Source: Spongospora subterranea f. sp. subterranea (Eukaryota). Taken from it: a stretch of 64,000 nt of DNA. Location of the stretch: contig JAUGWO010000070.1 of the NCBI GenBank assembly GCA_049724395.1, positions 1 through 64,000 of the forward strand, written 5' to 3'. The position numbers and the translations under genes were made by a program. Below the pieces are notes generated by a model that had not been told where the DNA came from, made no database searches, and worked only from the letters and a program-made list of their open reading frames with translations. Of this stretch, positions 1 to 64,000 are shown one piece after another; positions within the stretch are counted from its first letter, which is position 1; each line of letters opens with the position of its first letter.

Positions 1-970
1 CTTATAATTGTTACCCCCCTTGACCTTCATGATCTTCATCATGCATTGCTGGAGAGTTAAAAGTGACCTTCATGATCTCCATACTGCATTGCTGGAGAGT
101 TAAAAGTGACCTTCATGATCTCCATACTGCATTGCTGGAGAGTTAAAAGTGACCTTCATGATCTCCATACTGCATTGCTGGAGAGTTAAAAGTGACCTTC
201 ATGATCTCCATACTGCATTGCTGGAGAGTTAAAAGTGACCTTCATGATCTCCATACTGCATTGCTGGAGAGTTAAAAGCATTTCTTTAAGCTTATCTTTC
301 TCCATGCTATCAAACGAGATCCTGACAGCCTTCACAAGATCATCGATTTTTTTTCGCTGCTGTAGAGGAATCTGTTTGACTTTTTCAGGATCAATGACTT
401 TTTCTTTGGTCCAACCTTTCCCTCGTTTGTGTGAACAACACAGGACGGCAGAAGTCCCAAATCCTACTCACAGTTCTGCGTGAATCGGCAAATTGACTGC
501 TTGCTGAGGCAATTGAATCAAGAACGAACCTTCCTGAACCACTCATCCTTAGAGACATATTCGTATATTACACGACTCTGGTCGTCAGTAAGGTTCTTTT
601 GTCCTTTTCTATCAGCAAACTTCTCAGGAACGATACGAATTCCGAGGGTTGCTGCTCGTCGGCTATTTTCTTTGGAAAAGCCGGCATGGCTTCTCCAGCT
701 CGGCTTAGGTCTCCTGCAGGTGCAGTCATGTTGTCAGGTGCTAGTTCAACAATGACGAGGTGGCGGTGCCGCTAAAAAATCTCCCGTAAACCCTAGTTTT
801 CATTTTGATCTAACTTTAGTTTGAAATGAGCGTCGAGGCTCAAAATTTCGGGAGAGCAAAGCACTTGACGCGCGCGTCATTATCCAGTTCTATGATATGA
901 GGTTGCGCATAAAACAACCTTAATCCACGCACGTTTTTCAAACAGGACCTTTATTTCCGAACAGAGGGAG
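1..970 (-). mobile_element. Internally deleted plant/oomycete-type mariner (DD39D/Stowaway-like), running off the window start
   Basis: Minus-strand terminus TA|CTCCCTCTGTTCGGAAATAA (970-951, TA at 971-972) matches the CTCCCTC(C/T)GT mariner/Stowaway TIR consensus. Minus-strand translation of ~440-1 gives ...DPEKVKQIPLQQR|KKIDDLVKAV...LTLQQC.MxIMKVKGGNNYK, i.e. N-terminal and C-terminal transposase segments joined without the catalytic core. Confidence 0.75.
22..278. repeat. 43-bp tandem repeat, 6 copies, inside the mariner transposase remnant
   Basis: Unit GACCTTCATGATCTCCATACTGCATTGCTGGAGAGTTAAAAGT starts at 22, 65, 108, 151, 194 and 237. Confidence 0.95.
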
Positions 971-980
971 TAGTAGACTA

Positions 981-3457
981 CAGTAGCGGACACCTTAACT
1001 CTGTAATTGTTGTGAGGGAGAAAAGTCCGTGGTTAATAGGCGCATCCCGTTATGAATAAATCAAACAAACGACACGGTAAATTGGCGTTCTCAATAATCT
1101 GAACCAGTCGCCGTTTCGTTTTTTCAAAAATGTTGAATTGTGACTGAGATATAAACTTCATAAGTTGATAGACAGCAGGACATTTTGAAACCTCTATGAG
1201 GAAAAACAAAAACCGACAAAAAGTTGCGCGCGCAGTTACATAAGTGCGCCGTGACGCAAAAATTACGTTTTGCGTCACGGTGCTGAAATCGGCGCACTTT
1301 CATTGAACAACTTTCGTCGACCACCTTGCCCGACTCTTTCACTGAAACTTTACGAATGGCTAGGCCAAAGAATAACACAGTAAATTGTCGAAAGCTCGCT
1401 GCTGCTTCCAAGCTTGCTGCTCTGATGAGGCGAACTAGCCAAAGCATTGAACCCGAATCCCAGGTCTGCGCTGCTGAACAGTCGGAAGATGAAATCATAA
1501 TCCTTGAAAATTCAAGCGAGAAGATGCAGCTTCCGGACTGGAGCTCATTAATATCCTGGAAAGAAGGTGCCGGCTCTCATTTGCGATCGTCGTACTCCAA
1601 ATACAGTCGGACGACACAATGGCGACGACGGCAAGAAAAGGAACGGCGTCATGAGGTGATCAAAGATTGTGTGAAAATTACCAAGTATTTCTCACCTGAT
1701 GAACCACCTCGTATTACGTCAGAGAGCAAGATTTGCGACGTTTTTGAAAAGCTGGAAGCATTAACCGAACTCCGTCCGAACCGCAACTTGGAACATCGCC
1801 ACAAAGACGTGACGCGGTGGGATTTTGTTCGATTGTTGTCGATCAAGCAATATTTAGCGGATTTGATGGCGAAGAAACCTAAAATTTTGTCATCGCAATT
1901 GCATCCCAGTTTTTCCCTGACCGCAACGTTGTTCACACTGGCCGCTTGATCCGACAATCTGCACTGTATTTTATTGACAAGGGAGAGTTGCCTGTTCTAA
2001 ATCAAGGCAAATTCGTCAAAATTCAATCTTTGATCAACGGACGAAGATGTTCAGCGAATAGTTAGGATTGGATTCATTGTGGTGCAGTCTCAGGTTGGGC
2101 TCACAAGCTCGACTCTGGTGCATTGGGTCAAGGAAAACCTTCATTTGGAACTGGGTTTTGATTCCCCAGTGTCTCTTTCTTCCAGGACGGGCCAACGGTG
2201 GTTGAATATAATGGGGCTTCGTTTTGGCAAGTTCTGTAAAGGGTTTTACAACGATGGTCATGAGCGACCTGATGTTATTCAATACCGCCAAAGATTTTTA
2301 GACCGAATGCTTTCATATGAAAGACGAATGACGTCATACGAAGGAGACTTCATGGAAAATGATGTCGCCCCGAAACTCAATGAAGGAGAACGGCCTCTGG
2401 TGCTGGTGACTCATGATGAATCCTGTTTTGGATCAAATGATGGACGTTCTTTTGTTTGGATAAACGAAGACAAGAGGGAGATTCGTCCTAAAGGTAACGG
2501 CAGAAGCCTGATGGTATCAGCATTTCTCTGTGAATGCCATGGTCTCCTGCGATTGTCGGATAGCCAGCAAGCCCTTAACCCTGGCGTCCCTCAGGATTCG
2601 ACTGTTTTCTTGAAACCTGGTGCAAACGCTGAAGGTTATTGGAGAAACTGTGACCTTGTTCAGCAGTTGAAAGAAAAGGCAATACCGATATTCCAGTTTC
2701 TGCATCCTGGTTGTGATGGAATCTTCATGTTTGACAATTCGCAAAACCATCATGGCAATTGCTCCAGACGCATTGTCTGTAAGCAAGATGAATATGAGCG
2801 ATGGAGGGCGAAATGCCAGAATCATGCGGTCTGGATGGTACATCGACAGCAACGGAGAGCGCATCGAACAGACCATGACGACTGAGAATGGACTCTCGAA
2901 GGGCCTCAAGCGTGTTCTATTGGAGAGAGGTTTGTGGATTCCTGGACTTTCAGTCCAAGAAGCCAAAAACCTATTGAAGGAGCAACCAGATTTAAAAAGC
3001 CAGATGGAATGGCTGCAAGAAACCGTAATTAACCAGGGATTATTCGTCGATTTCTATCCCAAGTATCACTGTGAGTTTAATTTTATTGAAATGTTTTGGG
3101 GTGCAGCCAAAGCGTTTTCAAGGGCTCGATGCACATTTCGTTTTGACGAATTAATTCAACTGGTTCCAGAAGCCCTCAAGAGTGTTTCTATAGGCAAAAT
3201 TAGGAAGTTCGCTCGTAAATCCTATCGGTACATGGACGCTTACCGCGTCACCGGACCGAACGGTAATTCTCTCAATCACAAGCAAATTGAGTTTGCAGTC
3301 AAACAGTACCGCGGTCATCGCAAGATTCCTCTGCGCATATTGCAAAACCTCGAATAAATCAGAATATTTTCAATTTTCCTCACGCACTATATAAAACTGC
3401 GCGCATTTTTCAGATTTGAGATTGAAACAAAGTACAGAGTTAAGGTGTCCGCTACTG
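981..3457 (+). mobile_element. Complete IS630/Tc1/mariner-superfamily DNA transposon with 25-bp TIRs and TA target duplication
   Basis: CAGTAGCGGACACCTTAACTCTGTA at 981-1005 and its exact reverse complement at 3433-3457; TA at 979-980 and 3458-3459. Confidence 0.92.
1356..3357 (+). pseudogene. Frameshifted DDE transposase of the 981-3457 element
   Basis: Three consecutive + ORFs (1326-1949, 2079-2885, 2713-3357) with motifs YNDGHERPDV, VTHDES, FMFDNS and FYPKYHCEFNFIE. Confidence 0.85.
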
Positions 3458-4070
3458 TAGCTGAAGGCTGCAATAGACATGTCCGTGGCTCCCATACAAA
3501 AGTGTGGCGTTATTCCGGTACTGTACCATCGACTCGATGGAGTGGGTGCACATTTTGTGAGAGCGCGAACTCTCTACAGCACATGACGAATCGAATGCGA
3601 TCAATGTGCCATCAGTTACGAACGTTTCGACCAATCCATCGCAGTCGATGAAGCGTAATAATGACACCCGAGGCATTCTGTTGAACTCTCCACGGAAGAG
3701 AAGTTTTTGTCCCTTTGAGCAAACTAAGTATAAGAAGCTTTAAGACCAAATAAAATGTAAACCTTGAGAGCATAGCCGCGTCTTCGAAGCATTCCTCTAT
3801 TGTCAAACGAGACTTCATCAAGGAATGACAGGGTTTGGTGAGTCCATTCCAGAGAAGATAATTCCCAAAAGAATCGAATGACATCTCGAACCGAAACTTG
3901 CATCGCCCGGCGCTCAATACACTATATCAGAAAACATGTATTAATATTGATACTCCAGAAGCAAGCAGGTTTGTTGCACCTTGTAGGTCAGATTAGATTC
4001 TCGCATTAGACGCCCAACACTGGAAATGCTGATCTTCATGTTCCAAAACATCATGAAAGCTTGTCGGGTT

Positions 4071-4337
4071 TCATCTAGGAACGACAAAGGATGATTCATT
4101 ATGTAATGTAAAATCCATTGCCGTTGCTCCTGTGAGAACTTGACATTTGAGCCTTTTTGACGATCGTCGAGCTAAATTGCCAGTTTTTTTAAAACGATCA
4201 ACCCATCGGCTGATGGTGGCTTTACCCTTACGATAAACGGTGGCAATGCGTGTGATTGTGAAGCCAAGAAAAAATACGAATACACGGCATGCTCCTTGGT
4301 ATTGACGGAACAATGATTTCCATCGAGTTGCTAACAA
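4071..4337 (-). pseudogene. N-terminal HTH fragment of a Tc1/IS630-like transposase
   Basis: FFLGFTITRIATVYRKGKATISRWVDRFKKTG resembles a transposase HTH. It is cut off by a 22-nt poly-C run at 4351-4372. Confidence 0.55.
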
Positions 4338-4564
4338 TTCATGACGAGGTCCCCCCCCCCCCCCCCCCCCCCATGTTGAGATATTTCCATGCGGAGCCTC
4401 CCAAAGATCGCGGAGTGCGAAAGTTTTCTATCGCAGTGTTTAACTTGAACTAAGAATCGCAGTAGAAGCTCTTTAGAACTTGTGTAAACCTTTGTTTACA
4501 AACCTTCACCTATACCACTGGCTTTACTTTCCAAAGTCAGTACAACATACCAATCGTAAAACCC

Positions 4565-7500
4565 TGAGAAGAAGGTGGCAGTTCCGTTTGCTTGAGGTCG
4601 TGGTCTGCCATCAACGCGGGTCTTCTAAGAAGAGTTGATCAAGTTAAGAAGTGAAGTTTATTCAGGGATGATTGCCAGATTGCTCTTGCCCCCCACCCAT
4701 CGTTGATCCGTCAATTGGTCACTGTAAGACAGTGGCTGGAAAGTCCGGGCGGACAGTCCTCCCCGTCGCCACGCTCCGCCGAGCGACATGATCACTGTCA
4801 TGCCCGCAGCTCGACGACTCAACGGTAATTTCAACACTCCCACCCGAGCGTACGGGCGTGAACATGAAACTTTTGCGGAGCCTGTTAAAAATTACTGGAC
4901 CAAGTGGCTTAGTCAATATATCGGCCGTCATGTCGTCAGACTTGCAATATCGCAGCTGAATCACTCCTTTCGCGATCTGATCCCTTGTATAATGATAGCG
5001 GACCTCTATGTGTTTCGACCTGCGCTTAGTCTGGAATGTGTTTGCTAGCGCGATTGCCGCCTGATTATCCTCATAGATGATCGTTGGCGCATCCTGGGAA
5101 CTTTACTTTGCCGATTGAGTCACTCAGACTTGTCGTTGTGATAATAGATGGGGTGTTCGCTGGGTTGCAATCTTGCATCTGATACCGGACAAGTATCTCC
5201 TTCGCATAGGACTCTTGACTCATGACAATCGAGCTCTTGCCTCTCTCTCGCTCGATTTTGATGCCGAAAGTACGCGATATCACCAACGGGTTTCATCGAA
5301 TATCTTTTTCTAAGTAAATCCTCTGTTTTCTTGATTATGGTTGTGCTTGATGATGCCACCACCAAGTCGTCGACATATATGGCGATGAATGTGACATTGC
5401 CTTCCGAGCGTCGGCAATACAGGCATGGATCCGCGTTCGTCGCGATGAAGCCGTCGCTCTTTAAGTACTCGTTTATCTGGTCCCACCAAACGCGACCCGC
5501 CTGCTTCAAGGCCATATATGGCTTTCTTCAACTTGCATATCATCTCGCCATTCTCGTTCTGCACAGCGAACCCTTCCGGTTGCTCCAGGTAGATCTCTTC
5601 TTTTAATTCTCCGTAAAGAAAAGCAGTGTCGACATCCATCTGTTTTACCTCCAGATCCAACCTTGCTGAAATCGCCATGAGTAATCTAAGGGTGGTTAGA
5701 CTCACAACCGGTGAAGTGGTCTCGTCAAAGTCGGTTCCTGGCTGTTGGCTAAATCCTCGGGCCACGTAGCGTGCCTTGCATCTGATCACGTTTCCTGCAG
5801 CATCGGTTTTCGCCTTCAACACTGTACAGAACTGCAGCCCCAATGCACTTACGGACCTACTTAAGCTACCGAATAAAAGCAGTTCTGTTTACTATTGCCA
5901 ACCTAATAGTCAGCCGGACCCTGCACAAAACGTTTTATAGCAGACTACCTGGCATCTAGCTTTGCCAGACGAACTTGCAAACAGGCGACAAACCCACGCC
6001 CCGAAGTTCATGGCCCAAACCAGGAGCATGGACGCCGACTCCGATCAGGGTGCCAACCCTGCCTATCCACAACCAGAATCCATAGCCGAGCATGTCATAG
6101 CCGGCCAGACACCAATATTTTTTCCCTTAAAACCACCGATCATCAAGGCTTTTGACCCCAAGGCGATCGCTGTATTTCGCCGAGAACGCGAATCGTATCT
6201 GGCACTAATCACAGAACGGAGGGAATTACATGGCGACAAAGTCCAACCCGTCTCACTGAAAAGTAGCTTTGACTTAAGCAAACTCAAAGCAATATCCAAA
6301 TATGTTTTAAAAAAGCCAGTTGACCAGCTTACGGATTCAGACCTGGATGTGTACCTTAAGAAGCTGCAAGAACAAGCGACTGAGCATTGCCACGAAGATA
6401 TCGAGGCTACAATTAGGAAACAAATCATCATGAACCTGTCACTCAAAAACCCTGCGGAACGAGTTCTAGCTTATTTCGCCAAATTTGACGATTTTATTGC
6501 AGATAACGGCCTAGAGCATGTGTTCAAGGACGACGAAGGAATCAAGCTAAAAATTAAATACCTACGTGCCGGAGTTCGACCAGCAACCCTACACGACATG
6601 ATTGAGCACGCGATCTCATTTGGCGACCATCAAAAGGCGAAAAGCGATGAAGCTGATTTTTTTGACTTGCTCACATCAAAAGCGAAACAACAGCATGAAG
6701 TACACCAACTGACTGAACGACAGAAAAGTCGCACGATGAAAACTATCGAAAAGTCCAAATCGTTGAAACCGAACATGCCGAATTTACAACCGAATAATAG
6801 CGTAATCTCAGCTGCGTCACTGAAGCGATATGGCAGTCGAGACCCTCCAGATGGTGGTTGTCTACATGGGTCTGTTCGGGCCTGTAAAAAGTTTTTCAGA
6901 AGAACGGGAACATCATCTTTCAGGTTTTCGAACGGCTCCCAAGTTGTATCCTGGGCTTCAAATCCACTCCACACAACTTGCACCTCGATGTCACCAGAGT
7001 TGTTATTGCGCCGAATGTCTCGCAAATCTTCAACTACATAACCTTGTCCGTCATGAGCTACTTGGTTGTACAGCTCTTCAGTTACGTTGAGGCTGGAATC
7101 GTCGTAAAGTTTCAGTCTTACCGCATGCACATTTTCAATGGCTTTTGTAATTAAGTCCTGAACTTGGTAAACATGATCATTCACGGTTCCTACGATTTGT
7201 GAAGGTCCCTGCCACGCTCCGCGAAGTTTATGCTGGGTGTTTCGATGAAGATTCGACGCAACTAGCACGTAATCGCCAATACAAAAATTCATAGGAATAA
7301 CTTGCCGGCGTTTGGAATGTGTCCTGTGTGACTGTTGACGCTGAATCGTTACGTTTGATTCGACGTTTCGATGAATACGATCGCATGCGTCCCTCAGCTC
7401 GCATGTCATTTCGTTGATTGCTTCTGGGGTTAACGAAATTTCAGCAATCTTATCTAATCGTTCAATAAAAATAGTTGAGATTAAGGTAGATGGTTGTAGG

Positions 7501-10395
7501 CCAGTCATAATCGTAACAGGGGCATAGCCGATATGGGAGCGAACCCGGTGATTCAATGCCATATTGACCAATGGTAGGAGACAGGGCCAATCATGAAACG
7601 ATAATCGGAACTCGGAGATAAGGGCACGTAGAACAAATAGGAGCAGACAGAACTGCAGCCCCAATGCACTTACGGACCTACTTAAGCTACCGAATAAAAG
7701 CAGTTCTGTTTACTATTGCCAACCTAATAGTCAGCCGGACCCTGCACAAACACCCATTTGCCGCTGACCACATTTCTTCCCTTTGGTCGCGGAACAATTT
7801 CCCAAGTCTTATTCTTGCACTCCAACTCCATTTCCATCGCTCTCTTCCATCTTTTATCTTTCAACGCCATAGTTGTTGTTTCTGGCTCCTTTTCATTTGT
7901 CAAGGCACAGCCGGCATACTCGTCCATGTACAGTGCCGGCTTCCACGTAATTCGCTTGCTTGTTCTTAGTCCCGGCAAGACGGCTTCGTCGCTGCTGTCT
8001 TGCACCTTCACGCGCGAATTCGTGTTCTTGAACAGTTGGCCTTTGACTGCACTTGCGGGCAGGAATTCCTCGTCCTCGTCGTCATCCGCTAGCATCTCAA
8101 CTGGTGTTGTGCGAGTCTCCTTCAATTTTGCGTCGCTTGATATAAACCTTCTCGACGTCTTCAAATCTTCAAACACATACGCCTTAGCACCATCCGCAAA
8201 TCAAAGGAATTTGCATTCTCTTGATTTGCTGTCGAACTTGCTTCGATGTGAATCAAGGATGGAACATGAACCTCCCACAGAGATCCGAACAGTGGCACAC
8301 TTGCAAGACTTGGTAGCCTCTTGTGAATGAGTTCATACGGTGACTTCTCGTCCACATTGACCTTTGTCATTGTCCTATTTCTGATGTAGGCCGCCAACCG
8401 GACCGCGTATTCCCAATATGTCCAGAGTCAAACAACAGACATCGCGCCATCTCCACGATCGTTCTGTTCATCCTCTCTGCCTTGCCATTTGTTGAGGAGT
8501 CCTTGGTGCGGTACGTTGCCACAAGATTCCCTTTCTTTTCAGAAAACCTTGACATTCGTTGCTTGCGTACTCGCCACCTCCGTCGCTGCGATGATGTTCG
8601 CCCCCCACTGTTTCTTCATAAGCGCACGAAACGATTGAAATTCTTCAAGCTGTTCAGATTTCTTGGCCAGAAAAGCGATATGAACCCAGTTCGTATAGTC
8701 GTCGATGTAAGTGGCAAAGTACCAGTTACCCTGTAGTGACTTCTTGCTCATTGGTCCACACAGATCACTATGCACCAAGTCGCCTAGCTCCTTCGTCTTA
8801 GTTGTTGAGGACTTCGGTATTGGCAACCTCGCCATTTTTCCTTCCGCACATACTGTGCAATTGTGCACAACTTGGCTATTCGTGGAAAACTGTGGGATTA
8901 TGCCTTTCACGCTCATCTTCCCAAGAGTTTCCATATTGACGTGACCGCACCTCCTGTGCAATTCGAATGCATCCCGTACGTCAGTTTGCGCCTGGTACAC
9001 CTTCTCCGAATGAAGTGTTTGAATCTGTATACGCCGTTACTCCGGTATCCGATGATGACCAGCTTGCCATCGACAGAGATCTGACAGGTATCTTCCTTAA
9101 ACTGCACGTCCGTCCCTTTACGCTTGGTTGCCGCTGCAACTGAGAACAAGTTTTGTTTCAGTCCAGGTACATACAGGACATGAGTGAGTCTGCATCCTAT
9201 TCCCAACTTTACGCAACCCATATGTGTCGCCTCTAATCGTCTGCCATCGCCCAGCGTGACAGGTCGTACTGGCACCAGAATCTCGTAGTCCATCAGGGAA
9301 TCTAGTCTGTGAATCATGTGCGACGACGCACCACTGTCTATCAGCCAGGCACTCTTGTCCTGGTCGTCCTCCTTGTGACTAGCCATGAACATCACTTCTG
9401 AAGCAACACTCGCTCTCTGATTCTTCTTGGGTAACCCACAATCTCGTCCCCAATGCCCTGCCTTCCCGCAGTTATAACATTTTCCTCTCCTCTTCGGTTT
9501 CTCGCGCTTCTTTTCTTCTGCACCAAAAGCTGTTTGAGGTTCCGGGATGGAACAGAGACTCAATCTCTGTTCTGCCGTCAACAGGCGGTTCATCAACTCT
9601 GCTTTTGTTAACACTAATCCTTGCATTATCACCTCGACCGTTGTCCTATATTTTTACTGCATTATCGAAAAACACACGGTCGTCATGAGGTTCGATGTCG
9701 CTGACGCTCGCTCCGCTTGCTTCGCCGAGGCGTCTGGACAGTTCAGACATTTTTGAAAGGTGAGCAAATAGTGATCCATTCTCCGAAATCTTCGTCTGCC
9801 GGAATTCTTGTGTCAATAGCAGGACGTTTTGAGCATTCTTCGACGCGTAGAAGTCCACTAAAGCCGACCACGCTGCGCATGCGGTTGATGTTCCGTAGAC
9901 ATGCTCGTACTGATTGGGCTCTAATGCTTGAACTAAAATTGAAAAGGCCATATCAACATCAACCTTGCTTTCGCTCGTGTCACTCGCCAGAAGGTCATGG
10001 AGCTGTTGTCCCCTTAAATGAGCTTGGAAAGCGAACTTAAACGAAGTCCAATTTTCTCCGTTTAACTTCTGCCCGGTGAAGGCCAACGCACGCCTCTGCG
10101 CTGGGCCCATAACCTGTGAAGAAGGTGGCAGTTCCGTTTGCTTGAGGTCGTGGTTGGCCATCAACGCGGGTCTTCTGAACTATATGAGAAGAGTTGATCA
10201 ATTTAAGAAGTGAAGTTTATTCAGGGATGATTGCCAGATTGCACTTGCACCTTTCCCATCGTTGATCCATCAATTGGTCACTGTAAGACAGTGGCTGGAA
10301 AGTCCGGCCGGACAGCCCTCCCCGTCGCCAAGCTCCGCCGAGCGACATCATCACTGTCATGCCCGCAGCTCGACGACTCAACGGTAATTTCAACA
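4565..10395 (-). mobile_element. Copia LTR retrotransposon 1 (degenerate), interrupted by a Gypsy-type insertion
   Basis: LTRs at 10115-10395 and 4565-4836 (TG...CA). PBS GGTTATGGGCCCAG at 10114-10101, PPT GGGTGGGAG at 4845-4837. Minus-strand gag, CX2CX4HX4C knuckle, protease LIDSGAS, integrase VHSDLCGP/NGKAERMNRT, RT QMDVDTAFLYG/YVDD, RNase H MTADILTKPL, with many frameshifts. Confidence 0.93.
5823..7748 (+). mobile_element. Gypsy/chromovirus-derived element inserted in the Copia RT
   Basis: ~105-bp LTRs at 5823-5927 (TGTA...CACA) and 7647-7748. 5-bp TSD AACAC at 5818-5822 and 7749-7753 splits the Copia KWVLKAK motif. Gag-like ORF on + (5962-~6865); integrase C-terminus and chromodomain (VVWSGFEAQDTTWEP) on - (~6868-7646). 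Confidence 0.88.
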
Positions 10396-11833
10396 AGTAC
10401 ATCCCGTGCCAACAGATTCGCTGATTATAAATGAACATCAAGACTTGAACCATTATGGGACCCTTTTCCCTATAGAAACAACGGCTAGTGAATGGAATAA
10501 TAGCGGTATGATGACACCAGACAAATGTGACCTTTACATTGATCAGTACAAATTATCAAACAAAACAGACAGCTCAGCAACGCAAAATGTTAGAAATGAT
10601 AATTCCAAACAGCAATTTATGATAAAACCATCGCTAGACAAAACGATGAGACACGATAAAAACATAAATCCGAAAAGGCACCGATCATGCGACGATTCCG
10701 ACGACCAACCCACTCAACGTGCCAAATATGAAAAACATCAAACGCACTCTAAACAAATCTGCACAAAAAAGCGAACATTGCTGATAGATAAGGACGGCAC
10801 TGAAACGCAGTATAAAAGACGGCTTACCAACAGCGAGCGCCAATGCAAAGAAGTTGCAGACAATGAAACAGCGCGAAAAACAGCCTCAAAACAGACACCA
10901 ACAAGCCAGATGAGCCACTACGAACTCACCAAATTGATCGGAAATATACTAGAACCAGACAACAAGGAAGACAATATAGCAGACACATCGGACAAAAACC
11001 TGAACGGAACTAAAACACACAAACGGCAGATGAAAATAACTCAATATTTCATGAAAACCAATACCAAAACCAGAAAAATAAGAACAACCAGGAGCTTAAA
11101 AATCGCTCAATGGAACGCCTGCTCCCTAAGCGAACAAAAATCAAAAGAACTGTCTCGATTTGCTAACACCAACCGCGTCGATGTAATATGTATATCAGAA
11201 CTTCACCATAGACGCCAAGTAGACGATTTCCCAAACCACGAAGCCGATGACCGGTACACCCAAGCTGGAATTTTTTGGAGGGACCATGTAAATGTAGATG
11301 TGATGCGCATTCCTGCAATACAAACGTTTGGGAACCGACGGAATCATGACACAAATAGTAAAAATATATAGTGAAATGATATTAATTCACATATATATAC
11401 CACCGGATATAGATCGAAATACTAGAAAAGCATATTGGAAACAAATCGGCAAATTCGTAGAAATGCGAGATGAACCGATACTTCTAACAGGTGACCTCAA
11501 CACCAAAGATAGACGGTTTGGAATCCACCATGACGAAACTCACAAATACCTAGACAGCATATTGGAAGAATGCAAATTGATGAACAACCCGGAACGCCCA
11601 ACAAGAGGAAACAACTCATTAGATATCACCATTGCCAATCGACAGATGGCAAAGGAGATCTTACAATGGGACGTGCACGCAGAGCTAGGCAGTGACCATT
11701 CACCGACAACAATAGATACTACAATTAGAAGAAAATCGACGCAAAGGATTCCCCCTAGCCGTAAAAGAATACAACGAATTGACACACGAGCGACAACGAA
11801 AGCGTTAGAAGAGGAACTGCAGAAAGTTGAAAG
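10396..11833 (+). mobile_element. 5' fragment of a LINE (N-terminal region plus APE endonuclease)
   Basis: KIAQWNACS, ICISE, LTGDLN and GSDHSP APE motifs. Near-identical to the minus-strand LINE ending at 30718, with a few substitutions and 85 extra 5' nt. Confidence 0.9.
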
Positions 11834-12412
11834 CAAGAAGCTTTCGCGAATCTATTCATATCCTGAGCAACTAGCCAGCTCTTACGCCTGGACGAAACGA
11901 GCAAAGACGGTCGCCGTTTCAACGAGGGAACAGAGTCTTCAACGAGGGAACAGAGTCTCTGTTTTCGCCGCGTTCGATACAAAGGGATTTTTCTCTTGGA
12001 AATGCACCGAAGGGACGTTCACTCGCCAGAAGTTCCATGATGCTTTCCTGGAAATGGTTGGTTCCGAAGTTGAATCCGTCACAGCTTTTCCAAGGAGCAT
12101 TGTTATCTTAGATAATGCACAGATCCATATGTATGGGAATTGGAACAGGTCATACACAGATCAGGAGCGAAACTCATGTTCCTGCCTCCTTATTCGCCAC
12201 AGTTGAACCCTATTGAGCAAGGTTTTGCACTTTTAAAGCAGTGGCTCAAGAAACATGCTGATCTGACGTTCAGGGTTTGCCCTGAGGCTGTTCTAAAAGT
12301 GGCTATGCCAATGTGTACGAAGAATCTAAGACATATTGGTCATAAATTTTACAATTCCTGTGGGTACGGTCACACTGAGCTAAATAAATCAATGTTTGGG
12401 GTCTATCTTTAA
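11834..12412 (+). pseudogene. C-terminal half of an IS630/Tc1-like DDE transposase
   Basis: RGNRVSVFAA, PRSIVILDNAQIH and FLPPYSPQLNPIE motifs; one frameshift near 12140. Confidence 0.85.
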
Positions 12413-12808
12413 TTTTCATCATCCGATAGGACATGATCGACGTCGTTAAGGTCTTGTCCAACAACTGCCGGAACGGGTTCGTCGGAATGAAATATATCGT
12501 TTCCGAACAACGGATATGGTGGCAAACCCAGGGCGGATCGAAGGCTTGCGATATTCACCTCCACAGTGACAAGTTCAGTCCTATTGACCCGCAAGACGAT
12601 TTGGGCGAATTCGTCCGCATCCTGATTTTCAAGTGAACTTCTGAGGTAGTCCAATCGCATCGCCTGCCGGAATGTGTTGCTGGCCGGCAATTGCTCGACT
12701 GGTTCAGGATTGACAGCTCGCGCCCTGGTCCTCGACCAAATATTCGTCGCTATCTCGCCAATTACGGCTCGATCAGGAAGACTGGGAGGGTTTGCCTGGA
12801 TGTTGCCA

Positions 12809-12920
12809 GACGGACCCTGCCTATGGTCGCCCTTCGCAAACCAGAAGGGTTTGTTGATCCCGAAGACGGACCCTGCCTATGGTCGCCCTTCGCAAACCAG
12901 AAGGGTTTGTTGATCCCGAA
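12809..12920. repeat. 56-bp direct duplication
   Basis: GACGGACCCTGCCTATGG...GATCCCGAA at 12809 and 12865. Confidence 0.9.
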
Positions 12921-13233
12921 TTTCTTACAGACGCCTGTTCGGAAATAAAAACGACCAGTGGAATAAGAATTTGGCGACAATCGCTGACGAATCACTGATT
13001 GTGCATATACGCGTCGAACAGTCACGTCGAAATTGTCTTCAGAAAGGTCGATGAACCTGCTTTGGGGTGCTTGGACAGCAGGTTTGATTTCAGTTTGATT
13101 TCATCAGGAACACTCGACCTAGGAAGAGTGTGTTCGTAAGTGGCAAACAATGATGGCGTGCAGAACGCAAAATCCAAGTGACAGAGTCCATTGAATACTA
13201 TCAGTTTCTGCAGCAGCATGATGGTGCCGTCTG

Positions 13234-15324
13234 CAACAATCAAATCGATCTCAAAGAAGTAGCAAAGGACATTAAAACCAGATGCAAATTAATGAGAGGG
13301 CTACGAAAATATGGAATTCCAGTTTCGACCTTTCAAAAAATATGTCGAGGATTCATAGGCGGAAAACTCAATTACTACCTGCCATGGCTTGCAGCGGAAA
13401 TACACCAAACCATGAAGACCACTCTGAACCCGATGGAAATTGCATATAGAGACTATATGAGAACATTATACAGGATGTTTCCCATCGACACCAATCCCAT
13501 TATTACATGCGATATCACGATTCCCATTATTAAAGGATAGAATAATCACAGAGACAACAATGACAGTACTTTCAGCACAGGCAAATGGCACATTATTAGG
13601 AAGTGAATATGCTGCCTGGAATGGAGATGGCGATGGATGGACCCCATTAGGGGAGGTATGGAAAGCACTCAAAGAGAGAGTACCTGACACATATGATGCA
13701 GTTCATACTAGGACTGATATACCAGCACGAATATTGGAGGGATTATATAAGGTCAAATACCATTCCTCAAATAGGGAAAAAGCAATCAAAAAACACAAAA
13801 AAGGAAAGCTATTGCCGACAAACCCAGATATCGAACTATGGACAGATGGGAGTTTTAATAAGGATGTTGGCGGAGGAGCGGCAGCTCTGCTAATTGATTA
13901 TACAAATAGAGATGAAAAAGGCGAGACCAACGAAGAGATACTTACCGTTAAACTAGGAACAGAAGTGACATCATCATATGAATGTGAGATTATTGCACTG
14001 AATAGTGGACTAGATATAGCTGTAGACCAGAACTATGAGGGAAGACATATCCACATAATGACAGATTCCTTATCATGGATGAGTCAACTACAATCCTTAC
14101 CGATAAAACCAAGGAGAGTGAACGCTATCGTTGCGGAATGTGCAGATAAATTAGCGAAATTAACAAAAGAAAACATGGTGGATATACACTTTATACCAAA
14201 TCACGTGGAAAACGACAACAATAATGAAGACGAGATGAAAGTCCCCATAGGACACAGCGATGACATTGATCAACTAGCAAAGCAAGCATCGATGGACGGC
14301 GATGAAATTCAACATGACCCATTTATATCATCGTTCAAACTGCATCTTAAGAAAAGAGAGAGAGAAAACCTTAAAGATTACATCAAAGAACGAGTTCAAG
14401 CTAGCAGATTCAAAGGATACCCAGAAAGGGATAAATTTAAGATATTAATGACGCTAAACGAAAGGAAGATTGAACCTACAACCCCGCTTCTCAACAGAGC
14501 AAGAACTGGGCACTCTTGTGCAAGAAATCACCTGAAGAACCTGAATATGGATGACAGTAACATATGCAGATGGTGTAATACGGAAATAGAGACGATTGAA
14601 CATCAGGTGTTACACTGCAAGGCGTTACAAGGAAAGTTGAGTAAAGTCAGGAAAGTGTACAAAGGTTTGAACACCTCATCATTTGAAAATGCACTGTGGG
14701 AATACCCGCAAGAAATGAACAGGATCCTAAGAAGGGCAGTGAAAAAGAGGTGCTACATCTAGAACCACAGGAACCCGAATCCGAATACACGAGCAGAAAA
14801 TGCACTGTGGGAATACCCGCAAGAAATGAACAGGATCCTAAGAAGGGCAGACGGCGATCGAGACAGTGAGAGAGAGGAGGCAGCCTAGATAAATATTTTC
14901 CGAAGAGGAGTAAAACCTCGATAAAAAATCAGCTACCTAACCGTAGCGAAGAGGTGCTACCTCTCTAAATACAGGCCGAAGAGGAGGACAACCTCTATGC
15001 AAAAACCGAGCTGTCTAGTAAGGATGCGACCTGGTTAGGCCAAAGGGTGTTCCTTAGGGAATTTTTAGTGTCCCGGATACAGAGTTTTCCGGGTACGTTT
15101 TTTAGTTGGGACGGTTCAATATGTAGGACTATTCTAACCCCACACTACCCTTTGCGTCGACCAAAATGCTGAACTACCGGCGAAGGTCTATTTATCGGGT
15201 GCGAGCCTGATACTGGGAGGAGCTTCTGAGACGCGAGTCGAAGAAACGAATCTTGGCCCAATAGCCGTGGGACCGGCCGACCTGCATGAAAAGTGCAAAC
15301 TCAATCACAAAAAAAAAAAAAAAA
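13234..15324 (+). mobile_element. 3' part of the LINE (RNase H, C-terminal Zn finger, 3' UTR, poly-A); inverted duplicate of 25795-27890
   Basis: WTDGS RNase H motif, CRWC...HQVLHC, poly-A at 15309-15324 followed by the same flank (CACGAACTACTG) as the mirror copy. Confidence 0.92.
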
Positions 15325-16430
15325 CACGAACTACTGCTTTTGTCCGTTTGGGCTGATTCTTCATTGCTTTTTCATAAATGTCCTGCAATGGTAAAATCAA
15401 TTTGTTATTCTCTGGAATCGACCTATTCATCCATTGTATAGCCATCATGAATTGCTGCAAATCCCTAGCCGTTTTCGGATGTGGCATTTTATTGAGAGCC
15501 GATATCCTCCCTGGATCATGACTGACTCCATCTGGTGTGAAGATGCGGCCACAGAATTTGGCTTCCCTCAAGAACAAATCACATCGTTTAACATTGAACT
15601 TGATGTTTTTTTGTTCCGCCAATCTCAATGTCCCCTGCAGTGCTTCAAACCATTTGTCCTCAGTTTCCGCATGACCTAAAATATCGTCAATCCCGATGAT
15701 TAACGACTTGTACAGTAATTCCTCAAATATTTCATGCATCCTAGCCTGAGACTGAGTAGATGAAATCAATGCTCCTTAAATCGAACGTGTTGGAATGTAA
15801 ACTCCACGATCGGTCATGAATGAACTCATCTCCTGACACTCCTGGTCAAGTGGCATAATCCAAAATCCCTTGAACGCATCTAATGAAAACCAATACTTAG
15901 ACCCTGCTAAGTATCTAACAATGGATTCCAAGAATGGCATTGGCCATGCTGTGGCCTTGCATAATGCATTGACTTCCCTGAGATCAACACACATTCTGTA
16001 TCCTCGTTTCCCTGGTTTTCTGACAACTACCACCGGCGAAGCCCACTCCGCATTGTAGTTCTCATACACCAATCCATATTTGACCAACAACTTAACAAAA
16101 GTGTCAGAAATTCATTCTGTTCTGTGTTGTATCTCCTAGCTTTGCACCTGACTGGTTCCACATTATCCTTCAAGCATGTCTTGAAAGGTGTCACCTTAGC
16201 TGGTTCATCATTACCTAATGATGCCCTCCACACATTACCGTATGTATGGACCAATTTCCTTAGTCGACTTTCTCAATGATGTGGTAATCCATTTTGTATA
16301 GCGCGCTCAACCAAACCATTCATTGCACCTCGCAATTCCTCTGGAATATTTTCCCTAATATTCACATCCTCATCAGAAACTTCCAGATCCTAATTTCCCA
16401 ATCTTGTCCTCAAGATTAAATGCTCTAGGG
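15325..16430 (-). mobile_element. Gypsy pol (RT) fragment, mirror copy of 24690-25794
   Basis: WASPVVVVRK, YRMCVDLR, SLDAFKGFW and GIDDILG motifs. Confidence 0.9.
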
Positions 16431-16473
16431 CTGTTTTTCTAAACGGTGGCAAGGTGGCTGGCCGTCACGGACC

Positions 16474-16533
16474 ATACCAACTGAACGAGGCGTTAATATT
16501 ACAACGCCTCGTTGGTATATTGGTACTTGGTAT
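16474..16533 (+). promoter_or_regulatory. Rolling-circle replication origin: stem-loop with nonanucleotide TAATATTAC and flanking iterons
   Basis: AACGAGGCGT(16484-16493)-TAATATTAC(16494-16502)-A-ACGCCTCGTT(16504-16513). TTGGTAY at 16512, 16520 and 16527; inverted copy ATACCAA at 16474. Confidence 0.88.
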
Positions 16534-16773
16534 CCACGCAGTTTGTCCCAGAGGTACTGTACCAACGGACCGAACGCCTCGTCGGTATATAGGTACTTGG
16601 TATCCACGCAGTTTGTCACAGAGGTACCAACGGACCGATGGTGGGTACCATTTGACCGGCGGTACCAACCGACCGACGCGTGGGCCGCGCCGACTGTTAT
16701 GCGACGGACTGCGCGTCACACTGCGGCTATCATAATCGTTTTGGTGGTGGGCGTTTCGCGTCGTCGTTTGGAG

Positions 16774-16871
16774 ATGCCGAGAAGGAAAGGGCCGCCTTCA
16801 GCCACAACCGGCGTTACGGCGGAGCTCGGCAGGTTGGGCTCCGATTCGCAGAAGCGAACACGCGGCCGCCG
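16774..16871 (+). pseudogene. rep: Rep 5' fragment, variant A (MPRRKGPPSATTGVTAELGRLGSDSQKR)
   Basis: Homologous to the N-terminus of variants B and C and lies downstream of the intact origin. Further copies occur near 17060-17165(-), 18600-18935 and 23955-24345. Confidence 0.7.
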
Positions 16872-17400
16872 TCACAGAGGTACCAACGGACCGATGGTGG
16901 GTACCATCTGACCTGCGGTACCAACCGACCGGCGCGTCCCAAAACGATTATGATAGCCGCAGTGTGACGCGCAGTCCGTCACATAACAGTCAGCGCGGCC
17001 CGCGCCGATCGATTGGTACCGCCGGTCAGATGGTACCCACCATCGGTCCGTTGGTACCTCTGTGACGGCGGCCGCGTGTTCGCTTCTGCGAATCGGAGCC
17101 CAACCTGCCGAGCTCCGCCGTAACGCCGGTTGTGGCTGAAGGCGGCCCTTTCCTTCTCGGCATCTCCAAACGACGACGCGAAACGCAACGCCTCGTTGGT
17201 ACATTGGTACTTGGTATGCGGCCACGGAGTTGTCACAGAGGTACCAACGTACCAACTGACCGGTTCCGGGTACCAACCCACCGGGCTACCTACCGACAGG
17301 TGCGCAGCCCACACCGAGTCTTAAGTCACGGACTGCTCGTCACAACTTTCATTATCATATTGGTCGTGCCGTTATCGTTCGTATTCGTGCTGCTGCTGGG

Positions 17401-17835
17401 ATGCGACATAGGAAGGGGCAGGGTCCACGATCGGCGACCACAGGTGTCACAGCTGAGATCGCGCGGTTGGGGTCTGGCTCCCGCCAGCGGCGCGGCGCCA
17501 ACCGCCGACGCAAACCGCCAGCCGCCCCTCGATCCCGGTTCATTGATGACGAAGCCGGTTGCTCTTCGGAATCGACAGACGAAGCTACTCTATCGGAAGG
17601 CGGCAATGGAGTGGCATCGGGTACCGCCGATACGTTAAATGCCCCAGCAATCGCACCCGCCGATCCAGATACGTATATTCCGGCGGTTCTGTCGCCCGAG
17701 GATCAACTCACGCTCGAAGCGATGACCAGGCAGCCGACCCATGGGTTCGTATTCCGCGGCACCCATCTATTTGCAACATGGCCGCAGTGTACCACTCAAC
17801 CGTCGTAAGTACCAACCGACCGTACCCCAGGTACC
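17401..17835 (+). pseudogene. rep: Rep 5' fragment, variant B (exon 1 with motif I, and the start of the intron)
   Basis: 135-aa ORF ending GFVFRGTHLFATWPQCTTQPS, followed by a GTAAGT donor. Confidence 0.8.
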
Positions 17836-18381
17836 GTCACGATGATTCTCCTGTTTGACAACGGCTGCGCTCAACGTCATCGGGAAACAGTTTCCAAAGT
17901 TGGTCGATGACGAAACTGTGGCAACGAATTAGGGTCTCGCTCGGTTGGTACCTGGGGTACGGTCGGTTGGTACTTACGACGGTTGAGTGGTACACTGCGG
18001 CCATGTTGCAAATAGATGGGTGCCGCGGAATACGAACCCATGGGTCGGCTGCCTGGTCATCGCTTCGAGCGTGAGTTGATCCTCGGGCGACAGAACCGCC
18101 GGAATATACGTATCTGGATCGGCGGGTGCGATTGCTGGGGCATTTAACGTATCGGCGGTACCCGATGCCACTCCATTGCCGCCTTCCGATAGAGTAGCTT
18201 CGTCTGTCGATTCCGAAGAGCAACCGGCTTCGTCATCAATGAACCGGGATCGAGGGGCGGCTGGCGGTTTGCGTCGGCGGTTGGCGCCGCGCCGCTGGCG
18301 GGAGCCAGACCCCAACCGCGCGATCTCAGCTGTGACACCTGTGGTCGCCGATCGTGGACCCTGCCCCTTCCTATGTCGCAT
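17830..18381 (-). pseudogene. rep: Longest Rep fragment, variant B: exon 1, 62-nt intron (17977-17916), exon 2 up to ...ENHRDGT
   Basis: GTAAGT donor, CTAAT branch point (17932-17928) and CAG acceptor. Spliced product is LFATWPQCTTQPSFVIDQLWKLFPDDVE / (frameshift) AAVVKQENHRDGT, aligning with geminivirus Rep FLTYPQC...ELHEDGxPHLH. Confidence 0.82.
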
Positions 18382-19201
18382 CCCAGCAGCAGCACGAATA
18401 CGAACGATAACGGCACGACCAATATGATAATGAAAGTTGTGACGAGCAGTCCGTGACTTAAGACTCGGTGTGGGCTGCGCACCTGTCGGTAGGTAGCCCG
18501 GTGGGTTGGTACCCGGAACCGGTCAGTTGGTACGTTGGTACCTCTGTGACAACTCCGTGGCCGCATACCAAGTACCAATGTACCAACGAGGCGTTGTCGG
18601 CAGGTTGGGCTCCGATTCGCAGAAGCGAACACGCGGCCGCCGTCACAGAGGTACCAACGGACCGATGGTGGGTACCATCTGACCTGCGGTACCAACCGAC
18701 CGGCGCGTCCCAAAACGATTATGATAGCCGCAGTGTGACGCGTAGTCCGTCACATAACAGTCAGCGCGGCCCGCGCCGATCGATTGGTACCGCCGGTCAG
18801 ATGGTACCCACCATCGGTCCGTTGGTACCTCTGTGACGGCGGCCGCGTGTTCGCTTCTGCGAATCGGAGCCCAACCTGCCGAGCTCCGCCGTAACGCCGG
18901 TTGTGGCTGAAGGCGGCCCTTTCCTTCTCGGCATCTCCAAACGACGACGCGAAACGCCCAACGATTATGATAGCCGCAGTGTGACGCGCAGTCCGTCACA
19001 TAACAGTCGGCGCGGCCCACGCGTCGGTCGGTTGGTACCGCCGGTCAAATGGTACCCACCATCGGTCCGTTGGTACCTCTGTGACAAACTGCGTGGATAC
19101 CAAGTACCTATATACCGACGAGGCGTTCGGTCCGTTGGCACAGTACCTCTGGGACAAACTGCGTGGATACCATGTACCAATATACCAACGAGGCGTTGTA
19201 A

Positions 19202-19854
19202 GGTCCACCATCGGCGACAACAGGTGTGACCGAGGAGATCGCGCGGTTGGGGTCTGCCTCCCGCCAGCGCCGCCGTGGTAACCGCCGACGCAAACCGCCA
19301 GCCAAATGTCGATCCCGCTTCATTGACGACGAAGCCGGCTGCTCTTCCGATTCGGCAGACGACGCTACGATTTCGGACGCCGACAATGTTTTGGGATCGG
19401 GTACCGGCGAATCGCTAACTGCCCCTGTAATCGCACCCGCCGATCCAGATAAATATATTCCCGCGGTTCTGTCGCCCGAAGATCAACTGACGCTGGAAGC
19501 GATGACCAGGCAACCGGTCCATCATCGGGAAACAGTTTCCAGAGTTCGTCGATGACGAAACTGTGGCAACAAATTAGTGTACCGTTCGGTTGGTACCTTG
19601 GTAACGGTCGGTTGGTACTTTTTAAGCGAATCGGCGGTACCCGATGCCAATCCATTGTCGCCGTCCGATATAGTAGCGTCGTCTGCCGAATCGGAAGAGC
19701 AGCCGGCTTCGTCGTCAATGAAGCGGGATCGACATTTGGCTGGCGGTTTGCGTCGGCGGTTACCGCGGCGGCGCTGGCGGGAGGCAGACCCCAACCGCGC
19801 GATCTCCTCGGTCACACCTGTTGTCGCCGATGGTGGACCCTTTCTGCGTCGCAT
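19202..19854. pseudogene. rep: Rep 5' fragments, variant C, in two opposite orientations (19202-19520 +, 19523-19854 -); mirror copy at 23037-23370 +
   Basis: MRRRKGPPSATTGVTEEIARLGSASRQRRRGNRRRKPPAKCRSRFIDDEAGC..., plus a diverged copy of the intron 3' end and exon 2 (SFVIDELWKLFPDD). Confidence 0.75.
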
Positions 19855-19975
19855 CTCACCGGCGGCACGAACACAAACGACGACGGCACGACCAATATGA
19901 TTATGGAAGCTGTGACGAGCAGTCCGTGACATAAGACTTGGGGTGGGCCGCGCACCAGTGGGTTGGTACCCCGGT

Positions 19976-21575
19976 TGTTGAATACAACTTGCCAGCCTCC
20001 AGTACGGACATTCTCCAAGAAAGGTGCGTACCCCAGTCGGCGCAACCACGGCAAATGCATAACATAAGAGTGACTGTGCGGACTTTGTATTTGGATTATG
20101 CCGTGCACTCCCCCCTATATTCTCCCACCTATACATGCTATAACCACGCAGTAATAAACCTCATTCTACTATTACCTTCACATCGGAGACATCGATTTCC
20201 TTTAGATTAACAGTCGAATTGCCACCTCATCAGGCCCTTACGTATACACTTCAGTGTATCTTCTCACCACTGCACACATACACCTCAGTGTATATTTCTA
20301 CCAGCTTGTACATACACCTTAGTGTATCTTTTTCACCACTGCATACATACACCTCAGTGTATATTTCTACCAGTTCATACGTACACTTTAGTGTATATTT
20401 CTCGTTATTCCCACACTTTCTCTTCTCCGCACCTCTACTTCAACTTCAGTTGCGATGAAAGAAATTTTTCAGACGATTCCAAAGTTCTCCGGCAAAGACA
20501 CCGATGACCTGTTACTATGGCAACAAAAGGTAGTGATGTATCTATCGACAAAGGATCTGGAATTATGCGTTGAGAAAGACCCTGATGCTAACGCGACTCC
20601 GGACCAACTACGCAAAGACAAGAAAGCTAAGTCCATTTTATGCAGCTGCATTGATGACGTGATTGTCGGCGCAATAATGAAGGAAACAACGGCACGCAAG
20701 GCGTGGGCGCGCTTCTTGAAAGCCTTTACCGCAAGAAATCACGATCCACCAGAACCAGACTCATCGCCGAGTTTTGGAACTGCACAAAGAATGACGCCCC
20801 GATGGCCACTTACATTGCCACCCTTCAAGTTTTACAGTCAAAGCTCCGCGCTATCGGAAAGGATATGACAGATGAAGACATGACTGATCGCCTACTATCA
20901 GGCCTCCCATCTTGTTTTGACGCATTCACCGTCACGTTGGATACACTCAGCGAAGTCAAGTTTGCCGCTACTGCCGCGTCGCTCATCAATTTTGAAGCCC
21001 AACTCGAGCACAGGTCTCGTGAAGATGTCGGCAGTTTCCATCCTGCCTCGAGCATGCGCTACCTCAGTCAAACGGCATTCTCGCTGCAGCTATCACAACT
21101 CCAACTCGCATGACAATGCCCACTGCTGGGCACAACATCCCGAGCTACGTCCGAAACATTTATTCACTAAACAGTCTGCCTCAGTCTATCCCCTCCAACG
21201 ATCAAAAGTAGCTCCACTCTCCCAACAATCAGCTCATGAACACAGTGACGAATGGCTTCTTGACTGTTGCTGCTCAATGCACATGTGTCCGAATCCTCTA
21301 CCTTGCAGGAAGTTCTGCCCGACTCCGATCCCGTGACAGTTACTATGGCAAATAATGAGAGTCTTTGCTCAACTGCAACCGGCAGCAGCAAATGCAACCG
21401 GCAGCAGCAAAATAGGCACTGGAAATACCATCATCGATATTTCACCGGTATTACACATACCCGGTCTTTCCAATAATCTTCTCTCCATTGGACAAGCAAC
21501 TTCGGACGGACTATCGTTTTTGTTCAAGGGAGACTACTGCAAAATATTCAACATCGACGGTAAACTTGTCGGCAA
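19976..21575 (+). mobile_element. Copia element 2, 5' part (LTR, leader, gag, zinc knuckle, protease), truncated
   Basis: Candidate LTR TGTTG...TTAACA at 19976-20212 with AATAAA; tandemly repetitive leader ~20240-20400; gag from 20455, CSYHNSNSHDNAHC knuckle, WLLDCCCSMHM protease, LSNNLLSIGQ. Confidence 0.85.
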
Positions 21576-22915
21576 AGGTAGAGGATTCGGGACACATGTG
21601 CATTGAGCAGCAACAGTCAAGAAGCCATTCGTCACTGTGTTCATGAGCTGATTGTTGGGAGAGTGGAGCTACTTTTGATCGTTGGAGGGGATAGACTGAG
21701 GCAGACTGTTTAGTGAATAAATGTTTCGGACGTAGCTCGGGATGTTGTGCCCAGCAGTGGGCATTGTCATGCGAGTTGGAGTTGTGATAGCTGCAGCGAG
21801 AATGCCGTTTGACTGAGGTAGCGCATGCTCGAGGCAGGATGGAAACTGCCGACACTTCACGAGACCTGTGCTCGAGTTGGGCTTCAAAATTGATGAGCGA
21901 CGCGGCAGTAGCGGCAAACTTGACTTCGCTGAGTGTATCCAACGTGACGGTGAATGCGTCAAAACAAGATGGGAGGCCTGATAGTAGGCGATCAGTCATG
22001 TCTTCATCTGTCATATCCTTTCCGATAGCGCGGAGCTTTGACTGTAAAACTTGAAGGGTGGCAATGTAAGTGGCCATCGGGGCGTCATTCTTTGTGCAGT
22101 TCCAAAACTCGGCGATGAGTCTGGTTCTGGTGGATCGTGATTTCTTGCGGTAAAGGCTTTCAAGAAGCGCCCACGCCTTGTGTGCCGTTGTTTCCTTCAT
22201 TATTGCGCCGACAATCACGTCATCAATGCAGCTGCATAAAATGGACTTAGCTTTCTTGTCTTTGCGTAGTTGGTCCGGAGTCGCGTTAGCATCAGGGTCT
22301 TTCTCAACGCATAATTCCAGATCCTTTGTCGATAGATACATCACTACCTTTTGTTGCCATAGTAACAGGTCATCGGTGTCTTTGCCGGAGAACTTTGGAA
22401 TCGTCTGAAAAATTTCTTTCATCGCAACTGAAGTTGAAGTAGAGGTGCGGAGAAGAGAAAGTGTGGGAATAACGAGAAATGTACACTAAAGTGTACGTAT
22501 GAACTGGTAGAAAATATACACTGAGGTGTATGTATGCAGTGGTGAAAAAGATACACTAAGGTGTATGTACAAGCTGGTAGAAATATACACTGAGGTGTAT
22601 GTGTGCAGTGGTGAGAAGATACACTGAAGTGTATACGTAGGGGCCTGATGAGGTGGCAATTCGACTGTTAATCTAAAGGAAATCGATGTCTCCGATGTGA
22701 AGGTAATAGTAGAATGAGGTTTATTACTGCGTGGTTATAGCATGTATAGGTGGGAGAATAGTATAGGGGGGAGTGCACTAATAATCCAAATGACAAGCCG
22801 GTTGCTCTTCGCACAGTCACTCTTATGTTATGCATTTGCCGTGGTTGCGCCGACTGGGGGTACGCACCTTTCTTGGAGAATGTCCGTACTGGAGGCTGGC
22901 AAGTTGTATTCAACA
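21576..22915 (-). mobile_element. Fold-back (inverted) copy of Copia element 2
   Basis: Mirror of 19976-21304; gag ORF 21511-22422(-); LTR at 22666-22915. Confidence 0.88.
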
Positions 22916-23371
22916 ACCGGGGTACCAACCCACTGGTGCGCGGCCCACCCCAAGTCTTATGTCACGGACTGCTCGTCACAGCTTCCATAATCATATTGGT
23001 CGTGCCGTCGTCGTTTGTGTTCGTGCCGCCGGTGAGATGCGACGCAGAAAGGGTCCACCATCGGCGACAACAGGTGTGACCGAGGAGATCGCGCGGTTGG
23101 GGTCTGCCTCCCGCCAGCGCCGCCGCGGTAACCGCCGACGCAAACCGCCAGCCAAATGTCGATCCCGCTTCATTGACGACGAAGCCGGCTGCTCTTCCGA
23201 TTCGGCAGAGCGACGCTACTATATCGGACGGCGACAATGGATTGGATCGGGTACCGCCGATTCGCTTAAAAAGTACCAACCGACCGTTACCAAGGTACCA
23301 ACCGAACGGTACACTAATTTGTTGCCACAGTTTCGTCATCGACGAACTCTGGAAACTGTTTCCCGATGATG

Positions 23372-23712
23372 TGACCGGCTGCCTGGTCATCGCTTCGAGC
23401 GTCAGTTGATCCTCGGGCGACAGAACCGCCGGAATATACGTATCTGGATCGGCGGGTGCGATTGCTGGGGCATTTAACGATATCGGCGGTACCCGATGCC
23501 ACTCCATTGCCGGCGTCCGATAGAGTAGCGTCGTCTGTCGATTCCGAAGAGCAACCGGCTTCGTCATCAATGAACCGGGATCGAGGGGCGGCTGGCGGTT
23601 TGCGTCGGCGGTTGGCGCGGCGCCGCTGGCGGGAGCCAGACCCCAACCGCGCGATCTCAGCTGTGACACCTGTGGTCGCCGATCGTGGACCCTGCCCCTT
23701 CCTATGTCGCAT
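23372..23712 (-). pseudogene. rep: Rep 5' fragment, variant B, third copy (truncated before motif I)
   Basis: MRHRKGQGPRSATTG...FIDDEAGC...LEAMTRQP, with one frameshift. Confidence 0.72.
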
Positions 23713-24585
23713 CCCAGCAGCAGCACGAATACGAACGATAACGGCACGACCAATATGATAATGAAAGTTGTGACGAGCAGTCCGTGACTTAAGACTCGGT
23801 GTGGGCTGCGCACCTGATCGGTAGGTAGCCCGGTGGGCGGTACCCGGAACCGGTCAGTTGGCGTTGGTACCGCTGTGACAACTCCGTGGCCGACATACCA
23901 AGTCACAATGTACCATCGAATCGTTGCGTTGGGCGTTTCGCGTCGTCGTTTGGAGATGCCGAGAAGGAAAGGGCCGCCTTCAGCCACAACCGGCGTTACG
24001 GCGGAGCTCGGCAGGTTGGGCTCCGATTCGCAGAAGCGAACACGCGGCCGCCGTCACAGAGGTACCAACGGACCGATGGTGGGTACCATCTGACCGGCGG
24101 TACCAATCGATCGGCGCGGGCCGCGCTGACTGTTATGTGACGGACTACGCGTCACACTGCGGCTATCATAATCGTTTTGGGACGCGCCGGTCGGTTGGTA
24201 CCGCAGGTCAGATGGTACCCACCATCGGTCCGTTGGTACCTCTGTGACGGCGGCCGCGTGTTCGCTTCTGCGAATCGGAGCCCAACCTGCCGAGCTCCGC
24301 CGTAACGCCGGTTGTGGCTGAAGGCGGCCCTTTCCTTCTCGGCATCTCCAAACGACGACGCGAAACGCCCACCACCAAAACGATTATGATAGCCGCAGTG
24401 TGACGCGCAGTCCGTCGCATAACAGTCGGCGCGGCCCACGCGTCGGTCGGTTGGTACCGCCGGTCAAATGGTACCCACCATCGGTCCGTTGGTACCTCTG
24501 TGACAAACTGCGTGGATACCAAGTACCTATATACCGACGAGGCGTTCGGTCCGTTGGTACAGTACCTCTGGGACAAACTGCGTGG

Positions 24586-24645
24586 ATACCAAGTACCAAT
24601 ATACCAACGAGGCGTTGTAATATTAACGCCTCGTTCAGTTGGTAT
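24586..24645 (-). promoter_or_regulatory. Second (mirror) copy of the TAATATTAC origin hairpin
   Basis: Stem-loop at 24606-24635; nonamer on the minus strand at 24625-24617. Confidence 0.88.
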
Positions 24646-24689
24646 GGTCCGTGACGGCCAGCCACCTTGCCACCGTTTAGAAAAACAGC

Positions 24690-27600
24690 CCTAGAGCATT
24701 TAATCTTGAGGACAAGATTGGGAAATTAGGATCTGGAAGTTTCTGATGAGGATGTGAATATTAGGGAAAATATTCCAGAGGAATTGCGAGGTGCAATGAA
24801 TGGTTTGGTTGAGCGCGCTATACAAAATGGATTACCACATCATTGAGAAAGTCGACTAAGGAAATTGGTCCATACATACGGTAATGTGTGGAGGGCATCA
24901 TTAGGTAATGATGAACCAGCTAAGGTGACACCTTTCAAGACATGCTTGAAGGATAATGTGGAACCAGTCAGGTGCAAAGCTAGGAGATACAACACAGAAC
25001 AGAATGAATTTCTGACACTTTTGTTAAGTTGTTGGTCAAATATGGATTGGTGTATGAGAACTACAATGCGGAGTGGGCTTCGCCGGTGGTAGTTGTCAGA
25101 AAACCAGGGAAACGAGGATACAGAATGTGTGTTGATCTCAGGGAAGTCAATGCATTATGCAAGGCCACAGCATGGCCAATGCCATTCTTGGAATCCATTG
25201 TTAGATACTTAGCAGGGTCTAAGTATTGGTTTTCATTAGATGCGTTCAAGGGATTTTGGATTATGCCACTTGACCAGGAGTGTCAGGAGATGAGTTCATT
25301 CATGACCGATCGTGGAGTTTACATTCCAACACGTTCGATTTAAGGAGCATTGATTTCATCTACTCAGTCTCAGGCTAGGATGCATGAAATATTTGAGGAA
25401 TTACTGTACAAGTCGTTAATCATCGGGATTGACGATATTTTAGGTCATGCGGAAACTGAGGACAAATGGTTTGAAGCACTGCAGGGGACATTGAGATTGG
25501 CGGAACAAAAAAACATCAAGTTCAATGTTAAACGATGTGATTTGTTCTTGAGGGAAGCCAAATTCTGTGGCCGCATCTTCACACCAGATGGAGTCAGTCA
25601 TGATCCAGGGAGGATATCGGCTCTCAATAAAATGCCACATCCGAAAACGGCTAGGGATTTGCAGCAATTCATGATGGCTATACAATGGATGAATAGGTCG
25701 ATTCCAGAGAATAACAAATTGATTTTACCATTGCAGGACATTTATGAAAAAGCAATGAAGAATCAGCCCAAACGGACAAAAGCAGTAGTTCGTGTTTTTT
25801 TTTTTTTTTGTGATTGAGTTTGCACTTTTCATGCAGGTCGGCCGGTCCCACGGCTATTGGGCCAAGATTCGTTTCTTCGACTCGCGTCTCAGAAGCTCCT
25901 CCCAGTATCAGGCTCGCACCCGATAAATAGACCTTCGCCGGTAGTTCAGCATTTTGGTCGACGCAAAGGGTAGTGTGGGGTTAGAATAGTCCTACATATT
26001 CCGTCCCAACTAAAAAACGTACCCGGAAAACTCTGTATCCGGGACACTAAAAATTCCCTAAGGAACACCCTTTGGCCTAACCAGGTCGCATCCTTACTAG
26101 ACAGCTCGGTTTTTGCATAGAGGTTGTCCATGTATTCCTTCCTCTTCGGCCTGTATTTAGAGAGGTAGCACCTCTTCGCTACGGTTAGGTAGCTGATTTT
26201 TTATCGAGGTTTTACTCCTCTTCGGAAAATATTTATCTAGGCTGCCTCCTCTCTCTCACTGTCTCGATCGCCGTCTGCCCTTCTTAGGATCCTGTTCATT
26301 TCTTGCGGGTATTCCCACAGTGCATTTTCTGCTCGTGTATTCGGATTCGGGTTCCTGTGGTTCTAGATGTAGCACCTCTTTTTCACTGCCCTTCTTAGGA
26401 TCCTGTTCATTTCTTGCGGGTATTCCCACAGTGCATTTTCAAATGATGAGGTGTTCAAACCTTTGTACACTTTCCTGACTTTACTCAACTTTCCTTGTAA
26501 CGCCTTGCAGTGTAACACCTGATGTTCAATCGTCTCTATTTCCGTATTACACCATCTGCATATGTTACTGTCATCCATATTCAGGTTCTTCAGGTGATTT
26601 CTTGCACAAGAGTGCCCAGTTCTTGCTCTGTTGAGAAGCGGGGTTGTAGGTTCAATCTTCCTTTCGTTTAGCGTCATTAATATCTTAAATTTATCCCTTT
26701 CTGGGTATCCTTTGAATCTGCTAGCTTGAACTCGTTCTTTGATGTAATCTTTAAGGTTTTCTCTCTCTCTTTTCTTAAGATGCAGTTTGAACGATGATAT
26801 AAATGGGTCATGTTGAATTTCATCGCCGTCCATCGATGCTTGCTTTGCTAGTTGATCAATGTCATCGCTGTGTCCTATGGGGACTTTCATCTCGTCTTCA
26901 TTATTGTTGTCGTTTTCCACGTGATTTGGTATAAAGTGTATATCCACCATGTTTTCTTTTGTTAATTTCGCTAATTTATCTGCACATTCCGCAACGATAG
27001 CGTTCACTCTCCTTGGTTTTATCGGTAAGGATTGTAGTTGACTCATCCATGATAAGGAATCTGTCATTATGTGGATATGTCTTCCCTCATAGTTCTGGTC
27101 TACAGCTATATCTAGTCCACTATTCAGTGCAATAATCTCACATTCATATGATGATGTCACTTCTGTTCCTAGTTTAACGGTAAGTATCTCTTCGTTGGTC
27201 TCGCCTTTTTCATCTCTATTTGTATAATCAATTAGCAGAGCTGCCGCTCCTCCGCCAACATCCTTATTAAAACTCCCATCTGTCCATAGTTCGATATCTG
27301 GGTTTGTCGGCAATAGCTTTCCTTTTTTGTGTTTTTTGATTGCTTTTTCCCTATTTGAGGAATGGTATTTGACCTTATATAATCCCTCCAATATTCGTGC
27401 TGGTATATCAGTCCTAGTATGAACTGCATCATATGTGTCAGGTACTCTCTCTTTGAGTGCTTTCCATACCTCCCCTAATGGGGTCCATCCATCGCCATCT
27501 CCATTCCAGGCAGCATATTCACTTCCTAATAATGTGCCATTTGCCTGTGCTGAAAGTACTGTCATTGTTGTCTCTGTGATTATTCTATCCTTTAATAATG

Positions 27601-30600
27601 GGAATCGTGATATCGCATGTAATAATGGGATTGGTGTCGATGGGAAACATCCTGTATATGTTCTCATATAGTCTCTATATGCAATTTCCATCGGGTTCAG
27701 AGTGGTCTTCATGGTTTGGTGTATTTCCGCTGCAAGCCATGGCAGGTAGTAATTGAGTTTTCCGCCTATGAATCCTCGACATATTTTTTGAAAGGTCGAA
27801 ACTGGAATTCCATATTTTCGTAGCCCTCTCATTAATTTGCATCTGGTTTTAATGTCCTTTGCTACTTCTTTGAGATCGATTTGATTGTTGAGTGGTGATT
27901 CTCATCATTTGCTCTTAAGGTTGCCCCTAAATACTTGATTGTGTCTGTTGTTTTGATTTTATGCTCGTTGACAGTTATTTGGTCTCTATGAGCATGTTCA
28001 TTGAATAATAAGTGGGTTTTCAGCCATTGTATCTTAATGTGGTTTGCTGTGCACCAGCTTTGCAGCTTTGAACTCTCTGCCCTCAGTTGATTTTTTACTT
28101 CCCATTTGGTTGAATCTGTTGCCCATTGTGTGGTATCATCTACATAAACATTACTATTGACCGTTTCTATTGGTGCATCGTAGATATATATAATCCATAA
28201 TAAGACGCTAATACTGGATCCTTGAGGGATTCCGTTCTCTTGATAATGCGGCTCTGTAATATTTTTCCTGTGGCACACGTGGAATATTCGCTTTGTCAAC
28301 CATTGGTCGATCAATAATATTAGGTATGAGTCTATTCCCATATTTCTCATCTTTCGTACTAGTAGTGTTCTCTGTACTCTGTCAAAGGCTTTCATAAAGT
28401 CATATACAATTAGGGCGAATTGTTGTTCTTTAGCAGCTGCTAATCCTGCATTATGCAGCAATCTTAACAATGCATGCGTAGTACTATGAGCGGGTCTGCA
28501 CCCGAATTGGTTATCAGGTATGTGCTTTTCCGCTTGGTGTCTTATTCTGTGTTCAATAATCCCTTCTACCAGTTTGGCTATATTAGGCAATAATGATATC
28601 GGTCTATATTCACCTGGTTTATCTTTAGGTAATGGTCTGATTTTCGCTATTTTCATATCTTGTGGGAAGTATCCTAAATCTATAATATCGTTATTAATTG
28701 AATTCAGCAACGCGTATTTGTTCATATCATTTTTGCATAATTCTTTGATGAGACTATTCGGTATTCCATCAATTCCTCCTGCTGATTTCCTATTGGCCTT
28801 AACAACTGCCCTTTCTAGCTCTCTCAAAGTAATCTTTTCCGGTGGTTGAGAGATTCTCTCTTTCCATAGTTTTTCAATGAGTAGATCGGAACCGCTGTTC
28901 ACGCTGTTCATGCTCATTGAGGTTAAGGTCTGCTTCGCTGTAGATTGCCTCAAAACTGTCAGCTATTTTTTCCGCTTCATCTTTTGCATCAACTTTCTGT
29001 GTTTCGTACTTTCGTCTCCGTTTGTTGGTTTGAGGACTTATCTTCTTTACCAGGCTCCATATTTTGGCTCCTGTTTCGTCCATACATGCCTGTTTAACTT
29101 CCGTTCTAAGGCTTGCATTTTTCGCTTTCTGAAATTGTTTCCTCAATGATATTTCCGCTTTTCGCATTTCGGTGTGCTGCCGTGCAATAAATTGCTGGCT
29201 TTTGCATTTCAGTATGGCTTCCTGGTGTTTGCGCTTGAGTTTATTTCGCAAGTTTAACGCAATTTTGAGTTTCGTGGTCCAGAATTTGCATCTATTCTGT
29301 CTAACATATTTGTGCTTAATGCTATTTTGCAATAGGTCAATGAAAGCTGTTAGTCCCATGTTCTTGCTTTCAACATTCTGCAGTTCCTCTTCTAACGCTT
29401 TCGTTGTCGCTCGTGTGTCAATTCGTTGTATTCTTTTACGGCTAGGGGGAATCCTTTGCGTCGATTTTCTTCTAATTGTAGTATCTATTGTTGTCGGTGA
29501 ATGGTCACTGCCTAGCTCTGCGTGCACGTCCCATTGTAAGATCTCCTTTGCCATCTGTCGATTGGCAATGGTGATATCTAATGAGTTGTTTCCTCTTGTT
29601 GGGCGTTCCGGGTTGTTCATCAATTTGCATTCTTCCAATATGCTGTCTAGGTATTTGTGAGTTTCGTCATGGTGGATTCCAAACCGTCTATCTTTGGTGT
29701 TGAGGTCACCTGTTAGAAGTATCGGTTCATCTCGCATTTCTACGAATTTGCCGATTTGTTTCCAATATGTTTTTCTAGTATTTCGATCTATATCCGGTGG
29801 TATATATATGTGAATTAATATCATTTCACTATATATTTTTACTATTTGTGTCATGATTCCGTCGTTCCCAAACGTTTGTATTGCAGGAATGCGCATCACA
29901 TCTACATTTACATGGTCCCTCCAAAAAATTCCAGCTTGGGTGTACCGGTCATCGGCTTCGTGGTTTGGGAAATCGTCTATTTGGCGTCTATGGTGAAGTT
30001 CTGATATACATATTACATCGACGCGGTTGGTGTTAGCAAATCGAGACAGTTCTTTTGATTTTTGTTCGCTTAGGGAGCAGGCGTTCCATTGAGCGATTTT
30101 TAAGCTCCTGGTTGTTCTTATTTTTCTGGTTTTGGTATTGGTTTTCATGAAATATTGAGTTATTTTCATCTGCCGTTTGTGTGTTTTAGTTCCGTTCAGG
30201 TTTTTGTCCGATGTGTCTGCTATATTGTCTTCCTTGTTGTCTGGTTCTAGTATATTTCCGATCAATTTGTTGAGTTCGTAGTGGCTCATCTGGCTTGTTG
30301 GTGTCTGTTTTGAGGCTGTTTTTCGCGCTGTTTCATTGTCTGCAACTTCTTTGCATTGGCGCTCGCTGTTGGTAAGCCGTCTTTTATACTGCGTTTCAGT
30401 GCCGTCCTTATCTATCAGCAATGTTCGCTTTTTTGTGCAGATTTGTTTAGAGTGCGTTTGATGTTTTTCATATTTGGCACGTTGAGTGGGTTGGTCGTCG
30501 GAATCGTCGCATGATCGGTGCCTTTTCGGATTTATGTTTTTATCGTGTCTCATCGTTTTGTCTAGCGATGGTTTTATCATAAATTGCTGTTTGGAATTAT

Positions 30601-32894
30601 CATTTCTAACATTTTGCGTTGCTGAGCTGTCTGTTTTGTTTGATAATTTGTACTGATCAATGTAAAGGTCACATTTGTCTGGTGTCATCATACCGCTATT
30701 ATTCCATTCACTAGCCGTCAGTAGTTCGTGGTGTGATATTAAACCGACATGGATGGGAAGACATTCATATCGATGCTTTTAAAAACATTAAAGGCGCAAC
30801 TGCTAGGAAAACGCAGCTGAGTTATCCAATGAAGGATAAGGTTCAATGTGTATTCACTGATGCCAGTGAATTTCATGCCTCAGGGATGGTCACTCAAATT
30901 CCTATTGGGGATATTGGGAAACCGAATGAACAGGGACACGAACCGTTGGGATTTGTAGGACATAGGTTCAATGGATCTGAACTGAATTGGTCTACACCGG
31001 ATAAGGAAGACTTTGCAATATGGGACACGTTGAAGAATTTGGATTACTTACTTCAAATTGGAGACACTCCATTCAGGATATACACAGATCATAAAAAATC
31101 TGGCGGCCATGTATAGTCCAACTACCTAGGTGCACCAAACAGGCTGGGCAACGTCTGGAGCGGTGGGGAATGGAGATCAGGAAGTTCAACTATACGGTTG
31201 AACACATAGCTGGTGAGCAAACGTCTGGGCAGACTTAATGACCAGATGGGGATCGTCAATTATGGATGATTTGATGCTTGATCAGGAAATTACCCCAAAC
31301 CAAAGGAGAAATGGGATCAGGGTTAATCGCATTGGAATGGAACCGGGATCGAATGAGGAGTCGATTAATGTTAGCCAATATAGGGTCAGGCCAATGGATG
31401 AGCGAACGTTTGTGTTCCCTAATGAACAGGAAATAGGCACAGAACAAACGAATAAGCTAAGGAAAAGGAACAGGAAAACCTTAGACAAACTAACGGATTG
31501 TTTGTGAATGATCAGGGACAGATTGTTATTCCGTCTGGTAGTCGGGATTTAAGGTTAAGGATATGTGTTATTGCACATATGGGTGCACGTAATGGTCATA
31601 ATGGAATCAATTCGACGGCACAATTGATTAAGGAACGGTTTTACTGGACCAATATGATCGAGGACGTGAGAACTATCTGCAAGGAATGCTTGCATTGCGT
31701 TCCCAGCAGAGGTGGTGAGCAGGTGCCACGACCACTAGGAGAAGCATGTCATGGATGCAGACCTAATCAAGTATTACACTTTGATTACCTGTATATGATG
31801 CCGCTTAAGGAGGGTGCATATCATGATTTCCAATGGCTATTAGTAATCAGGGATGATGTGTCAGGATTGGTGCATATGACGCCTGTCAATACACCAGACA
31901 CAGATGCGACAGTGGATGCTCTCATGGAATGGAGATCCAAATTTGGGACTCCAGAGGTGTTGTCTCGGATCAGGCATCATACTTTATGTCGGAAATCATG
32001 AGGGGATTTGCAGCAAAATGTGGTGTGGAACAGCATTGGACTACTGCCTACACACATTACCCGAATGGATCCATCGAGGTAATCAACAAACTGATATTAT
32101 CTGCATTCAGGTGTGTTATATCAGAGTTGAGATGGAATAAGGAAGATTGGCCATTGCTGATCAAGGCGATTGAGCATGGGCTTAATCATAAACCACAGAA
32201 ACGGTTGGGTTGGAGAGCGCCAGTTACGGTTCATACTGGAGCCAAGGCAGATAATCCAGTGGAACTAATATTTAAGAAACCTGGGACAGGTGTGGAACAC
32301 ATCAATGATATATCATTGAATAGTGGGCAAATAGGGATCATGGTAGAGCAATTGCAGGTCAACTAGCTCAAATGCATAAGGAAGTGCTGGGAGTGACAAA
32401 TTCTGAGAGGCATCAGAAGAGGAATAAGGCATCAACTGGAAGATTGAAACCTAATTTCGGGATTGGCGATTATGTATTAACCAGTCCTAATGTCACAAAA
32501 TCAGGCGATAAACTATATTTGAAATGGAAGGGACCATATCAGATTATAGAATCAAAAAAAGGATACGTATTCAAGGTTAGGAACCTGATTACGGATACGC
32601 ATAAGGTTTTATGCAGATTAAGACCTTAACGTCACGGAAGAGATGACAACTCAGTTTTCATTTGACAATGCAACATTTGAGGCAGAAAGGATTCTGAAAA
32701 TCAGATTGGATCAGGAAACCCAGCAATTACAAGGATTTGTTAAATGGCTAGGATTTTCTGAGTCGGAGAACTCATGGGAACCACTGATTACCCTCAAGAA
32801 TGATGCACCAACATTAATAACGGAATCTATTCAGGAAAATAGGGATCATTCGTTGTTTGCTCCTCGAGGACGACACTCAGTAAGTCAATATTGA
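24690..32894 (+). mobile_element. Gypsy/chromovirus pol remnant (RT, RNase H, integrase, chromodomain), split by a LINE
   Basis: RT 25029-25794; RNase H VFTDAS/YTDHK 30733-31116; integrase zinc finger H..H..C..C and core 31498-32366; KWKGPY; chromodomain VKWLGFSESENSWEP. No LTRs identified. Confidence 0.9.
25795..30718 (-). mobile_element. 5'-truncated LINE encoding APE-RT-RNase H-Zn finger, with poly-A tail and 12-bp TSD
   Basis: TSD CAGTAGTTCGTG at 25783-25794 and 30719-30730; poly-T 25795-25809. ORF pieces 28874-30691 (APE), 27862-28953 (RT: YRPISLL, GIPQGS, YVDD) and 26363-27832 (RNase H), joined by frameshifts. Confidence 0.95.
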
Positions 32895-32899
32895 CCCAA

Positions 32900-35750
32900 A
32901 CTTTAAAAGATGAGATTATACCTTTTCATTATCATCACCCTCCACTTAAAGCCGATCACTCATCCAAAAGAAACCAGATAAATCATCATCGCAACCGCAG
33001 AACTTGATCTCACAATGATCACATCTACACGCACGTCTTGCACTTTACGAGGATTCCTGCCGACGATACGATCCTAATCGAACAGCCTGAACATCACGCT
33101 CTTGGAATCGATCCGAATACCCTCCTCAGCCAAAGACTATCAATATTCCCGGAAATCATCTCTTCTTGACGCAACAGAGCCTGACACTGAGCTCTGTGGT
33201 TGAATTTCCCCAGGATGACCCAGGTGATGATTATGAGGTGGATATTGGGGAGTCAACAAAGAGCGAACTTACCCAAGTCATTGAAAACATGATATCACGA
33301 GCTGTACAAGACGGCTTCGGCCAGACGAACAAGAAACGACTCGCTGATCTCGTTCTAAAACACTCCGACATATGGCGCATCAAACTAGGACGAGACCCAC
33401 CCGCTAAGGTCGAACCAATGAAGCGATATTTTAAACCGTTTGTCCACATGTTCGGCTTTTCATGCACGAAAACGGTCTCATCTATAGGAACCCACACGCC
33501 CGATCGGCATCATCATGTTTGGCTGTTGCCAAAAAGGACACTGCTGTCAGGGGCTACCGCCTTTGTATTGATACCAAGGCTGTGAATTCGACATCTGAAC
33601 GGACCATTTGACCCATGTCTCATCTAGACATTGTTTTATCATATCTCCGCCAACGCCTCTTCGTTCATATTACTGGACACGTTCAAGGGATATTGGCAAT
33701 TTCCTCTCGATCCAGACTCTCGGGAGCGTTGTTCATTCATGACACACGAGGCGGTTTTACGCCAACACAAATTATCCAGGGTTTGGCCGATGCAGTGTTT
33801 GCGTTCCAATCATGGATGCAACAGGTGTTAGGAAATCTTCTCTGCCAATGTGTGCTATTTTGGATCGACGATCTGCTAGGTTATCAAGCACCATTGCCGA
33901 ACATTTCTGAAGTGCTCGACAAACTACTCACTCGGATAGCAAGGAACAATATTAAGCTGAACCCTCATCGATGTCATTTATTTCTTCGTTCCGTCAAATG
34001 GTGCGGACGAATCATATCAGCAGGAGGCATGAGTTTTGACACCGATATGGTCAATGCGCTTTCTAATCTTAATTATCCTTCAACCGTAGCAGATCTACAA
34101 CAGTTTCCTCTTTGCCACAAATTGGCTCCGATCATGTATTCCTCGGAATACTGAACTGAACTGATCCATCCTCTACAATTACTTCTTTAGGAGTGTTCGA
34201 AACAGGCAAAAAGCTTTTCAAAATCTCAACTTCGCCAAATCAACCTTTCGCACCAAAACAGATGGAACGCCACTCACCCGTCCTGTATTGATCGTATGCG
34301 AACTGCTCTACATGAACTGATGACTCTTGCTCATGCCAAACACGATTATCGTCTCTGTTTTTTTCCAGATGCTTCTAAGGATGTCCGGCCCGTTTTTTTC
34401 TTTCTCAGATTTTCGCCGAAGACATTCAGAAAGAGTTCATCTCACAACGACATGAACCTCTGGCTTTCATCGAAGGCGCTTTCAAAGGGAAGTCAACTAC
34501 GATGGGCTACTATCGAGAAAGAAGGCTTTCCAATCGTATAAGGTATACACCGTTTACTCCATTTTCTACATACCAAACATACGTTTACCATATTCATTGA
34601 TCATCGAAATTTGTTTATATCCTCGATCCCACTTCACGAACGTCGTCGATTGCTCGTCATTCAGAAGATCGTTTTAGCACGGTGGAAATGCAATTGAGCC
34701 AGCGTCATTTCGATATTACTCATACTCCTGGTGAGGACAATCACTGGGCTGGTCTAGGAACGCGTTCTGGTATATCTCCCCCTCGAACCCATTATTCCCG
34801 CTTCGCCGCTTGTTGCCAAACGACTTCGTATCCCGTTCGAATCATACCGTATCACGAATGATTTAGTTTGACCTTCTCTGTTCGATATATCTCGATCTCA
34901 GCAGACATTCGTTTCTGACCATGCCTGTCCCATCAACAACGGCAAGTTAATTCTCGCAGGGAGCGATACAATTCTCCATTTTGACACCGACACTAATTTA
35001 TGGATGTCTCCTACTGGTCAGGTCTGGACACCTGAAATCAGTTTTCAGATCATTGTTTGCGTTATTGCCCATATGGGTATTTCAAGTCATTTCGTCGCCG
35101 ATTCCACAATATCGGCTATATCGAAATACTTCTGGTGGCCCGATGACTGTTTTTGTCTCGGATTTCGTAAATCACTGTTTGCATTGCCTTCGGGTGAAGA
35201 ACACTGTGAATCCTCGACTCGCCCTACATACCGAGAAACCAAACCACGTTCTGTATAATGATTTTCTATATATCCACAAGAATAGTAAGAAGTTCTGACA
35301 TTCATACCAGTACGTTCTTGTTATCAAAGATGATTTTAGCAGCTTTGTTGAATTGATTCCTCGCGTTTCCGCCGATCATAACACTGTCGTGAAAGGACTT
35401 CTGAACTGGTTCAAACGTTTCGGAATCGAATTCACTCACGTGTCTGATCATGGATCGCACTTCAAAAATAAGGTTATCAACGAACTGCGTTCTCGTCTCC
35501 ACATCCATCATCATATCACGACCGCTTATTCGCCCTGGGCGAATGGTAGTGTTGAAATTGTGAACAGACATATTCTATGTTTTACAATTGCTATGCAGCG
35601 AGATGAATTTGAATATCTCAAGATTGGCCGAATTTGATCTATATCGTCAATATGGCCATTTACCATAAGATCAGACCACGTATCAAGTTCGCGCCATCAA
35701 ATTTTCACAGGTTTACTGCCTATTACTCATGTACAGTCCAATGCGCCGAT
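32900..35750 (+). mobile_element. Second, more degraded Gypsy pol remnant
   Basis: DIWRIKLGRDPPAKVEP, LDTFKGYWQF, WIDDLL, FPDAS, WATIEKEGF, SDHGSHF and AYSPWANGSVE motifs across broken frames. Confidence 0.85.
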
Positions 35751-37390
35751 GCAATGAAGTTCAGTAAAAGTTTATGGTTTCAGATGGAAGGGTGAAGAAA
35801 CCACCAGACGTACTCACTCGACAGCAACTCGAAGCATCTTGTCATCGAATCATATCTTATGACATCGTGAACAAAAGGTGCACCTTTCCTGCAAACTGTT
35901 TATGCCGAGTGTCGTTTCTCAAACACTTCGGTTAGACGCATTCTGCTAAACAATATACAGAACAATGACAAACTGCTCCTTGTGTGTTAACACATAGTGA
36001 TTATATAAATCTTCCCATTAAATGCCATTTCAAATGCGGAGAACGCAGCACCAGCCACTCGGAAGAACTTCAAAACCGGCGCTCGTTGGTAGCCATTCTT
36101 ACAATTATTTGTCATGATTGAGGTCTGGAGGGCAGTTTTATTCACCAGCGAGCAAATGGCACCTTGTCTTTGCTGTCCAGAAACGCGTCCTTCAATATTT
36201 GCTTGTGCTCCATTGAACAGGGTCGACCTCCCTTGCTCCTTTGGCTCGTTTCTTGCAGGCGACTATAGCCCTGACCGGTGTTATAAAACGGCTTGTAAAA
36301 CCCCTGATCGACAAGCTGCAATATGCCATGAAGATGGCTCACTCACATTATTTAACCTAAGGTAGACATTGTCATAACACTGCCCAAAACACTTGCACAA
36401 CCGGACTTGCTTTGAACCTCTGTTCTCCTTACCTGAATATGTCTTTGTGCTATATGAGATGCCCCATTTAGAAATATAATTACACTTAAACAGCCTCAAT
36501 GCCAGTTAGAAAGCGGCCATGTCCAGCTGGCGCCAAATTAGGGTATTTTGGCGTCTTGCGATCAGGCCTTGTAATGTGAAGCATATTGAGAGTTTGCGAT
36601 ATTGTGGATTGGCGGTCGTCAAGTTTCTACAAATGACACGGTTTTAGGGTAATACCTGATTACGTCCCTTGGTTCGGGTAGTGCTGTCGTTGAATAGTCT
36701 TTGCCCATGTTCAGCGTCTGTAGGGTGATCATGATTCTGTGGGATACTGAAATGGTGACGAGTGATACGTTTGTACGTGGTCGGGATCTAAACCCTTTAT
36801 AATGTGTCGACGACCTTACAACAACCGACACCTGCTATATTATCAGCCTTTATTAACGGTTAGGGGTATTACAGTCCGGGTCCGATAGTTAATATTGTGA
36901 TATGCTGTAGAGGGTGATCCATGAGACCTGGAATACCATCGGGATGAGTTATGGCCATGAGACAATCAGGTCGGTATCTGACCAGGAATAAGGCATATGA
37001 TGGGACGGCACCCTCCATAATTACATGCCAATGGTCACCGTCTTCACTATCGGGTTGAAGGAACCGCAAGTAGAGGAATGACAGGGTCACGCTCGCTACA
37101 ATAAACCTGGCCGATATTCTGAAACCTCGAGACCATAAATGACTTTCGCCTTACAATGCATTGCCAGTGACGCCTTTGATCGGCACCAAACCGAAAAGGA
37201 ATCCGGCCAGGAGACTAAAAAATTGCCTGGGCCAGTGCAGGGCATTGGACAGCTCCTCCTGAGAGGAAAGAGCAATTAGCGGCGAGCTGGAGACGTGGTA
37301 AGACGCTGTGCCTGCGTCCATGATTGGCCGGATTTGGTTGCCTTGTTCCATAGGATGGCAGACATCGGATCGGGAAGGCGGCGACCAAGA

Positions 37391-48870: not shown

Positions 48871-51800
48871 GAGGAGAACTGGAGGAGTAGAGGAGAACTG
48901 AGGGAAGGGAGAGGTGTGAGACTAGGTGTGAGATAAATGGAGTTCCTGGAGGAGTAGAGGAGAACTGAGGGAGAGGTGTGAGATAAATGGAGTTCCTGGA
49001 GGAGTAGAGGAGAACTGAGGAAGAGGTGTGAGATAAATGGAGTTCCTGGAGGAGTAGAGGAGAACTGAGGGAGAGGTGTGAGATAAATGGAGTTCCTGGA
49101 GGAGTAGAGGAGAACTGAGGAAGAGGTGTGAGATAAATGGAGTTCCTGGAGGAGTAGAGGAGAACTGAGGGAGAGGTGTGAGATAAATGGAGTTCCTGGA
49201 GGAGTAGAGGAGAACTGAGGGAGAGGTGTGAGATAAATGGAGTTCCTGGAGGAGTAGAGGAGAACTGAGGAAGAGGTGTGAGATAAATGGAGTTCCTGGA
49301 GGAGTAGAGGAGAACTGAGGAAGAGGTGTGAGATAAATGGAGTTCCTGGAGGAGTAGAGGAGAACTGAGGGAGAGGTGTGAGATAAATGGAGTTCCTGGA
49401 GGAGTAGAGGAGAACTGAGGGAGAGGTGTGAGATAAATGGAGTTCCTGGAGGAGTAGAGGAGAACTGAGGGAGAGGTGTGAGATAAATGGAGTTCCTGGA
49501 GGAGTAGAGGAGAACTGAGGGAGAGGTGTGAGATATGGAGTTCCTGGAGGAGTAGAGGAGAACTGAGGGAGAGGTGTGGATAAATGGAGTAGAGGAGAAC
49601 TGAGGGAGAGGTGTGAGATAAATGGAGTTCCTGGAGGAGTAGAGGAGAACTGAGGGAGAGGTGTGAGATAAATGGAGTTCCTGGAGGAGTAGAGGAGAAC
49701 TGAGGGAGAGGTGTGAGATAAATGGAGTTCCTGGAGGAGTAGAGGAGAACTGAGGGAGAGGTGTGAGATAAATGGAGTTCCTGGAGGAGTAGAGGAGAAC
49801 TGAGGGAGAGGTGTGAGATAAATGGAGTTCCTGGAGGAGTAGAGGAGAACTGAGGAAGAGGTGTGAGATAAATGGAGTTCCTGGAGGAGTAGAGGAGAAC
49901 TGAGGGAGAGGTGTGAGATAAATGGAGTTCCTGGAGGAGTAGAGGAGAACTGAGGAAGAGGTGTGAGATAAATGGAGTTCCTGGAGGAGTAGAGGAGAAC
50001 TGAGGGAGAGGTGTGAGATAAATGGAGTTCCTGGAGGAGTAGAGGAGAACTGAGGAAGAGGTGTGAGATAAATGGAGTTCCTGGAGGAGTAGAGGAGAAC
50101 TGAGGGAGAGGTGTGAGATAAATGGAGTTCCTGGAGGAGTAGAGGAGAACTGAGGAAGAGGTGTGAGATAAATGGAGTTCCTGGAGGAGTAGAGGAGAAC
50201 TGAGGGAGAGGTGTGAGATAAATGGAGTTCCTGGAGGAGTAGAGGAGAACTGAGGAAGAGGTGTGAGATAAATGGAGTTCCTGGAGGAGTAGAGGAGAAC
50301 TGAGGGAGAGGTGTGAGATAAATGGAGTTCCTGGAGGAGTAGAGGAGAACTGAGGGAGAGGTGTGAGATAAAGTGAATAAATGGAGTTCCTGGAGGAGTA
50401 GAGGAGAACTGAGGGAGAGGTGTGAGATAAATGGAGTTCCCTAGAGGTGGAGAGGAACTGAGAGGTGTGAGATAAATGGAGTTCCTGGAGGAGTAGAGGA
50501 GAACTGAGGGAGAGGTGTGAGATAAATGGAGTTCCTGGAGGAGTAGAGGAGAACTGAGGGAGAGGTGTGAGATAAATGGAGTTCCTGGAGGAGTAGAGGA
50601 GAACTGAGGGAGAGGTGTGAGATAAATGGAGTTCCTGGAGGAGTAGAGGAGAACTGAGGGAGAGGTGTGAGATAAATGGAGTTCCTGGAGGAGTAGAGGA
50701 GAACTGAGGGAGAGGTGTGAGATAAATGGAGTTCCTGGAGGAGTAGAGGAGAACTGGAGGAGTAGAGGAGAACTGAGGGAGAGGTGTGAGATAAATGGAG
50801 TTCCTGGAGGAGTAGAGGAGAACTGAGGGAGAGGTGTGAGATAAATGGAGTTCCTGGAGGAGTAGAGGAGAACTGAGGGAGAGGTGTGAGATAAATGGAG
50901 TTCCTGGAGGAGTAGAGGAGAACTGAGGAAGAGGTGTGAGGAGTGAGAACTGAGGGAGAGGTGTGAGATAAATGGAGTTCCTGGAGGAGTAGAGGAGAAC
51001 TGAGGAAGAGGTGTGAGATAAATGGAGTTCCTGGAGGAGTAGAGGAGAACTGAGGGAGAGGTGTGAGATAAATGGAGTTCCTGGAGGAGTAGAGGAGAAC
51101 TGAGGGAGAGGTGTGAGATAAATGGAGTTCCTGGAGGAGTAGAGGAGAACTGAGGGAGAGGTGTGAGATAAATGGAGTTCCTGGAGGAGTAGAGGAGAAC
51201 TGAGGGAGAGGTGTGAGATAAATGGAGTTCCTGGAGGAGTAGAGGAGAACTGAGGAAGAGGTGTGAGATAAATGGAGTTCCTGGAGGAGTAGAGGAGAAC
51301 TGAGGGAGAGGTGTGAGATAAATGGAGTTCCTGGAGGAGTAGAGGAGAACTGAGGAAGAGGAGGTGGTGTGAGATAAATGGAGTTCCTGGAGGAGTAGAG
51401 GAGAACTGAGGGAGAGGTGTGAGATAAATGGAGTTCCTGGAGGAGTAGAGGAGAACTGAGGGTAGAGGTGTGAGATAAATGGAGTTCCTGGAGGAGTAGA
51501 GGAGAACTGAGGAAGAGGTGAGATAAATGGAGTTCCTGGAGGAGTAGAGGAGAACTGAGGAGGAGTTGAGATAAATGGAGTTCCTGGAGGAGTAGAGGAG
51601 AACTGAGGAAGAGGTGTGAGATAAATGGAGTTCCTGGAGGAGTAGAGGAGAACTGAGGGAGAGGTGTGAGATAAATGGAGTTCCTGGAGGAGTAGAGGAG
51701 AACTGAGGAAGAGGTGTGAGATAAATGGAGTTCCTGGAGGAGTAGAGGAGAACTGAGGGAGAGGTGTGAGATAAATGGAGTTCCTGGAGGAGTAGAGGAG

Positions 51801-53082
51801 AACTGAGGATGAAGAGGTGTGAGATAAATGGAGTTGGAGGAGTAGAGGAGAACTGGAGGAGTAGAGGAGTTCCTGGAGGAGTGAGGGAAGAGGTGTGAGA
51901 TAAATGGAGTTCCTGGAGGAGTAGAGGAGAACTGAGGAAGAGGTGTGAGATAAATGGAGTTCCTGGAGGAGTAGAGGAGAACTGAGGGAGAGGTGTGAGA
52001 TAAATGGAGTTCCTGGAGAGAGTAGAACTGAGGGAGAACTGAGGAGGAGAGGTGTGAGATAAATGGAGTTCCTGGAGGAGTAGAGGAGAACTGAGGGAGA
52101 GGTGTGAGATAAATGGAGTTCCTGGAGGAGTAGAGGAGAACTGAGGGAGAGGTGTGAGATAAATGGAGTTCCTGGAGGAGTAGAGGGAGAGTTCCTGGAG
52201 GAGTAGAGGAGAACTGAGGGAGAGGTGTGAGATAAATGGAGTTCCTGGAGGAGTAGAGGAGAACTGAGGGAGAGGTGTGAGATAAATGGAGTTCCTGGAG
52301 GAGTAGAGGAGAACTGACGGGAGAGGTGTGAGATAAATGGAGTTCCTGGAGGAGTAGAGGAGAGAGGTGTGAGATAAATGGAGTTCCTGGAGGAGTAGAG
52401 GAGAACTGAGGAAGAGGTGTGAGATAAATGGAGTTCCTGGAGGAGTAGAGGAGAACTAGAGGTGTGAGATAAATGGAGTTCCTGGAGGAGTAGAGGAGAA
52501 CTGAGGGAGAGGTGTGAGATAAATGGAGTTCCTGGAGGAGTAGAGGAGAACTGAGGGAGAGGTGTGAGATAAATGGAGTTCCTGGAGGAGTAGAGGAGAA
52601 CTGAGAGGTGTGAGATAAATGGAGTTCCTGGAGGAGTAGAGGAGAACTGAGGGAGAGGTGTGAGATAAATGGAGTTCCTGGAGGAGTAGAGGAGAACTAA
52701 GGGAGAGGTGTGAGATAAATGGAGTTCCTGGAGGAGTAGAGGAGAACTGAGGGAGAGGTGTGAGATAAATGGAGTTCCTGGAGGAGTAGAGGAGAACTGA
52801 GGAAGAGGTGTGAGATAAATGGAGTTCCTGGAGGAGTAGAGGAGAACTGAGAGGGAGAGGTGTGAGATAAATGGAGTTCCTGGAGGAGTAGAGGAGAACT
52901 GAGGAAGAGGTGTGAGATAAATGGAGTTCCTGGAGGAGTAGAGGAGAACTGAGGGAGAGGTGTGAGATAAATGGAGTTCCTGGAGTAGAGGAGAACTGAG
53001 GGAGAGGTGTGAGATAAATGGAGTTCCTGGAGGAGTAGAGGAAAACTAAAAGAGAGGTGTGAGATAAATGGAGCTCCTGGAG
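48871..53082. repeat. 50-bp purine-rich satellite, ~84 units
   Basis: Unit (G/A)AGAGGTGTGAGATAAATGGAGTTCCTGGAGGAGTAGAGGAGAACTGAGG. Confidence 0.98.
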
Positions 53083-53949
53083 CTTCAAAGTCTCCCAAGT
53101 ATTTGTTGAATCAATTGAATGTTGGCTTCGCTCCTATTTGTTAGTGCTGTTTTATCTGTCTGTTTTTTTTGCAATGTCGATGGACTCTATGATACTGGTT
53201 TAAGCAGTAATTAAAGACCTTTGAAAAGACTTTACTGCAAAGAGGACACTGGCCAGTTGTTAACTGCCCCTATCTGACTGATTTGTTTTCGTTCTTTGAG
53301 GGGTTTATCAGCTTTATGCTTCTTCTGATGCAATTCTCGTAGCGACTTATAGACTTTTTTGCAATTTAAGGAACTCTTGAGATTTTCATACAAAGAAAAT
53401 TTAGGGCATGATCTCTCAAAATGACCTTAACGAAAAATCACAAGGGCCATCAATAGCTTACTCCTTCTTATTGACTGCTAACCCCCTTTTCATTGGCATT
53501 ATCATGGCTGCAGTTAATTTCCTTTTATGCGAATTGCATGATTCAAAACTAGCATGAAGTTTTACCGAAGTCTCCACAACATGACAAAGATTCATAGCAT
53601 CGTCCATCCCCACTATATCGCGCATCGTCAGCAAGTTGAATTGATTACCTCCAAATCAAGCTAGTACTTAAATCATTGCCAACGAACAAACCACCAATAG
53701 ATTGCCGCATTGTCCTACTTGAGTAGATAATTAAACTTTAGAGAAAGTGAATTTTCAACCTGTATATTTTGACAAGGGGTGAGTTTGGGTTTTATTTCAG
53801 ATCGCCTTGTATTATTGTTTGTCAGAACGTATTAATTCTCTTAGGCGTTTATTTGGTGGCGTTGTTGATGATAATTAAACATTTTAATTTTGAATTGCTG
53901 ATGGTGGATTATATGGTTTTGATGAATCGCAACGTCCTCACTTGATTAT

Positions 53950-55235
53950 GCTCAACATTTTTTTACGCCATTTCTCGTCTGTTTCCCCAACCTTAAAAGC
54001 ACAAAGGATTCCAGGGTATTTGATCAAAGAATGGGTAATACCAAAATTTATAGTATCCGCAGGAAGCATCATGACAATTTCGATTCTCTAGACCTCTTGC
54101 TTTAACACAGAGATGAGAGAGCTTGCTAGATCTTTAGCATATTTCAAGTTCAAGCCGTGTGAGGCTGAACTTGTAACTTGAACAAACCGGAACAGGAGAG
54201 ATTGTTCAAACTTCACCAAACTAACAAGGTCAAAACCGCCTTGATTCCATTTACGGGGTATAAGCCAGCATCCAGGAACAAGGCGGTCGGGAACTTGTGC
54301 CATAGAATCAGAGTCCCAGTTGCATTCAACGTAATCCGCTATTGCCACTTTTCATTACCTAGGTCCAAACAACCACCTTTACAAGCGATGATTTGATTAA
54401 TGAAGTCCATTTCCACAATCCACCCCGTAAACGAGGGATTCTGCAATCCAGAAGCAATGCCATACGCCAGCAGCACTGCTTCACTTCCTCCTTCTCGAAG
54501 AGCAATCTTGGCCCGCAATATAAGGGCTTGTGAAAAATTTGCGATGTGAGTTGCCAGGGTACGAAAACATCAAATGATTAACACTAACAATGGTTCGTTC
54601 CCCAACTACCCCTCTGAGCATATCGATGCTGTTTGGTGCAGATGCAAAAAACAGTTTGATAAGGGCAAGAACTTCATCGAGTTGTATTTCAAACATCCAT
54701 CTTGCCGAACAACCAGCATAGTAATGCTTACTGAGAATACAGTGTTCAAGCTCCACATCATCAATTGTGAGATTTACATCTGCTGTTAAAGAATATTTGA
54801 CGTTTTGAAAAAATTCAATGTCCGATAAAGCATTACGATATTCTTCGATAGTCCATGGATATGACTGAAAGAAGCATATTCCCCGATCTTGGTCAAGCTC
54901 AAAATTGAATTTGACAGCGAGATACGCAACCATGATCGCTTTTCTTTCAGGGTTGAAATAATTGTTGAAAACGGCTCTTGTAAGCTCATTGTCCTCAGAA
55001 CCGGTAACTCCATCGATAATGACGATATCGGCCATAGTTGTTGTGATATAGTCTGGAATATCTGAGAACACAATGGGAAAAATCGAGATGAAACCCACTT
55101 TGTGGAGAGAGTAAAACATAGAGATTTTGGGCATGTTGAGATATCTTAATCCATAAGAGCGTTTTGCCAAAAATCTTGCCCTGAAAACATGCCCAAAACC
55201 AGACAGTGATTGATTTTCCTACTCCTGGAGGACCA
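53950..55235 (-). pseudogene. Crinkler (CRN)-like effector C-terminal NTPase plus nuclease-like module, disrupted
   Basis: GPPGVGKS P-loop (~55235-55210), IVIIDG, PWTIEEY, YYAGCSARWMF, WLIPRKWNQGGFD and FVQVT motifs; frameshifts and stops; no N-terminal domain seen. Confidence 0.65.
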
Positions 55236-55680
55236 AAATGTTGAGCATAATCAAGTGAGGACGTTGCGATTCATCAAAACCATATAATCCACCATCAGCA
55301 ATTATGGAATCAAGGCGGTTTTGACCTTGTTGGTTTGGTGAAGTTTGAACAATCTCTCCTGCTCCGGTTTGTTCAAGTTACAAGTTCAGCCTCACACGGC
55401 TTGAACTTGAAATATGCTAAAGATCTAGCAAGCTCTCTCATCTCTGTGTTAAAGCAAGAGGTCTAGAGAATCGAAATTGTCATGATGCTTCCTGCGGATA
55501 CTATAAATTTTGGTATTACCCATTCTTTGATCAAATACCCTGGAATCCTTTGTGCTTTTAAGGTTGGGGAAACAGACGAGAAATGGCGTAAAAATGTTGA
55601 GCATAATCAATGAGGACGTTTGCGATTCATCAAAACCATATAATCCACCATCAGCAATTCAAAATTAAAATGTTTAATTA
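55236..55680 (+). repeat. Inverted duplication of the CRN-like 3' end (mirror of ~53870-54250)
   Basis: 55304-55680 is the reverse complement of ~53872-54250; 55236-55303 is a further copy of ~53893-53962. Confidence 0.9.
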
Positions 55681-55714
55681 CCGTCAGGGGGATCGATCTG
55701 GAAACACGTGCGCG

Positions 55715-57190
55715 GCATGGTCGCGTGAACTACGGGCCTCTGGCTGGAGAGTGTACACACACTGAGTGGGCATGGTCGCGTGAACTACGGGCCTCTGGCT
55801 GGAGAGTGTACACACACTGAGTGGGCATGGTCGCGTGGACTACGGGCCTCTGGCTGGAGAGTGTACACACACTGACGTGGGCATGGTCGCGTGGACTACG
55901 GGCCACTGACCGCAGAGTGTACACACACTCACGGGGGCATGGTCGCGTTCATGACCGTAATATGACCGTGGTCTGTGTGTACCCTCTGTAGGCCTCGGCA
56001 AGGGTATTCTGAAACTACATTATGAACACACACTCCAGCCAGTGGCCCATAGTCCTCGCGACCATGGTCAGTGTGTGTACACTCTCCAGCCAGTGGCCCA
56101 TAGTCCTCGCGACCATGCCCCCGTCAGTGTGTGTACACTCTCCATCCAGTGGCCCGTAGTGTGTGTCCTCGCGACCATGCCCATGGTCAGTGTGTGTACA
56201 CTCTCCATCCAGTGGCCCATAGTCCTCGCGACCATGCCCCCGTCAGTGTGTGTACACTCTCCAGCCAGTGGCCCATAGTCCTCGCGACCATGCCCCCGTC
56301 AGTGTGTGTACACTCTCCAGCCAGTGGCCCATAGTCCTCGCGACCATGCCCCCGTCAGTGTGTGTACACTCTCCAGCCAGTGGCCCATAGTCCTCGCGAC
56401 CATGCCCCCGTCAGTGTGTGTACACTCTCCAGCCAGTGGCCCATAGTCCTCGCGACCATGCCCCCGTCAGTGTGTGTACACTCTCCAGCCAGTGGCCCAT
56501 AGTCCTCGCGACCATGCCCCCGTCAGTGTGTGTACACTCTCCAGCCAGTGGCCCATAGTCCTCGCGACCATGCCCCCGTCAGTGTGTGTACACTCTCCAG
56601 CCAGTGGCCCATAGTCCTCGCGACCATGCCCCCGTCAGTGTGTGTACACTCTCCAGCCAGTGGCCCATAGTCCTCGCGACCATGCCCCCGTCAGTGTGTG
56701 TACACTCTCCAGCCAGTGGCCCATAGTCCTCGCGACCATGCCCCCGTCAGTGTGTGTACACTCTCCATCCAGTGGCCCATAGTCCTCGCGACCATGCCCC
56801 CGTCAGTGTGTGTACACTCTCCAGCCAGTGGCCCATAGTCCTCGCGACCATGCCCCCGTCAGTGTGTGTACACTCTCCAGCCAGTGGCCCATAGTCCTCG
56901 CGACCATGCCCCCGTCAGTGTGTGTACACTCTCCAGCCAGTGGCCCATAGTCCTCGCGACCATGCCCCCGTCAGTGTGTGTACACTCTCCAGCCAGTGGC
57001 CCATAGTCCTCGCGACCATGCCCCCGTCAGTGTGTGTACACTCTCCAGCCAGTGGCCCATAGTCCTCGCGACCATGCCCCCGTCAGTGTGTGTACACTCT
57101 CCAGCCAGTGGCCCATAGTCCTCGCGACCATGCCCCCGTCAGTGTGTGTACACTCTCCATCCAGTGGCCCGTAGTCCACGCGACCATGCC
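55715..57190. repeat. 56-bp satellite (~21 units at 56030-57190) preceded by ~4 diverged units in the opposite orientation (55715-55950)
   Basis: Unit CCAGTGGCCCATAGTCCTCGCGACCATGCCCCCGTCAGTGTGTGTACACTCTCCAG. Confidence 0.96.
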
Positions 57191-57233
57191 CAAACCAATA
57201 CTACCAACTACAGCACCTCGGTCACTTCATCGA

Positions 57234-59525
57234 AATGTCATCTGGTGTTTGCCATCTTGGCAATGCTTGTATACCATTATCGCTTATTAGGGAACGTGCT
57301 GCCTCACGTTTTGCTCAATGCTCAAATTTTATCGGATATTGATGGACCTAAAGCCCTTGTATTAGGCCCTGGCTTATCAGGATCATTAGGATTTGTTATA
57401 GAGGTCTCAATGCTGAAAAATCATGGTGTTCACGCTATGTATGAATTAAGTCCAGCTTCTCTACCTTGCAGTAATAATCAAGTAGTCTATATTGTAAGAG
57501 CTGGAGATATCGCCGCTCTTCGAGTTCTTGCTGAACAATTTCATTCGCACTCGCAAGAACGCCATCATCATATATGTTTTATGCCTCGTTGCACATTACT
57601 TGCTGAAGCTACACTAGTCCAGCTCAAAGTATATGGTAATATGACTCGTATTGAGTTGGGTGTTGAGGTATTCCTGTCTTGGTGCTCGGTTCAACCTGTA
57701 ATGCTGAACTATTGGCAAATAGCTGTTTCCTTACGATGAAGATGTGATTACGATGTGTCTTGATGGATGTCTAAAAGAATTGCTTGTCGACAATGACCCA
57801 TCTGTACTTTATTATGCCGCATCAGCCATTCGGACCTTTGAAGACATGTTTGGAGGAATACCCAAGGTGAGATACAAAGAATGTCAATTAAACTGTGTTG
57901 TTGACATTTTTGGGAGAGATATCGGGTAAGGGCGACTGGGCTTCAAGAGTTGTGCAGATTCTGAATAAACTGGGGCATGAACGGCCTGTAGCAAAAGATG
58001 CTCCCATCTGCGGGCCTGTTGACGAACTGATTTTGATTGATAGGCGGGTTGACATGGTTAGTCCTCTTTTACAACAGTGTAATTATCGCTCAACTCCACA
58101 ACTACCCAATATTGCCTTTCGCTCTAACAGTAGTTTTCAAAACAGTGAGCTATGAAGGACTTCTTGATGAGATTGTCGGAATATCGAATGGGTTTGTGGA
58201 GATTGAAAAGAAAAGTGTGGGGGTCAAAGGTCGACCTGGGGTCACTAAATTGCCACTCAACTCGAATGACGACCTTTACCGGCAACTTCGGGATGCGAAT
58301 TTCAATCTTTTTAAGCATATCGTGAAGAAGCGTGCTGCACATATTCAAGAGACATATGCAGAGCGACACGATGCTGAATCAATCGCCCAGATGTCAACTT
58401 TTATGAAAAAATTCAAAACAGTACATCCTGAACACGTATCACTAGAGGCTCATATCAATCTGGCTGATAAGGTTGCTCAGGTAATATTTCATTTGCGTTC
58501 GTTGAACCAGCAAGTAGCCAATATTAGTAATCTAGGTGACGAAACTGCCGTCGTTTCTTCGGAATGCCCAAACCCAACTCGATCTTGTCTCAACCGGTCA
58601 TCAGAGTAGCGCCGAGGCCTATATCGAGGAGCTTATTGGAAAAAGAGCACCGCTAACACAAGTTCTTCGAATGATGGGATTGATGTCGATTGTTGGAGGA
58701 GGAATCAAGCAAAAGCAGTTCGATTTTTTACGAAGCGAGATTGTTCAGGCTTGTATTACTTAGCTTTTTGAAAGTGTTGGAACGGGCATTGACCGGTCCG
58801 TTGGTTTTAGATGGGTTCACGACCTTACTTGGATTGGATAATCTTAATCGTGCTGGGATTATCATAAAGGTTTTTGACACCCTCAGCGTCTTATTCAGCT
58901 CCATTTCAATATAACTCGTTTGTAGCGCGAGAATCGGTATTCGTTTTCCCCGATCTGCACAGCGTATGATCTGATTGGCCAGCCCGTATCTGCTGGCTCA
59001 TCGATTTCATTACCTGCCTCTATGCACTTCGCTTATCATGGCTATGCGCCGCTTTCAGTTCGATTAGTTGAGGCATCAATACGGTCAGGTTGGACTACCG
59101 AGCCGGGCAAGGCTAAGTTAGGTTAGTTTAAGCCGAATTCTTAGGAATTGTCAGGAGAATGACGTCATCACCATCCTTCTGTGGCTGGAGCTTTCATACT
59201 AAGCATTGACAATATATTTTTAGGCCTTGTTAGCGGGCAATCATTTTCCAAGAATGTTCGACCAGGAAATAATGCATCGCAGAGTAAGAAGCGAATTGTA
59301 TTGGTATTCTTCATTGGTGGGATTACGTTCGCTGAGATATCAGCATTACGTTGGTTGAATAGTAAGTTGAAATAGTGGTTCACATATTTTAGATTATTGA
59401 TTTTATCTGAACAAGAACGGGAAGATCACGATCGAGAGTATATCATTATGACGACTCATATCACTAATGGCCACAAGATGATTTCAGCAATTTTAGGCAA
59501 CTGCGAAAACCGATATGAAAAATAA
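57234..59525 (+). CDS. VPS33: Vacuolar protein sorting 33 (Sec1/Munc18 family), multi-exon; start uncertain
   Basis: GPKALVL...LKNHGV, LILIDRRVDMVSPLLQQ..YEGLLDE, LPLNSNDDLYRQLRDANF, GYAPLSVRLVE, VFFIGGITFAEISALR and IIMTTHITNG, separated by ~50-60-nt GT-AG introns. Confidence 0.88.
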
Positions 59526-59834
59526 CTGTATAATTTTATATATTCGAATCAACTACAACATCAGAAATAGTGACCAAATACATAAGTTAGATAGAGGCAG
59601 CAATAGCCACATGAATCGCATTGTGATATCCCATCTTCAACTTCATCAAAAGGTGGTGATACATAGAATGGGGTACACTTCACTAATTAAGTTTCTCTTG
59701 GTCTGATTCAGGGAATTATTTTTGTTTTCTTTTTTTAACCGAAGACAGTCAATTTCAGAAGCATTCTTCAGCGATTACAGCAAATTGATATGTATTTAGA
59801 GACATAAATATATACTGAACTATATAGGCTTAAA

Positions 59835-62800
59835 CTACCTGGCTTTCCCGTTTTGTGATTGGTCTTTTTTCTTGGAGCGCCCGTCTTCAAAAGACGATAC
59901 CTGCATCAGTTCCTGTTCAATTCTGAAGTTCCAGCTGTTGTCCGTTACCTTTTTCTTCAAGTTGCTCCGAAGCAGATTCATTTGATTCTTCGATGGCGGT
60001 TTCCCTGAACGACATTCTTTTATCCATTCCACCTTACCCTTAGCCTGAGCTGAGGTTCCGCATCCATGCACTTCCGGTAGTCCATGGCTAATACAGAATG
60101 CGAGCTTGCAGAATTGGCATACAATCGATACTGTATCGACGCCATAAGATCAGCCCAAAAATGTTTCACGTCGATAAATTATTCAGACCTGTTTTGGTAC
60201 TTTTCATGCATGACGAATGTGAGCACTGACCTACCTTTATACCGGCCGATAAAAAAAACTCGTCAATCTCATCCTGATGACGGGATTACTACATAGAGCT
60301 AACTGGATAGAACTAACGATTACCTCTACGGAAACTGAGCCAACAGAAACCGCACTTGCAGTAGTTTTCGCCTTGCTTCTTTTCTTCTTGTGTTTGATGG
60401 GAACACCTGGAAGAGTCTGAGCGAGAATAGAGAGCACATCAGATGCGCAATCTCCCGTATTCATAGCTCCTGATCTGGTGACAATACCTCAATATTCGAA
60501 AATGGCGCTGTTGGTCGTTCTTCCTGATTTGACACAGTTTCCTCCTGATTTACTGATGACAGGTCGTCTGGTGACGATGGAATTGGACCTAGTTTGACTT
60601 TATCTGGTGTCAACAGTTCGCGGCGGGCAGTTTCATGAACCTGGATTGAGCTATTTTCAAGGGGCGCTTTAACCCAAACAAATCTTTGGGCTCCTTCACC
60701 AGAGCTACCATGATCCATTCGGCACCGCTCGGCTACGTCATGTACCACCATTCTCATGAACGACGTTAAATGACAGGGAAAAACGACTTCCTCCCCAGGA
60801 AGAAGGGATTGAACTCGAGCAATAAGGGCGTCGACATCGTTTTGGTCATCACGAGCGATAGCGACCGACTCTTCCACGAAAGACTTTGCAATGGGCACAT
60901 TTGGAGTTGTGACGTGCTCCGATTTACAACGGCGTCCCTTGGCTGACTTTCTAGGTTTACTAGGTCGCGCCACTGGCGATTGCTCGCTGATCGCATCGGT
61001 TGCAGCAGCGTCATTTTTAGGGACATCAGCACAGTCATCATCTATCTGGTCCTCCCAGATTTGAGCGTCGTCTTCATACAAATGCGCCGATTGATAATCG
61101 CCATTGTCTTCCAGATAGGATAACAGCCTGTTGAAGAAAGGGTCATGGGACAACGTGCTGGAATCACACAAATAACTGCGAGATGGCGACGGGCTCGTGT
61201 ACAAGCGACATTAATACGGCGAGGGTCGGAAAGAAACCCGATATCGGAATCAGTATTAGAGCGGACCATTGATATAACGATGGCCTCCTTCTCCCGACCT
61301 TGAAACCCATCAATAGTCCCTATCTCGATTAGCTCCACCTCAGATATAAACTTGTTGTGTTGCTGAGCTAGATCGGTAAGAGCCTGGCGACAAAGGACGA
61401 CCTGTCTGCTGTATGGAGTTAGCAGCGCCATTGTTCCAGGCGATACACCAGCCCAGAGAAGCCTGATTAGATGCAGTGCCGCTATGCGCGCCTCTCCGAT
61501 ATTCCCTTTCGATAGCTGCCTCAATCGCACATCGCCACCATCCAAATCGCCTTCATCTTCATCCATAGAGCAATGGCTTGTGTCGATGTAAACCAACGCA
61601 GCAGCAGTGGTGGCTGTTCGCTTAACGCCAGGTAGATGATGAAGGAGATGATGGGCAACAGTGCGATCAGCAATAAGTCTACCGTTATAGAATTCTTGCG
61701 ACGACCAATCCTGAATAAGAGAGTTCATACGGTATTGTTGGTCCAACATCACGATCGACTGAGGGCAACAGGTCTGTAAGAGCTCATAAACCCGCTCGAA
61801 CATCGTGGGAAATGTGGCGGCGAAGGAAGATTTGACGGTCGGGGCGAGCTGTTTATGGTCACCCACCATGACCAATCGTTTCCCCATCAATATAGGTATC
61901 CAGCATTGGGGCTCTAGAGCTTGGCCTGCCTCATCAATGATCACTAAATCGAATTGGCGTCCCCGTAGCGCTGGAACATTGGCACCAACACAGGTTGACA
62001 GAACAACCTGCGCTTTTCCAACAACTTCCTCGCTAACCCGACCTTCCATCGCTTTTAAATCCTTTCGTAATAATCGAATTTCATCACGATTTTTGTTGCG
62101 TTCTATGCGACTGCAGGTCGACCAACGCTCATTAATCGATCGGATTTCACTACGGACGTCTTGAGCAAGACGAAAGGCCTCAGAACGGGAGACAATTTCG
62201 TCAAGAGAATGGGTCATGACCGATTGCAGCATCCTGGCTGGATGACCAAGACGAACGAGACGGACAGGGGAAGACGACAACCGTTCAACAATACCATCAA
62301 CTGCAATATTCGAAGGAGCACAAGCAAGCACCTTTAGTCCCGATTTCACCGCTTCTGTAATCAGCCGACAGACAGCAGTTGTCTTCCCGCAACCAGGAGG
62401 ACCATGAATTAGAAACACGTCATTAGTGGCCAACGCACCAAGTACAGCTTGAGATTGAGAAGTGTTCAAAGTGTCGAACGACGCCTTGGAAGTGTGGGCA
62501 GACGAAGGCGGGCTGGGCGCCTGAGAAGCTAACAGGACAGAGGCAAGAAGATTACATGGAGCTGAGGCAGGTAATGATGCCAACTGATCAAGAGCATGAG
62601 CGCACCGACGGAACGAGATGTCATTGCCGACTCTGAACAAACACGGGGTTGACAAAACGTCGATGAAGAAACAGTGCAAAGGATGAAATACTTGACGAGA
62701 GTTAGGAATGGAGACGACGCTGATTGCGATGGATCATAATCTGAACATGATATTATGATGACCTATTGAACGTTAACAGTTAATTGATCTGAACCGTTTA

Positions 62801-63199
62801 AGAATATCATGATATAATCATACTTTACTGGTAAGTCGTACAACAGTTCCCATCTCGACTATAATGGTATTCGAGCCCGTCCTTATCTGAACGATATCGC
62901 CTGACGATAGTTTGACGCCGAGTAGTCTATCGCTATCAACTGTTGGCGCCATAACTAGCTCTATTCGCCCTCCAATAGCGGTCCTATACTCAACGATGTG
63001 TAATCGCCTGATAGCCTGCCATCATCCCATCATCATTGATAACGACCAGGGATAGTCCAGGCAGATAGTATACCAGGCCAGCCGCCTCAAGCGACCTTAT
63101 CGGCAGACCATCACCATAGGACAGCAGGTCATCAGCCTCCGCCTGGCGTTCGGCAGATACCAGCTGTTGAAGAGAGCTGATCAAGTTCGGCTCCGGCAT
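59835..63199 (-). CDS. IGHMBP2: IGHMBP2/SMUBP-2-like SF1 helicase with R3H domain and C-terminal AN1-like zinc finger, multi-exon
   Basis: GPPGCGKTT, CAPSNIAVD, RLGHPAR, IIDEAGQ, GDHKQLAP, QYRMN, TIDGFQGREKE and RRINVACTRARR; R3H RMVVHDVAERCRMDHGSSGEG; HGCG motif near the C-terminus. Confidence 0.88.
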
Positions 63200-63348
63200 T
63201 GGATACGACGATATCTAGGGCGATAAGGTCCACCGTCCCAATTCGGGCCGAATCGCGGTAAACGGGCACGGGCCGGCGCGCCCTTTAATTGACAATGACG
63301 ATGTGCGAGAAGACTGCAAATGAACCTAATGATAATAGGGAGTGATTA

Positions 63349-64000
63349 TTATCCGTGTCCCACCACATTAATGGACGCGCTGATTGGCCCATTACCGTTA
63401 TATATGGTGTACTGCCGCTGACATTGGATAATAGGATCCCAAAGAGAGCAAGAAATCAGATTTGCAACACGGAAGATGCAGACTTCATCTTCTTTTGATG
63501 TCGGGAGAAACGTACTGACGAAATTCAAAAAGCTCCAGAGGTTGAACAGTTTATTTACATCGCAGATACAGTCGTCATAAGACGTGTTCAAACAAATCCT
63601 TTTACCGAAACCTCTGAAGCATTCTTCTAGTGGACCCTTGACCACAGTTGCCTGATTGACCCTTCCCCTTCATGACACAGAACACCATTTGGTGTTAGTC
63701 CGATAGTCCGCGATTGATCATGAACCCCGTAACGGTAATAACAATTGTCTGAGAGGGTTATTCTGTCTGTGTCATCTCGCGTGGTCAAAACACCCATCTC
63801 CTGTTACCACTTGACCGCTAACTGTGATACCGGTTTCGGTCACCTTTTCTCCCTCGTGTCGGGCTGATTTTGTCCAGCCCTGTTCCCAGAAATGACAATC
63901 AAATCGTCCCGGGGTTCGCCCAGAACGGCGATGCGGGCGGGAATACAGCTCATTACGCCCCATATCCACTGAGCAATCCATGTTGGACCAGTACGATGGC
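63349..64000 (-). CDS. Possible 3' exons of an unidentified gene entering from the window end
   Basis: Two minus-strand ORF pieces (63772-63981 and 63349-63645) directly upstream of IGHMBP2; no recognisable motif. Confidence 0.25.

What the first reader, a model, noticed from the sequence alone, without database searches (positions are those of the whole stretch)
16484..16513. Perfect stem-loop with the geminivirus nonanucleotide TAATATTAC
A 10-11-bp perfect stem (AACGAGGCGT/ACGCCTCGTT) encloses TAATATTAC exactly, and the AC after the canonical nick site abuts the right arm, as in geminivirus origins. It is one of very few AT-rich spots in a GC-rich block. A mirror copy lies at 24606-24635.
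Basis: partly seen in the sequence, partly recalled or inferred. Interest (0 to 1): 0.9.

Follow-up and report, generated by a model that had tools for sequence, protein, structure and literature searches.

The report
Viral rolling-circle origin fossilised in protist
A DNA hairpin carrying the geminivirus-type replication-start motif sits just upstream of broken copies of a virus-like replication (Rep) gene in the genome of a eukaryotic microbe, likely a root-parasitic protist, and several copies are joined to other DNA within two bases of the spot where such enzymes cut, a likely fossil footprint of that cutting and rejoining.

Summary
The hairpin is real: an 11-bp stem around TAATATTAC, about 1e-6 by chance. 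It heads a 3.6-kb tangle (16439-20034) of three related, broken copies of a small CRESS-DNA-virus-like unit inserted in a gypsy retrotransposon. The unit is origin, GTACCAAC repeats (35 in the window, 1.2 expected), then a Rep gene with motif I, a 62-nt GT-AG intron and the start of motif II. The only real homolog among 1.84 billion proteins is a Spongospora subterranea Gemini_AL1-like Rep. Two circular 2.7-kb viruses with related Reps carry TAATATTAC hairpins. All three foreign joints of the origin's right arm in the window, and two further flanks in public runs, fall within 2 nt of the canonical T^AC nick. Best reading: an integrated, defective concatemer of a geminivirus-like (not geminivirus) replicon in a likely plasmodiophorid, its junctions likely made by Rep nicking. 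Rep reads on the nonamer strand, unlike in the two viruses; no motif III, helicase or capsid was found. The mirror copy is part of a 20-kb inverted duplication and is not independent.

The parts
16439..16483 (+). Left flank of the origin (45 nt); holds a lower-stem / repeat-like segment; joined to gypsy DNA at 16438
   Evidence: In X1, X2, X3 and X9 the multi-copy gypsy matches end at 16438, with other continuing letters listed for X2, X3 and X9; extended fold
16484..16513 (+). Origin hairpin, 11-bp stem, TAATATTAC at 16494-16502; canonical nick between 16500 and 16501 (nick position recalled from geminivirus knowledge)
16514..16773 (+). Common region of copy A with GTACCAAC/TTGGTAC repeats (likely iterons) and a 70-nt tandem duplication that restarts at the right stem arm (16573)
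   Evidence: 35 GTACCAAC in the window, all in 16559-24560, 1.24 expected
16774..16870 (+). Copy A Rep N-terminus, broken after about 32 codons, then a jump back to the repeat array and a fold-back (16871-17185)
   Evidence: a loose end in X1 at 16873 shows a copy that goes on differently
17186..17835 (+). Folded-back arm of copy B; starts at the origin base equivalent to 16502 (nick +2); ORF 17401-17805 ends just after motif I (FATWPQC)
   Evidence: (I4); held whole by one X1 contig
17828..18597 (-). Copy B in native orientation: starts at the base equivalent to 16501 (nick +1); ATG 18381; motif I; intron; exon 2 up to the start of motif II; ends in a snap-back at a GGTACC
   Evidence: tblastn of P0121 residues 10-146 to 18273-17827, E 6e-18
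17916..17977 (-). Predicted 62-nt spliceosomal intron (GTAAGT ... CTAAT ... CAG) between Rep motifs I and II; contains GTACCAAC repeats
   Evidence: P0121 lacks this insertion (20-residue gap in the alignment)
17828..17915 (-). Rep exon 2 fragment (…KQENHRDGT), with a frame break near 17867; truncated before the HUH histidines
   Evidence: X1 and X2 differ from the window at this place (table 4), so the break may be an assembly error
18597..19201 (-). Second, inverted and folded copy of A; starts at the base equivalent to 16499 (nick -2), joined to copy C
   Evidence: the same joint is in X1 and X2 contigs
19202..19975 (.). Copy C (about 84% identical to B): Rep 5' part, intron/exon-2 piece, internal deletion and snap-back; no origin of its own
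   Evidence: its joints are in X1 and X2, one of them also in X7
15305..16438 (-). Host gypsy-type pol fragment interrupted by the element
   Evidence: RT-like translation of the mirror arm; high contig depth
24606..24635 (-). Mirror of the hairpin inside the 10481-30718 inverted duplication; not independent

Best explanation
The hairpin is likely the rolling-circle origin of a small geminivirus-like (CRESS-DNA) replicon whose broken, folded-back copies lie integrated in the genome of a protist, likely a plasmodiophorid, and the foreign joints of these copies, which sit within two bases of T^AC, were likely made by Rep nicking there. Shown: hairpin and nonamer, repeats, Rep fragments on the same strand, junction positions, and the same local joints in independent sequencing runs. 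Inferred: Rep bound the GTACCAAC repeats, cut TAATATT^AC and stayed on the 5' AC end. Aberrant replication then gave snap-back and deleted molecules by template switching at short inverted repeats such as GGTACC. Either Rep joined AC ends to non-cognate 3' ends, or new strands ran off the nicked template end and switched template over 1-2 nt of microhomology. The resulting concatemer of at least three related variants (A, B, C) was captured in the chromosome inside a gypsy element. The copies in the window cannot make a working Rep.
For: (1) Hairpin plus nonamer at about 1e-6 chance. (2) Of 2 hits among 1.84e9 representatives, P0121 (46% over 65 aa, E 4e-9) has Rep motifs I, II (HLH) and III (YLLK) and a Gemini_AL1 match (E 2.5e-4, 21.4 bits, under the 24-bit cut-off). 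Its source names it Spongospora subterranea CRZ00739.1. The other hit, P0122, is a repetitive bacterial-type protein and was dropped. P0121's low-confidence model (mean pLDDT 48, 60-78 over the Rep domain) matches TYLCSV/TYLCV and other HUH Rep domains best in PDB and CRESS Reps in BFVD and the Atlas. (3) Copy B, read with X at its two breaks, aligns to P0121 at 41% over 138 columns (E 8e-30) and to both viral Reps (E 5e-7, 4e-6). (4) 2 of 55 IMG/VR motif loci (L009, L030) are circular 2.7-kb viruses (121-nt terminal repeat) with Gemini_AL1 Rep, SF3-type helicase, Gemini_coat-like capsid and TAATATTAC in a hairpin. (5) 3 of 3 foreign joints of the right arm in the window start at the equivalents of 16499, 16501 and 16502. 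In four runs, 3 of 4 distinct 5' flanks listed within 16439-16935 start at 16499-16500, one being the window's own 19201 joint; the fourth starts at 16619 (binomial 4e-6 for a 5-nt window). (6) Local fold-back joints recur in contigs of X1 and X2 (two studies) and one in X7, so they are real DNA. (7) The origin is a recombination hot spot, and geminivirus sub-genomic DNAs keep the origins while carrying inversions (PMC3187698, passages and section 9).
Against: No nicking was shown. Motif III, helicase and capsid were not found in the window, and the window's own ORF has no Pfam hit. Rep lies on the nonamer strand, whereas in L009 and L030 it lies on the opposite strand. One of four flanks in the runs (16619) is far from the nick, and most internal joints (16870, 16937, 17835, 19521, 19625) are not at the origin. 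The two ends of snap-back copy B may be one event. Junctions carry 1-2 nt of microhomology, and the whole 8-nt loop is a possible target for host hairpin-cleaving nucleases. No free circular relative closer than about 36% Rep identity to P0121 was found. The host assignment is inferred only.
Confidence: 0.6

Rival explanations
1. The unit is a Rep-mobilised rolling-circle transposon or integrative plasmid descended from a geminivirus-like virus. It kept the viral origin as its 5' end, lost the capsid, gained an intron and inserts by Rep strand transfer of the AC end, often after a T.
For: Origin and Rep lie on one strand, unlike in the related viruses. At least three paralogs about 70-85% alike are in the window, with more variants as loose ends. 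Different runs show different flanks before T^AC; a 17-nt piece of the X3 flank and a 20-nt piece of the X1/X2 flank have no match in the window, and the X3 flank is AT-rich. There is a spliceosomal intron and a relative in Spongospora.
Against: All three foreign flanks in the window are element DNA, not host DNA, and the X1/X2 flank carries a GGTACC repeat-like word. The only host junction in the window keeps the whole hairpin plus 45 nt upstream, not a nick-site end. No 3' terminus, empty site or complete copy was seen. Geminivirus relatives also have introns in Rep (recalled).
Confidence: 0.22
2. A passive endogenous viral fragment, rearranged after or during integration by host repair. Hairpin-loop cleavage and replication slippage put breaks in the loop without any Rep activity.
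For: The region is full of microhomology snap-backs that also hit non-viral DNA (copia fold-back at the centre of the 20-kb palindrome, and 53866-55686). The junctions lie in or at the loop. Endogenous CRESS Rep fragments are common and mostly degraded (PMC3198968, passages).
Against: The starts fall at 16499-16502, the 3' half of the loop centred on the canonical nick, with none at 16495-16498. Copies joined to foreign DNA lack the left arm and so no longer form the hairpin.
Confidence: 0.13
3. A chance hairpin in a repeat family, or an amplification or assembly chimera.
For: The window holds a 20-kb near-perfect palindrome whose right arm has clustered small indels over the B and C copies (15 indels in about 1.15 kb), which looks like collapsed assembly.
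Against: The conjunction probability is about 1e-6. The Rep homology is independent of the hairpin. Local joints are present in short-read contigs of two studies. The left flank is not a simple mirror of the right arm.
Confidence: 0.03
4. A fragment of a true plant geminivirus picked up from a host plant.
For: Exact TAATATTAC; best PDB matches of P0121 are begomovirus Rep domains; one holder is a rhizosphere library.
Against: Rep is on the nonamer strand with a long N-terminal extension and an intron between motifs I and II. P0121 scores under the Gemini_AL1 cut-off and aligns better to unclassified CRESS viruses.
Confidence: 0.02

Closest known systems
Endogenous CRESS-DNA viral elements (Liu et al. 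2011, PMC3198968; Polymyxa betae draupnirvirus-like Rep elements in Kinsella et al. 2023, PMC10193959; geminivirus-related DNA repeats in Nicotiana, as summarised in PMC3187698)
   Same: Integrated, degraded Rep sequence in a eukaryote genome, sometimes inside transposons or in several copies; already reported for one plasmodiophorid.
   Different: Here the origin hairpin and repeats are kept and junctions map to the nick site. The Rep is geminivirus-like, not the circovirus-side Draupnirviridae type, and carries an intron between motifs I and II.
Spongospora subterranea CRZ00739.1 (P0121), auto-annotated Gemini AL1 domain protein
   Same: Same Rep clade: colinear from the N-terminal extension through motif II (41% identity).
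   Different: P0121 has a whole endonuclease domain and lacks the intron insertion. Its C-terminal third does not align with the viral helicases, and its DNA context could not be fetched.
Unclassified circular viruses L009 and L030 (IMG/VR), geminivirus-like Rep and capsid (the combination described for CRESSV6 in PMC6668415; family not tested)
   Same: FATWPQC motif I, N-terminal extension, TAATATTAC hairpin with an extended lower stem.
   Different: They are ambisense (Rep opposite the nonamer), have helicase and capsid, no intron and no GTACCAAC repeats.
Geminivirus defective (sub-genomic) DNAs
   Same: Keep the origin; carry deletions, duplications and inversions; breakpoints at the origin (PMC3187698).
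   Different: Those are episomal and encapsidated in plants; this one is chromosomal in a likely protist and mixes three divergent variants.
Replitrons (Craig 2023, PMC10288648) and Helitrons
   Same: Eukaryotic elements with an HUH Rep; one precise end tied to Rep action.
   Different: Replitrons have SUTU / HUQ / GYxxK motifs and short direct terminal repeats, and none were found in Rhizaria. P0121 has FATW / HLH / YLLK and no Replitron or Helitron Pfam match. I saw no viral nonanucleotide origin described for Replitrons in the parts read.

Membership tests
CRESS-DNA (Cressdnaviricota)-derived endogenous element | Nonanucleotide in a stem-loop origin | tested here: met
CRESS-DNA (Cressdnaviricota)-derived endogenous element | HUH Rep motifs I, II, III | tested here: inconclusive
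   Window: motif I and the lead-in to motif II only; all three in the homolog P0121
CRESS-DNA (Cressdnaviricota)-derived endogenous element | Fused SF3 helicase | tested here: inconclusive
   Not in the window (profile search; the gene is truncated); not aligned in P0121; present in L009 and L030
CRESS-DNA (Cressdnaviricota)-derived endogenous element | Capsid gene | tested here: inconclusive
   No capsid Pfam hit among 54 window ORFs scanned; the rest of the genome is not held
CRESS-DNA (Cressdnaviricota)-derived endogenous element | Integrated in host DNA | tested here: met
   Flanked by gypsy, LINE and copia DNA in a contig with host genes; local joints in two studies
Geminiviridae | TAATATTAC origin | tested here: met
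Geminiviridae | Rep on the complementary strand (recalled feature) | tested here: not met
   Rep reads on the nonamer strand, 216-273 nt after the nick
Geminiviridae | Rep inside the geminivirus clade | not tested
   No named reference set was available; P0121 is under the Gemini_AL1 cut-off
Geminiviridae | Plant host, geminate capsid, movement protein | tested here: inconclusive
   None found in the window; the host DNA is protist-like
Replitrons | SUTU / HUQ / GYxxK motifs and Replitron Pfam domains | tested here: not met
   P0121 FATW / HLH / YLLK; no Replitron model among matches to E 1 (definition)
Replitrons | Short direct terminal repeats, dispersed multicopy insertions | not testable with these tools
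   No 3' end in the window; no genome held
Helitrons | Y2 Rep fused to SF1B helicase | tested here: not met
   P0121 has a single-Tyr motif III and no Helitron Pfam match
Defective / sub-genomic rolling-circle DNA | Origin retained with deletions and inversions | tested here: met
Defective / sub-genomic rolling-circle DNA | Trans-replication by a helper Rep | not testable with these tools
   Needs an experiment

The most novel reading that the evidence does not exclude
A family of rolling-circle mobile elements in plasmodiophorid root parasites, derived from a geminivirus-like virus independently of Helitrons and Replitrons. It still uses the viral TAATATTAC hairpin as its transposition start, has an intron-bearing sense-strand Rep, and makes isolate-specific insertions by Rep strand transfer at T^AC. 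It would be a virus-to-transposon transition caught with the viral origin intact, in an organism that lives inside plant cells.
Probability: 0.22. Interest if true: 0.85.

Novelty: new variant of a known kind. Interest (0 to 1): 0.6.

Why it matters
Most CRESS-DNA viruses have no known host. An integrated origin plus Rep ties a geminivirus-like lineage to a likely plasmodiophorid, protists that live inside plant roots, which bears on where geminivirus-type replicons circulate outside plants and fungi. The junction cluster is an in-genome record of where the Rep likely cut, and gives a direct test of whether CRESS Reps drive their own integration, as proposed without junction evidence in the passages read of PMC3198968. 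If the transposon reading holds, it is a further independent origin of HUH transposons from viruses.

Tried and rejected
Exact origin patterns: 0 hits in viral contigs and 0 in metagenome contigs. The window ORF found no relative in viral contigs (22 candidates) or among longer proteins (1096 candidates). P0121 found none in viral contigs (8 candidates), only itself in the word-indexed protein search (422 candidates), and none in plasmids. Alignment scans of viral contigs returned only L009 (=L056) and L030. The 4 metagenome loci L057-L060 (of 57 candidates) are chance: motif only, stops nearby, no nonamer. Of 19 loci with the L009 stem-plus-nonamer word, one is L009; the other 18 gave no Rep match to P0121. 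P0122 was rejected as a repeat-driven hit. No tRNA in the window and no Rfam match in 16300-20300. I first considered an LTR end plus primer-binding site for the left flank; dropped because gypsy matches in the runs end at 16438 inside pol. None of the four runs laid on 16250-16935 covers 16439-16498, so the intact hairpin with its left flank is so far seen only in the window; a hole in filtered contigs proves nothing either way. Contig depths in X1 fit the left cluster alone slightly better than a doubled one, but depth is no copy number, so whether the 20-kb palindrome is real is unresolved. RNA-labelled runs hold pieces (X3, X7) but do not show transcription. The host species was not pinned down: ARPC2 gave no close named relative. 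Three look-ups of earlier findings returned nothing. Ten literature searches found no paper on a geminivirus-like Rep element or origin in Spongospora or other plasmodiophorids. The library lacks most subscription papers, and supplementary tables of endogenous-virus surveys that I did not open may list it.

Full report
Observation. The sequence at 16484-16513 is AACGAGGCGTT AATATTAC AACGCCTCGTT: an 11-bp perfect stem folding at -12 kcal/mol (z -6.3) with TAATATTAC at 16494-16502. The nonamer alone is not rare (0.33 expected per window; 7 of 100 shuffles give two), nor are stems of 10 bp or more (5 loci against 0-3 in 12 simulations), but both together come to about 1e-6. The mirror at 24606-24635 lies in a near-perfect inverted duplication spanning 10481-30718 and centred in a copia gene. 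The arms holding the hairpin differ by one base in 1877, so the mirror is not a second origin.

Setting. The window is eukaryotic, with gypsy, copia, LINE and DDE fragments, a GlcNAc transferase, ARPC2, a TPR-HSP70, Sec1 and a helicase, at about 45% GC. No genome is held. The stretch 16484-17940 is held in whole or part by 13 of 14 listed runs from 6 studies; I laid 5 of them. One is a rhizosphere poly(A) library with a 190-nt identical piece. With the homolog below, I infer a plasmodiophorid host (about 75%); this is not shown.

Anatomy. The gypsy element is interrupted at 16438. From 16439 to about 20034 lies a 59% GC tangle of three related units, A, B and C. Each has a common region with the word GTACCAAC (35 copies, all in 16559-24560, 1.24 expected), followed by an ATG and a basic, then acidic N-terminus. 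Copy B is the most complete and is native on the minus strand. It starts at 18597 with the AC of the nonamer and has its ATG at 18381, then motif I (FVFRGTHLFATWPQC), a 62-nt GTAAGT...CTAAT...CAG intron at 17977-17916, and an exon ending in KQENHRDGT, where the strand snaps back at a GGTACC and retraces itself to 17186. A breaks after about 32 codons; C (84% identical to B) is deleted and folded. A profile of the Rep alignment finds only these N-terminal pieces in the window.

These rearrangements are real DNA. Contigs of X1 and X2 (two studies) carry the A-to-C joint and both C joints, X7 carries one C joint, and X1 and X2 contigs bridge the 17835 fold. The right arm of the big palindrome, in contrast, has clustered indels over B and C and lacks 17737-19500; whether the 20-kb duplication is real is unresolved.

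What the gene is. HMMER over 1.84 billion representatives gave two hits. P0121 is a Spongospora subterranea protein with motifs FATWPKC, HLH and YLLK and a sub-threshold Gemini_AL1 match. Its nearest solved sequences and structures are geminivirus and other HUH Rep domains (model of low overall confidence), and its nearest predicted structures are Reps of unclassified CRESS viruses. It aligns colinearly with copy B, with a gap where the intron sits. Copy B read with X at its breaks matches P0121 at 41% over 138 columns, E 8e-30. A motif I scan of IMG/VR gave 55 loci, of which two (L009, L030) are circular 2.7-kb viruses with related Rep, helicase, geminivirus-like capsid and TAATATTAC hairpins with a bulged lower stem, as the window's can also form. 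In both, Rep lies opposite the nonamer; in the window it lies on the same strand.

The junctions. The canonical nick (recalled) is TAATATT^AC, between 16500 and 16501. In the window, the three copies of the right arm joined to foreign DNA begin at the equivalents of 16499, 16501 and 16502; an internal 70-nt duplication restarts at 16503. In runs X1, X2, X3 and X9, four distinct 5' flanks are listed inside 16439-16935 (one loose end was not shown). One at 16499 is the window's own joint, two new ones are at 16500 (X1 plus X2; X3), and one is at 16619, away from the nick. Three of four in a 5-nt window has binomial P 4e-6. That treats flanks as independent and positions as uniform, which a hairpin loop is not. 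Other joints in the cluster are not at the origin.

Mechanism. Shown: origin-like hairpin, repeats, Rep fragments, junction positions. Inferred: Rep bound the repeats, nicked at T^AC and stayed on the AC end; aberrant replication produced snap-back and deleted molecules; AC ends were joined to non-cognate ends by Rep or by template switching at the run-off end; and the concatemer integrated in a gypsy element (0.6). Origins are recombination hot spots, and sub-genomic geminivirus DNAs keep origins while carrying inversions (PMC3187698; passages and section 9 read). Rival: a capsid-less Rep transposon or plasmid (0.22), favoured by the same-strand layout, several paralogs and run-specific flanks, disfavoured because the window's foreign flanks are all element DNA and its one host junction keeps the whole hairpin. 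Rival: a passive fragment broken in the loop by host enzymes (0.13). Chance or artefact 0.03; true plant geminivirus 0.02.

Comparison. It works like a geminivirus/CRESS origin but fails Geminiviridae on Rep orientation, and fails Replitrons and Helitrons on motifs (PMC10288648, parts 1-5 of 7 read). Endogenous CRESS Reps are known in many eukaryotes (PMC3198968, passages) and, of another family, in Polymyxa betae (PMC10193959, passages and a supplement search). CRESSV6 shares capsid type and Rep clade with geminiviruses (PMC6668415, passages) and is a candidate home for L009 and L030, untested. Ten searches (listed under Tried and rejected) found no report of this element; the library is incomplete.

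Verdict. Observation confirmed; interpretation partly supported. A new variant of a known kind: an endogenous geminivirus-like origin plus intron-bearing sense-strand Rep, with junctions at the nick site. Interest 0.6; 0.85 if it proves to be a mobile Rep transposon family (probability 0.22).

Noticed in passing
window 10481-30718: A 20-kb near-perfect inverted duplication centred on a copia pol snap-back with a 299-nt spacer (21291-21589). The arms differ at 11839-13234 (includes a DDE_3 fragment) versus 27890-29361 (LINE RT), and the right arm lacks 17737-19500. Real duplication or assembly turn-around is unresolved.
   Followed up: partly
window 1249-1280: Perfect 13-bp hairpin with loop ATTACG just upstream of ORFs 1287-3357 that look transposase-like by eye but have no Pfam match; shares the word CCGTGAC with the origin's left flank read on the minus strand.
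   Followed up: no
window 53866-55686: Local palindrome (arms about 385 nt) around ORF 54481-55218 (-), which resembles retrotransposon hot spot (RHS)-like proteins in the Atlas (score 0.97, PF07999 on 17% of members). A GPPGVGKS Walker A lies just upstream near 55200.
   Followed up: partly
window 45369-47579: Single ORF fusing N-terminal TPR repeats to a full HSP70.
   Followed up: no
window 21-321, 37300-39330, 48774-53100, 55700-57330: Tandem arrays with units of 43, 87/145, 50 and 55/56 nt; the 50-nt array has strong GC skew (0.76).
   Followed up: no
run X1, loose end at 16873; X1/X2 loose ends at 16694, X1 at 16770, X2 at 16619: Further variants of the element exist outside the window, including a copy of type A that goes on past the window's break.
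   Followed up: no
L009 1-2687 and L030 1-2654: Two complete-looking circular CRESS genomes whose Reps have a non-canonical motif II (HRH) and a long N-terminal extension, with STNV/geminivirus-like capsids; family not determined.
   Followed up: partly
window 41698-43296: GlcNAc transferase (PF11397) of the protist Skp1-modifying type (label recalled), apparently with short in-frame introns.
   Followed up: no

What the first reader, a model, noticed from the sequence alone, without database searches (positions are those of the whole stretch)
16774..19854. At least three diverged Rep lineages interleaved at one locus
Variants A (MPRRKGPPSATTGVTAELGRLG), B (MRHRKGQGPRSATTGVTAEIARLG) and C (MRRRKGPPSATTGVTEEIARLG) differ at many positions yet share leaders and motifs; two C copies also differ (DADNVLGSG vs DGDNGLASG). 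Local duplication alone cannot produce this. Inference: related viruses or elements integrated repeatedly at the same site, or a recombinant defective concatemer integrated. Only origin-proximal 5' parts are retained.
Basis: partly seen in the sequence, partly recalled or inferred. Interest (0 to 1): 0.7.

Follow-up and report, generated by a model that had tools for sequence, protein, structure and literature searches.

The report
Folded-back remnants of several DNA viruses
A 3.5 kb patch among transposons holds folded-back start pieces of three or more diverged versions of a small circular DNA virus replication gene, several broken at the virus's predicted cut site and at least one found spliced in RNA data; it was likely captured from one multiply infected cell of a protist and could make virus-silencing hairpin RNA.

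Summary
Observation confirmed, interpretation mostly supported and extended. 16441-19975 is a GC-rich mosaic between a gypsy fragment and a copia LTR. It holds one intact TAATATTAC stem-loop and 5' pieces of a CRESS-DNA Rep: variant B matches a Spongospora subterranea Gemini_AL1-like Rep (E 4e-9). A differs from B/C by 36-38% with third-position excess, B from C by 13-16%, while duplicate copies are 99-100% identical, so divergence predates the duplications. Short-read contigs of two DNA studies carry B, C1, C2 and most internal joins: not consensus error. New here: four fragment ends lie within 2 nt of the nick site; the Rep gene has a 62-nt GT-AG intron just after motif I, seen spliced in an RNA contig that runs from C2 into antisense C1; C1/C2 are mosaics; one run holds a fourth variant. 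Best reading: snap-back and nick-ended defective molecules from co-infecting viruses were joined and captured together (0.55); serial capture at resident origins is the rival (0.25). Host junctions are not bridged by short reads; the mirror copy at 21575-27890 is probably an assembly artefact. No free virus found.

The parts
16484..16513 (+). Origin stem-loop: 11-bp stem, nonanucleotide TAATATTAC at 16494-16502, predicted nick between 16500 and 16501; the only intact origin outside the mirror arm
   Evidence: z -6.3, 0 of 200 shuffles; nick position from recalled geminivirus/circovirus biochemistry, backed by breakpoint clustering
16441..16483 (+). Presumed viral sequence left of the origin (inverted iteron-like word); edge against the gypsy fragment uncertain, somewhere in 16375-16483
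   Evidence: gypsy similarity ends at 16374
16501..16773 (+). Intergenic region of variant A with iteron-like TTGGTA and GGTACC repeats; restarts at nick+2 at 16573 (second copy 89% alike)
16774..16870 (+). Rep variant A, first ~33 codons, then jump back into intergenic sequence (16871-16938)
16939..17186 (-). Fold-back arm of the A hairpin (64-nt loop); ends joined to the nick end of B
   Evidence: join 17186 inside X1 contig 17157-17389
17186..17835 (+). Variant B arm 1: nick+1, intergenic region, exon 1 (17401-17804, ending just after motif I), first 31 nt of intron
   Evidence: (X2 contig, 650 nt, 0 differences)
17827..18596 (-). Variant B arm 2, the longest contiguous viral piece: nick, intergenic region, exon 1 (18381-17978), 62-nt GT-AG intron (17977-17916), exon 2 up to the edge of motif II, then fold-back; one frame break near 17867 not shared by X1/X2 contigs
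   Evidence: tblastn with P0121 E 6e-18 across the intron
18597..19201 (.). Second A block (hairpin plus intergenic region), ending within 2 nt of the nick at 19201
   Evidence: joins 18596/7 in X2, 18957/60 in X1, 19201/2 in X1 and X2
19202..19521 (+). Variant C1: Rep exon 1 from codon ~5 to just before motif I
   Evidence: X1, X2 contigs
19522..19975 (-). Variant C2: part of intergenic region (19975-19855), internally deleted exon 1 (19854-19621), intron (19618-19561 removed in the X3 contig), start of exon 2 (19560-19522)
19976..20208 (+). 5' LTR of a high-copy copia element abutting the viral block; gag follows from 20455
15308..16374 (-). Decayed gypsy pol (RT) fragment cut by the viral block
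   Evidence: CpG o/e 0.59
21575..27890 (-). Mirror copy of 13234-21304 with a collapsed viral part (22914-24679); probably an assembly artefact

Best explanation
The locus is a mosaic of folded-back 5' pieces of a CRESS-DNA Rep gene with its origin, from at least three diverged versions, likely joined as defective replication products in one co-infected nucleus and captured together in a transposon-rich stretch of a protist chromosome. Shown: origin hairpin, Rep homology, intron, divergence with codon bias, breakpoints at the predicted nick, internal joins in independent DNA runs, one spliced RNA contig. Inferred steps: (1) related viruses sharing the origin stem replicated in one nucleus and recombined (mosaic C1/C2); (2) Rep nicking left linear molecules ending at TAATATT/AC, and synthesis folded back at iteron-like GGTACC words to give snap-back molecules; (3) these ends were ligated with 0-1 nt homology, as in end joining, and inserted into a gypsy remnant; (4) a copia element later landed at the right edge; (5) a retained viral promoter drives an RNA through C2 into antisense C1, which would fold into about 200 bp of double-stranded RNA.
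For: Rep identity. Divergence before duplication: A vs B/C 62-64% with pS ~0.8 against 650/650, 360/361, 239/242 identity among duplicates. Four ends within 2 nt of the nick (chance 1e-3 to 2e-4 counting only 3 as independent). No host DNA between variants. No decay: CpG o/e 1.3 vs 0.59 in the adjacent gypsy. Mosaic C1/C2: 0 of 1000 permutations. Same internal joins in DNA runs of 2018 and 2025 at similar contig depths within each run. Spliced contig in X3, and an X9 poly(A) contig ending at the acceptor. 206 long-range pairs predicted.
Against: No capsid, helicase or free virus found, so a virus rather than a resident rolling-circle element is inferred from the origin and Rep family. Nick-end joins fit serial capture too. 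Related sequence lies elsewhere in the runs (variant D, loose ends), so ectopic templates were available. X3 is RNA only by guess; contigs cannot show strand or a single transcript. Host lineage is not shown.
Confidence: 0.55

Rival explanations
1. Serial capture at a resident origin: an integrated origin is nicked by the Rep of later infections, and the break captures DNA of the new virus, so A, B and C arrived at different times.
For: The C block sits exactly at a nick end of A (19201/2) and B's nick ends sit against A. A and B share the right arm of the stem, so one Rep could act on both. X1 and X2 differ in variant content (D in X1 only), so the family is still polymorphic.
Against: Clean Rep strand transfer should rebuild whole origins at joins; only one intact origin exists. 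No variant looks older (open frames, CpG o/e 1.3). Needs repeated rare events at one place.
Confidence: 0.25
2. The variants are subfamilies of a resident rolling-circle element or of older integrations dispersed in the host genome, and this locus was stitched from them by template switching during break repair.
For: Spliceosomal intron in the gene; an expressed homologue is annotated in a plasmodiophorid; further related pieces in X1 and X2; transposon-rich surroundings.
Against: Nick-site ends need Rep activity on an origin; virus-type nonanucleotide and iteron-like repeats; no other copy within the window outside the mirror; no Helitron-size Rep/helicase; purifying selection between variants fits free replicons.
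Confidence: 0.15
3. The mosaic is an artefact of amplification, fold-back reads or consensus mixing.
For: The surrounding giant mirror shows such symptoms: 0 substitutions but 5 indels in 3.2 kb, and 5 of 5 Rep-region substitutions in its B copy equal C1 alleles.
Against: The left-arm variants and joins occur in short-read contigs from separate studies and years; random chimeras would not recur; codon-position bias.
Confidence: 0.05

Closest known systems
Geminivirus-related DNA (GRD2/3/5/53) of Nicotiana; yam EGV1/EGV2 (PMC5014472, passages seen)
   Same: Integrated clusters of a truncated rep plus an intergenic fragment with a virion-strand origin; more than one viral lineage per genome; purifying selection between lineages.
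   Different: GRD and EGV are described as direct tandem repeats of degenerate begomovirus-like DNA in plants. Here the copies are inverted fold-backs, undecayed, three or more lineages are spliced into 3.5 kb, Rep lies on the nonanucleotide strand, and the host is likely a protist.
5' snapback genomes of adeno-associated virus (PMC8235507, abstract and Results read)
   Same: Self-complementary molecules holding the origin end, the Rep promoter and a partial rep; proposed to give double-stranded RNA that lowers Rep.
   Different: AAV is a linear parvovirus with ITRs; those molecules are packaged, from one virus. Here they are from a circular-type origin, several variants, and apparently fixed in a chromosome.
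Spongospora subterranea Gemini_AL1-like protein P0121 (UniRef100_A0A0H5QYU1)
   Same: 45-46% identity over 66 aa around motif I; similarity resumes after the intron up to DGTW; acidic N-terminal extension.
   Different: P0121 goes on through motif II- and III-like words; its genomic context is unknown; it is a separate, more distant member.
Draupnirvirus-like endogenous Rep sequences in Polymyxa betae (PMC10193959, passages and one supplement row seen)
   Same: CRESS-virus EVEs in a plasmodiophorid genome; so such EVEs in this host group are already in print.
   Different: Those are assigned to Draupnirviridae; the homologue here scores best with Gemini_AL1. No direct sequence comparison was possible.

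Membership tests
Cressdnaviricota-derived endogenous element | HUH Rep with RCR motif I | tested here: met
   FVFRGTHLFATWPQC aligns to P0121, which hits Gemini_AL1 E 2.5e-4, PDB Rep chains weakly (E 0.06-0.8) and Cressdnaviricota clusters by features and structure. B alone has no Pfam hit.
Cressdnaviricota-derived endogenous element | Motifs II, III and SF3 helicase | tested here: not met
   The longest piece stops at DGTW, the edge of motif II. Motif II- and III-like words are read by eye only in homologue P0121. Truncation, not evidence against origin.
Cressdnaviricota-derived endogenous element | Stem-loop with nonanucleotide origin | tested here: met
   breakpoints cluster at the predicted nick
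Cressdnaviricota-derived endogenous element | Covalent joins to host chromosome | tested here: inconclusive
Same internal joins in two DNA studies argue for inheritance.
Cressdnaviricota-derived endogenous element | Capsid gene / circular genome | tested here: not met
   None recognised in the window; no free relative found.
Geminiviridae / Genomoviridae | Nonanucleotide TAATATTAC | tested here: met
Geminiviridae / Genomoviridae | Rep on the complementary strand (recalled) | tested here: not met
   Rep starts ~216 nt downstream of the nick on the nonanucleotide strand; breakpoints fit the + strand nick, not the one-mismatch - strand word.
Geminiviridae / Genomoviridae | Gemini_AL1 domain above the Pfam cut-off; GRS motif | tested here: inconclusive
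   P0121 scores 21.4 bits against a cut-off of 24; the GRS region is not in the window.
Geminiviridae / Genomoviridae | Rep intron, where present, after motif III (recalled) | tested here: not met
   The intron here lies between motifs I and II. Known position is from memory; passages confirm only that spliced Rep transcripts exist in some genera.
Draupnirviridae | Rep phylogeny inside the family | not testable with these tools
   No reference Rep set could be fetched.
Helitron | Large Rep-PIF1 helicase protein; 5' TC and 3' CTRR ends (recalled) | tested here: not met
   No such ORF at the locus; ends were not scored formally.

The most novel reading that the evidence does not exclude
An integrated viral origin works as a trap: the Rep of each new related infection nicks it, the break takes up the newcomer's origin-proximal DNA in folded-back form, and the locus is transcribed into spliced hairpin RNA, giving a protist a heritable, self-updating RNAi memory of a virus family that has not yet been isolated.
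Probability: 0.1. Interest if true: 0.88.

Novelty: new variant of a known kind. Interest (0 to 1): 0.52.

Why it matters
It records an apparently undescribed CRESS-DNA lineage (gemini-like Rep on the virion strand, long N-terminal extension, intron between motifs I and II) that likely infects plasmodiophorid-like protists, a group living inside crop roots and relevant to where geminivirus-like replicons come from. It also preserves, base by base, how such viruses enter genomes: ends at the Rep nick site, snap-back folds and joins between co-infecting variants. Because one fold is found in a spliced RNA contig, the question whether endogenous ssDNA-virus pieces make silencing RNA becomes directly testable here.

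Tried and rejected
Whole genome not held, so no search for other loci. Homologue searches with B: word-index search, longer proteins, 0 of 1096 candidates; Atlas no usable hit; viral and metagenome contigs none confirmed. With P0121 or the alignment: only itself among 310 candidates; viral contigs none; plasmids and phages none. DNA patterns: origin 0 hits in viral contigs; 8 metagenome hits, 0 of 8 with hairpin or Rep; intron-acceptor pattern 5 hits, 0 of 5 with Rep. P0122 rejected as a chance match. My first reading of 17836-17975 and 19522-19620 as a Rep C-terminal fragment was dropped. Nick on the minus strand rejected (breakpoints do not fit). X5 and X6 gave identical figures and are counted once, and as unspliced. 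Holes in cover (19840-19975; B-type 17915-17946 in X1) prove nothing. No joint was seen at the mirror centre near 21575, but copia depth there is in the thousands, so this is inconclusive. Earlier scan findings: none. Bejarano 1996 not held. Whether the host has Dicer/Argonaute was not established (listing only).

Full report
Observation. The three peptides and the two C strings are at the stated places. They lie in a 59% GC block, 16441-19975, between a decayed gypsy RT fragment on the left and a copia LTR starting at 19976. The rest of the window holds eukaryotic genes (TPR-Hsp70, ARPC2, a GlcNAc transferase, Sec1, a helicase) and many retroelements. No whole genome is held. The host lineage is not shown: the ARPC2 search gave no close named relative. 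A plasmodiophorid-like protist is inferred from the nearest Rep homologue and from rhizosphere runs among the holders.

It is a Rep. B alone has no Pfam hit, but an exhaustive search returned 2 proteins, one real: P0121, E 3.7e-9, 46% identity, named by its sources as a Spongospora subterranea geminivirus-AL1-domain protein. It hits Gemini_AL1 at 21.4 bits, below the cut-off of 24, solved Rep domains weakly, and Cressdnaviricota clusters by features and predicted structure. An 11-bp stem with TAATATTAC lies at 16484-16513 (0 of 200 shuffles fold as well). The Rep start is about 216 nt downstream of the predicted nick on the same strand, unlike geminiviruses and genomoviruses (recalled). GGTACC occurs 30 times in 3536 nt of the block and once in 58697 nt elsewhere (the copies are not independent).

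The gene has an intron. A contig of run X3 skips 19561-19618, ends GT..AG on the minus strand, and a contig of poly(A) run X9 stops at 19560. tblastn of P0121 aligns with 18273-17827 across a 20-codon insert and resumes with VIDQLW...AVVKQENHRDGTW. So 18596 to 17827 on the minus strand is one natural piece: nick, intergenic region, exon 1, a 62-nt intron with a branch-point-like CTAAT, and exon 2 to the edge of motif II, where it folds back at a GGTACC word shared with the intron (about 9 nt of homology, inferred from DGTW in P0121). One frame break near 17867 is not shared by X1 or X2 contigs and is probably an assembly error. In C2 the natural donor is deleted and a neighbouring GT is used.

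The variants are real and old; the array is young. A vs B and C: 62-64% identity over 28-33 codons, third-position excess p 2e-4 to 2e-3, pS about 0.8; B vs C1 84%, dN/dS 0.43; B vs C2 87% with weaker support; C1 vs C2 96% without significant bias. Intergenic regions: A-B 70%, B-C2 84%; introns 87%. Duplicates are 650/650, 360/361 and 239/242 identical. CpG o/e is 1.3 in the block against 0.59 in the gypsy. C2 sides with C1 at 22 of 23 informative sites up to 17583 (B numbering) and with B at 8 of 12 after; 0 of 1000 permutations match this. I laid 6 of the 24 listed runs on two sub-stretches. DNA runs X1 (2018) and X2 (2025) both hold the C1-exon 2-intron-C2 fold in one 364-nt contig and the 19201/2 join; the 17186 join and 18957/60 join are seen in X1 only, the 18596/7 join in X2 only. 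X1 may be the assembly's source; X2 is another study. X1 also holds a fourth variant (9 differences in 140 nt and 13 in 168 nt against B) absent from the window and from X2's listed differences; its place is unknown. Loose ends in both runs, one at the nick end 17186, point to further related pieces elsewhere.

Breakpoints. Read along the minus strand the block alternates sense and antisense passes: C2 sense, C1 antisense, A from the nick, A hairpin, B from the nick, B back to the nick, A hairpin, A back through the origin. Four ends lie within 2 nt of the nick: 19201, 18596, 17186 and the restart at 16573 (the script's comparison for 18596 was one base off, read by eye as one shared letter). 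Counting 3 of 18 ends as independent, chance is 1e-3 to 2e-4. At the seven joins where both parents or a sister variant are in the window, 0-1 letters are shared. No host DNA lies between variants.

Mechanism. Most likely (0.55): co-infecting relatives that share the origin stem produced nick-ended and snap-back molecules, recombined, were ligated by end joining and were captured together. Rival (0.25): resident origins were nicked again by later infections and captured new DNA; the C block at an A nick end fits this, but whole origins are not rebuilt and no variant looks older. Rival (0.15): stitching from dispersed genomic copies. Artefact (0.05). The spliced X3 contig runs from C2 into antisense C1; the read-through is predicted to form 206 long-range pairs. 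X3 is RNA by guess, contigs cannot show a single transcript, and small RNAs were not examined.

Against or open. No capsid, helicase or free virus was found in any search. The mirror 21575-27890 has 0 substitutions and 5 indels over 3.2 kb of flank, lacks the B fold and C1, and its B copy carries C1 alleles at 5 of 5 Rep-region substitutions; X1 contig depths (about 66 for single joins, 143 for the A intergenic variant, 252 for the A start) fit the left arm alone, though depth is no true copy number. I treat it as a probable artefact.

Known systems. Nicotiana GRD and yam EGV are origin-plus-truncated-rep clusters in direct repeats (PMC5014472, passages). Endogenous Rep sequences are widespread in eukaryotes including protists (PMC3198968, passages). 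Draupnirvirus-like EVEs are reported in Polymyxa betae (PMC10193959, passages and one supplement row of several). AAV 5' snapback genomes hold promoter and partial rep and are proposed to act through double-stranded RNA (PMC8235507, abstract and Results). Spliced Rep transcripts occur in some geminivirus genera (PMC13696870, passages). Ten searches of the held library (listings and abstract starts only, except the papers named) showed no report of a gemini-like EVE in Spongospora or Plasmodiophora or of this fold-back, multi-variant layout; subscription papers and unseen supplements may hold one. The scan's own notes had nothing.

Verdict. A real, young, multi-variant endogenous CRESS element: a new variant of a known kind, with an unusual Rep architecture, nick-site breakpoints and a testable hairpin transcript. 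Interest 0.52.

Noticed in passing
window 13234-21304 vs 21575-27890: Giant inverted duplication centred inside a copia element; indel-only differences in the flanks and a chimeric viral part suggest a fold-back assembly artefact. The right side continues naturally as gypsy with a LINE inserted (26363-30718) and resumes gypsy RNase H at 30715.
   Followed up: partly
window 19976-21575: Copia element of very high copy: contig depth about 1e4 inside and up to 1e5 in the LTR against about 66 at single joins in X1; also present in RNA contigs. A 34/69-bp tandem repeat lies in its leader (20244-20403).
   Followed up: no
window 17916-17977 and 19561-19620: The Rep intron carries the same GTACCAAC iteron-like words as the intergenic region (14-nt exact match to 16662-16675); it may be a Rep-binding or autoregulatory site, or derive from origin DNA.
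   Followed up: no
window 16826-17186 vs 18597-19201: The two A hairpins have their 64-nt loop in opposite orientation relative to their flanks (flip/flop); short reads cannot tell whether this is real.
   Followed up: partly
window 16871-17066 and 19370-19416 / 19625-19672: Arms of the A and C hairpins are identical far from the loop and differ close to it, as if the switch went to a sister molecule or the outer arms were later homogenised.
   Followed up: partly
window 45369-47579: Open frame fusing N-terminal TPR repeats to a full Hsp70 domain.
   Followed up: no
window 48924-53082, 37391-39316, 55714-57191: Tandem arrays: 50-bp unit x ~82 with strong strand skew, 87-bp unit array, and 55/56-bp arrays in inverted orientation.
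   Followed up: no
window 10388-13234: LINE 5' part from a second copy (4 substitutions in 1359 nt against the right-hand LINE) cut by a DDE_3 transposase fragment before the mirror's left end.
   Followed up: no
runs X1 and X2, laid on window 17043-17186: Loose ends show related intergenic sequence and another nick-end join that are not in the window: further loci of this family.
   Followed up: no

What the first reader, a model, noticed from the sequence alone, without database searches (positions are those of the whole stretch)
17830..18381. Rep gene with a spliceosomal intron between HUH motif I and motif II
The ORF track stops at ...WPQCTTQPS*, but that stop lies inside a GTAAGT donor. 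A 62-nt intron (17977-17916) with CTAAT branch point and CAG acceptor restores SFVIDQLWKLFPDDVE, and one frameshift later AAVVKQENHRDGT, the expected lead-in to PHLH. Variant C (19523-19620, 23270-23370) keeps CTAAT and CAG while the intron body diverges and the exon changes are conservative or synonymous (CAA CTT to GAA CTC, GAC to GAT). Known mastrevirus and genomovirus Rep introns lie downstream of the nuclease domain, so this position is different. Intron size matches host introns in this window.
Basis: partly seen in the sequence, partly recalled or inferred. Interest (0 to 1): 0.85.

Follow-up and report, generated by a model that had tools for sequence, protein, structure and literature searches.

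The report
Intron in fossil ssDNA virus Rep
A scrambled, truncated remnant of a small circular DNA virus in a protist genome (probably a plasmodiophorid plant parasite) has a 62-base insert, very likely an intron, early in its replication gene, and that insert carries two conserved copies of the repeat found at the virus's replication origin.

Summary
The intron holds up. 17977-17916 (- strand) reads GTAAGT...CTAAT...CAG. The single hit among 1.84 billion proteins is a Spongospora subterranea Rep-like protein that aligns without a gap to the spliced reading. Homology alone picks a 62-nt excision; this is the only GT..AG one among the best placements (0 of 20,000 shuffles give such signals). 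No RNA contig spans the junction, so splicing is inferred.

The gene is dead here: it folds back just before the HUH histidines. It lies in a rearranged array of three virus variants with a TAATATTAC origin hairpin, and several joints sit within about 3 nt of the predicted nick site. An independent DNA run shows the same joints and lacks the frameshift.

Corrections: variant C has lost the donor; the intron as a whole is not more diverged than exon 2 (p 0.31); cycloviruses already have introns inside the nuclease domain.

New: the intron holds two copies of the origin repeat, unchanged between variants (0 of 22 vs 8 of 28 elsewhere, p 0.006). All 49 free viral relatives fetched are unbroken at this place. 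A new variant of known things.

The parts
16484..16513 (+). Origin hairpin with TAATATTAC in the loop (16494-16502); predicted nick between 16500 and 16501
   Evidence: DNA fold; nick position from established knowledge of CRESS origins
16501..16871 (+). Variant D unit: leader with GTACCAAC repeats, then the first ~33 codons of a Rep N-terminus from ATG 16774
17186..17835 (+). Perfect inverted copy of the variant B 5' half (leader, exon 1, first 31 nt of the intron)
   Evidence: fold-back joint also in DNA run X2
17836..17915 (-). Variant B exon 2 stub: helix region and lead-in to motif II; one-base break near 17867 not shown by run X2; cut by the fold-back before the HUH histidines
17916..17977 (-). 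62-nt predicted spliceosomal intron (GTAAGT / CTAAT / CAG) holding two GTACCAAC origin-repeat copies
17978..18381 (-). Variant B exon 1: basic then acidic N-terminal extension (~115 aa) and motif I (LFATWPQC)
   Evidence: dN/dS 0.44 against variant C
18382..18597 (-). Variant B leader, beginning at the predicted nick-site AC, with four GTACCAAC copies (3 on this strand, 1 on the other)
18597..19199 (.). Rearranged variant D leader pieces with internal fold-backs; 19199 end begins within 2 nt of the predicted nick site
19202..19522 (+). Variant C exon 1 part (107 codons, open), inverted
19522..19620 (-). Variant C intron remnant (19620-19561, donor GT lost) and exon 2 stub (19560-19522)
19621..19975 (-). 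Variant C leader part and first 77 codons of exon 1, ending in a deletion joint
22916..24635 (.). Mirror copies of C, B and D pieces and of the origin hairpin (TAATATTAC 24617-24625, minus), part of the large inverted duplication 13234-27890

Best explanation
[quoted passage not shown] In that virus Rep lay on the virion strand about 215 nt after a TAATATTAC hairpin (shown). Splicing would have been required for any nicking activity, since the unspliced RNA stops inside the donor and gives a 135-residue product with motif I only (reading shown, splicing inferred). The intron contains two copies of the GTACCAAC origin repeat, unchanged between variants (shown); these are likely Rep-binding iterons (inferred). 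Origin-plus-5'-Rep fragments of at least three variants were joined, probably by Rep nicking and rejoining at the origin and by fold-back template switches at short palindromes such as GGTACC, and the array became fixed in the host (joints shown in several independent runs; mechanism inferred). No copy in the window can make an active Rep.
For: Single hit of a phmmer search of 1.84 billion proteins, P0012 = CRZ00739.1 of Spongospora subterranea, Pfam Gemini_AL1 E 2.5e-4, below the curated cut-off; Atlas features and structure give Cressdnaviricota Rep clusters. Spliced reading vs P0012: 71 columns, no gap, identities 25 of 43 in exon 1, 8 of 15 and 8 of 11 in the two exon 2 pieces. Of 1,481 open trial excisions the seven best are all 62 nt, and of the 11 within 6 points of the best only 17977-17916 is GT..AG. 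Splice-signal combination in 0 of 20,000 shuffles. Profile of 10 free Reps: spliced 33.2 bits, intron retained 21.8, exon 1 alone 17.5. B vs C exon 1 dN/dS 0.44, p 0.009: the variants diverged under selection, and both hold the intron's 3' 60 nt, so it predates their split. Repeat cores 0 of 22 changed vs 8 of 28 in the remaining intron, p 0.006; 0 of 20 and p 0.014 without the donor overlap. GTACCAAC: 35 of 35 window copies in the array; in B leader 4, intron 2, exons 0 in 484 nt. Free relatives L001 and L003 have the same layout of hairpin then Rep on one strand. Joints at 17185, 18597, 19199 within about 3 nt of the predicted nick; two more partners at 18597 in X2 and X3. Four window joints present in DNA run X2, one of them also in X5 and X7. 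One oligo-dT RNA contig (X7) ends exactly at C's acceptor, 19560 (weak hint, one study).
Against: No spliced junction in any of the 7 runs laid, of 13 listed; none of the RNA or possibly-RNA contigs covered B's junction, and X5 and X6 (probably one data set) run unspliced through C's intron remnant. Only one complete intron copy is seen; C's donor is deleted. The gene behind P0012 was not available, so the intron is not shown in a second intact gene. All 49 free viral relatives fetched are unbroken here, and 0 of 79 metagenome and 0 of 7 viral pattern loci gave an intron-bearing relative. Part of the donor (AAGT) overlaps the repeat, so the donor is less independent than it looks. The repeat-core test rests on one pair of sequences and 8 changes.
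Confidence: 0.75

Rival explanations
1. The 62 nt is not an intron but a piece of origin-repeat DNA inserted into the Rep gene by the same rearrangements that scrambled the array; the splice-like ends are coincidence.
For: The insert shares a 14-nt exact match with variant D's leader and holds two repeat copies; the array is full of joints at GTACC words; no spliced RNA seen.
Against: Ends fall exactly at GT and AG with no exon base lost or duplicated against P0012; branch point plus acceptor are not part of the repeat; combination in 0 of 20,000 shuffles. The 3' 28 nt have no match in the leaders. The insert is shared by B and C, which diverged under purifying selection on Rep, which a disabling insert would not allow.
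Confidence: 0.07
2. The intron is real but was gained after integration, in a host-domesticated Rep gene family; B, C, D and P0012 are host paralogs rather than virus strains.
For: Intron size fits the host group (about 60 bp mean in Plasmodiophora, PMC4471660); P0012 comes from a Spongospora protein set and three Viral_Rep models are listed for its transcriptome; no capsid found in the window; no free relative has the intron.
Against: An intact origin hairpin and repeat-rich leader are attached to each variant; all window copies are truncated; the intron is G+C 56% and repeat-built, unlike the A+T-rich candidate host introns.
Confidence: 0.1
3. The element is a capsid-less rolling-circle mobile element (a Rep-only transposon or satellite) whose 5' end at the nick site is joined to new targets, and the array is a nest of its non-autonomous derivatives.
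For: Five different partners joined at or beside the predicted nick site; no capsid or helicase in the window; P0012 shows no helicase motifs after about residue 255.
Against: Nearest relatives by sequence, structure and layout are capsid-encoding CRESS genomes; origin-plus-truncated-Rep repeats are also what geminivirus-related DNA in Nicotiana looks like (PMC5014472); no dispersed family could be tested without the genome.
Confidence: 0.08

Closest known systems
CRZ00739.1 / UniRef100_A0A0H5QYU1, Spongospora subterranea 'Geminivirus AL1 Rep catalytic domain-containing protein' (P0012)
   Same: Same lineage: 41 of 69 compared residues identical, gap-free across the splice junction, same 30-residue motif I to motif II spacing
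   Different: P0012 keeps motif II (WHLH) and motif III; its N-terminal extension differs; whether its gene has the intron is unknown
Unclassified environmental CRESS-DNA viruses with Gemini_AL1-type Rep (e.g. L001, L003, L096, L106)
   Same: TAATATTA-type hairpin, Rep on the same strand downstream of it and long acidic N-terminal extension in L001 and L003, FATWPQC-type motif I; L096 and L106 nearest to P0012 in a quick tree, support 88, long branch
   Different: All 49 loci have motif I and II in one open frame; they are whole genomes, with helicase and capsid where checked (L001, L003)
Cyclovirus Rep introns (Circoviridae)
   Same: Short GT-AG intron inside the nuclease domain, obligatory for a whole Rep: 56 nt in CN9E, about 100 nt after a 161-nt first exon in Mon-58 (PMC8622408, PMC8471302)
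   Different: CN9E's intron lies after motifs I and II; Mon-58's at codon 54 is, by my recall of cyclovirus Rep layout, at or just after motif II. Different Rep family. No origin repeats in the intron mentioned in the passages seen
Mastrevirus / genomovirus / crucivirus spliced Reps
   Same: Host spliceosome needed to make full Rep; unspliced RNA gives a shorter product (cruciviruses: PMC7468197; the others recalled)
   Different: Those introns lie between nuclease and helicase, so the unspliced product keeps the nuclease; here it would not
Geminivirus-related DNA (GRD) of Nicotiana, and draupnirvirus-like elements of Polymyxa betae
   Same: Clustered repeats of origin plus truncated rep (PMC5014472); CRESS elements already reported in a plasmodiophorid genome (PMC10193959)
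   Different: Here inverted and fold-back rather than direct repeats, Rep on the virion strand, several variants in one array, and an intron

Membership tests
U2-type spliceosomal intron | GT donor, branch point, YAG acceptor at a place where removal restores the protein | tested here: met
U2-type spliceosomal intron | Removed from RNA (junction reads) | tested here: inconclusive
   No contig across B's junction in 7 runs laid; X7 contig stops at C's acceptor; X5/X6 unspliced
U2-type spliceosomal intron | Splice signals conserved in homologous copies | tested here: inconclusive
   Branch and acceptor unchanged in C (0 of 12 signal positions vs 8 of 28, p 0.08), donor GT deleted
Cressdnaviricota Rep | RCR motif I and lead-in to motif II at normal spacing | tested here: met
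Cressdnaviricota Rep | HUH motif II and catalytic Tyr motif III | tested here: not met
   Window copies end before them; present in paralog P0012
Cressdnaviricota Rep | SF3 helicase domain | tested here: not met
   No hit in the window; not seen in P0012's C-terminal part
CRESS-DNA virus genome | Nonanucleotide in a stem-loop origin | tested here: met
   TAATATTAC hairpin at 16484-16513
CRESS-DNA virus genome | Capsid gene and circular ssDNA form | tested here: not met
   tblastn with two capsids (L001, L003) gave nothing under E 0.3 in the window; circular form not testable
Geminiviridae / Genomoviridae | Rep on the complementary strand relative to TAATATTAC (recalled) | tested here: not met
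   Rep is on the nonanucleotide strand, 216 nt after the nick; P0012 does not join the geminivirus-like rows in a quick tree (weak; row labels from recalled motifs)
Endogenous viral element | Joined to host DNA and shared among isolates | tested here: met
Rep iterons | Repeats flanking the origin that Rep binds | not testable with these tools
   Repeats cluster on both strands near the hairpin and in the intron; binding untested
Rolling-circle transposon (Helitron- or Replitron-like) | Dispersed copies with fixed ends and no capsid | not testable with these tools
   No genome held

The most novel reading that the evidence does not exclude
A CRESS-DNA virus lineage of plasmodiophorid protists made an intron out of its own origin repeats and put it between motif I and motif II, so that Rep binds inside its own gene and the splice decides between an active nuclease and a short catalytically dead N-terminal product: a self-regulating switch. 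Its fold-back remnants in the host are transcribed as hairpin RNA and may serve as antiviral memory.
Probability: 0.2. Interest if true: 0.8.

Novelty: new variant of a known kind. Interest (0 to 1): 0.52.

Why it matters
It ties an unclassified CRESS lineage to a probable host group, plasmodiophorids, for which no DNA virus turned up in my searches beyond Polymyxa elements of another family. It adds an intron position that makes all Rep activity depend on splicing. It also offers a small, testable case of how a compact virus can gain an intron: from origin-repeat DNA that is still conserved. Gene callers split such Reps, which may be why relatives are missing from protein databases.

Tried and rejected
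Whole-genome search: no genome held. Exon 1 alone found nothing in Pfam, viral contigs (22 pattern hits, 0 confirmed) or the word-indexed protein search. The exact origin hairpin is absent from viral contigs. A motif I plus donor pattern gave 7 viral loci, none a Rep. A motif I pattern gave 79 metagenome loci, none a Rep. P0012 found only itself in the 90% clusters, nothing in viral contigs as a single query and nothing in phages. Rfam gave no match.

Assembly artefact as the cause of the small fold-backs: rejected, the joints stand in run X2; the large 13-28 kb inverted duplication was not tested. Frameshift as real decay: not supported, X2 lacks it. 'Intron body diverges faster than exons' as a bulk test: not significant. 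L139 looked broken before motif II but is contiguous, the break being a contig-end repeat. Runs X8 and X9 laid nothing on variant C, which is no proof of absence. The careful tree did not finish; the quick tree leaves P0012 on a long branch and cannot assign a family.

Full report
Observation. On the minus strand an ATG at 18381 opens 404 nt that end in FRGTHLFATWPQCTTQP. The next 62 nt (17977-17916) begin GTAAGT, carry CTAAT 12 nt before the end and finish CAG. Downstream the frame reads FVIDQLWKLFPDDVE and, after a one-base break near 17867, AVVKQENHRDGT. The gene then stops: 17835-17186 is a perfect inverted copy of 17947-18596. The HUH histidines, the catalytic tyrosine, the helicase and a capsid are not in the window.

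Is it a Rep, and is the insert an intron? A motif I pattern in viral contigs gave 7 loci, of which 2 are 2.7-kb CRESS genomes (L001, L003) with Gemini_AL1 Reps. A profile of 10 such Reps scores the spliced reading 33.2 bits, the intron-retained reading 21.8 and exon 1 alone 17.5. A phmmer search of 1.84 billion proteins with the X read-through gave one hit, P0012, which its source names CRZ00739.1 of Spongospora subterranea. P0012 aligns to the spliced reading over 71 columns without a gap and continues into WHLH and a motif III tyrosine. Scoring all 1,481 open trial excisions against P0012, without regard to splice signals, puts seven 62-nt excisions on top; among the 11 within 6 points of the best, only 17977-17916 is GT..AG. 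Full splice signals at that length and place arose in 0 of 20,000 shuffles. The spacing from motif I to the motif II lead-in is 30 residues spliced and 51 unspliced. In 49 viral loci fetched with an alignment query the two motifs lie in one open frame in all 49: 44 measured by pattern at 28-37 (mode 30), 4 read by eye, 1 resolved separately. The S. subterranea proteins deposited with PMC4471660 come from a Trinity transcriptome (passages), and its supplement lists 3 Viral_Rep models (part 6 of file 1); that CRZ00739.1 belongs to that set is my recall.

RNA. Of 13 runs listed I laid 7, all as contigs. None joins the exons. No RNA contig covered B's junction. X5 and X6, probably one data set, read through C's intron remnant unspliced. 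The oligo-dT run X7 has one contig ending exactly at C's acceptor (19560), a weak hint from one study. Splicing is therefore inferred, not shown.

Its donor GT and motif I are removed by a deletion that run X2 also shows. Differences from B: intron 8 of 60, exon 2 2 of 39 (p 0.31), exon 1 50 of 321. Exon 1 does show selection for protein: dN/dS 0.44, p 0.009 in the Rep frame; the other same-strand frames give 1.9 and 1.3 with stops. Since B and C diverged under selection and both hold the intron's 3' 60 nt, the intron likely predates their split and was carried by the replicating element.

What the intron is made of. It holds two copies of GTACCAAC, a word found 35 times in the window, all 35 in the viral array. 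In unit B it occurs 4 times in the 216-nt leader, twice in the intron and never in 484 nt of exon. The word recurs on both strands in the leaders of all three variants. Between B and C the two 11-nt cores are unchanged (0 of 22) while the rest of the intron, splice signals aside, differs at 8 of 28 (p 0.006; p 0.014 without the donor overlap). That rate is close to the synonymous rate, 0.25. So the intron body does drift, except for the repeats. Repeats beside a CRESS origin are normally Rep-binding iterons (established knowledge); binding is untested here, and the test rests on one pair of sequences.

Surroundings. A hairpin with TAATATTAC lies at 16484-16513, with a mirror copy at 24617-24625. 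Rep follows on the same strand, as in L001 and L003 and unlike geminiviruses and genomoviruses (recalled). 16430-20000 is a patchwork of leader-plus-5'-Rep pieces of three variants, B, C and D. Three joints lie within about 3 nt of the predicted nick (17185, 18597, 19199), and runs X2 and X3 show two further partners there. The fold-back that cuts B uses a GGTACC shared by exon 2 and the intron. Four joints stand in DNA run X2, from a study other than the best holder's, and one also in X5 and X7, so the small rearrangements are genomic; X2 does not show the frameshift. Flanks are retrotransposon-like frames. G+C outside the arrays is 44.7%, near the 45.7% given for an S. subterranea assembly (PMC12883290, passages); candidate host introns read by eye are 47-77 nt, and Plasmodiophora introns average 60 bp. 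A plasmodiophorid host is likely but not shown (searches gave no name).

Mechanism, by step. Shown: origin, leader repeats, exon-intron layout, truncation, joints near the nick, their presence in other runs. Inferred: splicing by the host; obligatory splicing for nuclease activity, since the unspliced RNA stops in the donor after 135 codons; Rep binding to the intron repeats; Rep-driven joining at the nick and fold-back template switching; origin of the array from defective genomes of co-infecting variants.

Comparison with print. Cyclovirus Reps have short introns inside the nuclease domain: in CN9E the frame after a 56-nt intron lacks motifs I and II (PMC8622408, passages); in Mon-58 the first exon is 161 nt (PMC8471302, section 3.2 and supplement passage); 98- and 166-nt introns are reported without motif positions in the passages seen (PMC12481609, PMC3684831). 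Crucivirus introns mostly separate nuclease and helicase (PMC7468197, passages). Origin-plus-truncated-rep repeats are known from Nicotiana (PMC5014472, passages), CRESS elements from Polymyxa betae (PMC10193959, passages) and oomycetes (PMC13499601, passage). PMC3187698 (passages) covers host-virus recombination in general. Searches found no report of an intron between motif I and II, of origin repeats inside a Rep intron, or of this lineage in Spongospora; the library lacks most subscription papers and GenBank annotations were not surveyed, so this is limited. Two earlier notes of this scan describe short introns in endogenous Reps of other genomes (unchecked), which suggests such introns are not rare.

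Verdict. Real intron with about 90% likelihood; virus-borne about 75%. A new variant of known kinds: endogenous CRESS element plus spliced Rep. Interest 0.52, resting on the new host link, the early intron position and the conserved origin repeats in the intron.

Noticed in passing
window 13234-27890: Large inverted duplication, arms 99.1% identical over 4.5 kb, centred on a copia-like element and enclosing the viral array. Real or an assembly fold-back is open.
   Followed up: no
window 19202-19839: Variant C forms a 215-nt inverted repeat (95.8%) around the intron remnant; RNA or possibly-RNA contigs (X7, X5/X6) cross its fold-back joint, so hairpin RNA is possible.
   Followed up: partly
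window 18080-18370, run X2: Contigs with 13 and 9 other letters that are neither B nor C point to a fourth variant elsewhere in the genome.
   Followed up: no
window 18597, runs X2 and X3: Loose ends show other sequences joined at the predicted nick site, i.e. further insertions or rearrangements not in this window.
   Followed up: no
P0012 residues ~255-339: Similarity to Reps stops after the oligomerisation region and no helicase motifs follow; a frameshift or a second, retained intron in that protein model is possible.
   Followed up: no
window 45369-47579 (+): Single frame fusing N-terminal TPR repeats to an Hsp70 domain.
   Followed up: no
window 48.8-53.0 kb, 37.4-39.3 kb, 55.2-57.2 kb: Three tandem arrays: a purine-rich unit of about 50 nt with GC skew 0.75, a unit of about 85 nt, and a 56-nt unit with an inverted block.
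   Followed up: no
L001, L003: Complete 2.7-kb CRESS genomes; L001's capsid matches both satellite tobacco necrosis virus and geminivirus coat families.
   Followed up: no
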